From Microbotryum violaceum (taxonomy: Eukaryota), in NCBI GenBank assembly GCA_001244265.2, contig CDLV01000008.1, positions 1,426,001-1,490,000 of the forward strand: a DNA stretch of 64,000 nt, written 5' to 3'. A program made the position numbers and the translations under genes. This document shows, piece after piece, positions 1-64,000 of the stretch (positions within the stretch are counted from its first letter, which is position 1; every line of letters starts with the position of its first letter). Below the pieces are notes generated by a model. It made no database searches, was not told where the DNA came from, and saw only the letters and a list, made by a program, of their open reading frames with translations.

Positions 1-1
1 C

Positions 2-430
2 GTCAACGCCGGTGAGAATGACGGGCAAGGTTGCCTCTTGCACGGGGGTGCAGTAGATGTGAGGAGGGCTGAGCGCGGCGATGCCCTGCGCGGTGCGCTG
101 CGAGATCTTGCCCTGGTGGTACAGATCCTCGAACTTGAGCTGCGTGAAGGCCTTGGACGAGTCGCCGGCGACCGGGGTCATGGTTCCCGTCGGAGTCGGG
201 GCTTGCGACGACAATGCAGGGGTCGAAGTGCCCGTACCCGGGCCTGCCGACGCTGCGACCGTGGACAAACGAGACAGCAGTGACAATCCGGGTCCACCAG
301 CAGTCGAGGGCGTGGCCGGTCCCGAGGCCGACGCGAGCTTGGGTGCAGAGGAAGTGGCCTTCTTCTGCGGCCGTCTCCTCTTGTGGGGTCGACCGTCGTT
401 CGTAGGGGGTGGGTTGCGGGGTTGTGACAT
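2..430 (-). CDS. DEAD-box RNA helicase, N-terminal part (runs off window start)
   Basis: A minus-strand frame from the ATG at 430 (not in the ORF track) reads MSQPRNPP...KFEDLYHQGKISQRTAQGIAALSPPHIYCTPVQEATLPVILTGVD. This is the Q-motif (F..L...TPVQ...LP.IL.G.D) of DEAD-box helicases. The true start could lie further upstream. Confidence 0.7.
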   Translation of the reverse strand, partial: MSQPRNPPPTNDGRPHKRRRPQKKATSSAPKLASASGPATPSTAGGPGLSLLSRLSTVAASAGPGTGTSTPALSSQAPTPTGTMTPVAGDSSKAFTQLKFEDLYHQGKISQRTAQGIAALSPPHIYCTPVQEATLPVILTGVD

Positions 431-1089
431 GGCTGGGTGGAAAGAATGGATGGGATCGATGGAGGATGCAGGAGTGCAAGCGCCGCGAATCACGCGTCCG
501 AGGCTCGTCGTTGCGAAGGAGTCGAATTGGAACCGAAATACTCGTCGGCGCAAATCCTGGATTTTGAGCTTCCTGCTCGAGCTCAGCAACTGGGAGGTCA
601 TAGACGGGTGGACGGTAACGGACCGGGGTGCGCAACACTACAGTCCGATGGGGCGATTGTCAAGAATCAGATGGCGCCGGAATCCGGTCGCGAGTGCGAG
701 TAGTACATGAACGACAGCTACTTTCACACCGGCTGTCGGCCCACGCCGCGCCCACATCACTCGATCACTGACGGGTCCGAATTTTCCATCACGTGACTTT
801 TCCCGGAACCCGCAAGCATTTTTCAAGATTACGGTTTCCGCTATACGATACAGAAAAACAATACGACGTGAAGACCCACGGAGAGTAATGTGATGGAAAT
901 TCGGCGGCTTGCGCACGGTGAGGTTGGGTGCGGCTCTGGTATACTGGTAGGCTCTGGCGATCTGGCTGGCTCTGGTGGGGCGTCGAATTTCGACAGTCGG
1001 TCGAGCCGATGTGGGTGACTCTGCGCTTGTCCGCTCGTGGCAAGCAACTTACCTCGAACAACGCCGAGGCGAGCGTAGCGGGTTAACGC

Positions 1090-3456
1090 ATGTCTGGACC
1101 ACTTGGGAACGGCGATGGAGGAGGGGACCTCAGCACGGTCCGTCCCATCAGTGCTCGGCAAGGCAGCTGGGCCGACTCGTCGCCCTGGGGAAACACGACG
1201 ACCACGGGCACCCCGACCGCTCGAAGGACGACGGGCTCGACGCACATTCACGAGGAGCCACCCTCGTTACTCCCGCTGCTTCGTAGGTTCAAAGAGTCGG
1301 GGAGCATCTCCCTTGCACCTACCGCGCTTACTGGGCAGGTATCTCAATCCAGACGACTCGAATGTGCCACCCCTGTATCTCCACGCGTGGCGAGGGGCTC
1401 AGCCGATCCGCGACACCGTCTCGCTTGGAGCAGTGATGCGTGTGCTGTCCTCCGGAGGTATCAAGCAGGCCAGCATCGACAAGGCAAGCGCACTTCAGAG
1501 TGTCTGCTGATATGCTCGACCTAGCGCTGACGTTAATGGTTATGCTCCTCTGTTTGGTCCCCGTTCGGTTGCCCACTCCCCACACGGTCCGCCGCTGGAC
1601 TCCCCGAAAACCTGTTAAAATAGATCGTATTATTGGTGACGCCAACTTCCGGTATCATCACCAAGCAACAGTTCTACACCTCACTTGTGCTCCTTGCCCA
1701 CGCCCAACTCCACCGCGAAATTTCACTCCAAGTCGTGGCCCGAGCCATCGAGGTCGGCTCGCTGCCGATCCCCACCCTGTCCAGTTCTTCGGCTTCGTCC
1801 GCGGCGGTATACTCTGCGCCGTCATCGCCGACGTCCATGACCTCCCCACCAGACTATCGCCGATCAACGTCTATGTCGTCCACGAACGACGACCCTTGGG
1901 GGACGGGAACCGCCGGTGGCTCCGGCGCGGTCAAAGCGAGCGGCGGTAGTCAGCTCCATAGCTCGATGGGTGCCAGTCGCCCCACCTTCCCGCCCGTCGA
2001 CGAAGACGACGACCACGGCCATGCGTTCGGCGAAAACCTGCTGGGAGGGACGAGCCTAGGGGAGTGGGCGCTGGGCAAACAGCAAAAAGTCGAGGTCAGA
2101 ATGCGGGACGAGCTCCAGGGCCTTGTCTTCAAGCACACCATCTGGTTCATTGCCACAGAGGTGAGCACAGCACAGCACCCCACCCATCCCAAGTTTGCTC
2201 TCTGTTTCAAGCTGATCCGCTTCCATGCCACGTGTTCGCAGCGGGGAGTAATCGTCGAGCGCCGGTATTCGGACTTTGTGTGGCTACACGACTGCCTCGT
2301 GCGCCGGTACCCCTTCCGGCTCTTGCCCGTGCTTCCCCCTAAGCAAGTCCACATCCCGGGATACATCGCCATAGACGAGCTCTTCCTCGAGCGCCGCCGG
2401 CGAGGACTCGAACGTTTCCTCGTCGCGCTTTTGAACCACCCGACGTTGAAGCACGACCACCTCGTGCGCATCTTCCACAACGAGCAATCCGAACTGTCGG
2501 CATGGCGCAAGAGCAACCCCATATCACTGGAGGAGGAATCGACATCAAGGATTCTGACGTCGGAGGAAGAGATGTCGGTTCCGTCCGACTTGGAGGAACG
2601 ACTGACCAACCTCCGCGCCCGCATCATTCCCCTCGTCGAGCACTGGACCCGAGTGACGACGACGATCGATCGGATCGCACACCGGCGCCAGAACCAGGCC
2701 GCGGAGTACGAACGCATGACCGAGGCTCTGTCCGGGGCCGTCGAGTGCGAAAGGACCGGGTGGCGTCCCGTCGAATGCGAGAACGTCGAGGCCGATGTCG
2801 ACAAGGTTGCCCGCGGGCTGCGGGCTGTTGCGGGGAGGATGCGACAAGGCGCGGACGAACAGTTGGAAACGACCGTCGAAGAGCTCAAACGGGTGAGAGG
2901 GAGCTTTGCAGCGGGGCGAGGAGCATCCCTGCTCGAGCTGATGGCCTCATTCCTCACCTGCGTAGCACCGCGAGCTGTACGTCAACATGAAGGAGCTGTT
3001 CACGCGGTACGTTCACCTCTCGGCCGATACCGTCGACAAACTCAAACGGCGCGTCGAGACCAACATGAAGAAGGTGAGCTAGGCCGGTCGCGCCGCTTCG
3101 AGATAGGTTGGTCAATATCGCTGATCGCTGCCAGTCTCGACGATCACGTGCGGCAGCTCGAAGTGTTGCGAGATGCGGCGACCCCTTTGGCCCCCGCCGA
3201 ATTCGACAAACTATCCCACTCCATCTCGACGGACCAACGCTCGATCGAGCTCTTGCTCCGAAGGAGATCGTTCGTCCGCTGGTGCATGTGGCAAGAGGTT
3301 TTGTGGATGTTTCGATCGACGAGTCTGCTGTCGACCGCGACGAGAGTATGGGTGACGCACGAGGTCGCGAGGGCGGAGCATCTCCGGATTCGTTGGGAAG
3401 AATTGCAGGAAGGGTGGGAGACTGTCTTGACTCGAAGTGCAGCCGAAGAGTACTGA
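1090..3456 (+). CDS. MVP1: Sorting nexin Mvp1 (PX + BAR domain), multi-exon
   Basis: PX motif VERRYSDFVWLHDCLVRRYPFRLLPVLPPK...FLERRRRGLERFL..L.NHPTLK, followed by a BAR-like helical region; several introns; start codon approximate. Confidence 0.85.
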
Positions 3457-3691
3457 GGAGCTTGTGGAGAGACACTGCTTTGTTCAGCGTTTTGCAGCAA
3501 TGGCAATTGTTCAAGCGCGCCGACTGGTAACATTCTCGGGTAAACGAAGCAGGTGAGATTGCAAGTGGATGCACTACAAATACAACAACTACAGTGCAGG
3601 TATGGCGAGGGTTTAGCTTGACGCATTCAAAAGGGTTACCATTGTCTTACGGCGATCCATAGCACGATCAAGAGGACTGGTAGAACCCTCT

Positions 3692-4991
3692 TTACGAGCC
3701 CTGCCGACGCAAGGCCGAGAACGGCACTTGAGCTAACATGTAGAGACGCAGGGTGGAAGGATGCAAGAACTCACATATCATCATCTTGCTGGCCAGGTGA
3801 ACCTTGATTAGCATCGCCTCTTCTTCGACAAGCTGGGACTGAAGCTCGAGGCCCTATCCGACGAAACGAAAGCACACGAGCGCGCTACGTCAGCGCTCCT
3901 GGTACAAGATGACGGAGGAGTCGAGCTTGGGCTGACCTCTTTTTCACTGGCGAATAGATTGCCCCGAGCCCGGTTAAACGCCTCCCTCGTATGCGAGATG
4001 TTGACGGAGACTTCGGCCGTTGTTCGTTTCGCATCGGCGATCGCTCTCGTGTCTTGAAGAATGGGCAACACTCTGAGCACTTGCTCGCTCGACGTCTGCG
4101 GAGGTTGAAGGGAGAAAGCGAAAGGAGGAAAGAGGGTGAGAATGACCTTTTTTAGGACCCTCAGACCCTCAGATGCGGTCAAGGTTTTCCAAGAACGGAC
4201 TTTGGCTCGGTCCTTGGCGTCGCAGGATTGCTTCAGCAGCGCATTCCAGTGCTGCGATCGAGCTTTGATCTCTTTCTGTAGGGAGGTGATAGGCCATTCA
4301 GAGTCAGTGCTGCATCAACGCCGGTGAGCTCAGTCTGCTGCCAAGCGCACTTGTAGCGTTTCAATCTCGGCTCGGTGGGCGTGACATCGCCGCGTCGTGT
4401 CGGTCACGATTTGCTCAAAGCGTCTGTCAAAGACGGGAACTCGCAGCGTCTCAGTCCCATGGATCCACTATGGATCCACCGCCACACTCTCCACTCTTGT
4501 CATGGGACAGTCAGCGCGCTTACTCACTTGAGCTCTTCATCGGCTTTACCCAGTGGCGTATCGGCGGGCTTGTCCGTGTTGGTGATGAGATGCGGGGCAC
4601 CGGTGACCCCCTCCGGTCTCTTGCGTCTCCGCTGCAACGACGACTCGAACGACCTCCTTCTTCGATGGCCCACCGAGGTCAAAGGCAAGGTGTCGGACGT
4701 GGGACTACGCAGGATGGCGGTGCGCGTCGGTGGTGGTGGGGACGAAGACAGTGGGGCACTGATCGGTATTGAGGCGGGTAAAGCTCGCCGGGGAGGAGCA
4801 GGCGAAGGCGAGCTAACAGCAGAAGCACCACCCGTAGACGGTCCTGGAACGGACCGTGCGTGTTGCTCCCGGTCCGAAACCGCCATGCAGCCCTTTTCGT
4901 GCCGCGGTGGGGATGCCTTGCGTGAAGCACGGTTCCGTGTAGCCGACCGCCCGTCAGAGACGCGACTCGGCGGGGTCCGTGCTCGTTGCAT
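3692..4991 (-). CDS. Hypothetical protein, low-complexity N-terminus and coiled-coil C-terminus, multi-exon
   Basis: Canonical introns join MQRARTPP...ELK/RFEQIVTDTTRRCHAHRAEIETLQ/KEIKARSQHWNALLKQ...; no recognisable domain; ends approximate. Confidence 0.5.
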
Positions 4992-6549
4992 CGGGGATTT
5001 CGAATTTACACGCTTCCTGCCGTGCCTTGGGGCTGGCGCTCGCAAGCGTCTCGGTAATAAGCAATAACGATTTGAATGAAATAGATCGGCCTCGCCACGC
5101 TGATTGACAGTTGCTCAGTGCTCACCCATTAGACCATTTCTATTTTTGCCCCTTCTCGGACTCACCCTTGCCCGCGGTCGACTCTATCCAACCACTGGCA
5201 CACACCCGACTCGTGCCAGATCGACTCTTTGTATCGGTCCTGCACCACCAACCCACTTGAACTTGGACTTGCCGCACGCCGCACGCCGCTGGGTTTTCGC
5301 TCAGTCCCTCCCCCAAAGCTGTGGGTCTATTACCACGACCCGACACGCTCGCTTTGAGCGAGCGACCTCAGCTTCAAGCCGACGCCCTGTACTGTACGTC
5401 TTGAAATCGACTCTTACGCGAGCCCACACGAACCCAATCTGCTCACACGCCCAGTAGTACTGACGTTGTCTGCATTGACTTGATAGCCGCCTCCGTCGCC
5501 CGGTTGTGCGCCTCCCTCGTTGCACTTCCTCGATCCCGCATCGACGAATCCGACACCAACCCGCACTCTCGTCTGCCTGACCTTTTGCCGGCTAAACCCG
5601 CATTCCACTGCTGCCCGTACGCACGTCCCATCGCACCGCACCCGCCTCGTAGCGGTCTTGTCTGCGTCTTCGTGGGACCAGCAAGTCGACCTGGTCCAGT
5701 TCGTCACTCGACGATCATATCGATCCTCGTGCTCACCTAATCCATTCACCGGCGCGCGGCACAACGAGCCCCAGCCGCCGCCGCCACACAACCGAACCGA
5801 TCCCGGCGTGCTTCGCGGCTCGCGTCCCGTTTCCTCGTTGTATCGACTACCAGACTTCCGATATTGCTAAGTCGCCAGTCGATCTCGTTGTTCTCTACCT
5901 CTCAATCCCTCAAAACCTTCGACTTTTACTACCGTCTTTTCGCGGCTATTACGCCCCGGCTAACCTCGCCCCGTCGCACCGATCAGCGTGCGACACCCCT
6001 CCGTCGTCGGAAATCCGCCCTTCGCCTTCAAGCCCGTGCCAACCACCACCGGCGCGCGCCCGCCAACCTCATCCCAAAGCGAGGCCCGAACACATTGGTC
6101 ACTTCACCCCACGAAGGTGCGAGCGAGTCGGTACGATAGTCTGATTTTTTTGAATTTCGTGGGCTAAAGGAAGGTCATTTTGGTGCGTCTGTGCCTCGTC
6201 GTACCGTCCTCGTCCTGCTCGGCGCCGGCTAATTCTCGCCTCGCGCGTCTTCTTCCCCTCCCCACCGCCGTAGGTGGTTTAGGTTTCTCTTCGACAAGCT
6301 CTCATTAGACGTCCGAAAACCGCTACGTCGCCGAGAGATCATAGCAAGAGTACACCTTCTCCCCGTCACTTTCCACTCGTCGATTTCATCTCGTCGCACT
6401 TCGTCTCAAGGTGGGTCCGTGCGCTTGGCGGCTTCGAACTTGCTCTCTGTCCCCACCTGACTCTCCTTCCCAGCGCTGACTCAAATCCGATTCTCGTCAG
6501 CAGTCCACTTTTCAACACTCGCTTGACGCTGCCTTGATTACCGGTCACC

Positions 6550-9500
6550 ATGAGTTCTTCATACCAAGATTCCCATGGCGATGGCTCGAACGGCTCCGCC
6601 GAGTATTCCGCGTACACCCATAACATCTACCCGCACGACATGACGGGGCAGCTGCAGAGCCATCCGATGACGTTCTCGACCTCGAACGGTTCGAACCACG
6701 GGCTCGATGACCCCACCCCAGCGCATGACACGTATTCCCATCTTCTCGATGGCAGTTCGCCCCACACGCACTACGACCCGTCTGTGCCTGTTGCACTCTC
6801 CGGCATTTTCGACTCTGCCTCGTATCCGAACGAGGACAGAAAGGGTTTGGTGCGAGCTCAGCAGCAGCAGCAACAGCAGCAGCCGGCTCAAGAAGAACTC
6901 AACCTTGGCGCAACCGCATCGATGTCGAACTATTTTGGTCCCAATTCCGCTCAGCTCAATCAGAGTCACAGCCAGTCGCAAAAGGACATGATGGCGCAGA
7001 TCATTTGTTTTGCGAACGCTTATGAATTCGCTAGCCCGGCACCCGCTCCTTCAAGCTGCGCATCCCCGAACACGTTGGCCCTCGTACCGGATTCCCCGAG
7101 CCGAGTGCAGCGAACGCCCTCGTTCTCCGTGCCGACGACGTTCATCAAGGAGCTCGCTGTTCGACCATCAGCGCAGGGCAGATCCAAGTCGCACTCTGTC
7201 GCGGAGACGTTTGGCATGATGGGACCCCCGCCGCGCCCCCTGGTCCGCTCGCAGACCATGGCCAATTCGCAGTTCGGTCGCATGTCGGCGCCCGCCTCGC
7301 CCCAGCAGCACTCGTCGCCGAACGGGACCTCCTCCGACTCATACAGCGCCTCAGCGTTTGTGCCTGCCCCGGTGCCTCGACAAGCGCCGCAAACGACAAT
7401 ACAGCGCCCGGTGAAGCAACAGGCGCAAACCGGCGCGAGCCCCCAGAAGGTGGACCGACGTCCCTCGTTGCCGAACTCACTTGCGTCGACGTTTTCGATG
7501 AATCCCACTCGCCCCTCGTCACCCTTTGATGCCGCCAGCCGTGGATTGCCAACCGTTCCCGCGGAGTTCGGCCCCAGTGCGTCGGGCACGTGGACGAGCC
7601 CTTACGCTACGAACGGATTCGACATGGTCAAGATATTGTCGCGTGTCGCCTCGCGACCGAACCCGCAACTCGCTCTTGGACCCGTCGACCTGGGATGCTC
7701 TTTTCTCGTAGTCGACGCGCGCAAGTTCGACCAGCCCATCATCTACGCGAGCGAGACCTTTGCACGCTTGACTGGCTACTCGAGTGAAGAGATCTTGGGG
7801 CGCAACTGCCGTTTCCTGCAAGCCCCCGACGCGCAGGTGGTCCAGGGCGAGAAGCGCAAGTACACGGACGGCAACGCCGCCTACCACATTCGTCGGCACA
7901 TTGTCCAGGGCAAGGAATCGCAGGCGTCGATGATCAACTATTGCAAGGGCGGGCGCCCTTTTATCAACTTGATCACGGTCATTCCCATCTCGTGGGACTC
8001 GGATGAAATTGCCTTCTACGTCGGATTTCAAGTCGATCTCGTCGAACAGCCTTCGGCCATCATGGACAAGATGAAAAACGGCTCGTACGCCATCGACTAC
8101 CGTATCTCCAACATTCCGCGCGAGATGTCGGCTCCCTCGACCGAGACCATCAGCGTAGACCACCTAGAAGAGTTGACCGGCGGCATTCACGATCAGCCGC
8201 TAGCACTCGCCTCCCCCGGGATTAGTTCGGACCCGAGCGCGAGTGCGATCGCGGACATGATGGATCCCAGCAAGGTGCTTGATCAGGTCGACGGACGGGG
8301 CCCGGCTGGTCTCGCGAACGAATCAGGCCGCAAGTTGTTCAACCGCATGCTGCTCGAGAACTGCGATGACTTTGTGCACGTTCTTTCGCTCAAGGGCGCC
8401 TTGCTCTACGTCTCGCCGAGCTCGAAGCAATTGCTCGAGTACGAACCGCAAGCCCTCGTTGGCAAGAGTCTGGGCTCCTACTGCCACCCTTCCGATATCG
8501 TCTCCGTCCTGCGCGAGCTCAAGGAGGCGGGCAGCTCGCAGAACGCCTCAGTCGACCTCGTCTTTCGATTCCGGCGGAAGAACAGCGGCTACACGTGGAT
8601 TGAGGCCCACGGCAAATTGCACCTCGAGCAGGGCAAGGGTCGTAAATGCGTGATTCTCGTGGGACGCGTGCGGCACGTGTACAAGATGTCGTGGTCCGAC
8701 CTTGAGCGAGCTGGTGGCTTCGGCAAGCAAGAGTACTGGTCCAAGTTGACGACGAGCGGGATGATGCTGTACGCCACGGCGTCGATCGGTCAAGTGCTCG
8801 GCTATCGCTCCGAAGACGTCGTGGGCAAGACCCTGGCCGAACTGAGTCCTGGCGAGGGTGTGGCTGCGGTGATGGATGCGCTCGCCCAGGCCGCCAAGGG
8901 CGTTCCCGCGACCGCGCGTCACCGTCTGCTTAACATGGAAGGCGTCGCGATCGACGTCGTGACCCATTTCTATCCTCCGCGCTCGCAGGCGGGCGAGGAA
9001 TCAACTTCTGCTCCGATGTTCCAAGGCTCCGAAGACTCGCTCACGGTCGTGGCCCAGACGAATTCGGTTCCGAGCGAGATGGCTAAGCCGGCGAAGCCTT
9101 CTTTGCCGTCGGCGCCTTCTTCGGTCGCGCGCGCACTGGCCAATTTTTCCGCCCATGGGCAGCGGCGCCCTTCTCTGCTTGTGTTGCAGCCATCGAGCGG
9201 CAACGGCAGCGTCGCTTCTTCGACCGAGTCCAGCACCGCGTCGTCGAGCTCGAGCATGCTCACGCTCCCCTCTTTCAACATGAGCGCACGAGGCTCGCAG
9301 GACTCGGCTTCGACGAGCGGAACGTCGGCCGGCAAGTCCACGACCTCCTTTTCGGCCATCACGAGCACGTACAAGACGCTCGAGATCAACAGCAACCTCA
9401 GCGACAACATCTTTGACGAGCTCGACTCGGTGCGCGGCACAAGTTGGCAGTTTGAGCTACATCAAAGTAAGTTGATGTGGTAGCGCGTTTCCTTTTTGCT

Positions 9501-10154
9501 GGTGCGGGCAGTCGCTGACGAGCCGTTCCCTTGTGATTGTTTGCAGTGCGACTCACCAACAAGAAGCTTCGTGAGGAGAAGGAGGCCTTGGTCGTTCTTC
9601 AGAGTAAGAAGCGTCGACGAGAAGCAGGCCAACGGTCCGATCCGGGCAAATCCGCCAAGTCCGAGATCAAGTCGTGCCTCAACTGCGGCAAAACGCAGAG
9701 CGCCGAATGGCGAAGCGGTCCGACGGGGCCCAAGACACTATGCAACGCTTGTGGACTTCGGTGGTCAAAGTAAGTCCTACAGCTTCTTCCTGTCTTGGTC
9801 GGCGGTGACTGTCGGGCATGGCGACTGATTCGGTCATCTTTCGATTGCTTGCACAGAGCACGATCACAATCCGTCTCTGGCTCTAAAGGAAACGAATTTT
9901 CGCCGAAATCGCTCCAGGGCTCGCCGTCTTGCTCTTACCCAACCCCGGACTCGTCTGGGCGACCTTCCGTCTCGCCGCACGGCACCGGGTTATCGACGCT
10001 TTCTGCGGAGGAGGTTACGAAGAAAGTCAAATTATCGGCGGGTAACGAGCTCACTGTGCCGCCTGTTCCTTCCCCATCCCTCGCTCCCACGACCGCCGCT
10101 GGTCATCAACGGCCAGCGTTCAATACTTATCACTCGGCCTACTCGACCGGATGA
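6550..10154 (+). CDS. wc-1: White collar-1 blue-light photoreceptor (LOV, PAS, PAS, GATA Zn finger); exons 6550-9466, 9547-9769, 9857-10154
   Basis: LOV motif [11 protein letters not shown] domains ([10 protein letters not shown]...CHPSD), poly-Q near the N-terminus. Spliced exon 2 encodes [30 protein letters not shown]. The GT-AG introns keep the frame. Confidence 0.92.
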
Positions 10155-10769
10155 GCGCGAAGGTAAAGATCAGACCTCCAGGCCCTCCAAATATACGCCG
10201 AGAACATGATGTCTATCCCTCCCCCCACTCCCTTCGGCCTCGCTTCGTCGTTTGTAACCATTCTCTTTGGAACTCTTTATACATAATCCGTGGTTTTCCC
10301 GTCCTCGATGTATCCTCGGTGCGCGTTGCCCCTGTGGCTCCCACCACCGTATATATTCTCGTGCTCTTCGTTTGCTTCTTGGCCCCCCCCCCCCCTCGGT
10401 CATCTTTCGCTCTCTATCTTCATTCTTCACTGTTTGTATCGTGGCATATTTTCCCCTCTTTGCTCCGGTGTTGTTCCGGCACCCAATACATATGTGTGTG
10501 TTTCTCATCATCGTCGACCTTGACTCGAGAGCAGCTCGTCGAAGGAAGCCGAATTCCGCCAAGCTGTAAACTTCTGTCACAGAGACAAACCGAATCGAGT
10601 ACCGCAGCGCCGCTCAGACCCCCCTTTCGATGCCAACGCCGCGCACTCGAAGGCGTGTCTCGATCTCTTGCCTTTCCGCTGCTACCGTGCGAGGAACTTT
10701 AGTCCCTACTCGCTGTTCAGGGCCGGAAGTAGTGACCAGTCACAGCTTGCGAAGCATCTTTCCTCGGCC

Positions 10770-13351
10770 ATGGCCGCTGCGATTCCACCGCATCCGACAT
10801 TGACCTTTCCGATTCTGCATGTTCGCGGAGGTATCTCGAATGCCGTCGATGATGCACAGATCGTTCAAGCCTTGTCAGAATGCCTCAGAGTTAGGTATGT
10901 GGATGCAATGGCCGAGCCCTCACCGTCGCAGATCGCTGGTCCTGTTCAGTTGTCTGGCGGCCACGTTCTCATTGGCGGCGGCGCTCGAGCCCCTTGTCGC
11001 ACACTGCACCGCGAAGGCGCCGCGATGCTGACCCCGACGAAGGCTGGACGTTCGCAGACCCAACATCCCGCGCGAATCAGGGAGTCGGTGGGAATCGGCG
11101 AAAGGCACCCTCGAGTTCGAGGATCTACATCGAGGTCAGTCCATTGGGCGAGGATTCGCTCGTACCGAAGGACTGCACCAGCCTCTAACCGCATGGAGTT
11201 CGTTCGCGACGCTGCCACGTTCTGTTCAGCCGAGAAAGCCCTCGCCACGGTCAACAGGTATCGTTTCCCCGGTGAAGACGAGCCATTGCGCTTGTACGCT
11301 GCACCGACGTGCGACAATCCGGTACCCAAAGCAAGGAGTCGCATCGTCAAGTTGTTGCCTGAGACAATGACGCCTGGTGCCCTCTTCGAGGCATGCCGTC
11401 CCTTCGGCCCCATTGACAGTATCGTCGCAGTTCCGACACAGGCCTCGGACGGTTCAATCTCGATGATCGTCACTTTTCTACGGGAAGGGCACGCCTCGGC
11501 TGCGACAAAGGAACTGCATCTCGCCGAGGTCGGGTCCCACACCGTCACCGTTGAGATTTTCGATCCAGCCAGTCAAACATCTCCGATCCCTCCCGCGGCG
11601 ACAATGGGAGCCATCAGCGGCCGTCGAGGCGCATTCCCCGCGCGTGGTGAAAGTCATGGATCTCAAAGTCCTGTATGGCACACGGCGTCAGCAACAAAGA
11701 ATTCCGGTGTCGATCATGCCTGGAGACCGTCAACGCAGTGGAGCCCAACCAACAGCAGAGTCGCATCTTGGACCGCCCAGACGTCGAAGCCTCATCCTGG
11801 GTGGTCACCGCAACCAAGGTCCTTTTCCGGAACTCAGTCCAGGACCCAGGAAACCGACCATTTGCTGTCGCCGACACGCCACTTTGAGCATGGCATCCCC
11901 GGCGTTGATCCTTGTGAGCAATTCGCAGGCCATCGTTTTTTCTTCCCCGTGGCGGGACATAATTTCAGGCATAATGTAGAATCTGCTCACAAGATTTCTC
12001 TGTCCTTAGGCAACTTATTCATCAAAAACCTAGACCAGGCCACCACCACGGAAACGTTATACACTCTGTTCCAGAGCTTCGGCACCATCGTCTCGGCCCG
12101 CGTGATGGAAGAACCGGTGACCAAAGCATCAAAGGAGTTTGGCTTTGTCTCGTTTACCCGAGCCGAGGACGCGGCGATGGCGTTGGCGGCGATGAATGGG
12201 TACGCATTGCCCGAAAGCAACAAAAAAATTATTGTACGGCTCCACGAGCCCAAGACCATCCGCGAAGGTCGTTTGAGACGGCTCAGCGATGCCTCGCGTG
12301 GTAGTACCCAGGACCAGGTCAACGTCGCTCGCGGTCTGACTTTCTCGGTCACTTCCTCGGCTTCCTCGTCCTATTCGGTGAGGCGCATTGTCGCGAGGGG
12401 GGGGGGGGGGGGGGTTGTCTGGGCAGAGACGCTGACCGAGCTCCCTTGGGCTAATGTGTGCAGGACTGTGGTCGCTCCCCATCCCCCAGTAGGACCGCTC
12501 CAGAGTTTTCCTTCTCAAGCGCCGACACGTCGCCCGACCCGCCGACGACGGAGGTCTTTCCACCTGCGATCGCTGAAGCGGCAACTCCTTCAAAGCTTTC
12601 CGACCCCGAGCGACTGCGTGTGGCAGTCTCTCGCCTCTTACCCCCAAATCAGGTGGAAGATGTAGTCTCATTAATTCTGGAGGTGCGGCTGGACCTACAG
12701 ACTGTATCGTCCTGTCACGAAGCGACTGACGCCCACACCACCCTTCGTGCACTGCGCAGCTGCCCAAGAAGGAGCAGAAGCTCTGCCTGTTCAACACCGC
12801 AATCCTCAAGGATAAAGTCGCAGACGCATGCGAGGTTTTGGCTGCGTGTGGAGAAGAAGAGTCTGTGCAGGACGGGCCCTCTCGCCTTCAGCCGTCGGCG
12901 CCGTTGGGAACCCCAAAGCCCTCGATGACGGTTCCAGGCTCCTTGGAAGCTCTCGCCCGACTGCCGGTTGCCAGCATCATCCCGCTTCTGCCCTATTGCA
13001 GGTCTCTAGGCATCGACGTCGCTGCCAAAGCGGCGCAGGAGGAGACAAACACCTTCATGGACGGTCTCGAAGGCAAGCCCGTTCATGAGATCAAGCAAAA
13101 GCTCGGTGAGCGCGTGTTCAAGGCGATCAAGGCGACGGGGGTCAAAGGGGCCGTGAGTCACAGCGAATCGCAGCGGTCATCGCGACCCGCAGGACAAGGG
13201 TGGTGGCTGACCTGAGCTCGTACAATACCAGCCGCGATACACGATCTATCTGCTGGACACGGAAGAGCTGCGACCGTTAGCGCACCTGCTGGTCTACCCG
13301 TCGATTCTTCGAGAGAAGGTCTTGTCGATAGGAGCCTCCCCACCCAAATAG
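10770..13351 (+). CDS. RRM + MLLE(PABC) RNA-binding protein, Rrm4-like, multi-exon
   Basis: RRM NLFIKNLD...FGTIVSARVM...KEFGFVSF plus degenerate N-terminal RRMs. C-terminal MLLE-like segments LPKKEQKLCLFN..ILKDKV and KQKLGERVFKAIKATGVKGAP..TIYLLDTEELRPLAHLL.YP.ILREKV. Confidence 0.75.
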
Positions 13352-14206
13352 CGCTATGAGAGTGCTGTTCCCTCGTACACGTAGACAGTCTGTCCCTGAC
13401 CATTTCTTTTTCAATTGGTACATGCTTGTGAATACATTCGTGTACGGCACCCTCGTTATGCAATCCTATCCGTCTCTTGCCCCGAGGGGAGTAGCCGAGC
13501 CCTCTGTGTCAGGTCAATCGGGCTTCGGCGATCTCTCGCGGAGGCGAAAACCCAACCGACCGAAACCGCCGAATATGCGGTGGCCGTCGCTACATCTCGA
13601 GAGTATCAATTTCCCTTGAATCACGCTTTTAGCATCGTCATCAATTTGCCTCGATGTGATGGCCAGTGATCGGAAGAAGACTTTGCCCGAACAGAGCAGT
13701 GCGAATTGCCACCACCGTCAGCCATAGCCCGGGGCCGCCGCCGCGCCGGCCGGAGCCGCTTCGGGGGAGTCGACGTCGAAAAGATGTCTTGATCCTCGAT
13801 TCCGACACAAGGCTAACCAGTGACGGCTAATTAGGATCGACAATCTCATGCGAGTCAGCAGTGTGAGAGTGCGAATTGAAAACACTCGGAAGATGATAGT
13901 GGAGACGCGCGCGACTCCGAGCGGCTGCGTCGATTTCACATGCCAGACCATCCCTGCGGGCGAGGGTCCAGTCTGGTCCAGTGGGCGTCTTCTCGCTCCC
14001 TTCCCTTCTGCTCATCCGCCTCTGTCTTCCTCTCCCGATTCTCCCGATTCAATCCTCAGTCCATACCATCGTACGTCAACGTGCACGCATGCATGTGCAC
14101 CCGAAGACATCAGACATGGTTTACCCCCCAGCTGCCAGCTGGATCGATCGACGAGTCTCCGAGCTGACTCTGACATCGCTATCACGACCATTTCATAGGT
14201 TCAACC

Positions 14207-15718
14207 ATGTCCGCCGCCACCGCCCCCGTTGAACAATCCGCCGCCGGTGCCGCCCACGAGACTTCGATCCAGCGTGTGAGTACCTGCTCTCTTGGTGTGT
14301 GGGCTACCAGGCCTTGCTTTCGGCTACTACGGCGTTGACGCCAGCAACCCTGTCTGGCCGCGTCTGCTGAGCTGAAGAACGATGCGCTGGGAGATAGCGC
14401 ATGCGCGATTGCGCGTGCTCCTCCGATGTTTTTGGCAACGGCGGCGCACGTCATTGTCGGCGCCGACGTTCGGGTTCCAGCGGTCTTAAGATCCTTGCCT
14501 CCTCCGCACGCACTCAGTCTCCACCTCGAGGGGATAGCAGCTGACACTTGTCACCTCGACATGTTTTGTTGCAATCACAGGTTTCCGGGTACCCCGTTGT
14601 CAAAGACTCGCTCGCCCAGGCCCATGCGCTCGTCACGTCCAACACGTACTCGGATGCCCTTTACCAACGCGCTTCGGGCCTGTCGCAGCAGATCCTCGAA
14701 CAACTCAAGCCTCTGCAAGATCGCCTCCCGCTCCAGACCGTCGACAGCTATGCCAACGCCACTCTCGACTTTGTCGAGCAGCGCTTCCCATTGGTTAAGA
14801 GTGAGACCGGCGAGCTCTTCAAGACGGCCCGTCGACCCGCAGACGATGCCGCCGGTCTCGCAAAGTCGTACGCCGACGGCATCCAGTCGCGCCTTTCCCC
14901 TGTCACGCACGAATTCTCGACCCGCATCGCCCAGGGTCAAGACACTCTACACGCCCTCCAAGAGAAGCTGTCGTCGACCATTGCTTCTCGTGAGCTCTCT
15001 CGTGAAGCCCCCGATGTTTTCCTCTTTCCCGTCAAACATGAGCTGACGGACAACGCCTCGACTCTTCACAGTGCCTCGCGACAAGCAGTTCGCAACCGAT
15101 GCCGTCAACTCCATCTTCAAGGAAATCGAGTCCCTTTCCAGCTATGTCAAGACCAACGTCTCTGAGCTCGTGAGTCCAGGGCATCGCGGCGCTTACAATC
15201 GTCAAAGAATTTCGCTGATCAACTTGCTCGGTTCCCGTTCCTCGTCGCAGCCCGCCCACGCCCAAGCCCGTGCTCAACCCTTGATCGACGAGGTCGCTAA
15301 GGCCACGTCCCACATCCGCGAAGAATTGAACAAACCTGGTGAGTTTCGCCGAGCACTCACTGACCAGACGTGTTTACTCGGTCCCCGCGCTTGCTGCTGC
15401 TGACACGACGCACTGCGCTCCTCCGCAGATACCAACTTGTCGACCAAGGCGTCCAACATCCTCTCCTACACCCAGAGCCAAGTCTCGCCGCTCTTGAACT
15501 CGCTCAAGGAGATCGTTATCAAGAAGAAGGAGCAGGCCGTCGAAGTCGCCGAAGAGTCTGCCGAGGCGACCACAGACAAGGCCGACGAGGTCTCCTCTAC
15601 CGTCTCGCAGAAGGCCGACAAGGTCTCGTCCAAGACCTCAAAGAAGGCGGGCGACGCCTCTTCCAAGGTCTCGAAGAAGACGGACGAGGCCGCAGCCAAG
15701 GTCAACGGTTCGCAATGA
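14207..15718 (+). CDS. Perilipin-family lipid droplet protein, multi-exon
   Basis: Spliced N-terminus SIQR/VSGYPVVKDSL...LQTVDSYANATLDFVEQRFPLVK matches the PAT domain pattern of fungal perilipins (CAP20/Pln1/Ldp1 type); amphipathic repeats at the C-terminus. Confidence 0.8.
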
Positions 15719-16198
15719 GTGTGCAACCTCCTCCTTTTGGCCTCTCTCTGTTTTCTTCTTCTCCCACTCGCATCCCTATACAGTTTCCGGCGGCTCTTCC
15801 GTCAATGTGACAATACTATCTAGACACGGCGCCTGCAGTAACCAACTTTCAGTTCTACGTCCGCCTTTCTGCTTTCTTGCAATCCCAGACCACCAAGCAG
15901 CTATGCCTTCTGCCATTCTGGGAATCTGGCCCCCAGGAGAAACGCATCGGCCATTGTTCCCCATGATAAGTGCAAGGAGTTTAGAAAGAATTCCTCTTCG
16001 CAACCAACAGATGGCGCACGTCTTGCGGCGAATTCATCTGCTGCGCACTTCGGCATCCATGTTCGAGTGGCGGGGAAACGAGCTTAGGTTGTTGGCACAT
16101 TGCAAACTACACATTGAGACCTTAGATACAATATACAAACCTCAAGGTGAACAAGGTGACGCAACCATACTTTCGATCTCACCCACGCAAGACCGTCG

Positions 16199-17905
16199 TC
16201 ATCTCAAAATCCTTGCTCGGACATCCTGCACGAGGGATCGCACGTCTTGACTCTGCAGGCGCGCTTCGACCAAATCTTCGATGTCATCCGACGAATCGAC
16301 CAAAGACGCGCCTCGCATCCGACCGTCTGGGCCATATTCGATCTTAAGGGCCCGGACATTGCCTTCCGTCGTTTCGAGTTCGAGAATCATATCTGTTGGC
16401 GGTGCACCGACGGAGTAGGCTGATCGAATCCCCATCAAGGAGGAGTAGAGCGCAGTGGTGTTTGTGATCCTGCAGATGGTGGACCGTTCAGCGCGCTGGT
16501 GGGATGTCGTGGGCCTGGTCGAACGTGCTGACTCACCATCGGCATCCCTCCTCGGCCCTTTCGTCTCGAGTCCCTTTGGCTTGTCTCTCCTCCAACTCCT
16601 TGCTCATCTCTCGGTTCACCATCTTCAACTGGTCCAGTTTCCCTTTCGCCGTCTTGATCGCGGACTTTGTCCGCGGCAGTTTCGCCTCGGCGTCCCTGAT
16701 CTTGGTTCCAATCTCCACGATCTCGCCGTCGTGAGCCTCCAACTGGGCAAAGGCTTCGTCGATCGTGATGCGCTGAGAGTAATTTTGGAGAGTTCACAAC
16801 AATTCAATTTCCCACGCAAGGGGACCGATTCACTTACGTCGGCTGCGGATCGTTTGTTTTTTAGGAAAGCGATCTCTCGCTCCATCTCTTCACATTCTCG
16901 CAACAGCTTGGACGCGACCATCGCGTCCTCTTCCGTCTGGCGAAGACCTGTATACGATATTGAGCGACGATCACGGTGTCAGCTCCGCCCACCTTGAGAA
17001 GGATGCATTGATCGAGCGGCGCAAGCCCGATCAGACTGACGACCGTCCAATACGTCCGCTTCGGAACGAATCTGTTCCTCCAATTCAATCGCTCGCGTCT
17101 TTCTTTCTTTGAGCTCGATTTTGGACTGAAGCCTTTGTCGCTCTGTCAGGTTCAAGAGTTGGAATTCAGCATTGGAATGCAGCTATCAGCGGACCTGATA
17201 GTCCAGTTCTGTTGAATAGCAGCGGCTTGAAAACGTCGATACTCGGAAAACATTGAGCGGGAAGGACTTTGCTTACCCAGCGCATCGTTCTCTTCGAGCG
17301 AGACAAACTTGGGTCCCTGGGGGTCGAGCACGTTCTCGACGAAGAAGACCTTGGTGTTTGATTCGAGGCAGGCGAACTTGAGCGCCGAAACGGAATCCTG
17401 CGCGCGAGCGAATAGTCATGGCGGTCAGTTCCCCAGCATGACTGGCATACCATTCAACAATGCCCAGCGTGAATCGGTGCTCTACCTTGAACGCCTTGAG
17501 GTCTCTGACCGCACTGAGCTTGTCGTCGGGATCCATAACGAGGCCGAGGTCGTCGTCGCCGTAACCTGTGAGGTTGGTCGCGTCGAACAAGGACGTAGCA
17601 TCTCGTTGGGTCGACGATCGCAGCACGACCGACACCTTGAGTTCGTGGGCTTTGAAGGCATGTTCGTTGAGGAGGTTCAGGGCACTGTTTGGGCGATAGG
17701 TCAAGGGGAAAATGCGGGGCGGTCAGCGTGGGTGTATGCTCTTTCAGGAAGCGACCCTGGCCGATCGGCTGCTTATAGTTGAGTGAACCCGCGTCGGCGG
17801 GGGCGATGGCGGCGAGCGATCGGTATGTGTGGGGGCTATTTGGCACACCGCGTCTTGTGAAATCACTCACGCATTCGTTCGGTCGACCAAGACGTTTTCA
17901 GACAT
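16199..17905 (-). CDS. Kinetochore protein Sos7/Kre28-like, multi-exon
   Basis: Spliced segment DSVSALKFACLESNTKVFFVENVLDPQGPKFVSLEENDAL resembles the Sos7 motif (LKF.YLEQ.TKEKF....P..V..EEN.EL), followed by a long coiled coil; start MSENVLVDRTNA at 17905. Confidence 0.65.
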
Positions 17906-18003
17906 ATTGGCCAAAAGATCGTGTAGTTTGCAGAGGTGCGAAACGAGATGATGCGTCAACGACTGAGGAAACACACGCACCGTCGCGCGAGCCGAGCTGA
18001 GCC

Positions 18004-19183
18004 AGGACCCCCGAAAGCCCAGCCATAGGCGGCCCTCTAAAAACGGCCTTTTTCGAGTCAAAACGTCCATTTTTTTTCCGGATTCTGACTGAGAATGTCC
18101 AGAAAAGAGGGCCGCCTAGCGTTGAATAATTTCTCAAAATTACTCTACAAGCTGTACAATGCTCAGAAACTTTTCTGCGCTACGCGCAGACTGCATTCCC
18201 GCCGCGCGCGGGCGGGAAAGGTTGCGCGCGCGCGCACCGAGCACCAAGAGCGGTGCCAGCGCGACCGCCAACGAGCCTTTTCAAAATGAAATGGACTCGA
18301 ATAGGATCTCATCTTTGTTTATCATTCATTTGATGGATCAAAATCAATATCATTTACATCTACATGGAAGAATGCACGCCAAAATAAGGTTCTCAGCCGC
18401 ACGCCATATCCTAATATGTATGTGCCTAGAAATATCTGGGAAAGTCGGAGGAAATGCAGTTAAGCACACTGGCTAGGCCAGTAGTGTAGGACTCTTTGAC
18501 CCTGAATCAGAATCGATCATACCCACCAAATCCCCCTTGGGTGTTTTACAGAGACACAAGGCCAGCCTTGCACTCCTGAATTGATGCCCAGAGCTCTTCG
18601 AATGCCATTTCGGTGATCGCGCGATCGGGTGATCGGTTCCAAAGAATCCGACGTGTATCGGCGGCGGCGAACCCTGAGAATCTTTGACCGACTAGGAAAA
18701 GAAAGATACGACTAGGAAAAAAAGATATTTCTCGGCGAGAGAGCTTCCAGATCGAAAGGAAGAAGAGGAGACGTAGCTCGACAAGTCGGCGTTCCGAGCG
18801 AGAGACGATCAAAAAACGATAAACGATCGCAAATGTCTTACAGGAACAGCCCAATAAGTAGCCTCTGAGTAGTTCTAGTTACGAATTGCTTTGAGCCTAT
18901 CCTTCAAGAATGACAGATTGTATTTTATGCACATCAGAGGCGCATACCTTACAGCAAATACAGACACTAACGCGCTCCAAACGCAAACAGCGCGACTGTT
19001 CACCGCGCCGCGCAGCTGGGCCCGGCTATGCCCTGCGGCCCTGCGCCTCCCGCTACCCTGGTCTGCGCTTCAAAGTTCGACCGGAGGGAGGAAAATGTCC
19101 AAAAATGAGGTGAGCCTCGACCCTTTTTGAGCCCAAAATGTCCAAATTTGCGGGCCGCCTCTGGCTCGGCTTTCGGGGGTCCT
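18004..19183. mobile_element. Non-autonomous TIR DNA transposon (1180 bp, 32-bp TIR, 8-bp TSD)
   Basis: TIR AGGACCCCCGAAAGCCCAGCCATAGGCGGCCC (18004-18035) matches the reverse complement of 19152-19183 with 2 mismatches. Perfect TSD GCTGAGCC at 17996-18003 and 19184-19191. No credible internal ORF. Confidence 0.88.
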
Positions 19184-19510
19184 GCTGAGCCGAGTGAGTA
19201 CTCCACTTTACTCAACTGGCACCTATTACTGGCACCGTCGCACGAACTCGCACGGACCCACCAAAAGCTCGTGAAACCTCCACGGGTCGGCACTGATCAG
19301 TAATGCCATCTTCGATCGGCACCCACGGCAAAGACCGGACTTTTGTCTGAAAGTAAAACGAATTTGCAGTCACACTCGCCGCGTCAAAGAAAGCGATAAA
19401 ACATGGTTCTCCGGCGAAGCATACGGTCCAAAGGGCTCCAAAAATCCGATACATCAGGGCTGGTGGGTTGGGTTTAATGGCAGTGATGATTCTACGATCG
19501 ATCCTACGGC

Positions 19511-20572
19511 TCATAACCGCTCTTCATACGCCTTCCACCCCGCTTGCTGGTACACCTGACAACTCTTGACAATCTCCTCGTCGGGTTTGCCTTCCCCACC
19601 ACCATAGATCCCTCGCCCGACGATGATGACGTCGCAGCCGCTTTGCTTGATCACCTCGTCCGGAGTTCGGTACTGCTGGCCCATGCCATCCCCCTTGGAC
19701 TCGAGCCCGACGCCGGGGGTCATGATGATGAAATCGGCGCCGGTGCCGACCTCGACCGCACCCGAGGAGACCTCGTCCTCGTCGACGCGATGCATGGCGA
19801 CGAAGCCCATCACGAAATCAGTATGCCGCCTCGCCATGGCCACGGTCGTGGCGGTGTAGTCACCCGTCGCGAGGTTACTCGCGGACGACATCTCCGCGAG
19901 CAGAAGCAGTCCACGGTCGAGGGGGAGTCCGACCTGGGCCAGACCGGAAACGATGCCATCACCGGGGATAGGGTGCGCGTTCGTCAGATGTGCCCATGAG
20001 GCGATCTTGTAGATGCCCGAAGAGTACTGCAATTTGACCGTGTTGCCTGTCGATCACATACCAGGCCAGGGGTGCGGACCCACGCGTTAAGACACTCTGA
20101 GCATGGTGCGAAGCGAGCGAAAGACGGCACAGCCTCAGCGGGGAGTGTACGAACCAATGTCGGCAAACTTGCGGTCCTCCCAGATCAAGAAATCATGCTT
20201 TTTGGCCAAGGCTTGCAGTTGCTGGACGAGGTCGTCGTCAAAGTCCGAGACGATATCGATATGGGTCTGCGGAAATCGAGCCGTCGTCGTCGTTGGCCGG
20301 CGTAGGGTGGGGCGACGCGGGCGAAGCGATCAATACTCTGCAGGGTGAAGGTTTCATCCAACTCGAGTGGGTGTGCTTCTCACCTTGACGCAGCAACAGT
20401 AGGGTCCGGCGGCGTTGGCGATGCGCAGCAGGCTCGACTTGGTCGTGACATCGACCGAGACACACAGGTTCGACTTCTTGCGCTCGATGCACGACAGGAG
20501 CTGTTGGGCCACTTTGATCGGATGCGACGCAGCTCGTTGGGCGTAGGTGAGCTGGGCGATGGACGAGGGCAT
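19511..20572 (-). CDS. URA3: Orotidine-5'-phosphate decarboxylase, 3 exons
   Basis: [67 protein letters not shown] motifs. Confidence 0.97.
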
Positions 20573-20993
20573 CGTGCGCGTAGGGTGGCACAGTGCAGGA
20601 GGTCGAGCTCGCCGAAGCACCAAGCTCGGACTCAGCAGCAGAAGCTGAGCCATTCATTGGTGCCGAATGCGGCCTTTCAAGAAACGGAATTGCGAGTTAG
20701 GACCCTGTTATAATCCGCGCATTTGTTCGCCACTTCCCCGACTCTGGGGAAGCGTAGATTGGCTTCCAACAGCATCGCCCTTCGGCCACCGGCCACTGCC
20801 CCACTGGCCGCATCCCCTTTGGTCCGTTCCAGCAAAGCAGCTAGTAGTAGTGCTATCTGAATGCTGACCTTAGCCGTTACTCGTTCCTTCAACTTTGATC
20901 GATCAATCCGCTCCGGCTGCTCGGTTCGCTTCGCTCGGCCGACCACCCGCTAGCCTCTCGGGTCCCGTATCACACGCACCATCGAGCCCCACT

Positions 20994-21884
20994 ATGGCGA
21001 CTCAAGAATTTGATTCGAGCTCGGCTCCCAGCGAGGCCACTTTCGCCACCGCACTCGCGGCAACCATCAAGGACCACACCGGCGCCGACGTCAGCTTTGG
21101 CTCGCTCCTCTCGGCCGAGCGTGCCCACAAGGCGATCGTCATCTTCATCCGTCATTTCGTAAACTAGCGAGTTCGATTTCACCGTGATCTGCGGTCTAAA
21201 GGGTGTGATTGGCCGAAACTGACGGATTCAACCCTGCCGCCTCGTTTCTGCGACGTCACGTCACGTGCTTCTCGGCCATTGATCTGGTCGGCCCGCCCCT
21301 GGCACCCTCAACCTGGACTGTGCAATGGCGTTCCCAGTACTGCGGACTGTGCCAAGATTTTCTGTTTTTCCTCACGTCCAAAGTCAAGCCCGATCTACTG
21401 CAATCCCACAACACGAAGCTCATCATCGTAGGCTGCGGCGAATTTGGTCTACTCGACGGCTACAAGGCACTTATCGGCACCCCGTACGATATCTACGCCG
21501 ACCTGGACCTCAGCGTGTACACCCCGCTCGGAATGACGCGACGGACGCTCGAACAGGGCAAATTTGGCCCGAACAACAAGCCCGAGTACTTGGTCCGCTC
21601 GGGTAAGTCGTGCATTGCTACCTGCTCGCTCTAGCAGGCTCCTGCGGTCGATGCTCAAAAGTCAAACGTCTACAGCGTTCAGCAATATCGTCACGTCGAT
21701 ACGCAACGTCTTCAAGATGGGCAAGCCCATGGCCAACTCGGGTGACATCAGGCAGCTCGGCGGCGAGTTTGTGTTTGATTCACAGAAGCAGGCGGTGTTT
21801 GTGCATCGCATGGAGAATACGAGGGGCCACGCTAAGCTCGCCGAGATTCTCGGTGCGGCCGGGGTCCCCTATGAAAGTGCATGA
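20994..21884 (+). CDS. AhpC/TSA-type (PRXL2-like) thioredoxin-fold protein, multi-exon
   Basis: VIFIRHF/YCGLCQ (CxxC), LIIVGCG, IYADLDLSVY..LGM and QLGGEFVF...HRMENTRGH are typical of the AhpC-TSA_2 family. Confidence 0.85.
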
Positions 21885-22395
21885 GCCCAAGTACCTAGGG
21901 GTGGGGAATAGCTCCCTCACACCACGATTCTCCTATAACTTTGTCACCACCACATAGATCATGTAAGATTGTTGCCAAATGTCATCTACAAATTCACGTC
22001 TCCCAGTCTGCCGAGACCCGCCGCTCCCGATGCGATTCGGTGATTACGAGCTCAGTCCTGCACGTGAGCACGGGAAATGACTCGATCCTGATCACTAGAA
22101 CATGAGGGCAGAAGAGTAAAGGGGTAAGTATGAGCCCCACCTGGGAGCCTAAGTAAACGTACTATGTCGGTAGGTAAGTACTGTGTAGGTACTGCCCGCA
22201 CACAATGCTCAGCTTCAAAGTCCAAACAACAGTGCTTACCTACTGCGCAAGCCCTCGCGCCGAGGGTGGATTTTGCTGCGCTTGCCACCAGGAACAACGC
22301 GGCCGTCACCGACTGAGCGGCTCGCCTCATTCTGTCGCCTTCGCACACACGTTGGGTCCTCTGCAACCCTCCATTCCTCTACGACGTATCCCAGC

Positions 22396-24707
22396 ATGAA
22401 GTCCCTCTTCATTACGGCCGCACTCCTCGCGAGTCGTGTCGCACTTGCGATTCCGGCCTCGTTCCTGATACAAGCGCCAGGCAACTCGGCGTTGCTGAAC
22501 TCGCCCGGGCCTCACGAGGACCAGCAGCAGCCGCCCCAGCAGGGCGGCGCATCGAAGGTCACGGTTTCGTTCGAACACTCGGTCGAATCCATCATTGACC
22601 AGCTCAAGGATTCAATCGCGCACCCGCCCCCGCACTCGCCCCCGCACTCGTATCCACAGCACTCGCCACAAGACGCCGCGGACTCGGAGTCCGCAGCAAG
22701 CCCGCCCTGGCGCAAGTTGCCGCCCCACCACCCACCAGCGTACCTAGACTTTTCCAACTACACCATCATCGAGATCCTGAACGCAACTTTGCATCATCAC
22801 CACGACGACCCCGACGACCCCGAGGGCCGCCACGGAGGCGACTCGGACTCGCAGCGCCGTGGCGCCGAATCGATGACGGCAGTGAATCGCGCGGGGCACC
22901 GCATGCGCATTCTCATCATGACGATCCCGCGTTTTTGCCCCTGCAACGATTGGCGTGGTTGGTGAACCGCTCCTCCGAGGCTCTGGCCTCGCTTGACAAC
23001 AGTGAGTGGGACCGAGATGGAATCACACCTCGGGGGAAGCTTGTACACTGACTTTTTGTTTGTGATACTTTTTCGTACTGCGGATCTGCCTCTGTCTCAC
23101 AGAGGGCATCACTCTACTCGCTCCTGACGATCGCGCGCTGACGCCCCCCCATCGCCGAGGTGGCGCCGAGCATCCCCCTCGCCGCCATGGCCCCCGTCGA
23201 CAAGACGATAAGGCCCCAGTCGATCGGCCCGAAGAAGACGACGAGTTGATGGCCCAGCCTCTCGTTCACCCCATCTACCACGTCCAACGTTCGCTGCGCC
23301 AACTCGGCCTCGCTACCGAGTGGAACGACCGCGTTGGCGAAAGCGGCAGCGGAGACAACAGCGACGAGGACGACGAAAAGCGCCTCAAACGCTTCGAGCA
23401 CATCGTTGCGTATATTCTCAAGTACCACACACACCCTGCCCTCGGAATTGAGCGGACGGGAGCTCGCGTCGTCGTCGACGGTTGAAACGGGTCTCAACAC
23501 CAGCCGGGTCAAGGTCGAGCCGAGCTTTGCTCTATTCCCGCACCCGTACCGCACGATCAAGTTCAACGGGTATGCGAGCAAGAAGCTCACCTTCAAGGCC
23601 AAGAACCGCCTGATCCACCTCATCGGCGCACCCCTGCTGCCGCCCCTGTCGCCTCTTAATGGCCTTTTCCTGTTCCCACAAGCGTTCTCGACCCTGACCT
23701 CGGATTTGCAAAAAGTCGACCTCGCCGAGTCATTGCTGCCTCACTATCACCACTCTGCCGACGCTGAAGTCGAGGAGCAAGAGTCGTCGTCGCCGTCTTC
23801 GTTGCTGATGGACCAGCTCGTCGACGAGATCGTCAAGGAGAATAACCTGACCTCGTTCACCGTCTTTGCGCCAACGAATTTGGCGTTCACGCAGCTCGGC
23901 TCCAAGATCGTGGCGCTGTTGCACTCCCCCTTCCCCCTCTCGAAGTGCATTCTCAAGTAAATCTTTTCGTACCACGTTGTTCCCGATGTTGTCTTTTACA
24001 GCGACTTTATCCGCGGTGCCAAGCCGTCCGCGGGCCTTGACCGCTTCATCGTCTCGGAGAGCCACGACGTCGACGTTCCCCTCGAGTGGGTGATGGACGA
24101 ACGCCGCCACTGGATCGCTCCCAGATCCGTTGTGAATGCCCTACCAAATGTTCCCAAGTTCCCCTTTCCCAAGATGCCGGAGCACCGAGGACCCCCAGGA
24201 GCCCCTGGACGCAGGCCGCCGCCGCCTCCTCGACGTGGTGGGGAGCACGATGCTCCTCACCACACGCCGCCGCACCACAAGGCCAACGTCACGCACTACG
24301 AGCTACCGACGCTGCTGACGGGTGAGAACAAGAACGCGACGCTCAAGGTGCTCAGTGTGGCGTTCCGCCGCTTTGGCCGGGGCCCCGTTCGTCGCGCCGT
24401 GATCGTGTTGCCCAACCACTCGTCGGAACACGGCCATGGTCAAGACGGTGTCGATGAATTCACCGTCTACACCAGCGACGCGGATTCGAAGCCAAACCAC
24501 ACCGACTGCCCCCATCGCCGCGGCCCGCCTCCTGCCCATCCGGTCAAGGTTTTCCGTACCGATGTGCCGGCCCGCAATGGCGCGGTCCAGGTTGTCAACA
24601 AGCTTCTACGACCTCCCGTGCCTCACCACGATTCGCCTTCGTTCGGTAAGCCTGCGACCCAGCACCGTCGATTCCTCGGAGGTGGCATGGCCGCGCTCTT
24701 TGATTAG
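22396..24707 (+). pseudogene. Secreted fasciclin (FAS1) domain protein, apparently disrupted
   Basis: Signal peptide MKSLFITAALLA...; FAS1 motifs ITLLAPDD, ILKYH, FTVFAPTNLAF, YHVVP, DVPARNGAVQVVNKLL. There is a frameshift near 22800-22900, a 4-bp CA expansion near 23425-23433 and an in-frame TAA at 23958-23960. Confidence 0.7.
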
Positions 24708-24934
24708 GCCTGCTTATCTCGTGGCGATCGTGGCGCCCACTGCATGAGAGCCTAAGAGCTCATGTAACCGCGTTCGCATCGAGCTTGCCTCGTGGCTGCT
24801 TGGTTTAACCCCTTTCCTGCCTCGATCCTTTCGAGTTGTCGTGTTTTCGTTGCTGCCCTGCGTGCGCCGGTTCACATGAGCAGCCCACTGCAATCACTGG
24901 ACGCCAAGTTTTTGTCGGATCCAGTTTCTATTTA

Positions 24935-26198
24935 GAGAAAAGGACAAAAATGCCCTCGAAAAATAGCGAAAGGACGAAAATGCTCTCACTTCTTTTTCAT
25001 GAGGACAGAAATGCCGTTCTCTAAAGGACCAAAATGCCCTGGGATTCTCGACTTCTGTAATACTTGATATATCAGCTCATAACCAAGAGGGTAGTTTCTT
25101 GTAGTCGTTGTGATCAGCGCCGTATACTCAGGATCCTCAGAGATGCCGTGAGAATTCATATATCACGGTCGCAAAGTCAGGGCCCGTCCGAGTCGAAAGC
25201 GAGCGATGAGTATAGACCGCAGTGAATTCCCATATGATACAGACCAGCATGCCTTCAACTTGTAGTCACATTGACACTTTTAACGCCTGGTGCTCATATT
25301 CAAATGGTTTTATCTATCGCACGTAGCTCGATTGTGTCCGGGCCTCTTGCAGAGGCCACAGATCATGTCACGCTTGGACCTCTCGTCCGCACTCCGGATC
25401 CTGCGCTTGATCGGACGTCGTGTACGCTTGGAGAGATGTGACGGAACGATAATGACACCCTCTTCTTCTCCAGTTGAGTCACTATTGTCCCTTTTCACCG
25501 CGACCTCATGACGCTCACGAGGAAGACGATGCAGCTTTCATTCGGCCCGAGATGGAACAGGTTGGAGCGGTGTCGCGTAAGTCTGCTCTTGCTGTCGCCG
25601 GTGTGTAGCAGCGATCGGTAACTGTGGGCTTCATTGAAGACAATGATGGTCCACACACTGCATTCTCCTGTGTAGAGAGCAGTGGCAGAGAAGGCGCACG
25701 GAGGATCTTGGACACTCTTGCTCACGACGCGTGTCAGACTTGCGAATGTCGAGCTGAAACTGGTGATCAAGCGCATATTGATGGCCCGCATCTGTGAGCT
25801 CCTTCTTTTCGTAGAGACTTTTCCCCTTTCTGAGAGAATGTTCCATTGTCGAAAGCCGGTGGTGACTTCGATGCCGGGGCGAGAATGCGCAGGGTGGCCA
25901 ACGTCGATTCGCGAACTCGCGCGCCTCGACGCGTTGACGATCGATGAGGACCCCTGGCTTTGCGACCGTGATATATGAATTCTCACGGCATCTCTGGGGA
26001 TCCTGAGTATACGGCGGTGATCACAACGACTCCAAGAAGCTACCCTCTTGGTTATGAGCTGATATATCAAGCATTACAGAAGTCGAGAATCCGAGGGCAT
26101 TTTGGTCCTTTAGAGAACGGCATTTCTGTCCTCATGAAAAGAAGCGAGGGCATTTTCGTCCTTTCGCTATCTTTTGAGGGCATTTTTGTCCTTTTCTC
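24935..26198 (-). mobile_element. Mutator-like element (MULE), internally deleted, ~250-bp TIRs, 9-bp TSD
   Basis: Long TIRs GAGAAAAGGACAAAAATGCCCTC... (24935-~25185) and ...GAGGGCATTTTTGTCCTTTTCTC (~25948-26198). Perfect TSD TTCTATTTA at 24926-24934 and 26199-26207. Internal remnant RPIKRRIRS...CGLCKRPGHNRATC is typical of MULE transposase C-termini. Confidence 0.92.
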
Positions 26199-26236
26199 TT
26201 CTATTTAACCTCTTCTCCTTCTTTGATGCCTGTAAA

Positions 26237-29200
26237 TTACTACCTCTATAAAAAAAAGGTGAGTTAAGGAATGTACCTAAAATCGCTGTTTTTAACTAGG
26301 TTGGGGCCTGGAGGGCCGCCTGTGGTGGATGTAACAGCATTCTGTTGTGTCTGCCGCGCCTGCCTGTGGTGTCGGGGTTCCGATCAGAAGTCATGTACAA
26401 GCCCTGTGGTGACTTTTGTATTTTCCGCGCCGTTTCAACGAAGCTACACCGCTTCTAGTATTTTCCTTCTTTTTTTCGCTGACATAAAACAACGCTTCCA
26501 CTCATATGGTATTTAATGAACCGCAAGCGCGTGGCTTTGCATGATATTGCTTCTACAGCAGAGCTCTGCCTGACGCGCGAGGCGAGGGCTGGCGTTTGTC
26601 ACGTGATGCGGTGCGCCGGCGGTGTCAGTGTCATTCCGGCAGTCGACCAGCGGCATTAGGGGCTGAACAACAAATCAAACCACGTAAATAATCCTGCGCC
26701 ACTCCCTCGAACCTTTCCTTTCTCCCTCTCACTCTCATCCAATTTTAGTGACACTCATTCAAGAACAAACCTTCGCTACTATGCCCCGGTCCCAACGTCG
26801 CCAGGGAGGGCCATCGCAACCTCGCCAAGTCTTGGGCGCGAGGGTAGCGCCGTACCATGGGCTGCCATGGGCCTGCTCGAGCGCCCGCTGCTGGGCGCCC
26901 CGCGGCTCGACCCTCCTCTTCGTCCCGCACCGATCAACAGAATCAGCCCCCGCGCGTCATGACAACAATGCAACCGATCTTGGCATTGCGACACGTATAC
27001 GCGCCCGCCGTGGTCAGCGCGATGGCCAACTCGACGCTGGGCTCGCCCCACCACCACCGCAAAGGCGAGTGCGCCGGGCTCGAATCGCGCTCAAACCCCT
27101 CAAGCCCACGTTTCGATCCGCGACGACCTCGGCCCGCAGACGGCCGTGTGCACCCACTGCAAGGCTCGGCACTGGGAGTGCGAAAGGTCCAAGTCGACCA
27201 GACACTTCAGCGCGTGCTGCTCGCAGGGCAAGGTGCGGCTACCTCCCCCTCCCCAGCCCAATCTCGAGTATCGGCAGCTTCTTCAAGGCTCGGATAGCGG
27301 TCAGTTGCTCCGTCCAACAACGTTCGTCTGCAGTAGACCCACATGCTGAACTGTGCGACGATATTTCCACGGCAATCTTCCCACGCACACAGAAGCTAAA
27401 GCGTTCCGCGAGAACGCCCGATCGTACAACAACGCGTTGTCGTTTACTTCGCTCGCTGCCCACTGGGACCAAACTCAAGTGGGCACCCTGTTTCGCGTGT
27501 TTGGTCGCCTTTACCATCGACTCGGCGCCCTGATCCCTGCCGTGAACCAACGCCCAGCCTTTGCTCAAACATGGCTGATCGACCGGGCCAAGGCCACCAA
27601 CACTCGACTTGGACCGGACGGCGCAGACAGTCGCATACAACGATCTACTTTGACCAAGCTCGAGTCCATTCTGCGCACCGGCAATCGCTTTGTGAGAGAG
27701 TTCGCATCGGCCAAAGCTCGCGCAGGTTGGAATACGGCCAAAGAGTGGATCCTGCGCCTCTGCCTCCGTCCAGGCCGAGACCGACGCACCCACAACCTTC
27801 CTACGTCGAGCATGGAAATGGCGATGCTTATCTGCGATTCCGACACCAACACGGGAGATCGTGGACCGCAAGACCTTATTCTTCAGGTGCACGGTGATCG
27901 ATGTCCCGATGGTCGGCCCAAGTACCAAATCGTTAGCTCGCTCCATCCGTCCGCGATGCCTCTCCGTTACCCACTACTTTTTCCTGCAGGGGAAGATGGC
28001 TTCCAACCCAGCATTCCTCTTTGCGGGGTTCCACCAAGCCAGGCCGCCAATCGCCAGAAACTGAGAGCAGATCGACAATGGTTTTCCAATTGCGCGAGCT
28101 ACTTGCCCCAGATGAAGAAGACGAAGAGGAGGACGATGAAGATGAAGATGACGAGGAGGACGATGAGAATGGTGATGGTGAACGTAAGCTAAGCATCTTC
28201 GGCTCATTCTCACATACCTCTCTGTTGAGACGCACCCTAAGACTGACATGAGGTGTTCGAAAATCTAGGACGAAGATCAAGCAAAAGGGATCGAGGTGGA
28301 TCAACCCGAGTCTCGCGTTCTCAATATCTGGCCTACTACTTGCACGAACGCGACACCTACTTCTCAATCCCACATGCCACCCAGCGTCTCTTCCTTGATT
28401 TTGTAATCGACGGATACTCCCAAGTGGAGACCGATCGACTTAACTATATCCGCTTTCATCAAGAAAACTTGCGCCTCACCACGGCGCAGGGCATCACCGA
28501 ATCCGAGGTGCAAGCGCCATTTTCCTCGCGAACAGAACCCCCACACCCGCATGCACCCTGATGGCTACCCATTGTATCGCCGACGCTTTCGCCACGCCGT
28601 CGTCAAGGGGGTTGTCATCTACAACGATGGTGACTGCGTGCCGTACTCGCCTTATCTCTCCGCTAAGTACAACGCGCATATCAACGTCGAGGCTGTGATG
28701 ACGATCGGCGCGATCAAGTACCTCTTCAAGTATGTGTACAAAGGTCCGGATCGAGCTGTGGCGCGTGTTGAGCGGGCAGCGAACGGTGAAGGGGCTCACG
28801 AGGAGGAACTGGTTCGAGATGAGATCAACGAGTTCGTCGAAGGTCGCTACATCAGTGCTCCAGAGGCGGTCCACCGTCTATTCGGATTCTCGACCGGTAG
28901 AGTGTGGCCACCTGTCAATCGATTACTGGTCCATCTGGAGCATCAACAATCTGTGCAGATCAATCCCGACGAACCGCTACCCCTCGACACTCCGCCCACT
29001 CGCTCCAAATTGACCGGCTTCTTCGACCTGTGCGCTGCGGCTCCTGACGGCGAGCATACTGCCACGTTGCTGTACACGAATGTTCCCCGCTACTACTCCT
29101 GGAATAAGGAGAAGCTGCGCTGGAAGCGCCGAGTTCGTGATCGCAATGTCATCGGACGAATCTACACCGTTTCACTGCGTAGTGGGGAGCGCTTTTACCT

Positions 29201-31543
29201 CAGACTGCTCCTCGAGGTTGTCATGGGTCCCACGTCGTTTGCGGATCTGCTCAAGCTTGAAGACGCCGTGTATCCTTCGTACCGCGCCGCTTGCACCGCT
29301 CGCAGACTTCTCGCCGACGATGGTGAGCATCACATCTGCCTTGGGGAAGCTGCGCAGATTAAGACCGGTGACCAACTACGCCGATTGTTCGTGTTCATGC
29401 TTATCCATGCGACGGTTGCCAACCCGTCAGCTTTGCTGGATCGTCACTTCGCTTCCCTTAGTGACGATGCCCGTTATCACATCGAACGCTATGAAGACGT
29501 GCCCATCAACGATCAAACCATCCGCCTGTGGACGCTCAACAAGATTCGTCTCCTCCTTGCGGCAAACGATCAAACTTTGGCCTTCTTTGATCTTCCCGAG
29601 CTGACCAAGGACGAAGTGCGGCTATTTGATCGTCTCGAGGAACGGCTTCCGCGTTTTGATCGCCAGCAATGTGTGCAAGATTCCGACGCGGTGCGTGCCT
29701 GTCTGAATCACGACCAACGAATTATTTGACGAGTTTCTTCGCGCGGTCGAGCTCGACGTCGTCAATCAGATGCGCGACAACAACCTTGGGCCGCAGCATG
29801 TGTTTTTCCTGCTAGCACCTGGGGGTACTGGCAAGACTTTTGTGGAAAATGCCCTTCTCGATACTGTGCGAGCTCGAGGCGACCAAGCGATTGCGGTGGC
29901 GTCGTCCGGAGTAGCGGCGTTGCTTCTCAAGGAAGGACACACGGCGCATTCAACTTTTCGAATCCCACTCGACACCTTGCCAACCTCGACGTGTCCAGTC
30001 GACAGGGAGAGTGATCTCGCGCTGATGCTGCGTACCACCAAGCTCATCATTTGGGATGAAGCCCCAATGGCGCATCGATTCGCGGTGGAAGCTGTCGACC
30101 GTTTACTGCGTGATCTCCGAGAGACCGAGGAGCACTTCGGCGGGGTGACAACAATCTTTGCGGGTCAGTTGGGCTCTTCCGCCTCCGCTCTGAACAGCGG
30201 CATGCTAACGAGGTTTCCAATTTGTAGGGGACTTTCGCCAGTGCCTTCCTGTTGTTCCCACAGGAACTCCCGGTCAAATCGTCGATGCATCCCTCATCAA
30301 GGCAGACTTCTGGCGCGATGTTCGTGTCTTGCGACTTACCGAGAACATGCGTCTCAGCTCGAACGCTGATGCGATGGACGAGGCTCAGTTGGCTCGAACG
30401 CGCGACTTTGCGGAATGGCTACTCACCGTGGGAGATGGAACTGCCAACATGCACCCATACGACAAGATTGCAGTACGTTTGGCTCCCCTCTTTTACCCAA
30501 CCAACCGACACTAAGACCCCTTCTATCCGTTTCGCAGCTGCCTGATTACCTGCTGCTTCCGGAAGGTCAAAGAACGGCCGAAGGGTTGATCAACTTTGTC
30601 TACCCCGGTTTAAGGGCCGTGAACAAGGAGTCCCTCGAAGACCTGATTCAGCTGTTCTCACGCCAGGCAATCCTAGCTCCGCACAACGCAACGGTCGATT
30701 GCATCAATGCCAAGCTGCTGGAAGAGTTCAATGGCGACTACATCGAGTATCGCAGCGCAGACGAGGTCGTTGAGGCAGGCAAAACTGGGGGTGGAATGGC
30801 GCCTGAACTGATTTCGCCAGAGTATCTACATTCAATCAACCCATCCAACTTCCCCGCTCATCACTTGCGTCTCAAGGAAGGGATCCCGGTCGTTCTTCTT
30901 CGCAATTTGGACCCAGATGCGGGCCTCTGCAACGGTACCCGCCTGATCGTGTAGCACGCAAGATCGCAAGTCATTCAAGCCATCATCTTGACCGGAGATC
31001 GAGCGGGCACCACGGTCTTCATCCCTCGCGTGCGACTTGAGACAAATGCGACTAGCAGTCGCCAACTTGGTTTCACTATGCGCCGGCTCCAGTTCCCGCT
31101 TCGAGTTGCCTTGGCCATGACGATCAACAAAGCCCAAGGTCAATCACTCGATCGTGTTGGTGTCGATCTCTCCCTACATCACGTCTTCACTCATGGGCAG
31201 CTGTATGTGGCATTGTCTCGAGCCATGTGTTGATCGAATCAAGGTGCTACTGCCTTCTCGAGACCCCGCCGATGATGACGACGACCTACAAGCCGTTGAT
31301 CGAGCGGCAGCCGCAGCCACTGCGACCCCAAACCCAGTATTCCGCGCTGTTCTCAGGGCAATGAATGGAGAGTAGTTTTGATGCTGTCCTTTGTATTGTG
31401 TGTTTTACCTTCCCTAAGATAAACCGTTTAATAATCCTGCTATTTGAATCTCACTGTAACATCTGCTTAGTTCATGTACAGTATACCGTTCGATTCTGCT
31501 ATTTAATTTTCATCCTCCCGTTAATTTAACGGGTTCCCACTGG
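26237..31543 (+). mobile_element. Helitron copy 1, degenerate Rep/PIF1-helicase element
   Basis: FRENARSYNNALSFTS, HINVE...[93 protein letters not shown]...[12 protein letters not shown]. Contains stops, frameshifts and a deleted central Rep region. 3' hairpin CCCGTTAATTTAACGGG (31517-31533) followed by CTGG|T. Confidence 0.93.
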
Positions 31544-32091
31544 TAGCTCATTATCTCAATTAAGACGTTCCTCCCGCCTCGCACAAGTCAGCTATGGAAC
31601 CCGATCCATCGTGAAGAGAAAAGATGACGTGATACTTTGGGCTAGATCGTGCGCTTTCCAACCGTTCGTCGCAACAGCTTGGGACACGAGACCTCTCGAG
31701 ACTCTGTCGCTTGATAATGCCTCATGGTGATGTGAGCGCGCAAAGCCTTCGTCGAGCACCTTGCCCTCTCGTGACGTGAACACCTACATCGTCAAGATCG
31801 CCACCGCCATCGCCCACCCGAGTCCCCGACGTCGAAGACTGTCGCTCAACGTTCCTCGCGTCACCGACCTTGGATCCTGTACTGAGTGGTCTTGAAGTGC
31901 ACTTGGCGGTCGGGTAGCTGGCCGGGTTGTCTCGGCGCGCCCGACTCGACTGTGGGTCACTCAACGCCTCGCTCCCGGTCCGTACTGTGAGCGCCTTAAA
32001 CCTGACCGTGTTCGCCTTCTGATGATGTCCCAACTTGGTAACCGCAGTCAGTTAATAAAGAATCAGAGCGTACACTTTGCCTCTCACCAGA

Positions 32092-33788
32092 ATGCGCCGC
32101 TTTCCCCCCCCTCCAGGCGGCCACCCGTCGACGCCGGCGCGGCAGCCGTTGAGCGCGACGACGAATGAACGTCGCAGCACCGAGGCCCCGATGGAGTACG
32201 AATGGCAGCAACCCCGGGCGATCCCCCCCAATTCGCCCTTTAGGAACCCTCTCGGTGGGAACGACGACGGCGAACGAGCCAAGAAACGTGTGTGCCTTTC
32301 CCGAGCTCTTGTCGTGGCCTCGGGCTCTCGCCCCCTGAATGTCAGGGCTTGTTCTACTCCATTCGAGATTGCTCAGATCTGATGTTCAGGGTCCCTGCAA
32401 ATCTTCGTGCACAGGAATACACTATGAAGCTATGGATATCGATACACCACCCCGACCCCTGCAGGCCAGTTTCCCACCCGAAGCGACCGCGTCGGCGAAC
32501 CCATTCGGCTTTGGCCACAACGAACCACCTCGACCCCTGCCCGAAGCTCCGGGCGTCGAGTTTGACGCGCAGACCTTCGACGCCAAGCGAGCACTGGGGC
32601 TGGATGCCGCGGATGATGCGAGTGGTGTGGCCGACATGTCGATCGAGGAGTCGGCCGCCACGACGAGCAAGGAACTGAGCTTGCTCCGTGCTTCAGCTTC
32701 GAGCTCGAGCTCGATCTCGACCAGCGATGGCACCTCGGCGAGACGGAGAAAAGGCCGCACAGCCAACTCACGAACTTCGGCACGGAAAGCTTCGGGACCT
32801 CGAATCGAGATTGACGAAGGAGCAGACGAGCGGGAGGCCGACGAAGACTACCGGACGGCATCAAGATGGAAGGCTCCGACGAAGTCCAACTTTAGCTTCC
32901 AGGTCCACCACCACCATTCGCAGAACCTGACAAACCCTCAGTTTGACCACCCCGGGATCGTGCCGAAGACGGCAGGGAAATGGCTCGATTCCAACACCCC
33001 CTACGTACTCTTGGGGTGAGTTTTCGGTGGGCTCGGGTGATCGAGTGTTTGGTGATATTCCAGGGCTAACCGAGTGGTCCCTTCGAGCGGCACTTTTAGC
33101 TACCTGCAGTTTTTGTCGCTCGCCCTTCTCGCCGTCCTCTTTCTATCACTTTCCGTAATCTTCCTCTACACGCTCTACGTCGACATTCAGTCGCACCTCC
33201 GATCGTTGACGTCCGAGCTGCGCGCCGAGATCCTTGCTTGCGCCAAGATGTACGTCGATAATCGCTGCGAGCCCGCGACGCGGCTGCCGGCTCTGGAAAG
33301 GAAGTGCGCGGGATGGGAAGAGTGCATGGGCAGAGAGATCGTCGTCGTGGGCAAGACACGTGTCGTTGCCGAGACTCTGGCCGAGGTCGTCAATGGCTTT
33401 GTCGATGTTATCAGTTTCAAGACCATGGTGAGCGCGCTCGAGCCGTGCGCGATTGCTAATACGTAGCTATATCCTCGCTCGATTGCTGACTCAATAGTCC
33501 CGGCTATGACTACAGTCTTTTGTCATTCTGACGCTTGGGCTCTGCATCTACGGATCCTCGGTGGCGCTGTCCCTACTTCCCTCCCGTACCGCACCGACGA
33601 ATCCATCCTCCGCCCCGAGCCACGCGCCCTCCTACCCTCCGCTCGGATACTACCCCTCGCACCCGCCAGGGTACGGGTACTTGCCGACTCCAGGAACTCC
33701 CTCCGCACCATGGATGCAAATGGGTCTGGGCACAGGGGAAGACAAAGGCGGTATAGGGGCCAAGGGAGGACTGGAAGCCCCGCGGTGA
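32092..33788 (+). CDS. Nuclear envelope protein Brr6/Brl1 family, multi-exon
   Basis: TPYVLLG/YLQF transmembrane segment, then C...YVDNRCEPATRLPALERKC..WEECM...AETLAEVVNGFVDVISFKT (four-cysteine Brr6-like domain); start approximate. Confidence 0.85.
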
Positions 33789-34039
33789 GGGAAGAGGCGC
33801 AGACGACAAGTTTTTTCTCAAATGCAATTCGTCTTTTCTGCTTTGTGTTCGACTGCAATCGCGAGGCTCGTTGTCGCCGCCCCACTGGACTCGATAGAGC
33901 AGAAAGCTTTCGGTCGAGGGCATGTCGAGTCGGATTAAGACGATTCGATCATTGGCACCAAGTGCTTTGCGCTCTACAATGAGGAGAGGAAAGTTGGAAC
34001 GGGAAGACAAAGACACGCAAAAAAAGACTGTTACCCCTT

Positions 34040-35968
34040 TCATGCCAAAAGCATGCGACGCGGGTCCTCGATATACTCTTTGATGCGAACCAAGAATGTG
34101 ACGGCTTCCCGGCCGTCGAGCAGTCGGTGGTCGTACGTCAGCGCAACGATCATGATGGGTCGGATGACGATCTGGCTATCGACGACGACGGCGCGATCCT
34201 TGATTGCGTGCATGCCTAAGACCGCGGCCTGCGGCAAGTTGATGATGGGTGTACCGTACATAGAGCCAAAGACACCGCCGTTGGAGATGGTGAACGATCC
34301 GCCGGCCATATCCTCGAGGGTGAGCTTGTTGTCACGGGCCTACCGATGTCACCCAACGGAAGAAGAATGAGGGATCAGCCTGTCAATGCCGGTCGCTTCT
34401 CTCAACAAGCCGATGCCAGCTCACCTTCTTGCCCAAGTCGGCGATGCCCTGCTCAATACCGAGGAAGTCGAGGCTCTCGGCGTTCCTCAACACCGGCGTG
34501 ACGAGACCCTTAGGGGTCGCAACGGCGACACTCAAATCGACGTAGTCGCGGTAAATGATTTGATCGTCTTCGATCGAGGCGTTGGCGGCAGGAATCTCCT
34601 TGAGGGCCAGGCACGCAGCTTTGGCAAAGGCGGACATGAAGCCCAGCTTGACGCCCGTATGTTTTAGCACGCTATCCTTGTAGGCCGACCGCATCGCCAT
34701 GAGCGACGACATGTCAATTTCGTTGAACGTCGTCAACGACGCAGCCGCGTTCTGGGACTGCTTCAATCGCTCGGCGATGCGGAGGCGCATGCGCGACATC
34801 TTGACCTACGGTACCCGTGCGAAATGAAGCTCAGCATCGTCAGTTACTTCCAGGCCGAACCGGAATTTTGGAGAAGGTGTCTGCGTTCGTTGAAAACGTA
34901 CCCTCGTCTCCTCGCGCGAGCCAGGCGCCGACGCTTTTCTCGGCTCCGGCGCGGCCTTCTCCTTCTTGGGCTCGGGCTTTTTATCCGACTCTTGCTTAGG
35001 CGACGACTTGGTCGGTTTCGGGGGTGGTGCGGGAGTCTCTTTCTTTTCGGTCTGCTTGGCCTCTTGTGTCGGCTCGGGCTTCTTCTCCTCCTTGGGGGCC
35101 TCCTTCTTCTCCTTGGGCGGCGCCTCCTCGGCCTTGGCACCTGCCGGCCAAGACACGCCAACGTCGGTTATTACAGTTCATGTTCATTTTGGTGATCAAC
35201 GAGCTTGGATCGCTCCTTGAAAGGACGTACCTCCTTCCGGTGCTTCGCCAGCCTCGAGCTTGAACAGATCCTGGCCGACGGTGACCGTGTCCTCCTCCTG
35301 AGCCAACCTTTCGCGGATGTAGCCCGATTTGGGAGCATTCACGGCGACATCGATCTATGGGGTAGACCAGCACACGCATCAGTACTCCCAGGCACGTGTC
35401 GGTAGAGCGTCGAGAGACAAGTTCCGGGTCAGCGGCGCACCTTGTCGGTCTCGATCGTGGCGACCTCCTCATCGACCTGGACGTAGTCGCCTTCTTTCTT
35501 GAGCCACTGCTTGAGCGTACCCTCGGTGATGGACTCGGCCATGGACGGTACCTTGACCGTCTCGGCATCTGTCGAAGGGCAATTGAATGGCGCGGGCCGA
35601 AGGCGAGCGGGAGTGGAAGCTTCAGTCACGAGTACGGAGAGACCTTGGCTCCAGGCCGATGGGCACTCCTGGCCCCAAGAAAGCGCAAGGGCGGGATGGG
35701 GGGACTGACCGAACTGCAACGACGTCGCATGGAAGGACCGGAAGCACGATCTGCAAAGTTGAACCAGGGGTGTGTGAGTGACGCGCTTCCCCGCGTAGGC
35801 AAGCGCTGCGGCTACTCACACCGAGTGTCGAAGCGAGCTCGATGCTACGGCGGAGCGGGGCACAGCGCACGCCAATGCAGCCGGTGCAACACGAGCAACA
35901 CCGCGGGGCAGCGAGGTGCGGATCGTTCGGGACGCAAGGGAGCTCAAGGCTCGGCGGGTAGGAATCAT
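34040..35968 (-). CDS. KGD2: 2-oxoglutarate dehydrogenase E2 (dihydrolipoamide succinyltransferase), multi-exon
   Basis: Mitochondrial presequence, lipoyl domain [13 protein letters not shown]...IETDK, catalytic domain [17 protein letters not shown]...ISNGGVFGS...[15 protein letters not shown]. Confidence 0.96.
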
Positions 35969-36255
35969 GGCGGCGCGGTCGGGTGGAAGGCGATTGAAGC
36001 GATGAGAGCAAGGCAGGAGCGGGCTGGGCGACTTTCCGTCCACCCGACGACACCCGCTGTGCAGCCTTGTGCAGCGCTATACCGAAATGCTCGCTCGCGC
36101 CTGTTGTCGGCGGTCGCTCGAATTTCCAATCCGTGGTTGGTGCATGCGCATCTCGATACGTGCACTCAAAAATCTACAAAACACAGGGGACCACTAGGGA
36201 AACGAAAAAAAGGGTTCACGAGGGAGGCTCAATGTAGGAGTTGGATCTGGCTAGG

Positions 36256-37170
36256 CTAAATAAGGACAAGTCGCCTGCCCCTTAGCACCGCGAGGCAACT
36301 CGAGGCCAACAATTGCAATCCGAGAAGGTCGGCATCGTCCGGAAGAAATCGCGAGTCCACACTGTTGAAGGTGTTAGTAGACCTTGCACTAATATCAGGG
36401 GCCGGATAGCTTAGTTGGTCAAAGCTTTTCCAATGAATGGAAGCGATCCAGGTTCGACTCCTGGTCCAGCCGTTTTTTCTTCTTTTGTTGATCATCTCGG
36501 GATCATCGCTGATTCCAACACACACTACCATTGCAAAATTTCGGAAAAACTGTCTTAACAAGCTGCCTCCTGTGAGTTTTGGGCGAACAGATATTATCAT
36601 GAGCATATTTAAGTTCTGCTCGGAGTCGGAACCACCACTTGATCTACTTGAGACTCTGGTGCGCAGCGGCCAGCGGGGCGCCGCGCGGTGCGGGCCTACA
36701 GATTGCATCAATTGTCTTGCCGGGACATAGCGGCCTGTTCGATGTTACATACCCAACAAATTATGCGGGTCTTCTGTCGGTTGACCTTGATGATGGCCTC
36801 CAGGAAGAATAAAAATGAAACGTACAGGTTCATGACTGTGCGACTCTTGAAGTTCGTACCGACGGTTGCGCCGCGCCGCGCGCGAATATCACGTAGGCCC
36901 ACTGCCGCTATGTCACCCGTATTTATCCTTTCCCGTAGAGATGTGAAGATGGAACAAAGGCAAAACGTTTTTGCGTCGGAGTAAAAAACACGAGGATTGA
37001 AAGTCGTAGGAAGCAGGTTCAGCACCCGGGTTTACAGTGCTCGCGCAACCTTGCCCTTGTGAAAAGCTCACGAGCGAAGTCCGAAAGCAGTCCCACCACA
37101 AGCGCGGCCAACTACGAGTACGCCTGACCCCTAGTCTCAACGTGAAGCACCGTCTCAGGCATACTTACCT
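36256..37170 (-). pseudogene. Highly degenerate retroelement remnant (possible retropepsin/aspartic protease)
   Basis: Combining two frames around 37005-37050 gives RAL/VNPGAE/LNLLP, resembling the ALIDSGA..NL.P retropepsin motif; AT-richer, stop-ridden ORFs. Confidence 0.3.
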
Positions 37171-37720
37171 TGAGCTCGGCGATCCCTCTCATGAATAGAG
37201 ATTGTCTTTAGTATGGTCTTCGCATTGCACAGCGACACATTTGTTTCACGATGACCGTGCTTCAGGCTTCGGCCATTGGCTGAAGCCCGCTCTCAATGTC
37301 TTGGATTGGCCCGCGTTGTTGCTCGTCAGCATCCGGGCCTTGTATTTTTTGATGTTAACAGGATTCTGAATGATTTTGATCGCCTTTGGAAAAAAGAAAC
37401 CGCCTTGTTACGGCTCCTGTGCTAACACATTACCAGGGCCCGTGGACACTGAAAAGGGCTGCAACCCTGGCGTTGGGCTCGTTGCGCAGACTCAATACCT
37501 GCCTCGACTTCATTTGCAAATTTGATGATTGAATAGTTTGCAGCAGGGTGTTGACCCGGAAAATGAATGCGGGTTAACCGCGAAAAGCGCATGGAACACG
37601 CACATGGGAGGGACAGATAGCTCATACTGCAGTCACTGATTCTCCTGCAAACGCATTATCATATGCAGGCTGCCTTTGGCGCCGTCTGGCTCTGCTGCGC
37701 ACGACGCCGAGCAAAGCTCA

Positions 37721-37745
37721 TTACCCTGACTAGTTACCTAATTAG
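37721..37745 (+). repeat. Two degenerate copies of the TTACCCTAACTAG 13-mer immediately before Helitron copy 2
   Basis: TTACCCTGACTAG TTACCTAATTAG directly abuts the TTACTACCTCT start shared with Helitron copy 1. Confidence 0.7.
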
Positions 37746-39985
37746 TTACTACCTCTGTATTAAAAAAAAGGTCGATCCGCGACCCATGTACCTAAAATCG
37801 CTATTTTTGACTATGTTGCGGCCCCTATAGTGAATGTACCAGTACAGTATTGGGTCTGCCGCACCTGCCTGTGATATTGGCGTCCCGACCAGAAGTCATG
37901 TAGCACCCTTTTCGCATTTTCTGCACCATAAAAGTCGAGCTACAGCCCGAGGAATTTTTTGTTGAGTTTTGGCGGGGTGCCCAACTATTGAGCAGTTTGT
38001 GTGGAATTTAATGTATAGCAAGCGCGTGTGTTTGCATGACACTTCTTCTACAGAGCTCCGGGGTGGTCTCGCCGTCATTGACGTGCGGGCGCAGGCGCGG
38101 CTCGATCACGTGACGTATTTTTTCCTTTCCGACACCGGTTTTAGGGACTCAACAACAACATGAGGTTCCAGGCGCTGTGAATACTCCCGCGCTGCTCTCT
38201 CTAATTTTCACCTTTTCGCTACCACTCTCATCGAATTCTCGTAACAACAGCGCCGAGTCTTTGGCGCGAGGGTAGCGCCGTACGATAGCGTACCGCGGGA
38301 ACATGGGGAGACCATGAGCCCGCTGGGCGCGCTGGGCCCCACGCTCCTCTTCTCTCCTCTTGGTCCGGGTCCGATGAACAGGATCAGCTCCCCGCGCGTA
38401 ATGACAACAATTAACCAACCTTGGTATTGCGAGTATAAGCGTCCGCCATACAGCTTTGTAGAACGGACAGCGTGGTCAGCGCGATGGCCCGATGGCCGAA
38501 CTGACGCTGAGCTCGCCCCACCACCACCTCTTCCTGCGCAGAGCAAGTGCACAGGCCTCGAACCCCGCTCAAACCACTCAAGCCCCACGTTCCCATCCGC
38601 GACTACCTCGGCCCCAGATGGCCGTGTGTGCCTACTGCATGGCTCGACACTGGGAGTGCAAAGGACGAACCGGACACCTGAGCACGTGCTGCTCGCAGGG
38701 TAAGGTGCAGCATGCCGCTGCCTCCCCCTCCCCAGCCCAATCTCGAGTATCGGCAGCTTCTTGAAGGCTCGGATGCCGGTCAGTTGCTCCGTCCGACAAC
38801 GTTCGTCTGCACTGTACTCACATGCTGAACTGTGCGACGATATTTCCACGGCAATCTTCCCACCCACACAGAAGCTAAAGCGTTCCGCGAGAACGCCCGA
38901 TCGTACAACAACGCGTTGTCGTTTACTTCGCTCGCTGCCCACTGGGACCAATCTCAAGTGGGCACTCTAGGACCCCCCGTGTTTCGCGTGTTTGGTCGCC
39001 TTTACCATCGACTCGGCGCCCTGATCCCTGCCGTGAACCAACGCCCAGCCTTTGCTCAAACATGGCTCATCGACCCGGCCGAGGCCACCGACACTCGACT
39101 TGGACCCGACGGCGCAGACAGTCGCATGCAACGATCTATTTTGACCAAGCTCGAGTCCATTCTGCGCACCGGCAATTGCTTTGTGAGGGAGTTCGCATCG
39201 GCCAAAGCTCGCGCAGGTTGGGAGGATCCTGCGCCTCTGCCTCCCGCCAGGCCGGGACCGACGCACCCACAACCTTCCTACGTCGAGCACGGAAATGGCG
39301 ATGCGGCGATGCTCATATGCGATTCCGACACCAACACGGGAGATCGTGGACGTCAAGACCTTATTCTCCAGGTGCACGGTGATCGATGTCCCGAGGGTCG
39401 GCCCAAGCACGAAATCGTTAGCTCGCTCCATCCGTCCGCGATGCCTCTCCGTTACCCACTACTTTTTCCTGCAGGGGAAGATGGCTTCCACCCCAACATT
39501 CCTCTTTGCGGGTTCTACCAAGCCGGGCCGCCCATCGCCAGAAACCGAGAGCAGATCGACAATGGTGTCCAATTGCGCGAGCTACTTGCCGGTCTCGGTC
39601 TGGATGACGAAGACGAAGAGGAGGACGAAGACCGCGACGATGATAATGAAGACGGCGAGGAAGGGGACGAAGAGAATGGTGATGATGAACGTAAGCGTCT
39701 TCCGCTCTTTCTCATATGTTCCTTTCTGTTGGGCCGGAAATCAAGGCTGCACTGGGGCCGAACGACAAAGCATACAACCGTCCGGATCTCATTGCACGAG
39801 TGCTCAAAGCCAAGTCCGGCAACAAGCAACGGCCAGGCTGTTTCGGTGATGAATGGATTTTGTTTCTTTGCTGTACTTCGTATTGTATTTTCTTAATTTC
39901 TGCGCTGAAATCATGTAGACTGTTCGATTATCCTGCTATTCTGTTTTTTTTTCATCCTCCCGTTAATTTAACGGGTTCCCACAGG
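37746..39985 (+). mobile_element. Helitron copy 2, internally deleted non-autonomous derivative
   Basis: 5' end and N-terminal Rep region closely similar to 26237-28190; PEIKAALGPNDKAYNRPDLIARVL Rep fragment; same 3' hairpin, with terminus CAGG instead of CTGG. Confidence 0.9.
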
Positions 39986-39988
39986 TTA

Positions 39989-40066
39989 TTACCCTAACTA
40001 GTTACCCTAACTAGTTACCCTAACTAGTTACCCTAACTAGTTACCCTAACTAGTTACCCTAACTAG
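39989..40066 (+). repeat. Perfect tandem repeat (TTACCCTAACTAG)x6, telomere-like
   Basis: Six exact 13-bp units containing CCCTAA and ending in CTAG, located between the Helitron copy 2 3' end and the copy 3 5' end. Confidence 0.95.
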
Positions 40067-40668
40067 TAAAAAAAAAGTGTGAGTTAAGGAATGTACCTAA
40101 AATCGCTGTTTTTAACTAGGTGGCTGCCCGGAGGGCCGCCTGTGGTGGATGTACTATCACACTGTTGTGTCCGCCGTACCTGCCTGTGGTGTTTATGTTC
40201 CGATCAGAAGTCATGTACAAGCTCTGTGGCAAGTTTTGTTTCTTTCGCGCCAGTCGAACGAAGCTACAGCGTTCCCAGTATTTTATGTCACTTTTTAATT
40301 GACGTAGAACTGTGCGAACACTTATATTGTATTTAATGGACGGCAAGCGCGTGGCTTTGTATGACATTGCTTTTACAGCAGAGCTCCGCCTAGCGCCTGA
40401 CGCAGGGCGAGGCTGGCGTATGTCACGTGATGCGGCGCGCCAACCGTGTCAGGCTCACAATTCTTTGCGTACTACTTGCACGGAAGCTACGATGGCGTGC
40501 ATTGTCAAACATGGAAAGCCTCCGGGTTGTTCATCACGGTGACGCGCGACTCCATTCGCGAATGGCCGGAAATCAAAATCAGGGGCGGTACCGGTGCTGG
40601 GGGGTGCGCTTGCGCTATCAAATAAATAAGTAAGAAACTCAATTGCGCCAGCTCAGTTTGGCGCGCGC

Positions 40669-40774
40669 GAGTTAGCGCACTTGTGTTGGCGCAGTCGAGC
40701 GCCCGAGTTAGCGCACTTGAGTTAGCGCACCGTCTTGAGTTGGCGCACTTGAGTTAGCGCACTGAGTCGGCGCA
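40669..40774 (+). repeat. Subterminal ~14-bp repeats (GAGTTAGCGCACTT-like, ~6 copies)
   Basis: Imperfect direct repeats just inside the left TIR of the nested transposon; likely transposase-binding sites (inference). Confidence 0.75.
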
Positions 40775-42969
40775 ATCAGGCGCACCGCGCGCCCCCTTGT
40801 CTTCATGCTGCAACGTGCCATATCCTACGATGCAACTGCTGTCACGCTTTTTTCGGAAACGAAGCGCCGATAAAACGGACGACAGAATGAAGCAGCTGGC
40901 AAAGCTATCTGGGGCAAGGCTGCAACAAGCAAAGGTGAGTTACTACGGACTTGCGCCAGTCCTGGCGCCGGAGCTGGAGCTGATGTATGTATCTCAAACT
41001 ATCCCCTTTCACTAGTCCCTTCCTCAGACGATACCGCTGTGCGGATTTTAATCGATTTCTGGCATTTCTTTGACCGGATCTATGTGTCCAAAAAACATGG
41101 CGCTGCCAAAGCCTTTGCTCGCGCCTTCTCCGATGCGGTTTTCATCCCGAATGCGGATGATCGACTCCTGATAAAGGCTCGCCTAGCAAAACTCGGAATG
41201 ACGTGGGAAGAAGCGGTCCGTTCGCCGGTATGGAGATAGAAGCTTTGGAGACGCGTTCGTCGATGGATCCCTCGGCCACGCATTCTCGAGCCTTTGGTCC
41301 GGGAGGTCTTTGAGAAGCTCGGTCGATGCGAAGTCGAAGCAACCTCTTTTCAACAAAGCGGCGCACGAGGCAGCGATGAGATGTCTTGAGGCGATTCGGA
41401 AAGGCCAAGTATCGGATGAATTGCTACTTCCATGCTCATGTAAAGCTATCCAGTTGGCATCGAGCTGTACACCGACCTTGGGCCTTGCGGAGGGCCAGAT
41501 GGAAAGGCGGATGACGGTGTCCGTTTATATTCCTGCCAGCGCGACACCAACAGTCTCGAAGGAGGCATCCATCGGAACCTTCGCCAACGGTTTCCAAAGT
41601 CTGGTGTTTCTCCGTGCCATGTCAATGCGTGCACGGCTGACTACGTGCTAGTGCACAATCTCACGGTCAGTCCAACTCCACCATCGCAATTCGAAGAAGC
41701 GCAACCATTCTCACCCATTCTCCCTTGTATTCGCAGGTTGGGACATTCAATCGTACCGGAAAACCATTTGTGGGGCACTACGACCTCTGGCTCACTGTGG
41801 AATTACATCGTCTGAGGCGCAAAACCCCGGCATTTTTCCCACGGCACTCAGCCACCGTGTCAGATATAGTCAACCCGCTGCTTTACACCCCATCCACCGA
41901 GACATTCGGCATCGTGCTTGTTGTTCAGTCGCCAACAGCGCAAATGCGCTTTTTGATCGAGCCCTATCAAGTCGAGCGCGGGACTCTGCATTTGGAGCCC
42001 GTCAAGTGGTCGCCATGGAACTTGCTGCAAAACAATACGCCGGCGATACAGCATATGCAAAGCCGGCTGGCAATCGATCGCAAGCTTCGCCCCGACTGGC
42101 CAGCGGAACGTCAGGGTACTCGATTCGCTGTATTGTATGCCCATACACCCAGCGAACGAGCGCTATACAAATATCTCTCAAGCAAGGTACGACTGGGAGC
42201 TCCTCAAAATCTTCGGATATTCGAGATTACCGAGCCTTGGAACAAGTATGCCAACGGACTAGATATTTTTTACAAAGTATGTCGCGTCTGTGTCACACTG
42301 AATGGTGATGTTGAGCTGAAGCGCAATCCTCACACAGATGCCAGAGCACATCAATACATGGGCACCGAGATGGTCGTCGCTGGCAAATGCTCAAGCCACA
42401 ATGAACATGGGTGGGAACGACGTCATAGTGATTCAAGCTTTGCTTACCGATCCCTCCCGCGGTCGTGATGTTAGCATGCTAGCGGCCAAGCCATTACTCG
42501 GTCACAAACCGCCTGTCTTGGGGAGGCTTACAGAGGTAGAAGTTGATTTCTCGGATCCTTCAACGTCATCCATCCGCGCCTTTGTTGCAACTGCCTCGAG
42601 CGACGACGCTGGTTCGAGCGCGGACTTGGGCACGAGCAGCGCTTTGACGCGCACGGGTACCACAAAAGGGGCAAGGCACTGTCGATTATGTGGGCAAACT
42701 ACTTGTCGACGCAAGGGGACAAAACTAAGCGATGACGGATCGGTGAATGAGTGTGACAGGGCGTGCTTGGACTGCGGGAAGCCTTTCGGGCTGACAGACG
42801 AAATGGATCCGAACGACCCACAATCACGAAGGTTCTGTAGAGGACTGACAAGGGCTGAGATGAATGGCCGAGCTTGGCAACAAAAGAAGTGTCACAACTA
42901 TGTAGCTGTATTATAACACCTGCTTAATATGAATTATGTTGTCAAAATGACTTGTTCCGTACCACATCC

Positions 42970-42999
42970 TCTCTTTCTCCGTTTTTTTCTCTTTCCCTC

Positions 43000-43041
<42 letters not shown>

Positions 43042-43160
43042 TTTTTTTGTTTTTTTTTTTGTTTTTTTTCTTCCCCTCCTTTTTCCTTCCCCTCCTTTTT
43101 CCTTTTTTCCCATTCTTTTTCTTTTCTTTTCTTTTTTTTCCTCTCCTCCCCCCACCCCCC
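42970..43160 (+). repeat. Poly-T / polypyrimidine low-complexity tract
   Basis: ~190 bp of T/C runs, including more than 30 consecutive T. Confidence 0.85.
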
Positions 43161-43737
43161 GACATGGGTACGGGCCCGGAAATCAAGGCTGCACTGTGGC
43201 CGAAGGACAAAGCATGCCATTGTCCAGATCTCATTGCACGAATGTTTGAATGGGCAGGCTGTCTCGACGATAAATGGTTTTTTTTTGCGTTTTTTGTTTG
43301 TTTTTGTTTACCTCGCTGAAATCATGTAGACTGTTCATCGATTCTCATGCGATTTGAATTTCATCCGCTCGTTAATTTAACGGGATCGGATCCCACTGGT
43401 AACGCCACAAAACTCAACTGCCAGTCTGAGAATGGAGCAGTAGTCTGTTTCATAGCTCGACTTTAACAGCGGGTAAAGTAGACCTCTTTGGTCAACTTTG
43501 CGAGTAATAGATTCATGCTACCAGTGACGCACAGACAAAATAAAAATCGCCCAGGCGCTTGGTCAAGAACGGGTGAGAGTGGGGCGATAGTTGGGTCCCG
43601 AGACGAGGGAAAGCAGTAGTGAAAGCAACTAAAAAGAAACGCGCACACGCATGATAGACACGAGACGAATCAGCCCAACCGCTACTTCCGCTACTTCCCT
43701 TCGAGAAGGGCGATGACCGTCAACGGGACAAAAAGTT

Positions 43738-43830
43738 CGATTGCGGCAGGATTCGAACCTGCGCCCTCAAAGAGGATGTGATGATTAGATTATTCGAATC
43801 ACACTCCTTAGACCACTCGGACACACAACC
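43738..43830 (-). tRNA. tRNA-Ser(CGA) with ~10-nt intron (43783-43792)
   Basis: Reverse complement GGTTGTGTGTCCGAGTGGTCTAAGGAG-TGTGA-TTCGAA[TAATCTAATC]A-TCACA-long variable arm-GCAGGTTCGAATCCTGC-CGCAATCG; A/B boxes present; downstream T5 terminator. Confidence 0.9.
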
Positions 43831-43890
43831 TTTAATTGCTGATAAATATGCTCCAAGAAAGCGTATTCAAAGTGCCAGACGCAAAATCAT

Positions 43891-46800
43891 CGCCGGAAGT
43901 CATCTCACTCTCCTTCTCGAAAAACTCAAGTCGCTAGGCACTGAAGTTTTCCCCGAGGGCGCCCTCTTGTCCTTGGATCAGCAGAGCGCGTACGATCGGG
44001 TCGATCACGCATGGATCTTCGACGTCTTCGAGGCCTTTGGCTTTGGTGAGCGTTTCATTTCCCTGCTGCGCGCTCTGTACGATCCCGAGACTCTGGGGGT
44101 GCGCTACCTCATCAATGGGTTCCCCACGGAGTTGGTGCGGTTGCTGTGTGGTCTCGGTCAGGGGATCCCCTCTCGTGCCCGGTTTGGAACATCACGTTCC
44201 AGCCCTTCCTCGACGCCCTCGTTCGGCGCGGGATCGCGCTCGACCTGCAGAAGGTGTGGCCAGGGGGCCGCGTGCGCAGCTTACGCATCTGGCGTTTGCC
44301 GACGATGCTGTGGTGGTAGTGGAGTCACCGGCGGCATTGTCGAAGCTGGAAACGCTGTCGCAGACGTGGTACGAGGCAACCAACGGGAAGACCAACACGG
44401 ACAAGACGCTGGTGCTACCACTCGGACCGAACTGGCTTCGGGACGAGACTGCGCAGGCGCTGCCAACGGTGCAGGAGGGGGAGAGCTTCAAGTGGTGCGG
44501 CTATGCCTTCTTTCGCCACGGTGACTCGAAACTGTTTTGGACCCATGTTCTTGACAGGATCAAGGCCAAGACCCGCGCCGCTGGAGACCGGACACTTTCG
44601 CCGAGTGGGAAGGTCTTCTATGCCAACGCTCACATCATCTCGACGGTCCTCCACGTGCTGTCCTTCGACATACCGCCTCAATGGTTCATTAAGGCGGCGG
44701 AGACAGCACTTACGGATTTTGTTTGGGGAGGAGCAGCGCGAAATACCGTCGCTCGCGATTTCGTGTTCCAGGCTCGGGAGGACGGTGGCTTGGGCTTGAT
44801 TTCAATCGGCGACATCGTTCATTCGGTGGCGCTTCGATTTTGGGATGCTGTGGCGGGCTCGAACGAGGCGATCTGGGCGCCCCTAGCTCGCGAGAGCTGG
44901 AGGTCCCTCGTCGCTGCGACCCGCGATTTCAGTCCGTGGGGGTTCTTCAGCAGCACGGCTCGGGTCGAGAAGCTGTATCGCGACTCGACGCGCTGGGGGC
45001 AGTCGTTGCAGCTGCCAGGGTCACAGTTCCAACCATCAAGCCCGAACTCCTTACGCTCCCCGAATTGCTCTCGCTTCCGCCTCGCCTCCCTTCACTCTAT
45101 GCTGAAGGTGCCAAGCACGCATATGACGATGCGGACGCAGTGGCGAAGTTTGCGCAGATCGCGGACCTGTACTGGAGGGACGAAGGGAAGGGCTGGGCTC
45201 TGGTTGGTCATCGACGCGGGTTCTGGCAGCACTCTAAGGAACCCGCCCTACAGCACGAGCACGTGTGGTCGCGCGTGGGTCAGTTGCTCAAGGCGAAAGC
45301 CTTGCTGCCCAAGACCGCGTTGCGACCTGCTCGGATACCTCTCAAGGAGGCTCCCCGTCCTCGGTGCTTCAACTTCTTTGGGCTCACCCGACCGTTCACT
45401 ATTCGCAAGCTTCGTCGGCTTGTGAACGTGGTTCGGTTCCCAGGGAGGGAGGATCGTGTCAAGCGTTTCCGTGATGGGACTTCTCAGAGCGATAGGAAGC
45501 GCTTCTGGAGATGGCTTCATGACCGGTTTGCGTCTGCTGTGGAGCAGGACACCCACTGGCGGCTCATGTACGACGTGACGCCGACGCGCAAGAGGCAGCA
45601 TACTCAGGGTCATGCCTCTTCGCCGACGTGTCTGTTCTGCGGCAACGATGCAGCGGTCATCGAGACGGTGTCGCACTACTTCTTCGAGTGCGCGTACTCG
45701 ACCAGCTTCTGGGGTGGGGTGCTTCGCATTCTGTTCGACAAGCTGGGCATCGAGGATACCGACGTCGATCCGTCGACGTTCACTCCGGAGCAGCTGACTA
45801 TGGGGCTCCCCCTTTTGCGGGGTCGTGGGAGAACGACCTCGAAATGGATGTGGGTTCGGCTGGCTTGCGCGATCGGCTTCCAGCGGCTGCACCTGCTCCG
45901 CTGGCGCGTTCATCAGCGGTTCGAGCTGGACAAGGTCGTGGCCCCTCCCTCGCTCCCCAGTGCACTCAGAGCGTTCGAGCGAGATTTTCTCTCTCGAGCG
46001 GGTTTTGTGCCTGGGGCTCGAGATTGGGAGGTGTGATGACCGAGTTAAGTCCTTCCTTCCCATTTTCCTCCCCTCCTTTCCTCCCTTCTTTTTCGGAGGT
46101 CGACTCCTCTTTTGTGAGCTGACTGTCTTGGAACTTGTTGCGCAGTGGAAGGCTGCGCACCTCTCCCTCTCTCTCTCTACTTTGCGCAGTAGCGGTTTTT
46201 TGTTCTTGGATGGATCGGCAAGCCAGGTCGATTGTCTTTGCGTTGTAGGCTTTGTGAAGTTTTTCCCTCTCCTTTCCCCCTTTTTCCCTTCCCTTCCTCT
46301 TCTCGTTCCTGTTGCTCGGTTGTTGACTACGCTTCAGCCACTTCTCCTTTTACTCCTAAGCCGTGTGTTGGATTCCGTTGAATGGTTCGTTCGTTCGCGT
46401 TGGTCAAGATCTACGGCATGGCTCGGGAAGGAAGGTCGCTCGTTTCTGGTCAATATCCTCGCGTCAAGGCGAGGCTCGTTTCGTTGTACTGGATCGCTTT
46501 TCTCTCGGCCCCGACGGCTCAACAGCCAGCACTCGAGATTCAGCCAAGGGAGGACATCAGGCGCTGTCGGGGTGACGAGTAGCTGGGGCTTGGCTGCGGC
46601 CTGTTAGTCCCTGGGGACCTCTACCTCCGGCTTCGACCCCCTACCTTGGCCCCTCGGGTGTGTTCCCCTCCTCTCTGTCTTAGTATTCCTGGTTCTCCGT
46701 ATCCCCAGTCGTGACTTTCTGTATACTCTCCCCCTTCTTTCTCTAGGCGCTCTTGCCTGGTTTTCGAGTATCTTTGCTCCCGCTCTTGGGATGTGAAGCG

Positions 46801-47001
46801 GCAGCAGTACTCACCGCCCGTTGGAGTCCGCGTTAGGTGCTCGACGAGTTTTGATCTGCGCAGCGCTCTTTGCGCGCAGGGGTTTGACTTTCACCCAACT
46901 GCTTGCCGTCGTTGCTTTATAACCTCCTTTAGCTCTTTTTGTAGCGGTCCCAGCCAACCCGAAGGATTGCAATTTATGAGCCCCAGTCAAAAAAAAAAAA
47001 A
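43891..47001 (+). mobile_element. LINE family A copy A1 (L1/Tx1-type), 5'-truncated, with poly(A)
   Basis: Starts inside RT (LSLDQQSAYDRVDH, GLGQG, LAFADD); C-terminal zinc finger CLFC...ETVSHYFFEC; ~950-bp 3' UTR; A13 tail at 46989-47001. Confidence 0.92.
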
Positions 47002-48010
47002 GGTGGACGACACCGACCACTACTTTTTCGACTGCGTTGACTCTGGGAACGTTTGGATCGCGGCAAGGAGCGTGCTCTGCGACGCACTGGGGCTCGACAC
47101 GATCGACAACACGCATTACACGGCTGTTCAACGCATGTTCGGACTTCCGAAGCTCAAGGCCAGTCTACGCGATCAAGAAGGAGCGGGGAGGACGATCGAA
47201 ATATTCACCGGGCTGGTCTTGGAGATGATCAGCAGCGGGAGGTGGGGATGCAGAAGTGGGGGACGAAGATGGAGGGTGTTGTGAGGAGGAGGATCATCTT
47301 GGAGGAGAGGTTGAAACTGAGGGCGGGAGGAGCTTGGGGGAGGAGAGGGCAGTAGAGGCTGGGTTCGACTTTCCCCCCACCACCACCACACACACACACC
47401 AAATTCTCGTGACATCATTTTCTCCTACTGTACACTAAATAGATCGCTTTCATCTTTCATTTGTTACAGGTTCACCGTTGCGGATCATGGACCATCTCGC
47501 GATTTGGCGTCGACTCGGTGTGGCTCGCGCTCTTCGGCTTCGGGGTTCTGAGTCAAGGGAGGGATCAGCGGACACAGGCAGAAAGTCGGCTTTGAGGGGC
47601 CAGGGACTGCCGATGGGGGAGGTTTTGAGGGACCTTCACCGCGTCTTGTTGTGACTGAGCAGAGACTTGGAGCGTCGAGGGTCGTGGTGGTTGCGCAGTC
47701 GTGCTCTTGTCTTCGTCTCGACCGAGTGGGAAGTGGCTGTGGGGTGGGCCTTCTGTCGTTAGTACATTTCTTTTCTTTCTTTTTTTTCTCTTCATCTCTC
47801 TTTCTCTCTCTCATTAGTCTCCTGGGGGGAGCAACCGCTTGGCTAGGGCATTTGAATCCGAATCTCGGATTGGTGGACTTGGCTCGTTTCTCGCACTTTT
47901 GCGGGCGGTTTGTGTTATCATCGTAGTCTTCCATCTAGTTTTTCCGTAGGCCAAAACAGGGGGAACAGGAACTGGGGGCAATATGATGAACGTTTTCTAC
48001 AAAAAAAAAA
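47002..48010 (+). mobile_element. LINE family B copy B1, 5'-truncated, with poly(A)
   Basis: Begins with an ORF2 C-terminus (DDTDHYFFDCVDSGNVW...) paralogous to family A; distinct 3' UTR ending GATGAACGTTTTCTAC-A10. Confidence 0.8.
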
Positions 48011-48015
48011 TATGC

Positions 48016-48269
48016 CGTTAGTACTTTTCTTTTCTTTCTTTTTCTCTTCATCTCTCTTTCTCTCTCTCATTAGTCTCCGGGGGGGAGCAACCGCTTGGCT
48101 AGGGCATTTGAATCCGAATCTCGGATTGGTGGACTTGGCTCGTTTCTCGCACTTTTGCGGGCGGTTTGTGTTATCATCGTAGTCTTCCATCTAGTTTTTC
48201 CGTAGGCCAAAACAGGGGAACAGGAACTGGGGGCAATATGATGAACGTTTTCTACAAAAAAAAAAAAAA
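48016..48269 (+). mobile_element. LINE family B copy B2, 3'-end fragment with poly(A)
   Basis: Near-identical to 47757-48010, ends TTCTAC-A14; flanked by ATGCC on both sides. Confidence 0.82.
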
Positions 48270-50634
48270 TGCCAACGCTCACATCATCTCGACGGTCCTC
48301 CACGTGCTGTCCTTCGACATACCGCCTCAATGGTTCATTAAGGCGGCGGAGACAGCACTTACGGATTTTGTTTGGGGAGGAGCAGGGCGAAATACCGTCG
48401 CTCGCGATTTCGTGTTCCAGGCTCGGGAGGACGGTGGCTTGGGCTTGATTTCAATCGGCGACATCGTTCATTCGGTGGCGCTTCGATTTTGGGATGCTGT
48501 GGCGGGCTCGAACGAGGCGATCTGGGCGCCCCTAGCTCGCGAGAGCTGGAGGTCCCTCGTCGCTGCGACCCGCGATTTCAGTCCGTGGGGGTTCTTCAGC
48601 AGCACGGCTCGGGTCGAGAAGCTGTATCGCGACTCGACGCGCTGGGGGCAGTCGTTGCAGCTGCCAGGGTCACAGTTCCAACCATCAAGTCCGAACTCCT
48701 TACGCTCCCCGAATTGCTCTCGCTTCCGCCTCGCCTCCCTTCACTCTATGCTGAAGGTGCCAAGCACGCATATGACGATGCGGACGCAGTGGCGAAGTTT
48801 GCGCAGATCGCGGACCTGTACTGGAGGGACGAAGGAAAGGGCTGGGCTCTGGTTGGTCATCGACGCGGGTTCTGGCAGCACTCTAAGGAACCCGCCCTAC
48901 AGCACGAGCACGTGTGGTCGCGCGTGGGTCAGTTGCTCAAGGCGAAAGCCTTGCTGCCCAAGACCGCGTTGCGACCTGCTCGGATACCTCTCAAGGAGGC
49001 TCCCCGTCCTCGGTGCTTCAACTTCTTTGGGCTCACCCGACCTTTTACGATTCGCAAGCTTCGTCGGTTTGTGAACGTGGTTCGGTTCCCAGGGAGGGAG
49101 GATCGTGTCAAGCGTTTCCGTGATGGGTCTTCTCAGAGCGATAGGAAGCGCTTCTGGAGATGGCTTCATGACCGGTTCGCGTCTACTGTGGAGCAGGACA
49201 CCCACTGGCGGCTCATGTACGACGTGACGCCGACGCGCAAGAGGTAGCATACTCAGGGTCATGCCTCTTCGCCGACGTGTCTGTTCTGCGGCAACGATGC
49301 AGCGGTCATCGAGACGGTGTCGCACTACTTCTTCGAGTGCGCGTACTCGACCAGCTTCTGGGGCGGGGTGCTTCGCATTCTGTTCGACAAGCTGGGCATC
49401 GAGGATACCGACGTCGATCCGTCGACGTTCACTCCGGAGCAGCTGACTATGGGGCTCCCCCTTTTGCGGGGTCGTGGGAGAACGACCTCGAAATGGATGT
49501 GGGTTCGGCTGGCTTGCGCGATCGGCTTCCAGCGGCTGCACCTGCTCCGCTGGCGCGTTCATCAGCGGTTCGAGCTGGACAAGGTCGTGGCCCCTCCCTC
49601 GCTCCCCAGTGCACTCAGAGCGTTCGAGCGAGATTTTCTCTCTCGAGCGGGTTTTGTGCCTGGGGCTCGAGATTGGGAGGTGTGGTGACCGAGTTAAGTC
49701 CTTCCTTCCGATTTTCCTCCCCTCCTTTCCTCCCTTCTTTTTCGGAGGTCGACTCCTCTTTTAGAAGCTGACTGTCTTGGAACTTGTTGCGCAGTGGAAG
49801 GCTGCGCACCTCTCCCTCTCTCTCTCTACTTTGCGCAGTAGCGTTTTTTTGTTCTTGGATGGATCGGCAAGCCAGGTCGATTGTGTTTGCGTTGGAGGCT
49901 TTGTGAAGTTTTTCCCTCTCCTTTCCCCCCTTTTTCCCTTCCCTTCCTCTTCTCGTTCCTGTTGCTCGGTTGTTGACTACGCTTCAGCCACTTCTCCTTT
50001 TACTCCTAAGCCGTGTGTTGGATTCCGTTGAATGGTTCGTTCGTTCGCGTTGGTCAAGATCTACGGCATGGCTCGGGAAGGAAGGTCGCTCGTTTCTGGT
50101 CAATATCCTCGCGTCAAGGCGAGGCTCGTTTCGTTGTACTGGATCGCTTTTCTCTCGGCCCCGACGGCTCAACAGCCAGCACTCGAGATTCAGCCAAGGG
50201 AGGACATCAGGCGCTGTCGGGGTGACGAGTAGCTGGGGCTTGGCTGCGGCCTGTTAGTCCCTGGGGACCTCTACCTCCGGCTTCGACCCCCTCCCTTGGC
50301 CCCTCGGTGTTTCCCTCCTCTCTGTCTTAGTATTCCTGGTTCTCCGTATCCCCAGTCGTGACTTTCTGTATACTCTCCCCCTTCTTTCTCTAGGCGTTCT
50401 TGCCTGGTTTTTGAGTATCTTTGCTCCCGCTCTTGGGACGTGAAGCGGCAGCAGTACTCACCGCCCGTTGGAGTCCGCGTTAGGTGCTCGGCGGGTTTTG
50501 ATCTGCGCAGCGCTCTTTGCGCGCAGGGGTTTGACTTTCACCCAACTGCTTGCCGTCGTTGCTTTATAACCTCCTTGAGCTCCTTTTGTAGCGGTCCCAG
50601 CCAACCCGAAGGATTGCAATTTATGAGCCCCAGT

Positions 50635-50669
<35 letters not shown>
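48270..50669 (+). mobile_element. LINE family A copy A2, 5'-truncated, with poly(A)
   Basis: Near-identical to 44621-47001, with a CAG>TAG stop at 49245-49247; A34 tail at 50636-50669. Confidence 0.92.
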
Positions 50670-50672
<3 letters not shown>

Positions 50673-50880
50673 CTCTCTCTCATTCGTCTCCTGGGGGGAG
50701 CAACCGCTTGGCTCGGGCACTTGAATCCCAAGTATCGGATTGGTGGACACCGGCCCGTTTCTCGCATCTTGCGGGCGGTTTGTGTTATCATCATCAACTT
50801 CCATCTAGTTTTTTCCGTAGGCCAAATAGGGGGAACATGAATTGGGGGCAATATGATGAACGTTTTCTACAAAAAACAAA
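50670..50880 (+). mobile_element. LINE family B copy B3, more diverged 3'-end fragment
   Basis: Homologous to the B1/B2 3' end with multiple substitutions; ends TTCTACAAAAAACAAA. Confidence 0.8.
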
Positions 50881-50885
50881 TACCC

Positions 50886-51107
50886 ACAGGCCGCAGCCAA
50901 GCCCCAGCTACTCGTCACCCCGACAGCGCCTGATGTCCTCCCTTTTTTTTTGTTTTACTGGGCTCATAAATTACGATCCTTCGGGTTGGCTAGAATCGCT
51001 ACAAAAAGGGCTAAAAGAGGTAATAAAGCAACAATGACAAGCAGCTGGATGAAAATCAAACCCCTGCGCGCAACGAGTGCTGCGCAGATCAAAACCCGCC
51101 GAGCACC
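50886..51107 (-). mobile_element. LINE family A 3' fragments on the minus strand (3' UTR piece 50886-50942; diverged 3' terminus with poly(A) 50943-51107)
   Basis: Reverse complements of ~46547-46604 and ~46836-46995; T-run at 50943-50955. Confidence 0.8.
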
Positions 51108-51416
51108 GGCTTGTATACATGTAAGGATATATCCTTACACATGATTTAAGGTCAATACACAACCAAATCTGTTCATCTTGATATTGTAACATCAACATAT
51201 AACTATTTCTGAATGGTGTCTGCAAGGACTACATGATAGCATGTGTATTGCAAGACTTGTAGTGATTCAAAATTTATTTGTCCTTACCGCACCTCCCGTA
51301 GGCCCGTATCCTTACCGCACCCTGGTATCCTTACATGTGTCAACACATGTAAGGATACGCCCGCGCGCGCACATGACATGCGTAAGGATACGCTATACGC
51401 TCGCGCGCAAAGAGCA
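51108..51416. repeat. Putative DNA-transposon end, copy 1 (second copy at 56866-57146)
   Basis: ~300-bp direct repeat starting GGCTTGTATACATGTAAG, with multiple GTAAGGATA/TATCCTTAC inverted motifs. Confidence 0.7.
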
Positions 51417-52245
51417 TGTTGTGGGAAATTAGTAAAGGGTCAGCGGTCCAGAGGGACTTGTGGCATTGGGAAGTTGATGCGCGCGTGGCGCGGCGCCGGA
51501 TGGAGGCAGATGGCGGTGTGGCGTATTGATTGGACTCAGAGGTGGCTTGCACGCGGATACTATCTAAGGCTCTGGTCTCGTTCACTCTCTCCTTCTTCTT
51601 TAACACACACTCGATATCTATCTCGCCCATTCGCCTGCTACAAGTTGATTGACCTTGGCGATACTCTATCTCACAATAGGTCATCTATCAACGCCGTGTA
51701 GCTACAGCGAATCTTCATTCATTCATTGGTACTCCAAGTCCAAATCCACAACAGGTTATGAGTTCGACGACTACCACCAATGTATCGAATGAAGGGGACG
51801 TCAAGATCACCAAGCTCGGTAAAGATAACTACGAGCTGTGGTCAATCCGAGTCGACGCGTTCCTCGAAGGTCGTGGCTACAGCAGTGTACTTCAACACGG
51901 AGCCAACCGACCATCGAGTATGGATGTGCAAGCATGGAAGACTCTCCATGGCATCGACTCAAGTTTAGAGCAGGGCAAGGTCCCGACTCTAATCACCAAG
52001 TGGGATCGTAGTGCGCGCGCGATCATCATCTCGTGCCTCGACGATTCGAATCTCAAGATGGTCAAGAGCAAGTCGCTCTCAGCCAAAAACATCTGGGAGA
52101 AGTTGAAACAACACCACGAAGGGAACTCCGATCCGTTCAAGATTCGCACGCTACTCTACGAGATTTCGAATGCGTCGTACGATGAGGACACCAACCTCGG
52201 CGAGTTTCTCCAGGGCATCACGGACAAGGTCGATCAACTCGAAGA
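51417..52245 (+). mobile_element. Ty1/Copia 5' fragment: LTR 51417-51753, PBS, truncated gag
   Basis: TGTTG...CAACA LTR followed by a GGTTATGAG PBS and the gag N-terminus [22 protein letters not shown]...[13 protein letters not shown]. Confidence 0.88.
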
Positions 52246-52524
<279 letters not shown>

Positions 52525-54764
52525 ACGCGGCCCCCTGGCCACACCTTCTGCAGGTCGAGCGCGATCCCGCGCCAAACGAGGGCGTCGAGGAAGGGCTGGA
52601 ACGTGATGTTCCAAACCGGGCACGAGAGGGGATCCCCCTGACCGAGACCACACAGAAATCGCACCAACTCCGTGGGGAACCCATTGATGAGGTAGCGCAC
52701 CCCCAGAGTCTCGGGATCGTACATGGCGCGCAGCAGGGAAATGAAACGCTCACCAAAGCCAAAGGCCTCGAAGACGTCGAAGATCCATGCGTGATCGACC
52801 CGATCGTACGCACTCTGCTGATCCAAGGACAAGAGGGCGCCCTCTGGGAAAACATCAGTACCGAGTGATCGGAGTTTTTCGAGAAGGAGAGTGAGATGAC
52901 ATCCCGCGTCCGCTGAACGTCTTGATGGCATGAACCCGTGTTGCGCCGGCGGCAAAAGCTCGCCGAGCACCCCATTGAGTCGCGCCACCAAGACCTTGCT
53001 GAGGACCTTGTAGATCGTCTCGCGCAGTTTGATCGGTCGATATGCCCCCAGTGATTTCAGATTGGCCCCCGGTTTATTCTTGGGCAAGAGCCGCACCAGC
53101 CCCTCTGCCAAGGACGCCGTCATTTTACCCCCCTCCCAAATCGAGTTGAACAAATCCAACAGCTTGGGAGCAAAGTAGGTTGGCAGCGCCTTGAAGAGCT
53201 CGTACGGAATGCCCGAGGGCCCCGGTGATCGCCCCGAATCCGTCTTCTTCAACGCCGCTTCGACCTCGGAAAGGTTGAAGGGCTCGTCAAGCGCCACGCT
53301 GGCTTGAAGGGGCAGCCGACGACCGAACGTAGGGTCCGAGCGGTCGTCATCGTAGCATTTCGCTGCGCGAATAGGGTCGAGCAGGGACCGACGTGCGTTC
53401 GTCGGGTCGCCACGAGCTGGGTCCGGCGTGAAGAGCGACTGTGCGTGCCGTGAAGCAATACCCAGCGCCTCCTGCATGTCAACGACCTCGGTGCCATCCA
53501 CATCCTCCAGCGAGACGATGCTCGTCTGGCGACTCCGGCGGTTGAGACGCGTGCGAATGCTTGCCGATTGACCTTCCCTCGAGTCGACTGACGGCACATG
53601 CGCACGAATGCGCAGCCACTGAGCCTCCTTTACCGCCAACTGATCCAACTGCGACTTGGCGAGAGCATACGCATCGCGCTCGGCCTCATTCATATGCTCA
53701 CCGCGTGCCTCCAACGCCTCCATGACGGATTGGTTCTCGGCCCGCAGTCGGCGCATGTCGGCACGAGTCGAGCGGTATCGTGCGTGGCCAGCGGCTGCGA
53801 CCGCCCGCAAAGCGGCGTCATAGACGTCACCGAGTGGAGCGGTCGCCTCGAGTCTCCGATAGACCTCGTCGACAACCCCGGGAATCGAATCGACAAAGCC
53901 TTGATCGTTGAAGACCGTTGGGTTTAGCCTGGAAATGAATTCACTCGTGGTGGGAAGAGCAGGGGGTGGTTCGGCATCAGCAGCGTTCGATGTAGGCAAT
54001 GCGAAAGTCGCAACTACGGGTCTGTGGTCCGAGCAGGGCGCATCGAAGAGTGTGGAAGCGCTCAACAACCGGTTTGCCCAACTGCGCTGGACAAGGATAT
54101 AATCGATCCGCGACCACGAGCAGATTTCTCGTTTGTCCCGCCTACCAAGGTAGTGAGGGCGAGTGAATGCCGGGGTGATGGGATGGAGTTGTCGGATCGT
54201 GTCGAGTGGGTTGAATGCGATCTTTGACAGCAAGGTCTGCCAGTGCGATACAGGAGTCCAAGCGCGATCGGTGATGGCCACTCGGTCGACCGATACATCC
54301 GGACAATCATTGAGATCGCCGGCCAAGATCCGAAGAGTCTTGGGCCCCGGAGCGGTGAAGTGCAGGAGCCCGTAGAAGTCGCGACGCTCTTCCCCCTTGA
54401 CCGGCGCATACATGTTGATGATCTCGATATCGAGCTCCTCAAGACGAAACACCGAGCGCAGGATCCGACCGTCGAATTGAGGGGATTCTGCAAACACGAC
54501 CGGGGTAGAGGAGAGGAGACGGCCCGCCAGAGGTGAGCCATCGGGTATAAGGGTAAGGACATGAGGTGCGAAACGAAGACAAGCTCCTGGCCAAGCACTC
54601 TCGAAGCCTTCGCGCGACGCGTTGTAGCTGAGGTGGTGCTCTTGCAGGAGAATGGCCGCAGGGGCCGGCCGAAGGGTTTTTAGATAGCGGATGATTTTGA
54701 CTTGGTTGACTGCGTTCTTGATCGATCGGACGTTGAACGTCAACACGGTGAGGGACTCAATCAT
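52525..54764 (-). CDS. LINE ORF2 (APE endonuclease + N-terminal RT), truncated
   Basis: TFNVRS, LLQEHH, NMYAP, AGDLND, SRIDYI, SDHRPV (APE); SPGPSG, YRPIKL, QHGF, LSLDQQSAYDRVDH, GLGQGDPLS (RT). Confidence 0.92.
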
Positions 54765-54776
54765 GAATAAATTGGA

Positions 54777-56455
54777 TCAGCGCCGCCCCCCTTCGAATTC
54801 CGGCACCTCGGACCTGTAACCCCCGGAACTGTTGCCCCCTGAGTCGTCACCCCCTGATGCACCGAGGATCATGGCGGATCCCGCCCGGGTGACACGTCGG
54901 TTGCCGGGTGCCGAGCTCGAACGAAGGCGTCGAGGACTCGTCGAGGCTATCGAGGTCGTCGAGGTTGCCGATGATTCCGACGTGCCACCGGACAAAGGCG
55001 ATGCCGGAGCAGAAGTAGAAGGCGAAGGAGAGGTCGGGGTCGAAACGGGCGCCGCTGTCGTCGTCTGCGTCTCCTTTGTTGGGCCCGTGGTCGCACGGGT
55101 CAACGTCTCTTTCCCAGTGTCGCCGCCCTCCGGTTCGGTCGAAGCGACCGATTCGCCGTCGTCGTCGTCGTCGTCACTGTCGCCGTCGTTCGCATCGTCC
55201 TTGTTGCCGGTCGCTGCACCTGCGGGGTTAGCACGAGGTCCCAGCTGGATCATGTTCGTGCCAGAGGCACGAGAGTTCAATGCGGCGGGCCCACCGTGCT
55301 TCCCATTCTTTCCAGCAACTCGGAAGCCGGTGGTCGAAGTCGAAGTCGAAGTCGAGGCCCCCGGAACAGGGGCGGCGGTGGCCGGAGTCGAAACCGGCTT
55401 CCTGCAAGCCCCCCACTGGTGTCCAGCGCGATCGCACACGGCGCAGTAGTGCGTCTCAAATTCGTGTCGCAAGCCGTACTTGGCGCCCAGGATCTCGATC
55501 TCTTGTGGCAAGGCGGCGTTGAGCGCAGCCTTCTGCGTCTCGGTGGAGCCTTGGAAAAGATCAGCATGTAAGCGAAGGTACGCGCAGTGGAACCCGTCTT
55601 CGGTCATGGCCATCGGGTCACCGTTCGGATCGACCGCGAGGCCCCGCTGTAATTGCATGAGGGTATACCCTTGCGTGCAACCAGCGTGGCCGAAGGAGGA
55701 AGTGAGAGCAGCGTCGAGAGATTTTCGGAGCACGGAAGCGGGAATCGCGCTGGAAGAGGAGGGTAAGGTGAATCGCACCTGGACGATGTGGTTTAGGGGG
55801 GAAACACTCGGGAGCTCGGTGACCATCTCTTTTCCGTGATAGGGGAATGGACCCGCTGCAGCGGCTTCGAGACAGGCCTGGTCGGATTCGAACACGAGCT
55901 CGTACATATGACGAGCAATCGGGAACCTCTTCGTTGCCTTCGTCACGATCAGGTTCAGCTTCACACATTTCGAGAAGAGCTTCTCGACCTCGGGGGCAAG
56001 CTCGGCGCCCTCGGGCCGCGCGAACATGAATGGCGTCTCGGCCAGCCCAAAGTGCTTACGCAGCGCAATCTGTACAGGGCCTTTTGGGGACCCAGTACCA
56101 TCCATGATGACTCGGATCACGTTGGAGGCCGGCATCGCGTCGTTTCGTACCGCCCTTTGAGCAGCTCGTGCGAGAGCCGGCGCCTGCGAAGGCGGGCTGG
56201 AGGGTCATACAACAGTACCATCAGCCGGCGGGTCGACTTGGAGGATGGTACGATGCCAAGGGCTTTGAAAGCCTTCTGCATCGACTTCTCATGGTCCAAT
56301 CGAGCCCGAGAAACCTGGGCAGACCAGGCTGGAGGATTAACGGTTCCTCCAGTGACCGTCTCACGGGTTTCCGTGTTGAGTGATTCATCTCTCAACACGT
56401 CACCAGCCCACGGAGCGTTGGGCGGGTGCGGGGGTGGGCCGGGCGGATCCGGCAT
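54777..56455 (-). CDS. LINE ORF1 (gag-like, CCHC knuckle), one frameshift near 56200
   Basis: CAVCDRAGHQWGAC knuckle; the MPDPPG N-terminus at 56455 joins the 452-aa frame via a 1-nt shift; ends 12 bp before the ORF2 ATG. Confidence 0.8.
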
Positions 56456-56546
56456 CACTTCTTGTAGGCGTCCTGTAGCTCTTGAAGCGGTTGGTGGGCG
56501 ACTGTACACACTACACGACGGTACACACTTTGTGTGTGTGTGAAGA

Positions 56547-56563
56547 TTTTTTTTTTTGTAGAA
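56547..56563 (-). mobile_element. Possible extremely truncated LINE family B tail (TTCTAC-A11)
   Basis: The reverse complement TTCTACAAAAAAAAAAA equals the 3' terminus of B1-B3, but only 6 non-A bases match. Confidence 0.5.
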
Positions 56564-56620
56564 GAAATCACGTGACGCGTTAATAAGAATATATAAAGCA
56601 CCAAAGGCACTTCTTCTAAA

Positions 56621-56691
56621 TCCTCGATGGTCTATTGGTATGATTCGGCTCTCTCACAGCCGCGAACGGGGTTCGATTCCCCGTCGGGGAA
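56621..56691 (+). tRNA. tRNA-Glu(CTC)
   Basis: TCCTCGA acceptor stem pairs with TCGGGGA; anticodon arm CGGCT-CTCTCAC-AGCCG; T arm CGGGG-TTCGATT-CCCCG; T5 terminator at 56695; upstream TATATAAA near 56590. Confidence 0.92.
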
Positions 56692-56865
56692 AACTTTTTA
56701 GTTCTGATTTGCCAGTGCTGCCTGCCCTGTACGTGCTTCGGAATCTACCTTCCTTTTGTTTTTCTCACCTTGAACCTCAACGAATATGACTGACGTCGGT
56801 ACCCGCCGCTCGGCGGGGCTTGCAACGGATGTGCCGCGCGCGAACACTGCAGCCCGATAGTTTGT

Positions 56866-57146
56866 GGCTTGTATACATGTAAGTATATATCCTTACCCAT
56901 GAGTTAAGGTCAACACACAACCAAATCTGTTCATCTTGATATTGTAACATCAACATATAACTATTTCTGAATGGTGTCTGCAAGGACTACATGATAGCAT
57001 GTGTATTGCAAGACTTGTAGTGATTCAAAATTTATTTGTCCTTACCGCACCCTCGTATCCTTACATGTGTCAACATGTGTAAGGATACGCCCGCCCGCGC
57101 ACGTGACATGCGTAAGGATACGCTATACGCTCGGGCGCAAAGAGCA
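56866..57146. repeat. Putative DNA-transposon end, copy 2
   Basis: Direct repeat of 51108-51416, continuing into the unique region carrying the protease-like gene. Confidence 0.7.
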
Positions 57147-57241
57147 CTGGCTGCTGCTGGTGAATAGTTGACTCTTTTCGCACACCAGTGGTTGTCAAAG
57201 TATCGCCATGCCCATTTTTGCACTAAGTTTAGTTATACATA

Positions 57242-59565
57242 CTATTGCTGACCGCTATCATAGCCCCTACTGTACACTACATTAGTGATTGACAAGGCCA
57301 AAACTTCACTGGACCACTGGGGCACAACTTTGTGAGTCAAACTTGCCATCAACATGAATGTTCCCCACTGTGATTTCCTCCAGGAGCACTGCACCGCTGG
57401 AAAACATTGTAAGAGGAGAGCATCGTCAGCTCTATTGATCTGCTTTTTTGGCGTTCCCGACACTCACTATCTCGCATTCATGAAAAAAAGCCGACGCATC
57501 TTCCATCTTCCAGACACCTTGTCCTTCTTCAAGAGTCCCTTTGGGTGGTAGACTTGACACTTTAATGCCAATATCGGGAGGATCGGAGGGCTCATGGTAT
57601 AGACTCCACATTTCGTGCCACTGCCGCGTTAGCATTAGGTTGAAGGCTTGCAAGAAGTTCAATGACTCCTCTTCTAGCTCGTAGAAAAGAACGGAAACTA
57701 ATCCGCCAGCGTTCCTGTCGCCTATCGGCCTAGCGAGAGAGCTTTTGATTGCGTCGAAATGATAGCATGCAGCCTCTTGCCCGTATCCAACCGTCGCGTT
57801 CGTAACGAAATGTGAATTGTTGATGTTGTACACTCCTGACCGAAGGCGCCAGACCATCTCTGGCATTTGGTCCGAAACACCGAAGCGTAGCTCAGCTGGG
57901 GCCAGTGAATGTTCCGGGTAAATATTGTTGATGTTGATCACAATCACACTGGGGAGCGAGGTGATTGAAACGAATTGCACGTAAGAGCCTCCGGGGCAAT
58001 TGCGCTTGTGATGCCGACGGCCTGAGTTCTTTGCCTCTGTGTACAATTTCAACGGTTGCCCAACGATTGAGGCGAGGACGTCCGACAACGTTTCCAGCGA
58101 ATGCGAAGGCAGGTGGAGACTTGAGATGAGAAGGGGCCAGTCAACCACAAACTGTCGTCTTGGGGACACCTCAATCTGAGCGCAGTTGCAGGCAGTGCAA
58201 TACCCGGCTCTTTGAAGATGTAATTCGACGACAGTTCGGTCGGGATCATTCAACGTGACAGCGCTTGGCAGAACCGGATGATCGACGGTGAACGAGTGAA
58301 GTGTCTCGAGCCAGGTCTGCCGAAAAAAGTGATGATTAGCGTCCAGTTTTAATCGTCTTGGGAGGGCGGGGTTCGCTAAGTGATTGACTGACTACTGGGC
58401 TACTATAACTCCCCGCTTAAATGGAGTTGTAAAATGGCTTCCGCGCTCTTTCGACATCCCAACCACAGTGGAGGTCATCCGTTCTCGTAATTGTGTGTAT
58501 GCTTCAATGGCGTTCGCCGCCGGTTTCATATCAAACTTTCGAGCCAATGCTGTGTATTCGCGAATCGCATCCCATAGCTCGAGTGCCAAATATCGAGGGC
58601 GGAGCCTCAACACCATCTCATCGCCAAGTGGAGAAATCACGTAGGCTGTATGGGTGTTAAGGATATCCAGACACTGCAGCCATGGTTCCAATCCGTTGGC
58701 GACCGAGAGCAATGCGATAAGCGTTGAGTCAATCCAGCAAGAATTATCGCTCCACGGGCCTTGGATAATGACGACTGGCTCGTCTTCACCTAATCGGAGC
58801 CAGAAGTCTGCGTGGAGCTGCACAACCGTGCTACCGAGCGATGTCGACGTCGATGTCTTGGGCGGAGCGAATTTTACCCTTGGTGCAGATCTAGAGTCCT
58901 CTGGGAGCTTGTCACTGGTGCGCTCGAGTGACGTCGACGTTGAAGCAGGTTTTGGCGTGGCGATTTCTACCTTTCTTGCAGATTTCGATGGCGCCAACTC
59001 CAACTTGGATGCAACCATGGACAGGGGAATGTCGAATACGGACGTACATGTCCTCTTTGCCTCCGATTGTGATTCAGGTTCCGACAAGAGGAAGGCCAAT
59101 CGTTTTCGAGGTATCCGGTATTTTCGACCACTGGGGGCTTCCAAATTTCGTGCATTGTGCTGCGCAAGAACTGTGAGACGGAGGATAAATCAGAGCAGGA
59201 TTTCCGTCAGCCAGGCCTCAGCGCCTCTGCACTCAGTGAACAGTCTGGGGCGGAGGCGTACATATTTGGGACAACTCCGTTTCTTCATTGAACGCCCTCA
59301 CAGCCATAGGGACAACGGGTACTTGTTGCGATGGGCCGCTGAAATCTGAGTGGGGAGGACTACCTTTCGATTTGGAATTGGACATTTGATGGAGCTTGAT
59401 GGAGCGATCCGTCGGGGGAATGGCCTCGGATGAATTGCAATGAATTGAGGGCGTCAATACAACGTCGTCTGATGATTCGCTCGAACTATGCTCGTCAGAC
59501 GGCGGGTCCGGAATCTTGCGCTTGTGGGGGTAATCAACACGTGTTGAGCCCTTTTTGGAGGCCAT
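57242..59565 (-). CDS. USP/USPL1-like cysteine peptidase, probably transposon-borne, multi-exon (limits approximate)
   Basis: Cys box PWSDNSCWIDSTLIALL, CxxC motif (YCTAC), LP.VIVINI, His box GVYNINNSHFVT and YHFD Asp, in USP order across ORFs 58392-59144 and 57432-58253. Confidence 0.55.
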
Positions 59566-59701
59566 CGACTGCGCAGTGGGCCCATTGCCCTGCCTTGACC
59601 GGTTCTTTGGTTTCTGCCGGGAACAATTTTGTTGTTTGATATGTGTCTGTGCCTGTGGTATCTGCGCGGATGCGCGTGCGTTTAGTCATTAGTCACTTTG
59701 G

Positions 59702-62700
59702 TATTGGAGTTTGATCTGTTTAAGTTAGGGAGCGCGCGGGGCTTTTCTTCCCGCGCGGCTGTTTACTCTTGGTAGCTTTCTCATCACTTGCTCCACATTG
59801 TGGTCCTGACTTCTCGGTGTCGTGCACCCTCACCTATCAGAAGGCTATACTTCCGCGCTCTCATTGTTTCTGCGATAGGTTATGAGCTCAACGGGTAGCG
59901 TAGGAGGCCCGGGTCAGAAAAACGAATCCCATTGCACCACCATCGGTATGGACACCGATTCACCGTCCACCGAAACGAGTGATCGTGGATTGCATGTCCC
60001 AATCCTTCGCGCATCCAATTACATGGATTGGCGCCGACGTCTGATTGGTCGTCTGGGCTCCAAGGACTTGCATCTTTGCGCATCGAGGCCGTTGAGCGAC
60101 GCTGCGAAGGCCGTTCTTCAGGTCGCAATCAATGATCAATCGCGCGGCTTCTACTCGCCTCTCGAGCGGCTCGACTTCGCAGCTATGGACGCGAAGATCG
60201 CCAAGGAGCTAATGAAGGAGGTTTGAACTCAAGCTGAAATCATTCAGTTTCTCGATGAGGCCAATCTTCGCTTGGTCAGGGGTTGTTACACGTCTTACAA
60301 CATACTCGACTTGCTGAACACGTTCTACCTCGGAACGATGAGCGCTCAGATTTCCGCCTTGACGACTGAGCTCTATGCGCGCAAGTTCTCGTCTGGCGAT
60401 CGTGGGCAGTTACTGCATCACTTGACCACCATCCAAGGAATTTTGCAAGATCTTGAGGCGTGTGGCTCTGGGATGCCACCAGCTCAACAGTTGACGCTGA
60501 TGCTCGATTCCGTCTTCGACCCGCAACACGAGTCGTTCACAAGCTCACTGCGTCGACCTCTGGCTCTACCTTCGGAGATTGTTTCCGAGGCACGGTCTTA
60601 CCAGTTCAAAGTCTCGCTGGAAAGTCGAATCAATGGACTATCTGCCATGACTTCCGGACGCGCCATGGCTCCGTCGCCTGTTCCTGCGCTCGTTGCGCAA
60701 GGCGAATCACAAAAGGGCGCGCGTCACAAAAGACGTCTCAAGAAAGGCAATCGTGACGGGCAAGGAAATCGCCGTCCTACCGATTCCACCTGTCATGCGT
60801 GTGGAGCGAAGGGACACTGGTCTTGCGATGCAGTGTGCCCGGAAAAACGCTCGAAGTCATCTGCAGCCCCCGCATTGGTTGCAATGAACTCCTATTCCGT
60901 TTACCTTGCTGGTTCTTCCTCGAGAGCTCCCGATGCCGACTTCGTTTGGATCGCGGATACCGGAGCTGGTCACCACTTCGTTGGCGATTGTTTGCTGCTC
61001 TCGGATTTCAAAGAATCCCCAATTCAAGTCCAGATGGCCGACAACTCGCTTGGTCAAGCCACTGGATACGGGCGAATGTCTGTTAAGGCTTCGCAAGGTC
61101 ACCTTCTCAACTTCAAGGAGATGTACTACCTCCCTGGATCGAAGTATGGTCTAATCTCAATGTCGTCGCTCCGCGCTGGAGGCGCGAAATTGGTTTATGG
61201 CCATGGGGGAGATACTCAACAGGTTTGGCTTGACGGCTCTCTCGTCGCCGAAACTGTCAAGACGAAGGCCAAACAACCAAGTTACGTCTTCGATTTTGAG
61301 ATTGTCTCTCCACCCTCGCCTGTGCTTGTCGCAGCTACCCGTGCTTCCGTTGGAGCTTCGCTCATGGAATGGCATTGGAACTTCGGACACATGGCACCCT
61401 CTTCAATTCTTCAACTCGTCAAATCCAAGGCTATTGTTGGAATTCGTTTACTCGACAAGAAGATTGAAGACTGTGAGCCGTGCATTATCGCGAAGGCGCG
61501 CGCGGGCTCTCACAAACATTTCAGTCAAAAACCCGGACATGTTCTTCAACGGGTTTCGATCGATCTGGGATTCGTCAATGATGACGATACCAATGGACGA
61601 TCCATATATACGGTTATCGTGGACCAACTTTCAACCTATAAGTGGGCTTTTCCACTTGGTTCCAAGTCGGCATCAGAAGTCCTCAAGGTCTGGCGTGGCT
61701 TTCAAGCGCAGGTCGAGAGGCAGTCCGGTCAGAAGATCAAGTTTGTTCAATCTGACAATGGAGGCGAGTTCGAGGTCTTCTTTGGCAAGCAACCCGACGT
61801 TTCGCATCTTCGCGCGTTCGGATCTACTGCCTACGTTCTCGTTCCCAAGGCGATTCGTAAGAAGCTCGATGACCATACTGTCAAGGGTACTTTCCTTGGC
61901 CATTCGGGGGAGTACAACTACAAGGTTCGGGTTGAACACCGTCGGTCTTTCAAGATCGTCGTCTCTTCCGATGTCACCTTCTCCGACAAGGCTCCTTCGA
62001 TCGCGGACTCGGCTGTCGAGCCTCGCATCTACGAAGTTGAACCTATACAGGAACACGAGTTAGTACATCAACTGCCGTTTCCTGGCTTGGAGCAGATTTC
62101 GGCTTTACGGCCTGCGCTCGTACCCGAGCTTGGTCCGGCTTTTCGGCCAGCTCCCGCTCCTCTTCTTCGTTTCCAAGATATGGACGATGACGACGTTGCT
62201 CCTCCTCCTTTACCGGCTGTCGGCCCGTTGGCCGAAGACGCCGAAGTTGAAGAGGACCCGATTGATCATCGACGCGAGGAAGCAGTTGAGGCTATCGACA
62301 GTGACGATGACAACGGCCCTGCGGAACACGATCAACCATTACCTCCTGAGGATGGTTACGAGTATCGACCTTACCGTGTCGGCCGCAACCCCGGTGCGCT
62401 CGAGAACGTCGATGCCGGCAATATTTTACCGACTCGCCTGCGTGCTCAGCGTCGTGCAGACGCCCTTCGTGTCGTGTCTACTCGCTCGGTCTACCGTCAT
62501 CCACCAGAGCTCATTGCTATGGTTTCGTCTTGTCACACCCCGCTTCCCAAGACGTTTGCGGAAGCGATAGCCTCTTCTGAGGCCAAACACTGGATGGCCG
62601 CTTCTGAGAAGGAGTTGGGCTCATTCAAGTTGCACAAGGTCTTCAAGCTTACAAGGCTACCCACCGGGGCTCGCGCCCTGGGCTATCGTTGGGTGTTCAC

Positions 62701-64000
62701 TCGGAAGGAAGACGCTGAAGGCAACATCATCAGCTACAAGGCTCGTCTCGTCATCCAAGGCTTTGCTCAACGACTTGGGATTGACTACAACGAGACGTTT
62801 GCTCCTGTCTCGTCGATCACGACAATCTTGTTTCTCATCGCAATGTCTGCCGCTGTCGGACTCGTCCTCGAACAGTTTGACTATGATTCTGCGTTTCTCA
62901 ACGGGATCATGGAGGAGGATATCTGCATGAAGGTTCCTGAGGGATGGACTGGTGGTTCTCGGCCCGGTCACGCTCTCAAGCTCCTGAAATCCATGTATGG
63001 CACCAAGCAAGCTCCTCGGCAATGGAACGCGGCTCTCCACAAGCTGATGACGGATCGCGGCTATACGCGCTCAAATGTCGATGCTTGTCTGTATTTCAAG
63101 TATCATGGCAAGTCGTTTGCGATCATCACATTGTATGTTGATGATGGGCTTGCTGCATCGAACGACCAGGCTTTTCTGGACTCCGAGATTTCGGCTTTCG
63201 ATGCAGTCTACAAGCTCAAGCGACTTGGCCCGGTCAAGACGTTCCGTTTGTTCGAACCAAGGATTTCATCTTCGTCCACCAATCGAAGTACATTCGAGGC
63301 TTACTCGAACACTATACTTTCGAAAACAAGTCGAAGAAGCCGGTCGCGACTCCCATGGAGGATCGCGTCATCTCGTCTTCTACCGCACCGTTCTCCGACA
63401 TCCTTGTATATCAATCGGCGGTGGGAGCTTTACAATACGCTGCGCAACGTGTTCGTCCCGATATCGTGACTTCCGTTTGTGCGGTGGCAAAGTGCGTGGC
63501 TGCTCCAACCGAAGGAGACTGGATCTGCGTCAAGCGAATCTTTCGCTATCTTTCTGACACCGTCGACTATGGGCTACTCTACCGCGTAGGCGGTTCTACC
63601 AAGTTCGAGGTGTACAGTGACGCGTCGTTTGGTTGCGATCACAACAACGGCAGATCTGTGGGAGCGTATGTCGTTATCATGGCTGGCGCTGCTATTTCCT
63701 GGAAGTCGAAACAACAGACGATGGTTGCTTCTTCTACAGCAGAGTCTGAGACTCTGGCTGCTTCAACCGCAGCAAAGGAGGCTATCGGTCTTCGCAACCT
63801 GGCGTCCAAACTTCGCATCAATCAAGGTCAATCTACTGTTCTGCACAAGGACAACCAACCTTGCATCGATTTGGCGAAGAATCCTGGAGCTCGAGGTCGT
63901 ACTTGCCATTGGAATGTACATCATTTCTATTTACGCGAACGAATCGAGGTTGGCGATATCGATCTCCGCTACTGTCCGACCAATCTGAACACGGCCGACA
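59702..64000 (+). mobile_element. Ty1/Copia LTR retrotransposon, degenerate, runs off window end
   Basis: Putative LTR 59702-59877 and PBS GGTTATGAGC. Gag with a stop at 60224-60226; knuckle CHACGAKGHW; protease WIADTGAGHH; integrase SDNGGEF (deleted beyond); RT YKARLV...LYVDD; frameshift ~63240; RNase H VYSDAS. Confidence 0.95.

Follow-up and report, generated by a model that had tools for sequence, protein, structure and literature searches.

The classic route by which retrotransposons persist in compact genomes is to integrate at specific positions beside tRNA genes. Two reviews document such tRNA-adjacent integration of non-LTR elements only in dictyostelid amoebae (PMC5911963, PMC5006619). 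In fungi, it is known only for LTR elements. For instance, TRE5-A is found 40-54 bp upstream of tRNA genes (PMC3159450, PMC5911963), and NLTR-B 39-64 bp upstream (PMC5911963, PMC5006619); as NLTR-B is unrelated to the TREs, this behavior can evolve convergently. The criterion put forward for tRNA targeting is that multiple copies lie at comparable distances from different tRNA genes (PMC5006619). Our literature searches returned no report of a tRNA-targeting LINE in fungi. Here, we describe a nest of LINEs from the anther-smut fungus Microbotryum, lodged between two divergent tRNA genes, for which position-specific LINE integration upstream of tRNA genes is the best reading (probability roughly 0.55).

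The window, that is, the whole 64-kb stretch of DNA analyzed, contains three tRNA-like genes, of which the one at 36400-36472 has no LINE upstream. The other two point away from each other and are supported by both ARAGORN and Rfam (43-51 bits), in keeping with the coordinates and divergent arrangement given in an initial annotation of this DNA; the Ser(CGA) identity proposed there was likewise recovered with the intron mode of ARAGORN, and the Arg(tcg) label first returned by the program for 43738-43830 was rejected on that basis. Between these two genes, positions 43891-56563 (12,673 bp) are transposon throughout, with no unique DNA left inside, and comprise nine pieces of two LINE families (A and B), one solo LTR and one Copia fragment. 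From left to right, the features are:

43738-43830, minus strand: tRNA-Ser(CGA), 83 nt plus a 10-nt intron, long variable arm; T5 terminator just 3′ (ARAGORN, Rfam)
43831-43890: left flank, upstream of tRNA-Ser; TATA-like ATATTTAT at about -25; AAATCA at 43884-43889 abuts the nest
43891-47001, plus strand: A1, family-A LINE, 5′-truncated within the RT domain; remaining ORF2 with several frameshifts, zf-RVT, 3′ UTR, A13
47002-48012, plus strand: B1, family-B LINE 3′ part (ORF2 C-terminus, 3′ UTR, A10)
48012-48269, plus strand: B2, family-B 3′ end, 257 nt, A14; ATGCC at 48012-48016 and 48269-73
48269-50669, plus strand: A2, family-A LINE, 5′-truncated, tail of about A35; 98.6% identity to A1 over 2383 nt
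50670-50882, plus strand: B3, diverged family-B 3′ end, about 89% identical to B1 and B2
50886-50944, minus strand: A5, tailless family-A 3′ UTR piece, 59 nt; 100% identity to A1 and A2
50935-51107, minus strand: A4, family-A 3′ end, poly(T) on the plus strand; 87.5% identity to A1
51108-51416, plus strand: solo-LTR-like repeat C, copy 1; 88% identity to 56866-57146
51417-52524, plus strand: Copia fragment with an LTR-like arm, gag N-terminus (PF14223) and inverted LTR-like arm
52525-56546, minus strand: A3, family-A LINE, complete 5′ end including 5′ UTR; 3′-truncated at 52525 against the Copia arm
56547-56563, minus strand: B tail, T11 + GTAGAA, equal to the poly(A) and last 6 nt of family B
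56564-56620: right flank, upstream of tRNA-Glu; AAATCA at 56565-56570; TATATAAAG at about -30
56621-56691, plus strand: tRNA-Glu(CTC), 71 nt, followed by a T5 terminator (ARAGORN, Rfam)
56866-57146, plus strand: solo-LTR-like repeat C, copy 2, 174 nt downstream of tRNA-Glu

The short B tail, already noticed in the initial annotation, is real, given that the 12-mer TTCTACAAAAAA occurs four times in the window (at the ends of B1, B2 and B3, and at 56552-56563 on the minus strand) versus 0 expected from 100 shuffles. The second ATGCC copy flanking B2 is formed by the first bases of A2, and A3 and A4 are probably the 5′ part and the 3′ end of a single element. Position 51417 is elsewhere an element terminus, joined to other sequences in other genomes, and repeat C copy 2 has TGGCT on either side if bounded at 56870-57147. 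Further Copia sequence lies at 60227-63999. BLASTN, and tblastn with 34 proteins, recovered no LINE sequence outside the nest in the remaining ~51 kb of the window.

Families A and B of Microbotryum are sister families of APE-RT LINEs, probably of the L1 group, and end in poly(A) tails, which in the nest measure A13, A10, A14 and ~A35. A complete 5′ end is retained in only one of the nine pieces (A3), the other eight being 3′ pieces or fragments. In A3, ORF1 (56135-54777) codes for a CCHC knuckle and ends in a TGA stop, and ORF2 (APE and RT) starts at the ATG at 54764 in the same frame, the gap consisting of TGA plus 15 nt. Pfam searches detected Exo_endo_phos (E 9.2e-06) and RVT_1 (E 1.2e-14) in 52509-54776, establishing the APE-then-RT order of ORF2, with the same domains in the full-length relatives P0001 and P0080. 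The C-terminal zinc-binding domain of ORF2 (PF13966, zf-RVT) was detected in 44693-46036 (E 1e-06) and in P0080 (E 1.9e-06), the match in P0001 (E 5.7e-04) being below the curated cut-off; no RNase H domain was found by Pfam next to APE, RT and zf-RVT. The best-scoring solved relative is human LINE-1 ORF2p (E 2e-26), with R2 behind it (1.7e-16), a ranking that serves as a proxy for an RT tree. At the sequence level, 28 of the 34 ORF2 matches come from Microbotryum, the other six showing 35-44% identity, and ORF1 has relatives in Microbotryum only.

LINE homology begins at 43891 (±2), 60 nt from the 5′ end of tRNA-Ser, and on the opposite side the B tail ends at 56563, 57 nt from tRNA-Glu, with the full-length family-A 5′ end at 56546 (74 nt). 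The five LINE pieces to the left of ~50885 are on the plus strand and the four to its right on the minus strand, and in 9/9 the 5′ end is directed towards the nearer tRNA. Both nest edges are LINE 5′ ends (A1 at 43891; B tail/A3 at 56563/56546), and the two stacks join tail-to-tail at 50882-50947. Homology and tail mapping thus agree with the initial annotation on where LINE sequence starts (~43891 and ~56563, at 60 and 57 bp, or 74 bp with the B tail discounted) and on every element having its 5′ end facing a tRNA. The same annotation had seen no obvious sequence shared by the flanks, which does not hold at the junctions. The hexamer AAATCA is common to both outer junctions (Monte-Carlo P 0.013 lenient, 0.002 strict) and is a candidate target-site duplication, in which case the staggered cuts would fall at 53-59 nt (Ser) and 50-56 nt (Glu). 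As the nest is 100% transposon and this 6-nt repeat occurs at both junctions, the two anchors represent one site in an ancestral spacer of ~109 bp and are not independent. Hence, the proposed fixed-distance targeting upstream of Pol III genes keeps the support of the distance (57-60 nt), head-to-head orientation and topology, but not that of two independent anchors.

Under such targeting, elements of both families would integrate ~50-60 bp upstream of the mature tRNA 5′ end, just outside the expected TFIIIB/TATA region, in a fixed orientation with the element 5′ end facing the tRNA 5′ end, and it would be the position with respect to the tRNA gene, not the local sequence, that decides where they land. 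A divergent tRNA pair with a ~109-bp spacer would place one point in the preferred zone of both genes, such that tRNA-Ser would direct plus-strand copies and tRNA-Glu minus-strand copies. Each newcomer would settle against the flank, on the tRNA side of its predecessor, generating two outward-facing, tail-to-tail stacks, and the LTR elements would have entered the nest later. By analogy with TRE5-A, either ORF1p or ORF2p might read the TFIIIB/TFIIIC complex.

Several observations argue for this mode of integration. Spacing and head-to-head orientation agree with TRE5-A and NLTR-B, which represent the sole class of tRNA-upstream LINEs described so far, and to this add the uniform direction of the 9/9 pieces and the lack of LINE sequence in the other ~51 kb of the window. 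The combination of 5′ ends at both edges with a tail-to-tail center would hardly arise unless elements had repeatedly hit a fixed point beside each tRNA, and the same placement is seen in two families that are only 39% identical in ORF2. The most diverged copies (B3 and A4) are central, with 33 private differences in B3 versus 3 in B1 and 2 in B2. Using M. lychnidis-dioicae values (392 LINE copies, 134 tRNAs and 26.1 Mb; PMC4469406), random placement predicts ~0.03 head-to-head LINE 5′ ends genome-wide in a 30-bp zone upstream of tRNAs, a figure that overstates the significance as the locus was picked post hoc from a very large scan. Against targeting stand the unoccupied third tRNA-like gene, the lack of an age gradient between the tRNA-proximal A1 and A2 (derived sites: 2 in A1, 4 in A2, polarized by protein outgroups) and the absence within the stacks of the repeated duplications expected after poly(A) tails. 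Measured by the criterion of multiple copies similarly spaced from different tRNA genes, the nest offers two tRNAs, at 57 and 60 nt, and one ancestral site. A single locus is unable to prove homing, the effective sample being approximately one seed site plus the re-use of its edges.

The main rival, which we consider unlikely but a serious contender, dispenses with tRNA targeting: following a chance or selection-tolerated seed in the gene-free ~109-bp spacer, an L1-type endonuclease nicking T-runs would have nested later copies at poly(A) tails in the same orientation. All stack-internal junctions, which consist of a poly(A), 0-3 nt and the next 5′ end, fit this equally well; moreover, the A11 of the B tail leads straight into A3, the ATGCC copies around B2 could be a duplication that extends over the B1 tail and the junction with A2, A1 and A2 lack the age gradient, and Candida Zorro3 offers a precedent for poly(A) targeting (PMC7175516). 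Among the matches listed, the same LINE-to-LINE junctions recur at a minimum of five further sites in public contigs from three organisms (X1, X16 and X9), where the tRNA context is not given. However, nesting in a first insertion would leave a 5′ end at one edge and a poly(A) at the other, so the two 5′ edges are not explained by simple poly(A) nesting, which would require a second, opposite seed exactly at the flank/element boundary. Nor can T-run-primed reverse transcription make the tail-to-tail junction, in either order, which favors targeting. At the inner junctions stand the poly(A) tails of earlier LINEs, but the outer ones are not A-tracts (AAATCA|), and the putative first minus-strand nick (AAATCA/CGTG, if AAATCA is a duplication) is without a T-run, which speaks against a sequence-driven choice of site. 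The T36+T11 tract at 43005-43060, ~700 bp off and the sole non-LINE A/T tract of at least 10 nt in the window, has no LINE, and in a 26-Mb genome the prior odds of a seed hitting by chance the ~110 bp between two tRNA genes are very small.

A soft enrichment through accessibility is less probable still. Here, a weak A/T preference would suffice, with nucleosome-free, AT-rich DNA outside the TFIIIB footprint providing a rare accessible and harmless target for several transposon classes in a compact genome of 55-60% GC, and no recognition of Pol III complexes. The flanks are indeed AT-rich (GC 0.45 in 43001-44000 versus 0.55-0.61 in the surroundings), the bottom-strand sequence at which plus-strand copies entered, TGATTTT/GC, resembles an L1 nick site, and LTR elements are also close by (a solo LTR 174 nt past tRNA-Glu, one in the nest, and the Copia at 60227-63999); yet this account predicts neither the strict head-to-head orientation (9/9) nor that copies of both orientations would use one and the same junction. 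A mirror image created by long-read assembly collapse or mis-joining of repeats, or by inversion or ectopic recombination between LINE copies, is highly improbable: no public contig among those compared spans the locus, homopolymer-G lengths differing between window and contigs at 44160, 44262, 44994, 47243 and 48643 look like long-read errors, and the A3 3′-truncation and palindromic Copia fragment indicate that rearrangements did occur, but both flank-to-LINE junctions are simple and unique, inverted repeats that could drive an inversion are lacking in a stack made up of plus-strand copies only, and the two AAATCA copies neatly enclose the nest as a whole.

It is about an even bet that in families A and B we have the first non-LTR elements from fungi to read the position of the Pol III complex, ~50-60 bp upstream and head-to-head, and hence a third independent origin of this behavior. 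If position-specific integration upstream of tRNA genes is correct, it would mean convergent evolution across supergroups, with a fungal LINE showing TRE5-like behavior, and this third origin among non-LTR elements might have come about via a lineage-restricted ORF1 protein. It would also supply a second genetically tractable system for how target-primed reverse transcription measures distance from TFIIIB/TFIIIC, account for the sites of LINE accumulation in Microbotryum and make tRNA loci hotspots of structural variation.

Of the known systems, TRE5-A (and TRE5-B/C) of Dictyostelium discoideum resembles the present elements in being a two-ORF non-LTR element with an APE-RT-zinc-finger ORF2 and an oligo(A) tail, which inserts ~50 bp upstream of tRNA genes, with the two 5′ ends facing each other and transcription running in opposite directions (PMC3159450, PMC5911963). 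It differs in its amoebozoan rather than fungal host, in a slightly shorter distance (40-54 versus 57-60 nt here, or 50-59 if AAATCA is a duplication) and in needing a -1 frameshift (PMC5911963), whereas ORF1 and ORF2 are here in the same frame across the TGA and 15 nt; the CCHC-knuckle ORF1 with its Microbotryum-only relatives is also unlike TRE5-A. For TRE5-A, a genome-wide tRNA association and TFIIIB binding have been shown, compared with one locus read from its sequence here. NLTR-B of Polysphondylium pallidum is likewise a non-LTR element upstream of tRNA genes at a similar distance, but has RNase H instead of a zinc finger and three ORFs, unlike the APE, RT and zf-RVT of the Microbotryum elements. 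Candida albicans Zorro3 is, like families A and B, a fungal L1-clade LINE with a zinc-knuckle ORF1 and a poly(A) tail; in the available text of its descriptions it inserts at poly(A) tracts without chromosomal or tRNA preference (PMC7175516, PMC3956500), whereas here the seed site has no A-tract and the T36 tract is empty. Yeast Ty3 and Ty1 share the fungal use of Pol III genes as safe havens (PMC5911963, PMC7175516), but are integrase-based LTR elements, Ty3 inserting at the transcription start site and Ty1 in a window of up to ~1 kb. Finally, NeSL-1_TV, LIN15_SM and LIN25_SM are non-LTR elements that are also associated with tRNA genes (PMC4640811), but they use a restriction-like endonuclease and, being sequence-specific, insert inside the gene of one tRNA species each; in contrast, the elements described here are APE-type and lie upstream of two different tRNAs (Ser and Glu), with both genes intact.

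The 12,673 bp from 43891 to 56563, a transposon nest between two divergent tRNA genes, are essentially all covered by annotated pieces, with no unique DNA left. Most of these belong to two LINE families, A (pieces A1–A5) and B (pieces B1–B3 and a short B tail), which lie on the plus strand to the left of about 50885 and on the minus strand to the right of it. The coordinates, distances and orientation of the initial annotation are borne out, 9/9 LINE pieces facing the nearer tRNA gene; BLASTN, together with tblastn using 34 proteins, found no LINE sequence elsewhere in the window.

Features of the nest and its flanking tRNA genes, from left to right
43738-43830, minus: tRNA-Ser(CGA) (ARAGORN and Rfam)
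left flank, 60 nt: first, left of A1
A1, plus: 5'-truncated in RT, ending in A13
B1, plus: ending in A10
B2, plus: 257 nt, ending in A14, with ATGCC on both sides
A2, plus: 98.6% identical to A1, ending in about A35
B3, plus: about 89% identical to B1 and B2
CCC: three bases between B3 and A5
50886-50944, minus: A5, a 59-nt piece of the family-A 3' UTR
A4, minus: family-A 3' end, 87.5% identical to A1, with its own poly(T)
51108-51416: solo-LTR-like repeat C, right of A4
51417-52524: Copia gag fragment (PF14223) between inverted LTR-like arms
A3, minus: complete 5' end, 3'-truncated at 52525
B tail, 17 nt: between A3 and the right flank
right flank, 57 nt: last, up to tRNA-Glu
56621-56691, plus: tRNA-Glu(CTC) (ARAGORN and Rfam)

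By default ARAGORN called 43738-43830 as Arg(tcg); with introns allowed it returned the tRNA-Ser(CGA) named initially, with a length of 83 nt, a 10-nt intron and a long variable arm. Both this gene and tRNA-Glu are followed by a T5 run and preceded by a TATA-like motif at about -25 to -30. A SINE-like or Helenus-like origin of the two was ruled out because they diverge from the LINEs and have the scores of normal tRNAs, and because no Helenus element is reported in Microbotryum (PMC10886601). Within the nest itself Rfam found no tRNA remnants (E ≤ 1). A third tRNA-like gene at 36400-36472 on the plus strand (Rfam, 48.8 bits; also found by ARAGORN) is called Ser(TGA) by ARAGORN, yet it spans only 73 nt, does not have the long variable arm that serine tRNAs carry, and shows an A in place of U ahead of the anticodon; a T-run terminator is present, and neither a LINE nor any other transposon lies upstream. 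Which isotype it represents is doubtful, and a pseudogene may be all that it is.

Assembled from A3 and A1, full-length family A measures about 6.1 kb. It comprises a 5' UTR, ORF1 and ORF2, the latter encoding APE, RT and zf-RVT domains, and ends in about 410 nt of 3' UTR followed by poly(A). ORF1 (56135-54777) has 452 codons and one C-x2-C-x4-H-x4-C knuckle; the ORF2 ATG lies in the same frame, 15 nt past the ORF1 TGA stop. Only that TGA and four sense codons (54762-54779, minus strand) separate the two, a spacing that suggests stop-codon readthrough or termination-reinitiation. The minus-strand ORF2 at 52509-54776, with endonuclease/exonuclease/phosphatase and RVT_1 domains, retrieved 34 database relatives, 28 from Microbotryum at up to 91% identity and the other six at 35–44%; the DNA is therefore that of a Microbotryum species. 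Among solved structures family-A ORF2 is closest to human LINE-1 ORF2p (E 2e-26), with R2 proteins at 1.7e-16. A scan with the ORF2 alignment recovered two short loci (1.6 and 1.1 kb) in metagenome contigs, none in viral contigs and two bacterial endonuclease-like matches in prokaryote genome contigs. All 16 matches of ORF1 in a protein database search were from Microbotryum; against 1.84 billion representatives it had 16 matches, 14 close and two weak, one of the latter bearing DUF4283 and zf-CCHC_4. Going by these searches, relatives of ORF1 appear confined to Microbotryum, bar the two weak matches. In contigs of several public sequencing runs one additional G is seen at the homopolymers at 44160, 44262, 44994, 47243 and 48643, so that assembly errors, instead of true mutations, may account for the ORF2-breaking frameshifts of A1 and A2.

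Family B is represented in the window by 3' parts only; the 12-mer TTCTACAAAAAA has four matches, one at the end of each of B1, B2 and B3 and one in the B tail, versus 0 expected. The C-terminus of its ORF2 matched 67 proteins (66 from Microbotryum), and a full-length family-B ORF2 relative (P0080) is 39% identical over 958 residues to its family-A counterpart (P0001). A and B are sister families. By descent both are probably L1-group fungal LINEs; L1-clade elements are noted in M. violaceum (PMC3956500).

Other repeats lie in and beside the nest. An LTR-like repeat of about 280–310 bp, starting TGTATACATG, occurs in two copies that are 88% identical (56866-57146 and 51108-51416). The former lies 174 nt downstream of tRNA-Glu and is bracketed by TGGCT if its bounds are taken as 56870-57147, as expected of a solo LTR. 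The Copia remnant at 51417-52524 is palindromic: an LTR-like arm of about 290 bp, the gag N-terminus and the same arm inverted. Its family is abundant, since each of the four runs has its greatest contig depth over the stretch in the bin 51979-52419; in other genomes family-A sequence, at 46999 and 49522, directly abuts position 51417, which is a true element terminus. A further Copia-type element at 59724-63999, recognized by tblastn from its similarity to the Copia portions of P0034 and P0019, contains an ORF of 1080 codons (60227-63469) and continues past the right end of the window; the tRNA-Glu side is thus transposon-rich past the nest. Two adjoining open frames on the minus strand at 57432-59189 (319 and 265 codons, with one stop between) gave no Pfam match at E 0.01 and may represent either a host gene or an unknown repeat.

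The initial annotation had held that the two flanks share no obvious sequence, which is not quite right: AAATCA ends the left flank (43884-43889) and recurs in the right flank at 56565-56570, one base past the B tail. Among 20,000 random flank pairs of matched composition, junctions agreeing over at least 6 nt arose with a frequency of 0.013 if several offsets were permitted and of 0.002 for strict placement; because about eight junction pairs were examined by eye, the statistic is suggestive rather than proof that this candidate target-site duplication is genuine. As a duplication, it implies an ancestral inter-tRNA spacer of 59 + 50 = 109 bp, and the single entry point would then have lain 53–59 bp from tRNA-Ser and 50–56 bp from tRNA-Glu. 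Given AAATCA at both junctions and no unique DNA between them, the distances to the two tRNA genes are not independent, and both anchors most probably go back to a single site. Contigs of four of 21 public runs (X1, X16, X9 and X11) were aligned to 43600-56800, and none of the 15 joints listed, out of 29, is the empty-site joint 43890/56564; these contigs are short, none of the pieces listed spans the locus, and they have no bearing on the tRNA association.

The proposal that these LINEs insert at a set distance upstream of tRNA genes, with their 5' ends facing the tRNA, is partly supported: distance and orientation fit it, but the two anchors do not count as independent hits. We put the probability that integration is truly specific in position and orientation relative to tRNA genes, on their upstream side, somewhat above one half (roughly 0.55). 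Each tRNA gene would repeatedly direct integration to a point just past its upstream promoter region, shoving older copies outwards. Both outer edges of the nest are LINE 5' ends, and the stacks join tail-to-tail in the centre (B3 poly(A), then CCC and A5, then A4 poly(T)), which would be the natural outcome of such repeated integration. Several further points argue for targeting: B3 and A4, which have diverged most, occupy the centre; priming of the first minus-strand event would have taken place at AAATCA/CGTG, where there is no T-run; and two families with only 39% identity behave alike. Moreover, a T36 run, T11 and a long CT-rich tract lie at 43005-43140, about 700 bp past the tRNA-Ser 3' end; T36+T11, the sole A/T homopolymer of at least 10 nt in the window apart from the LINE tails, has no LINE, which also points to targeting. 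By our own arithmetic from reported figures for M. lychnidis-dioicae (392 LINE copies, 134 tRNAs, 26.1 Mb), random placement would yield, over the whole genome, about 0.03 head-to-head LINE 5' ends within a 30-bp zone lying upstream of tRNAs. Weighing against targeting, this is a single locus chosen post hoc from a very large scan, and the third tRNA-like gene is LINE-free, though that gene is atypical. The comparison of the tRNA-adjacent A1 with A2 also weighs against it, since A1 is not demonstrably younger: polarised by protein outgroups, the two have 2 versus 4 derived sites, leaving out 18 alignment-edge mismatches, four tail mismatches, every gap column and any site at which the outgroups cast no vote or tied.

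Alternatively, the spacer was seeded by chance and later elements nested in poly(A) tails, which we consider unlikely. In its favour, and counting against targeting, at every stack-internal junction poly(A) is followed within 0–3 nt by the next 5' end, and the ATGCC pair bracketing B2 may represent a duplication that takes in the B1 tail and the opening bases of A2; both are as expected of an L1-type endonuclease entering old tails. LINE-to-LINE junctions of this kind recur in contigs of three organisms at places absent from the window (A tail, ACGG and A at 46591 in X1; B tail, AA and A at 45401, and B tail, ATTG and A at 46950, in X16; minus-strand A tail, CGG and A at 55906 in X16 and X9); LINE stacking is thus a general feature, though one uninformative about tRNAs. 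Nesting, however, predicts the first element's 5' end and its tail as the two edges of the nest, whereas both are 5' ends, and reverse transcription primed at T-runs cannot yield the tail-to-tail centre in either order. A5, tailless between the tails of both stacks and 100% identical to A1 and A2, is accounted for by neither stacking model. Twin priming is out, since it would place heads in the centre, where tails are found. A soft enrichment driven by accessibility is distinctly improbable, and an artefact or rearrangement very improbable indeed.

Full-text searches of open-access papers turned up no fungal LINE described as sitting upstream of tRNA genes, an absence within what was searched and not proof, and among the entries consulted in the table of a 2018 review non-LTR tRNA targeting is given for dictyostelids only (PMC5911963). 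Of fungal LINEs, those found with a known target preference are Zorro3, which prefers poly(A), and the CRE-type Cnl1, which prefers telomeres (PMC7175516). Other tRNA-associated LINEs, according to PMC4640811, are restriction-like-endonuclease elements inside one tRNA species, a mode different from the upstream placement seen here. If the targeting reading is true, TRE5-like behavior arose independently in a fungal L1-group LINE. Closest in behavior are the dictyostelid elements TRE5-A and NLTR-B, with which the nest agrees in distance and orientation: the same review places TRE5 40–54 bp and NLTR-B 39–64 bp upstream of tRNA genes (PMC5911963).

Follow-up and report, generated by a model that had tools for sequence, protein, structure and literature searches.

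Why is the space between two divergent tRNA genes of the anther-smut fungus Microbotryum violaceum packed with LINE copies that follow each other head to tail, and can the order of these copies be read as the order in which they arrived? The window analysed, i.e. the whole stretch of 64,000 nt, holds 12.8 kb between tRNA-Ser(CGA) and tRNA-Glu that are filled by two opposed stacks, the members of which are mostly 5'-truncated copies of two LINE families, here called A and B. The stack on the plus strand begins 60 nt upstream of tRNA-Ser(CGA) and its mirror image begins 57 nt upstream of tRNA-Glu. Every A or B sequence that BLAST detected in the 64 kb falls between these two genes. The anchors and their flanks are as follows.

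43738–43830, minus strand: tRNA-Ser(CGA) with a 10-nt intron, anchor of the plus-strand stack (Rfam RF00005, 43 bits; ARAGORN, introns allowed)
43831–43890, no strand: unique 60-nt flank from the 5' end of tRNA-Ser to the first LINE base, no significant match to A or B
56564–56620, no strand: 57-nt upstream flank of tRNA-Glu
56621–56691, plus strand: tRNA-Glu(CTC), divergent from tRNA-Ser(CGA), anchor of the minus-strand stack (51.3 bits)

The default scan of ARAGORN labels the tRNA at 43738–43830 as Arg(TCG), and the assignment to Ser(CGA) is obtained when introns are allowed. The bin 43477–43953 shows a single-copy-like depth in three out of four sequencing runs, and a search for LINE remnants within the 60-nt flank of tRNA-Ser returned only chance-level matches of 8–11 nt. 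In both stacks the 5' end of the LINEs lies towards the 5' end of the tRNA. Stacks are thus present at two of the three tRNA genes of the window, with flanks of 60 and 57 nt (n = 2 loci), and the third gene (36400) is without a LINE.

Judged by their sequences, A and B are sister families of L1-like LINEs and distinct from each other, with ORF2 products that are 39% identical over 958 aa. Both encode an endonuclease, a reverse transcriptase (RT) and a zinc finger (Pfam Exo_endo_phos, RVT_1 and zf-RVT); PF03372 and PF00078 were found in ORF2 of copy A3 as well as in the full-length homologues P0001 (family A) and P0069 (family B). The best relative among solved structures is the human LINE-1 ORF2p (PDB, E 2e-26). 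ORF1 gave no match in Pfam. With an APE-type endonuclease and an RT in ORF2, poly(A) tails and variable 5' truncation, these elements have the make-up of L1-like LINEs.

The plus-strand stack consists of the following pieces.

43891–47001, plus strand: A1, family A (body 43891–46988, A13 at 46989–47001; BLAST and ORFs)
47002–48010, plus strand: B1, family B (body 47002–48000, A10 at 48001–48010)
48011–48016, plus strand: TATGCC, the orphan first 6 nt of A2 (6/6 match to A, 4/6 to B)
48017–48269, plus strand: B2, last ~240 nt of family B (body 48017–48255) with A14
48270–50669, plus strand: A2, family A (body 48270–50635) with A34 (BLAST)
50670–50882, plus strand: B3, last ~200 nt of a B-type element (body 50670–50870), 89.5% identical to B1 over 200 nt

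An earlier note on this DNA had described five layers in the order A1, B1, B2, A2, B3, all on this strand, each with a terminal A-run and with almost no spacer between them. This architecture is confirmed, with spacers of 0–6 nt. The tails are A13, A10, A14 and A34 plus the degenerate one of B3 (AAAAAACAAATA), and the five layers have five distinct points of 5' truncation. A1, the 5' end of which was set by alignment to A3, is truncated inside the RT and retains the remaining ORF2 including zf-RVT (Pfam), followed by a 3' UTR of ~950 nt; relative to most contigs of the family it has three 1-nt deletions in G-runs (44160, 44262 and 44994). B1 is truncated at the C-terminal zinc-finger region of ORF2 and keeps its 3' UTR; the translation of 47003–47284 matches B-type ORF2 proteins with 88–92% identity. 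B2 corresponds to positions ~751–996 of B1 (97.2% with gaps), forms a 256-nt tandem with it and lies within A2, 6 nt from the start of that layer. A2 in turn equals positions 730–3113 of A1 (98.6% over 2383 nt) and shares one 1-nt deletion with it (48643 in A2). The TAG that had been reported as present in A2 and absent from A1 is real (49244–49246) and due to a C>T change at 49245 compared with 45596 in A1; furthermore, A2 has lost a stop codon at 49685. Sequencing depth is lower over parts of A2 than over A1, which might hint at A1 being nearer to the common sequence of the family, a hint on which we do not rely, the placement of contigs between such near-identical copies being ambiguous. 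Six of the eleven A/T runs of at least 9 nt in the window are placed at LINE junctions, and the motif TTCTAC plus A6, which is the 3' end of B with its tail, occurs four times against 0.00 expected.

The centre of the locus and the minus-strand stack hold the following pieces.

50886–50944, minus strand: 59-nt fragment of family A (positions 2656–2714 of A1), 100% identical to A1 and A2
50943–51107, minus strand: old 3' end of family A (87.5% identity to A1), its tail slightly degenerate
51108–52524, no strand: non-LINE insert between the old A piece and A3
52525–56546, minus strand: A3, family A with a complete 5' end, 95.6% identical to A1 over 384 nt
56547–56563, minus strand: B remnant, TTCTAC (terminal 6 nt of family B) with A11, directly 5' of A3

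A3 comprises the 5' UTR, an ORF1 with a CCHC knuckle and an ORF2 with endonuclease and RT that is open over 755 codons; it carries a frameshift at 56200 relative to the family contigs and ends abruptly at position 383 of A1, the 3' half being lost. The insert next to it contains an LTR-like repeat (51108–51416, 87.7% to 56866–57146) and, beyond this, a unit with 47-nt inverted repeats at its bounds and a copia-type gag ORF. Within the tRNA-Glu stack no piece lies further from the tRNA than the 59-nt fragment, which comes after the tail of the old A piece; with 50196–50254 it makes up a perfect inverted repeat. Twin priming and repeat-mediated inversion were rejected as its origin, as orientation and arm lengths do not fit; possibly it is a short repair patch, templated by the opposite strand of the nearby A2. 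At the tRNA-proximal end, a contig from sequencing run X16 spans 56513–56691 with 0 differences. The mirror stack thus also holds a B remnant and an A copy with a full-length 5' end, in agreement with the earlier claim that two families use the same site.

The equal flanks of 60 and 57 nt, together with the orientation of the elements at both genes, point to a site that is defined by the tRNA. We assign a probability of roughly 0.55 to the following account as a whole, that is, a landing site set by the tRNA, insertion on the proximal side and a rough stratigraphy of A and B layers. Target-primed reverse transcription would bring both families into a landing site ~57–66 nt upstream of the mature tRNA 5' end, approximately where the Pol III initiation complex would have its upstream edge, and their insertion would leave no or only a very short target duplication. 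Each new copy would go in at the border of the tRNA flank with the layer before it, or would invade that layer by a few bases, and the older ones would be displaced outward, so that the stack would become a rough, but not a clean, stratigraphy. We infer both the guidance of A and B by the tRNA gene or by Pol III and insertion on the proximal side as the rule. One target can be read directly: the last 4–5 nt of the orphan TATGCC recur after the tail of B2 as a target-site duplication, (A)TGCC. If the tRNA flank abutted this TATGCC at the time when B2 inserted, the site was 62–66 nt away from the tRNA. Inspection of the junctions revealed no target duplications for A1, B1, A2 and B3 beyond possible A-only repeats. 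Repeated insertion at one tRNA-defined site, as it had been proposed, is favoured by the equal geometry at two tRNA genes; copies of the tRNA flank between the layers were not found at the junctions of the stack.

How far can the layers be read as a chronological record? At one point the order is directly visible: (A)TGCC stands on both sides of B2, and the orphan TATGCC in front of B2 belongs to A2; thus A2 predates the more proximal B2. In addition, the outermost pieces would be old, the most diverged ones being located far from their tRNAs (B3 with 89.5% and the old minus-strand A piece with 87.5% identity, i.e. ~10–12% divergence). The visible divergence of B3 ascribed to it before is thereby borne out, while A2, its proximal neighbour, keeps a pure A34 tail and the proximal A3 is 95.6% identical to A1. 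Divergence yields no relative ages for A1, B1 and B2, and no age difference emerges between A1 and A2. The broader statement that distal copies are more damaged is not confirmed: private changes are about as numerous in A1 as in A2, B1 hardly differs from B2, and the proximal A1 has three 1-nt deletions. A1 and A2 differ by 29 substitutions and 2 indels. Five of the 13 substitutions that could be polarised are private to A1 and eight to A2, and with four more changes polarised by CpG decay the ratio becomes 8 to 9. Some of these differences are clustered (45394–45400 and 46114–46116), which suggests different source copies. The undiverged 59-nt fragment in the centre runs against the gradient as well. 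Furthermore, B3 may represent another B subfamily and not an older copy, because its differences from B1 mix transitions and transversions; the same mix ruled out RIP-like hypermutation as the cause of its divergence. Divergence is a poor clock at these stacks, and the proximal-to-distal chronology of the layers is our inference.

An unlikely alternative is a targeting of poly(A) tracts like that of Zorro3, in which the endonuclease or the primer would prefer A-runs, so that each incoming LINE would mostly enter the tail of a resident one, or land next to it, and be orientated like it. Layers need then not be in chronological order, and the tRNA would merely happen to be near the first A-tract or in open chromatin. 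The targets of Zorro3, an element of the L1 superfamily in the fungus Candida albicans, are poly(A) tracts, and poly(A) is found on either side of its copies; the available text of these sources gives it no known preference for particular chromosomal regions or for tRNA genes (PMC7175516, PMC3956500). Like family A, it is an L1-type LINE of a fungus, with a zinc knuckle in ORF1. The likeness extends to the junctions: an A-run directly precedes the 5'-truncated element at each of them, the A11 on the 5' side of A3 provides this copy with poly(A) on both flanks, and the young-looking 59-nt fragment lies behind the tail of an older A piece. Concatenations of A and B are also frequent in other genomes, as this explanation would have it. 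Among 100 Microbotryum gene models, 11 concatenate A>B, B>A or B>B (in P0006 and P0010 a B tail is followed by a truncated A), and run X16 contains further junctions of the types B tail>A, B tail>B and A tail>A. The recurrence of the concatenation in other Microbotryum genomes is thereby shown, and it speaks for the tRNA-based account as well. Among 15 of the 16 joints from four public runs, where contigs are short and broken by repeats, none skips exactly one layer, a result that does not argue against polymorphism of the layers. Scanning metagenomes for relatives with flanks yielded two matches, one on a contig of 1.6 kb and a weak one on a contig of 1.7 Mb; no tRNA was found on either, so that neither bears on the association.

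The poly(A) explanation, however, leaves the spacing of 57–60 nt to the tRNAs and the orientation of the 5' ends in both stacks unexplained; in contrast to Zorro3, both stacks are anchored at tRNA genes. The only readable target, that of B2, is outside an A-run: B2 landed ~1–6 nt past the A10 of B1, and the T-run would be on the wrong side of the presumed B2 nick for priming. B3 would have to be younger than A2, yet it is far more diverged and its tail is degenerate, as opposed to the pure A34 of A2. Finally, the T36 run at 43005–43040 carries no A or B insertion, which argues, if weakly, against an A-tract alone being the target.

It is quite unlikely that targeting plays no part and that the locus is an ordinary nest of transposable elements, filling tolerated DNA between tRNA genes and altered by duplication, inversion or deletion, or partly mis-assembled, with flanks of ~60 nt as that which selection preserves upstream of a tRNA. 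The region is indeed rich in transposable elements, with copia-type elements and LTRs inside and beside the stacks, and secondary rearrangement is clear from the lost 3' half of A3, the 59-nt inverted repeat and the 256-nt tandem of B1 and B2. All frameshifts are in G-runs, which would fit homopolymer errors of long reads, and the junctions of the plus-strand stack are taken from the assembly alone, read contigs being too fragmented. But from random nesting one would not expect five or more layers on the same strand, tail to truncated head and 0–6 nt apart, nor does it explain the matching grammar and orientation of the opposite stack. Three other species have such junctions in their gene models as well, and an independent run has them in its contigs. 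The copies differ from each other by 1.4–10% and their junctions are distinct; therefore, they are not duplicates made by the assembly.

Chimeric retrocopies of L1 are known, and they share with the A/B stacks direct joins in the same orientation, internal poly(A) and the lack of a duplication in between. Least probable of all is nevertheless that the stacks, wholly or in part, arose in this way in one event, by an RT jumping from the 5' end of a truncated LINE RNA to the poly(A) of another one, so that layers would be coeval and only their sources differ: spacers of 0–3 nt, mostly without visible target duplications, the equal divergence of A1 and A2 and the near identity of B1 and B2 would agree with it, as would the template switching shown for the RT in Zorro3 insertions in S. 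cerevisiae (available text of PMC7175516), but a target duplication of its own and its position in A2, which it splits after 6 nt, mark B2 as a separate event, B3 with ~10% divergence and a decayed tail beside the pure A34 suggests different ages, and the tRNA geometry is not accounted for by template switching alone. At single junctions such as A1/B1 it is possible.

For tRNA-directed insertion, the closest known systems are TRE5 of Dictyostelium discoideum and NLTR-B of Polysphondylium pallidum, which, like A and B, are L1-type elements with two ORFs, an APE endonuclease, RT, zinc finger and oligo(A). TRE5-A produces target duplications of 12–16 bp, whereas at the A/B junctions there are no flank copies or visible duplications except for the 4–5 nt at B2. 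TRE5 is located 40–54 bp and NLTR-B 39–64 bp upstream of tRNA genes (available text of PMC5911963), and for TRE5-A the same orientation rule and a distance of 47±3 bp are given (available text of PMC5391098). A and B are likewise found at a short distance upstream of a tRNA (57 and 60 nt, n = 2), which is about 10 nt further away, and in two of two stacks their 5' ends point to that of the tRNA. They differ from TRE5 by their host, which is a basidiomycete and not an amoebozoan, and by the presence of two families, only 39% identical, at one site.

HeT-A, TART and TAHRE of Drosophila and Zepp of Chlorella also form head-to-tail arrays, in which repeatedly added non-LTR elements with 5' truncations and poly(A) tails all point the same way. 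These arrays record successive insertions, as the A/B stacks would; they are anchored at telomeres or centromeres, whereas the A/B stacks are located at Pol III genes. In arrays with a free end the newest layer is the distal one, whereas the growth point proposed here would be internal and proximal to the tRNA.

In the available text of a 2018 review, targeting of tRNA genes by non-LTR retrotransposons is described, and such elements are listed, only from dictyostelid amoebae (PMC5911963), where it serves as the textbook example of how an element finds a 'safe haven' when the genome is compact. Our search of the openly accessible literature found no report of tRNA-linked LINEs in Microbotryum or other fungi. 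By analogy with the dictyostelid elements, we tentatively suggest, at somewhat less than even odds, that A and B are LINEs directed to Pol III genes which read the upstream edge of the tRNA complex, the first in fungi and outside the Amoebozoa, with a landing site shared between two families and, at each occupied tRNA gene, a stratified record of the alternating activity of both. If poly(A) tracts were the target instead, the stacks would be an ordinary by-product of a known preference. The layout of the A/B stacks at tRNA genes is one known so far from social amoebae, and it is readable as a time series only in part. If tRNA-directed insertion is true, the fungal counterpart would be a further case of convergence or the sign of an old trait of the L1 clade, and besides the amoebae there would be a second system for studying the recognition of the Pol III complex by a target-primed element. 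For Microbotryum, it would mean loci whose layer order dates the bursts of two competing LINE families across species.

The 12.8 kb between the genes for tRNA-Ser(CGA) and tRNA-Glu are taken up by two LINE stacks of opposite orientation, in each of which the 5' ends point towards the tRNA of that stack. The plus-strand stack, composed of layers of the two LINE families A and B, begins 60 unique bases from the 5' end of tRNA-Ser(CGA):

43738-43830, minus strand: tRNA-Ser(CGA), Rfam 43 bits, with a 10-nt intron if the scan permits introns
43891-46988, plus strand: body of A1, tail A13
47002-48000, plus strand: body of B1, tail A10
48011-48016, plus strand: TATGCC, six bases between the B1 tail and B2
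48017-48255, plus strand: body of B2, tail A14; the last ~246 nt of B1, 97.2% identity with gaps
48270-50635, plus strand: body of A2, tail A34; A1 positions 730-3113, 98.6% over 2383 nt
50670-50870, plus strand: body of B3, tail AAAAAACAAATA; the last 200 nt of B1

BLAST, alignments, an A/T-run scan and the junctions bear out the five-layer order, the strand and the A-tails at 43891-50882 as the earlier note had stated them. The stack is real but its surroundings extend further than was then described, since a second stack on the minus strand lies beyond those coordinates. Anchored at tRNA-Glu (56621-56691, divergent from tRNA-Ser(CGA)), this one reads outward:

flank of 57 nt
TTCTAC followed by A11, what is left of a B element (its final six bases and the tail)
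a single T between this B remnant and A3
A3, family A, 5'-complete, with ORF1 and an ORF2 open for 755 codons, broken off at the site corresponding to A1 position 383
non-LINE insert of 1.4 kb, an LTR-like repeat plus a unit with copia-type gag
old A 3' end with tail, 87.5% identity to A1
50886-50944, A fragment of 59 nt, meeting the B3 tail across 3 nt

One contig of the public sequencing run X16 matches 56513-56691 with 0 differences, an interval reaching from the 5' end of A3 through the B remnant and the flank into tRNA-Glu; X16 may come from the source of the window itself. The arrangement in the plus-strand stack is far from chance, because LINE junctions hold 6 of the 11 A/T runs of at least 9 nt in the whole 64 kb, and the motif of B 3' end plus tail gives four matches versus 0.00 expected. 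The G+C content is 51-61% per 2-kb window, except for 48% at 42-44 kb. No A or B sequence was found in the 64-kb window outside the interval between these two tRNAs.

In family A, a CCHC knuckle can be read from the translation of ORF1, which gave no Pfam match. Its ORF2 encodes an APE-type endonuclease, a reverse transcriptase and, at the C-terminus, a zf-RVT zinc finger, and its 3' UTR measures about 950 nt. Family B, which matches many Microbotryum gene models (67 matches), has an ORF2 of the same architecture. Since ORF2 identity between the families is 39% over 958 residues and the nearest solved structures are those of human LINE-1 ORF2p (E 2e-26), A and B are, judged from their sequences, two sister L1-like families and not two versions of one. 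For the LINE proteins encoded in the window, identity to Microbotryum silenes-dioicae, M. saponariae and M. intermedium gene models is 84-97%, which places the source of the DNA in the genus Microbotryum.

Several other elements lie around the stacks. An LTR-like repeat of ~290 nt with TG...CA ends occurs at 56866-57146, 175 nt downstream of tRNA-Glu, and, with 87.7% identity, at 51108-51416 inside the minus-strand stack, beside the gag-encoding unit, which is bounded by 47-nt inverted repeats; a copia-type polyprotein ORF is located at 60227-63466. Downstream of tRNA-Ser(CGA) and in its orientation, 43005-43310 contains a degenerate A-rich tract (43278-43310, minus strand), a repeated unit of ~110 nt, a purine-rich stretch and a 36-nt A-run; these may represent tails of a further, third family of retroelements. 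One portion of this stretch, 43173-43387, resembles 39731-39978 (70% similarity) and shows repeat-level depth in public runs. The default ARAGORN scan had called the tRNA at 43738-43830 as Arg, a call replaced by Ser(CGA) once introns were allowed; a 'tRNA-His' with a 961-nt intron at 23368-24425, obtained under the latter setting, has no Rfam support and is probably spurious. The third tRNA, a 73-nt ARAGORN prediction with anticodon TGA (Ser) at 36400-36472, is the only one in the window with no LINE stack found beside it. It does not have the long variable arm expected of a tRNA-Ser, by our reading carries an A instead of U before the anticodon, and may be an aberrant or inactive gene.

The flanks of tRNA-Ser(CGA) and tRNA-Glu have no sequence in common and the two tRNA genes are unrelated. 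Flanks of 60 and 57 nt together with the same orientation would be hard to get by accident, although this is a comparison of two loci. It is mainly this geometry which favours a tRNA-defined landing site. The earlier note had proposed that both families compete for one such site; on the basis of these two loci, a site common to both is the best reading, to which we give a probability of about 0.55. The orientation is the same as for the Dictyostelium element TRE5-A, which is reported to integrate 47+/-3 bp upstream of tRNA genes with its 5' end always towards the tRNA 5' end (PMC5391098). Distances of 40-54 bp for TRE5 and of 39-64 bp for the Polysphondylium pallidum element NLTR-B are stated in a 2018 review, whose passages on tRNA-targeted non-LTR elements give these from dictyostelids only (PMC5911963). 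Among the papers searched, none was found that describes tRNA-linked LINEs for Microbotryum or another fungus.

One insertion can be followed in detail. TATGCC after the B1 tail matches the A sequence preceding the A2 start at 6/6 positions, versus 4/6 for the B sequence there, and (A)TGCC is repeated after the B2 tail. It follows that A2 was already in place when the more proximal B2 inserted six bases inside the A2 5' end and duplicated 4-5 nt of target. This case shows an independent target-primed insertion. If A2 was adjacent to the flank at that time, the target of B2 lay 62-66 nt from the tRNA. Such a distance is consistent with a narrow interval measured from the tRNA, within which each newcomer would land at the flank or intrude by a few bases on the layer already there. 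No copies of the tRNA flank were seen between layers, so the other insertions made no duplication or an A-rich one only.

That age increases with distance from the tRNA, as had also been suggested, holds in part. B3 is indeed visibly diverged (89.5% to B1 over the last 200 nt, hence ~10%) and has the sole degenerate tail, with A2 and its pure A34 tail on its proximal side. In the tRNA-Glu stack, the distal old A piece is less similar to A1 than the proximal A3 (95.6%), and the order of A2 and B2 points the same way. Against it count the 59-nt central fragment, which is 100% identical to A1 and A2, and the likeness of A1 and A2; B3 might also belong to another subfamily. A clean gradient is thus not shown. 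Between B1 and B2 there are three substitutions and two homopolymer indels; where B3 polarises, both changes are in B2. The 59-nt fragment is truncated at both ends and lies at the very junction of the two stacks. With the A2 copy at 50196-50254, 631 nt away, it makes up a perfect inverted repeat; a repair patch or what is left of one layer are possible origins.

A1 and A2 differ by 29 substitutions and 2 indels. Thirteen substitutions could be polarised, read contigs being used where their full depth contradicts the window in at least two runs:

by homologous proteins of other species: private to A1, 44737 and 45041; private to A2, 45419, 45479, 45536, 45596 (TAG) and 46036 (stop lost)
by the old minus-strand A piece: private to A1, 46844 and 46847; private to A2, 46930 and 46936
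by read contigs: private to A1, 46246; private to A2, 49844

The TAG noted earlier as present in A2 and absent from A1 is thus an A2-private change. The further claim that A2 is the more damaged copy is not confirmed: private changes number 5 in A1 versus 8 in A2, would become 8 versus 9 if CpG decay polarises four more sites, and A1 itself has three 1-nt deletions in G-runs (44160, 44262, 44994) relative to most family contigs. For these reasons the sequence comparison does not demonstrate that A2 is older than A1 or has suffered more damage. Some of the differences form clusters (45394-45400, 46114-46116), suggesting that the two derive from different source copies. A2 shares the 44994 deletion, at 48643; together with 56200 in A3, the frameshifts of the A copies relative to most family contigs from public runs are all single missing bases, four of five in G-runs, and may be real mutations or could be homopolymer errors of a long-read assembly.

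A real rival to the tRNA-defined site is targeting of poly(A) tracts. Zorro3, an L1-type LINE of Candida albicans, is described as integrating into such tracts with poly(A) on both flanks (PMC7175516, PMC3956500), and A3 likewise has A11 on its 5' side. The equal geometry at both tRNAs, the position of B2 outside an A-run, the ages suggested by B3 and A2, and the T36 tract at 43005, which remained unused, count against this as the whole story. Template switching, reported in the same sources for Zorro3 in S. cerevisiae, could have produced single junctions but cannot account for B2 or for the difference in tail decay between layers.

Stacking is not confined to this contig. A>B, B>A or B>B concatenation is present in 11 of the 100 Microbotryum gene models retrieved; in two of the model proteins (P0006, P0010) a B tail runs straight into an A truncated at points other than here. 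Contigs of X16 contain further junctions of a B tail with A, a B tail with B and an A tail with A. This recurrence makes A/B stacking a property of the genus and not of this locus. Five gene models of other Microbotryum species (P0035, P0055, P0056, P0067 and P0098; 1476-1946 aa) run through two stacked LINE copies, and such stacks thereby inflate the predicted proteomes of these assemblies.
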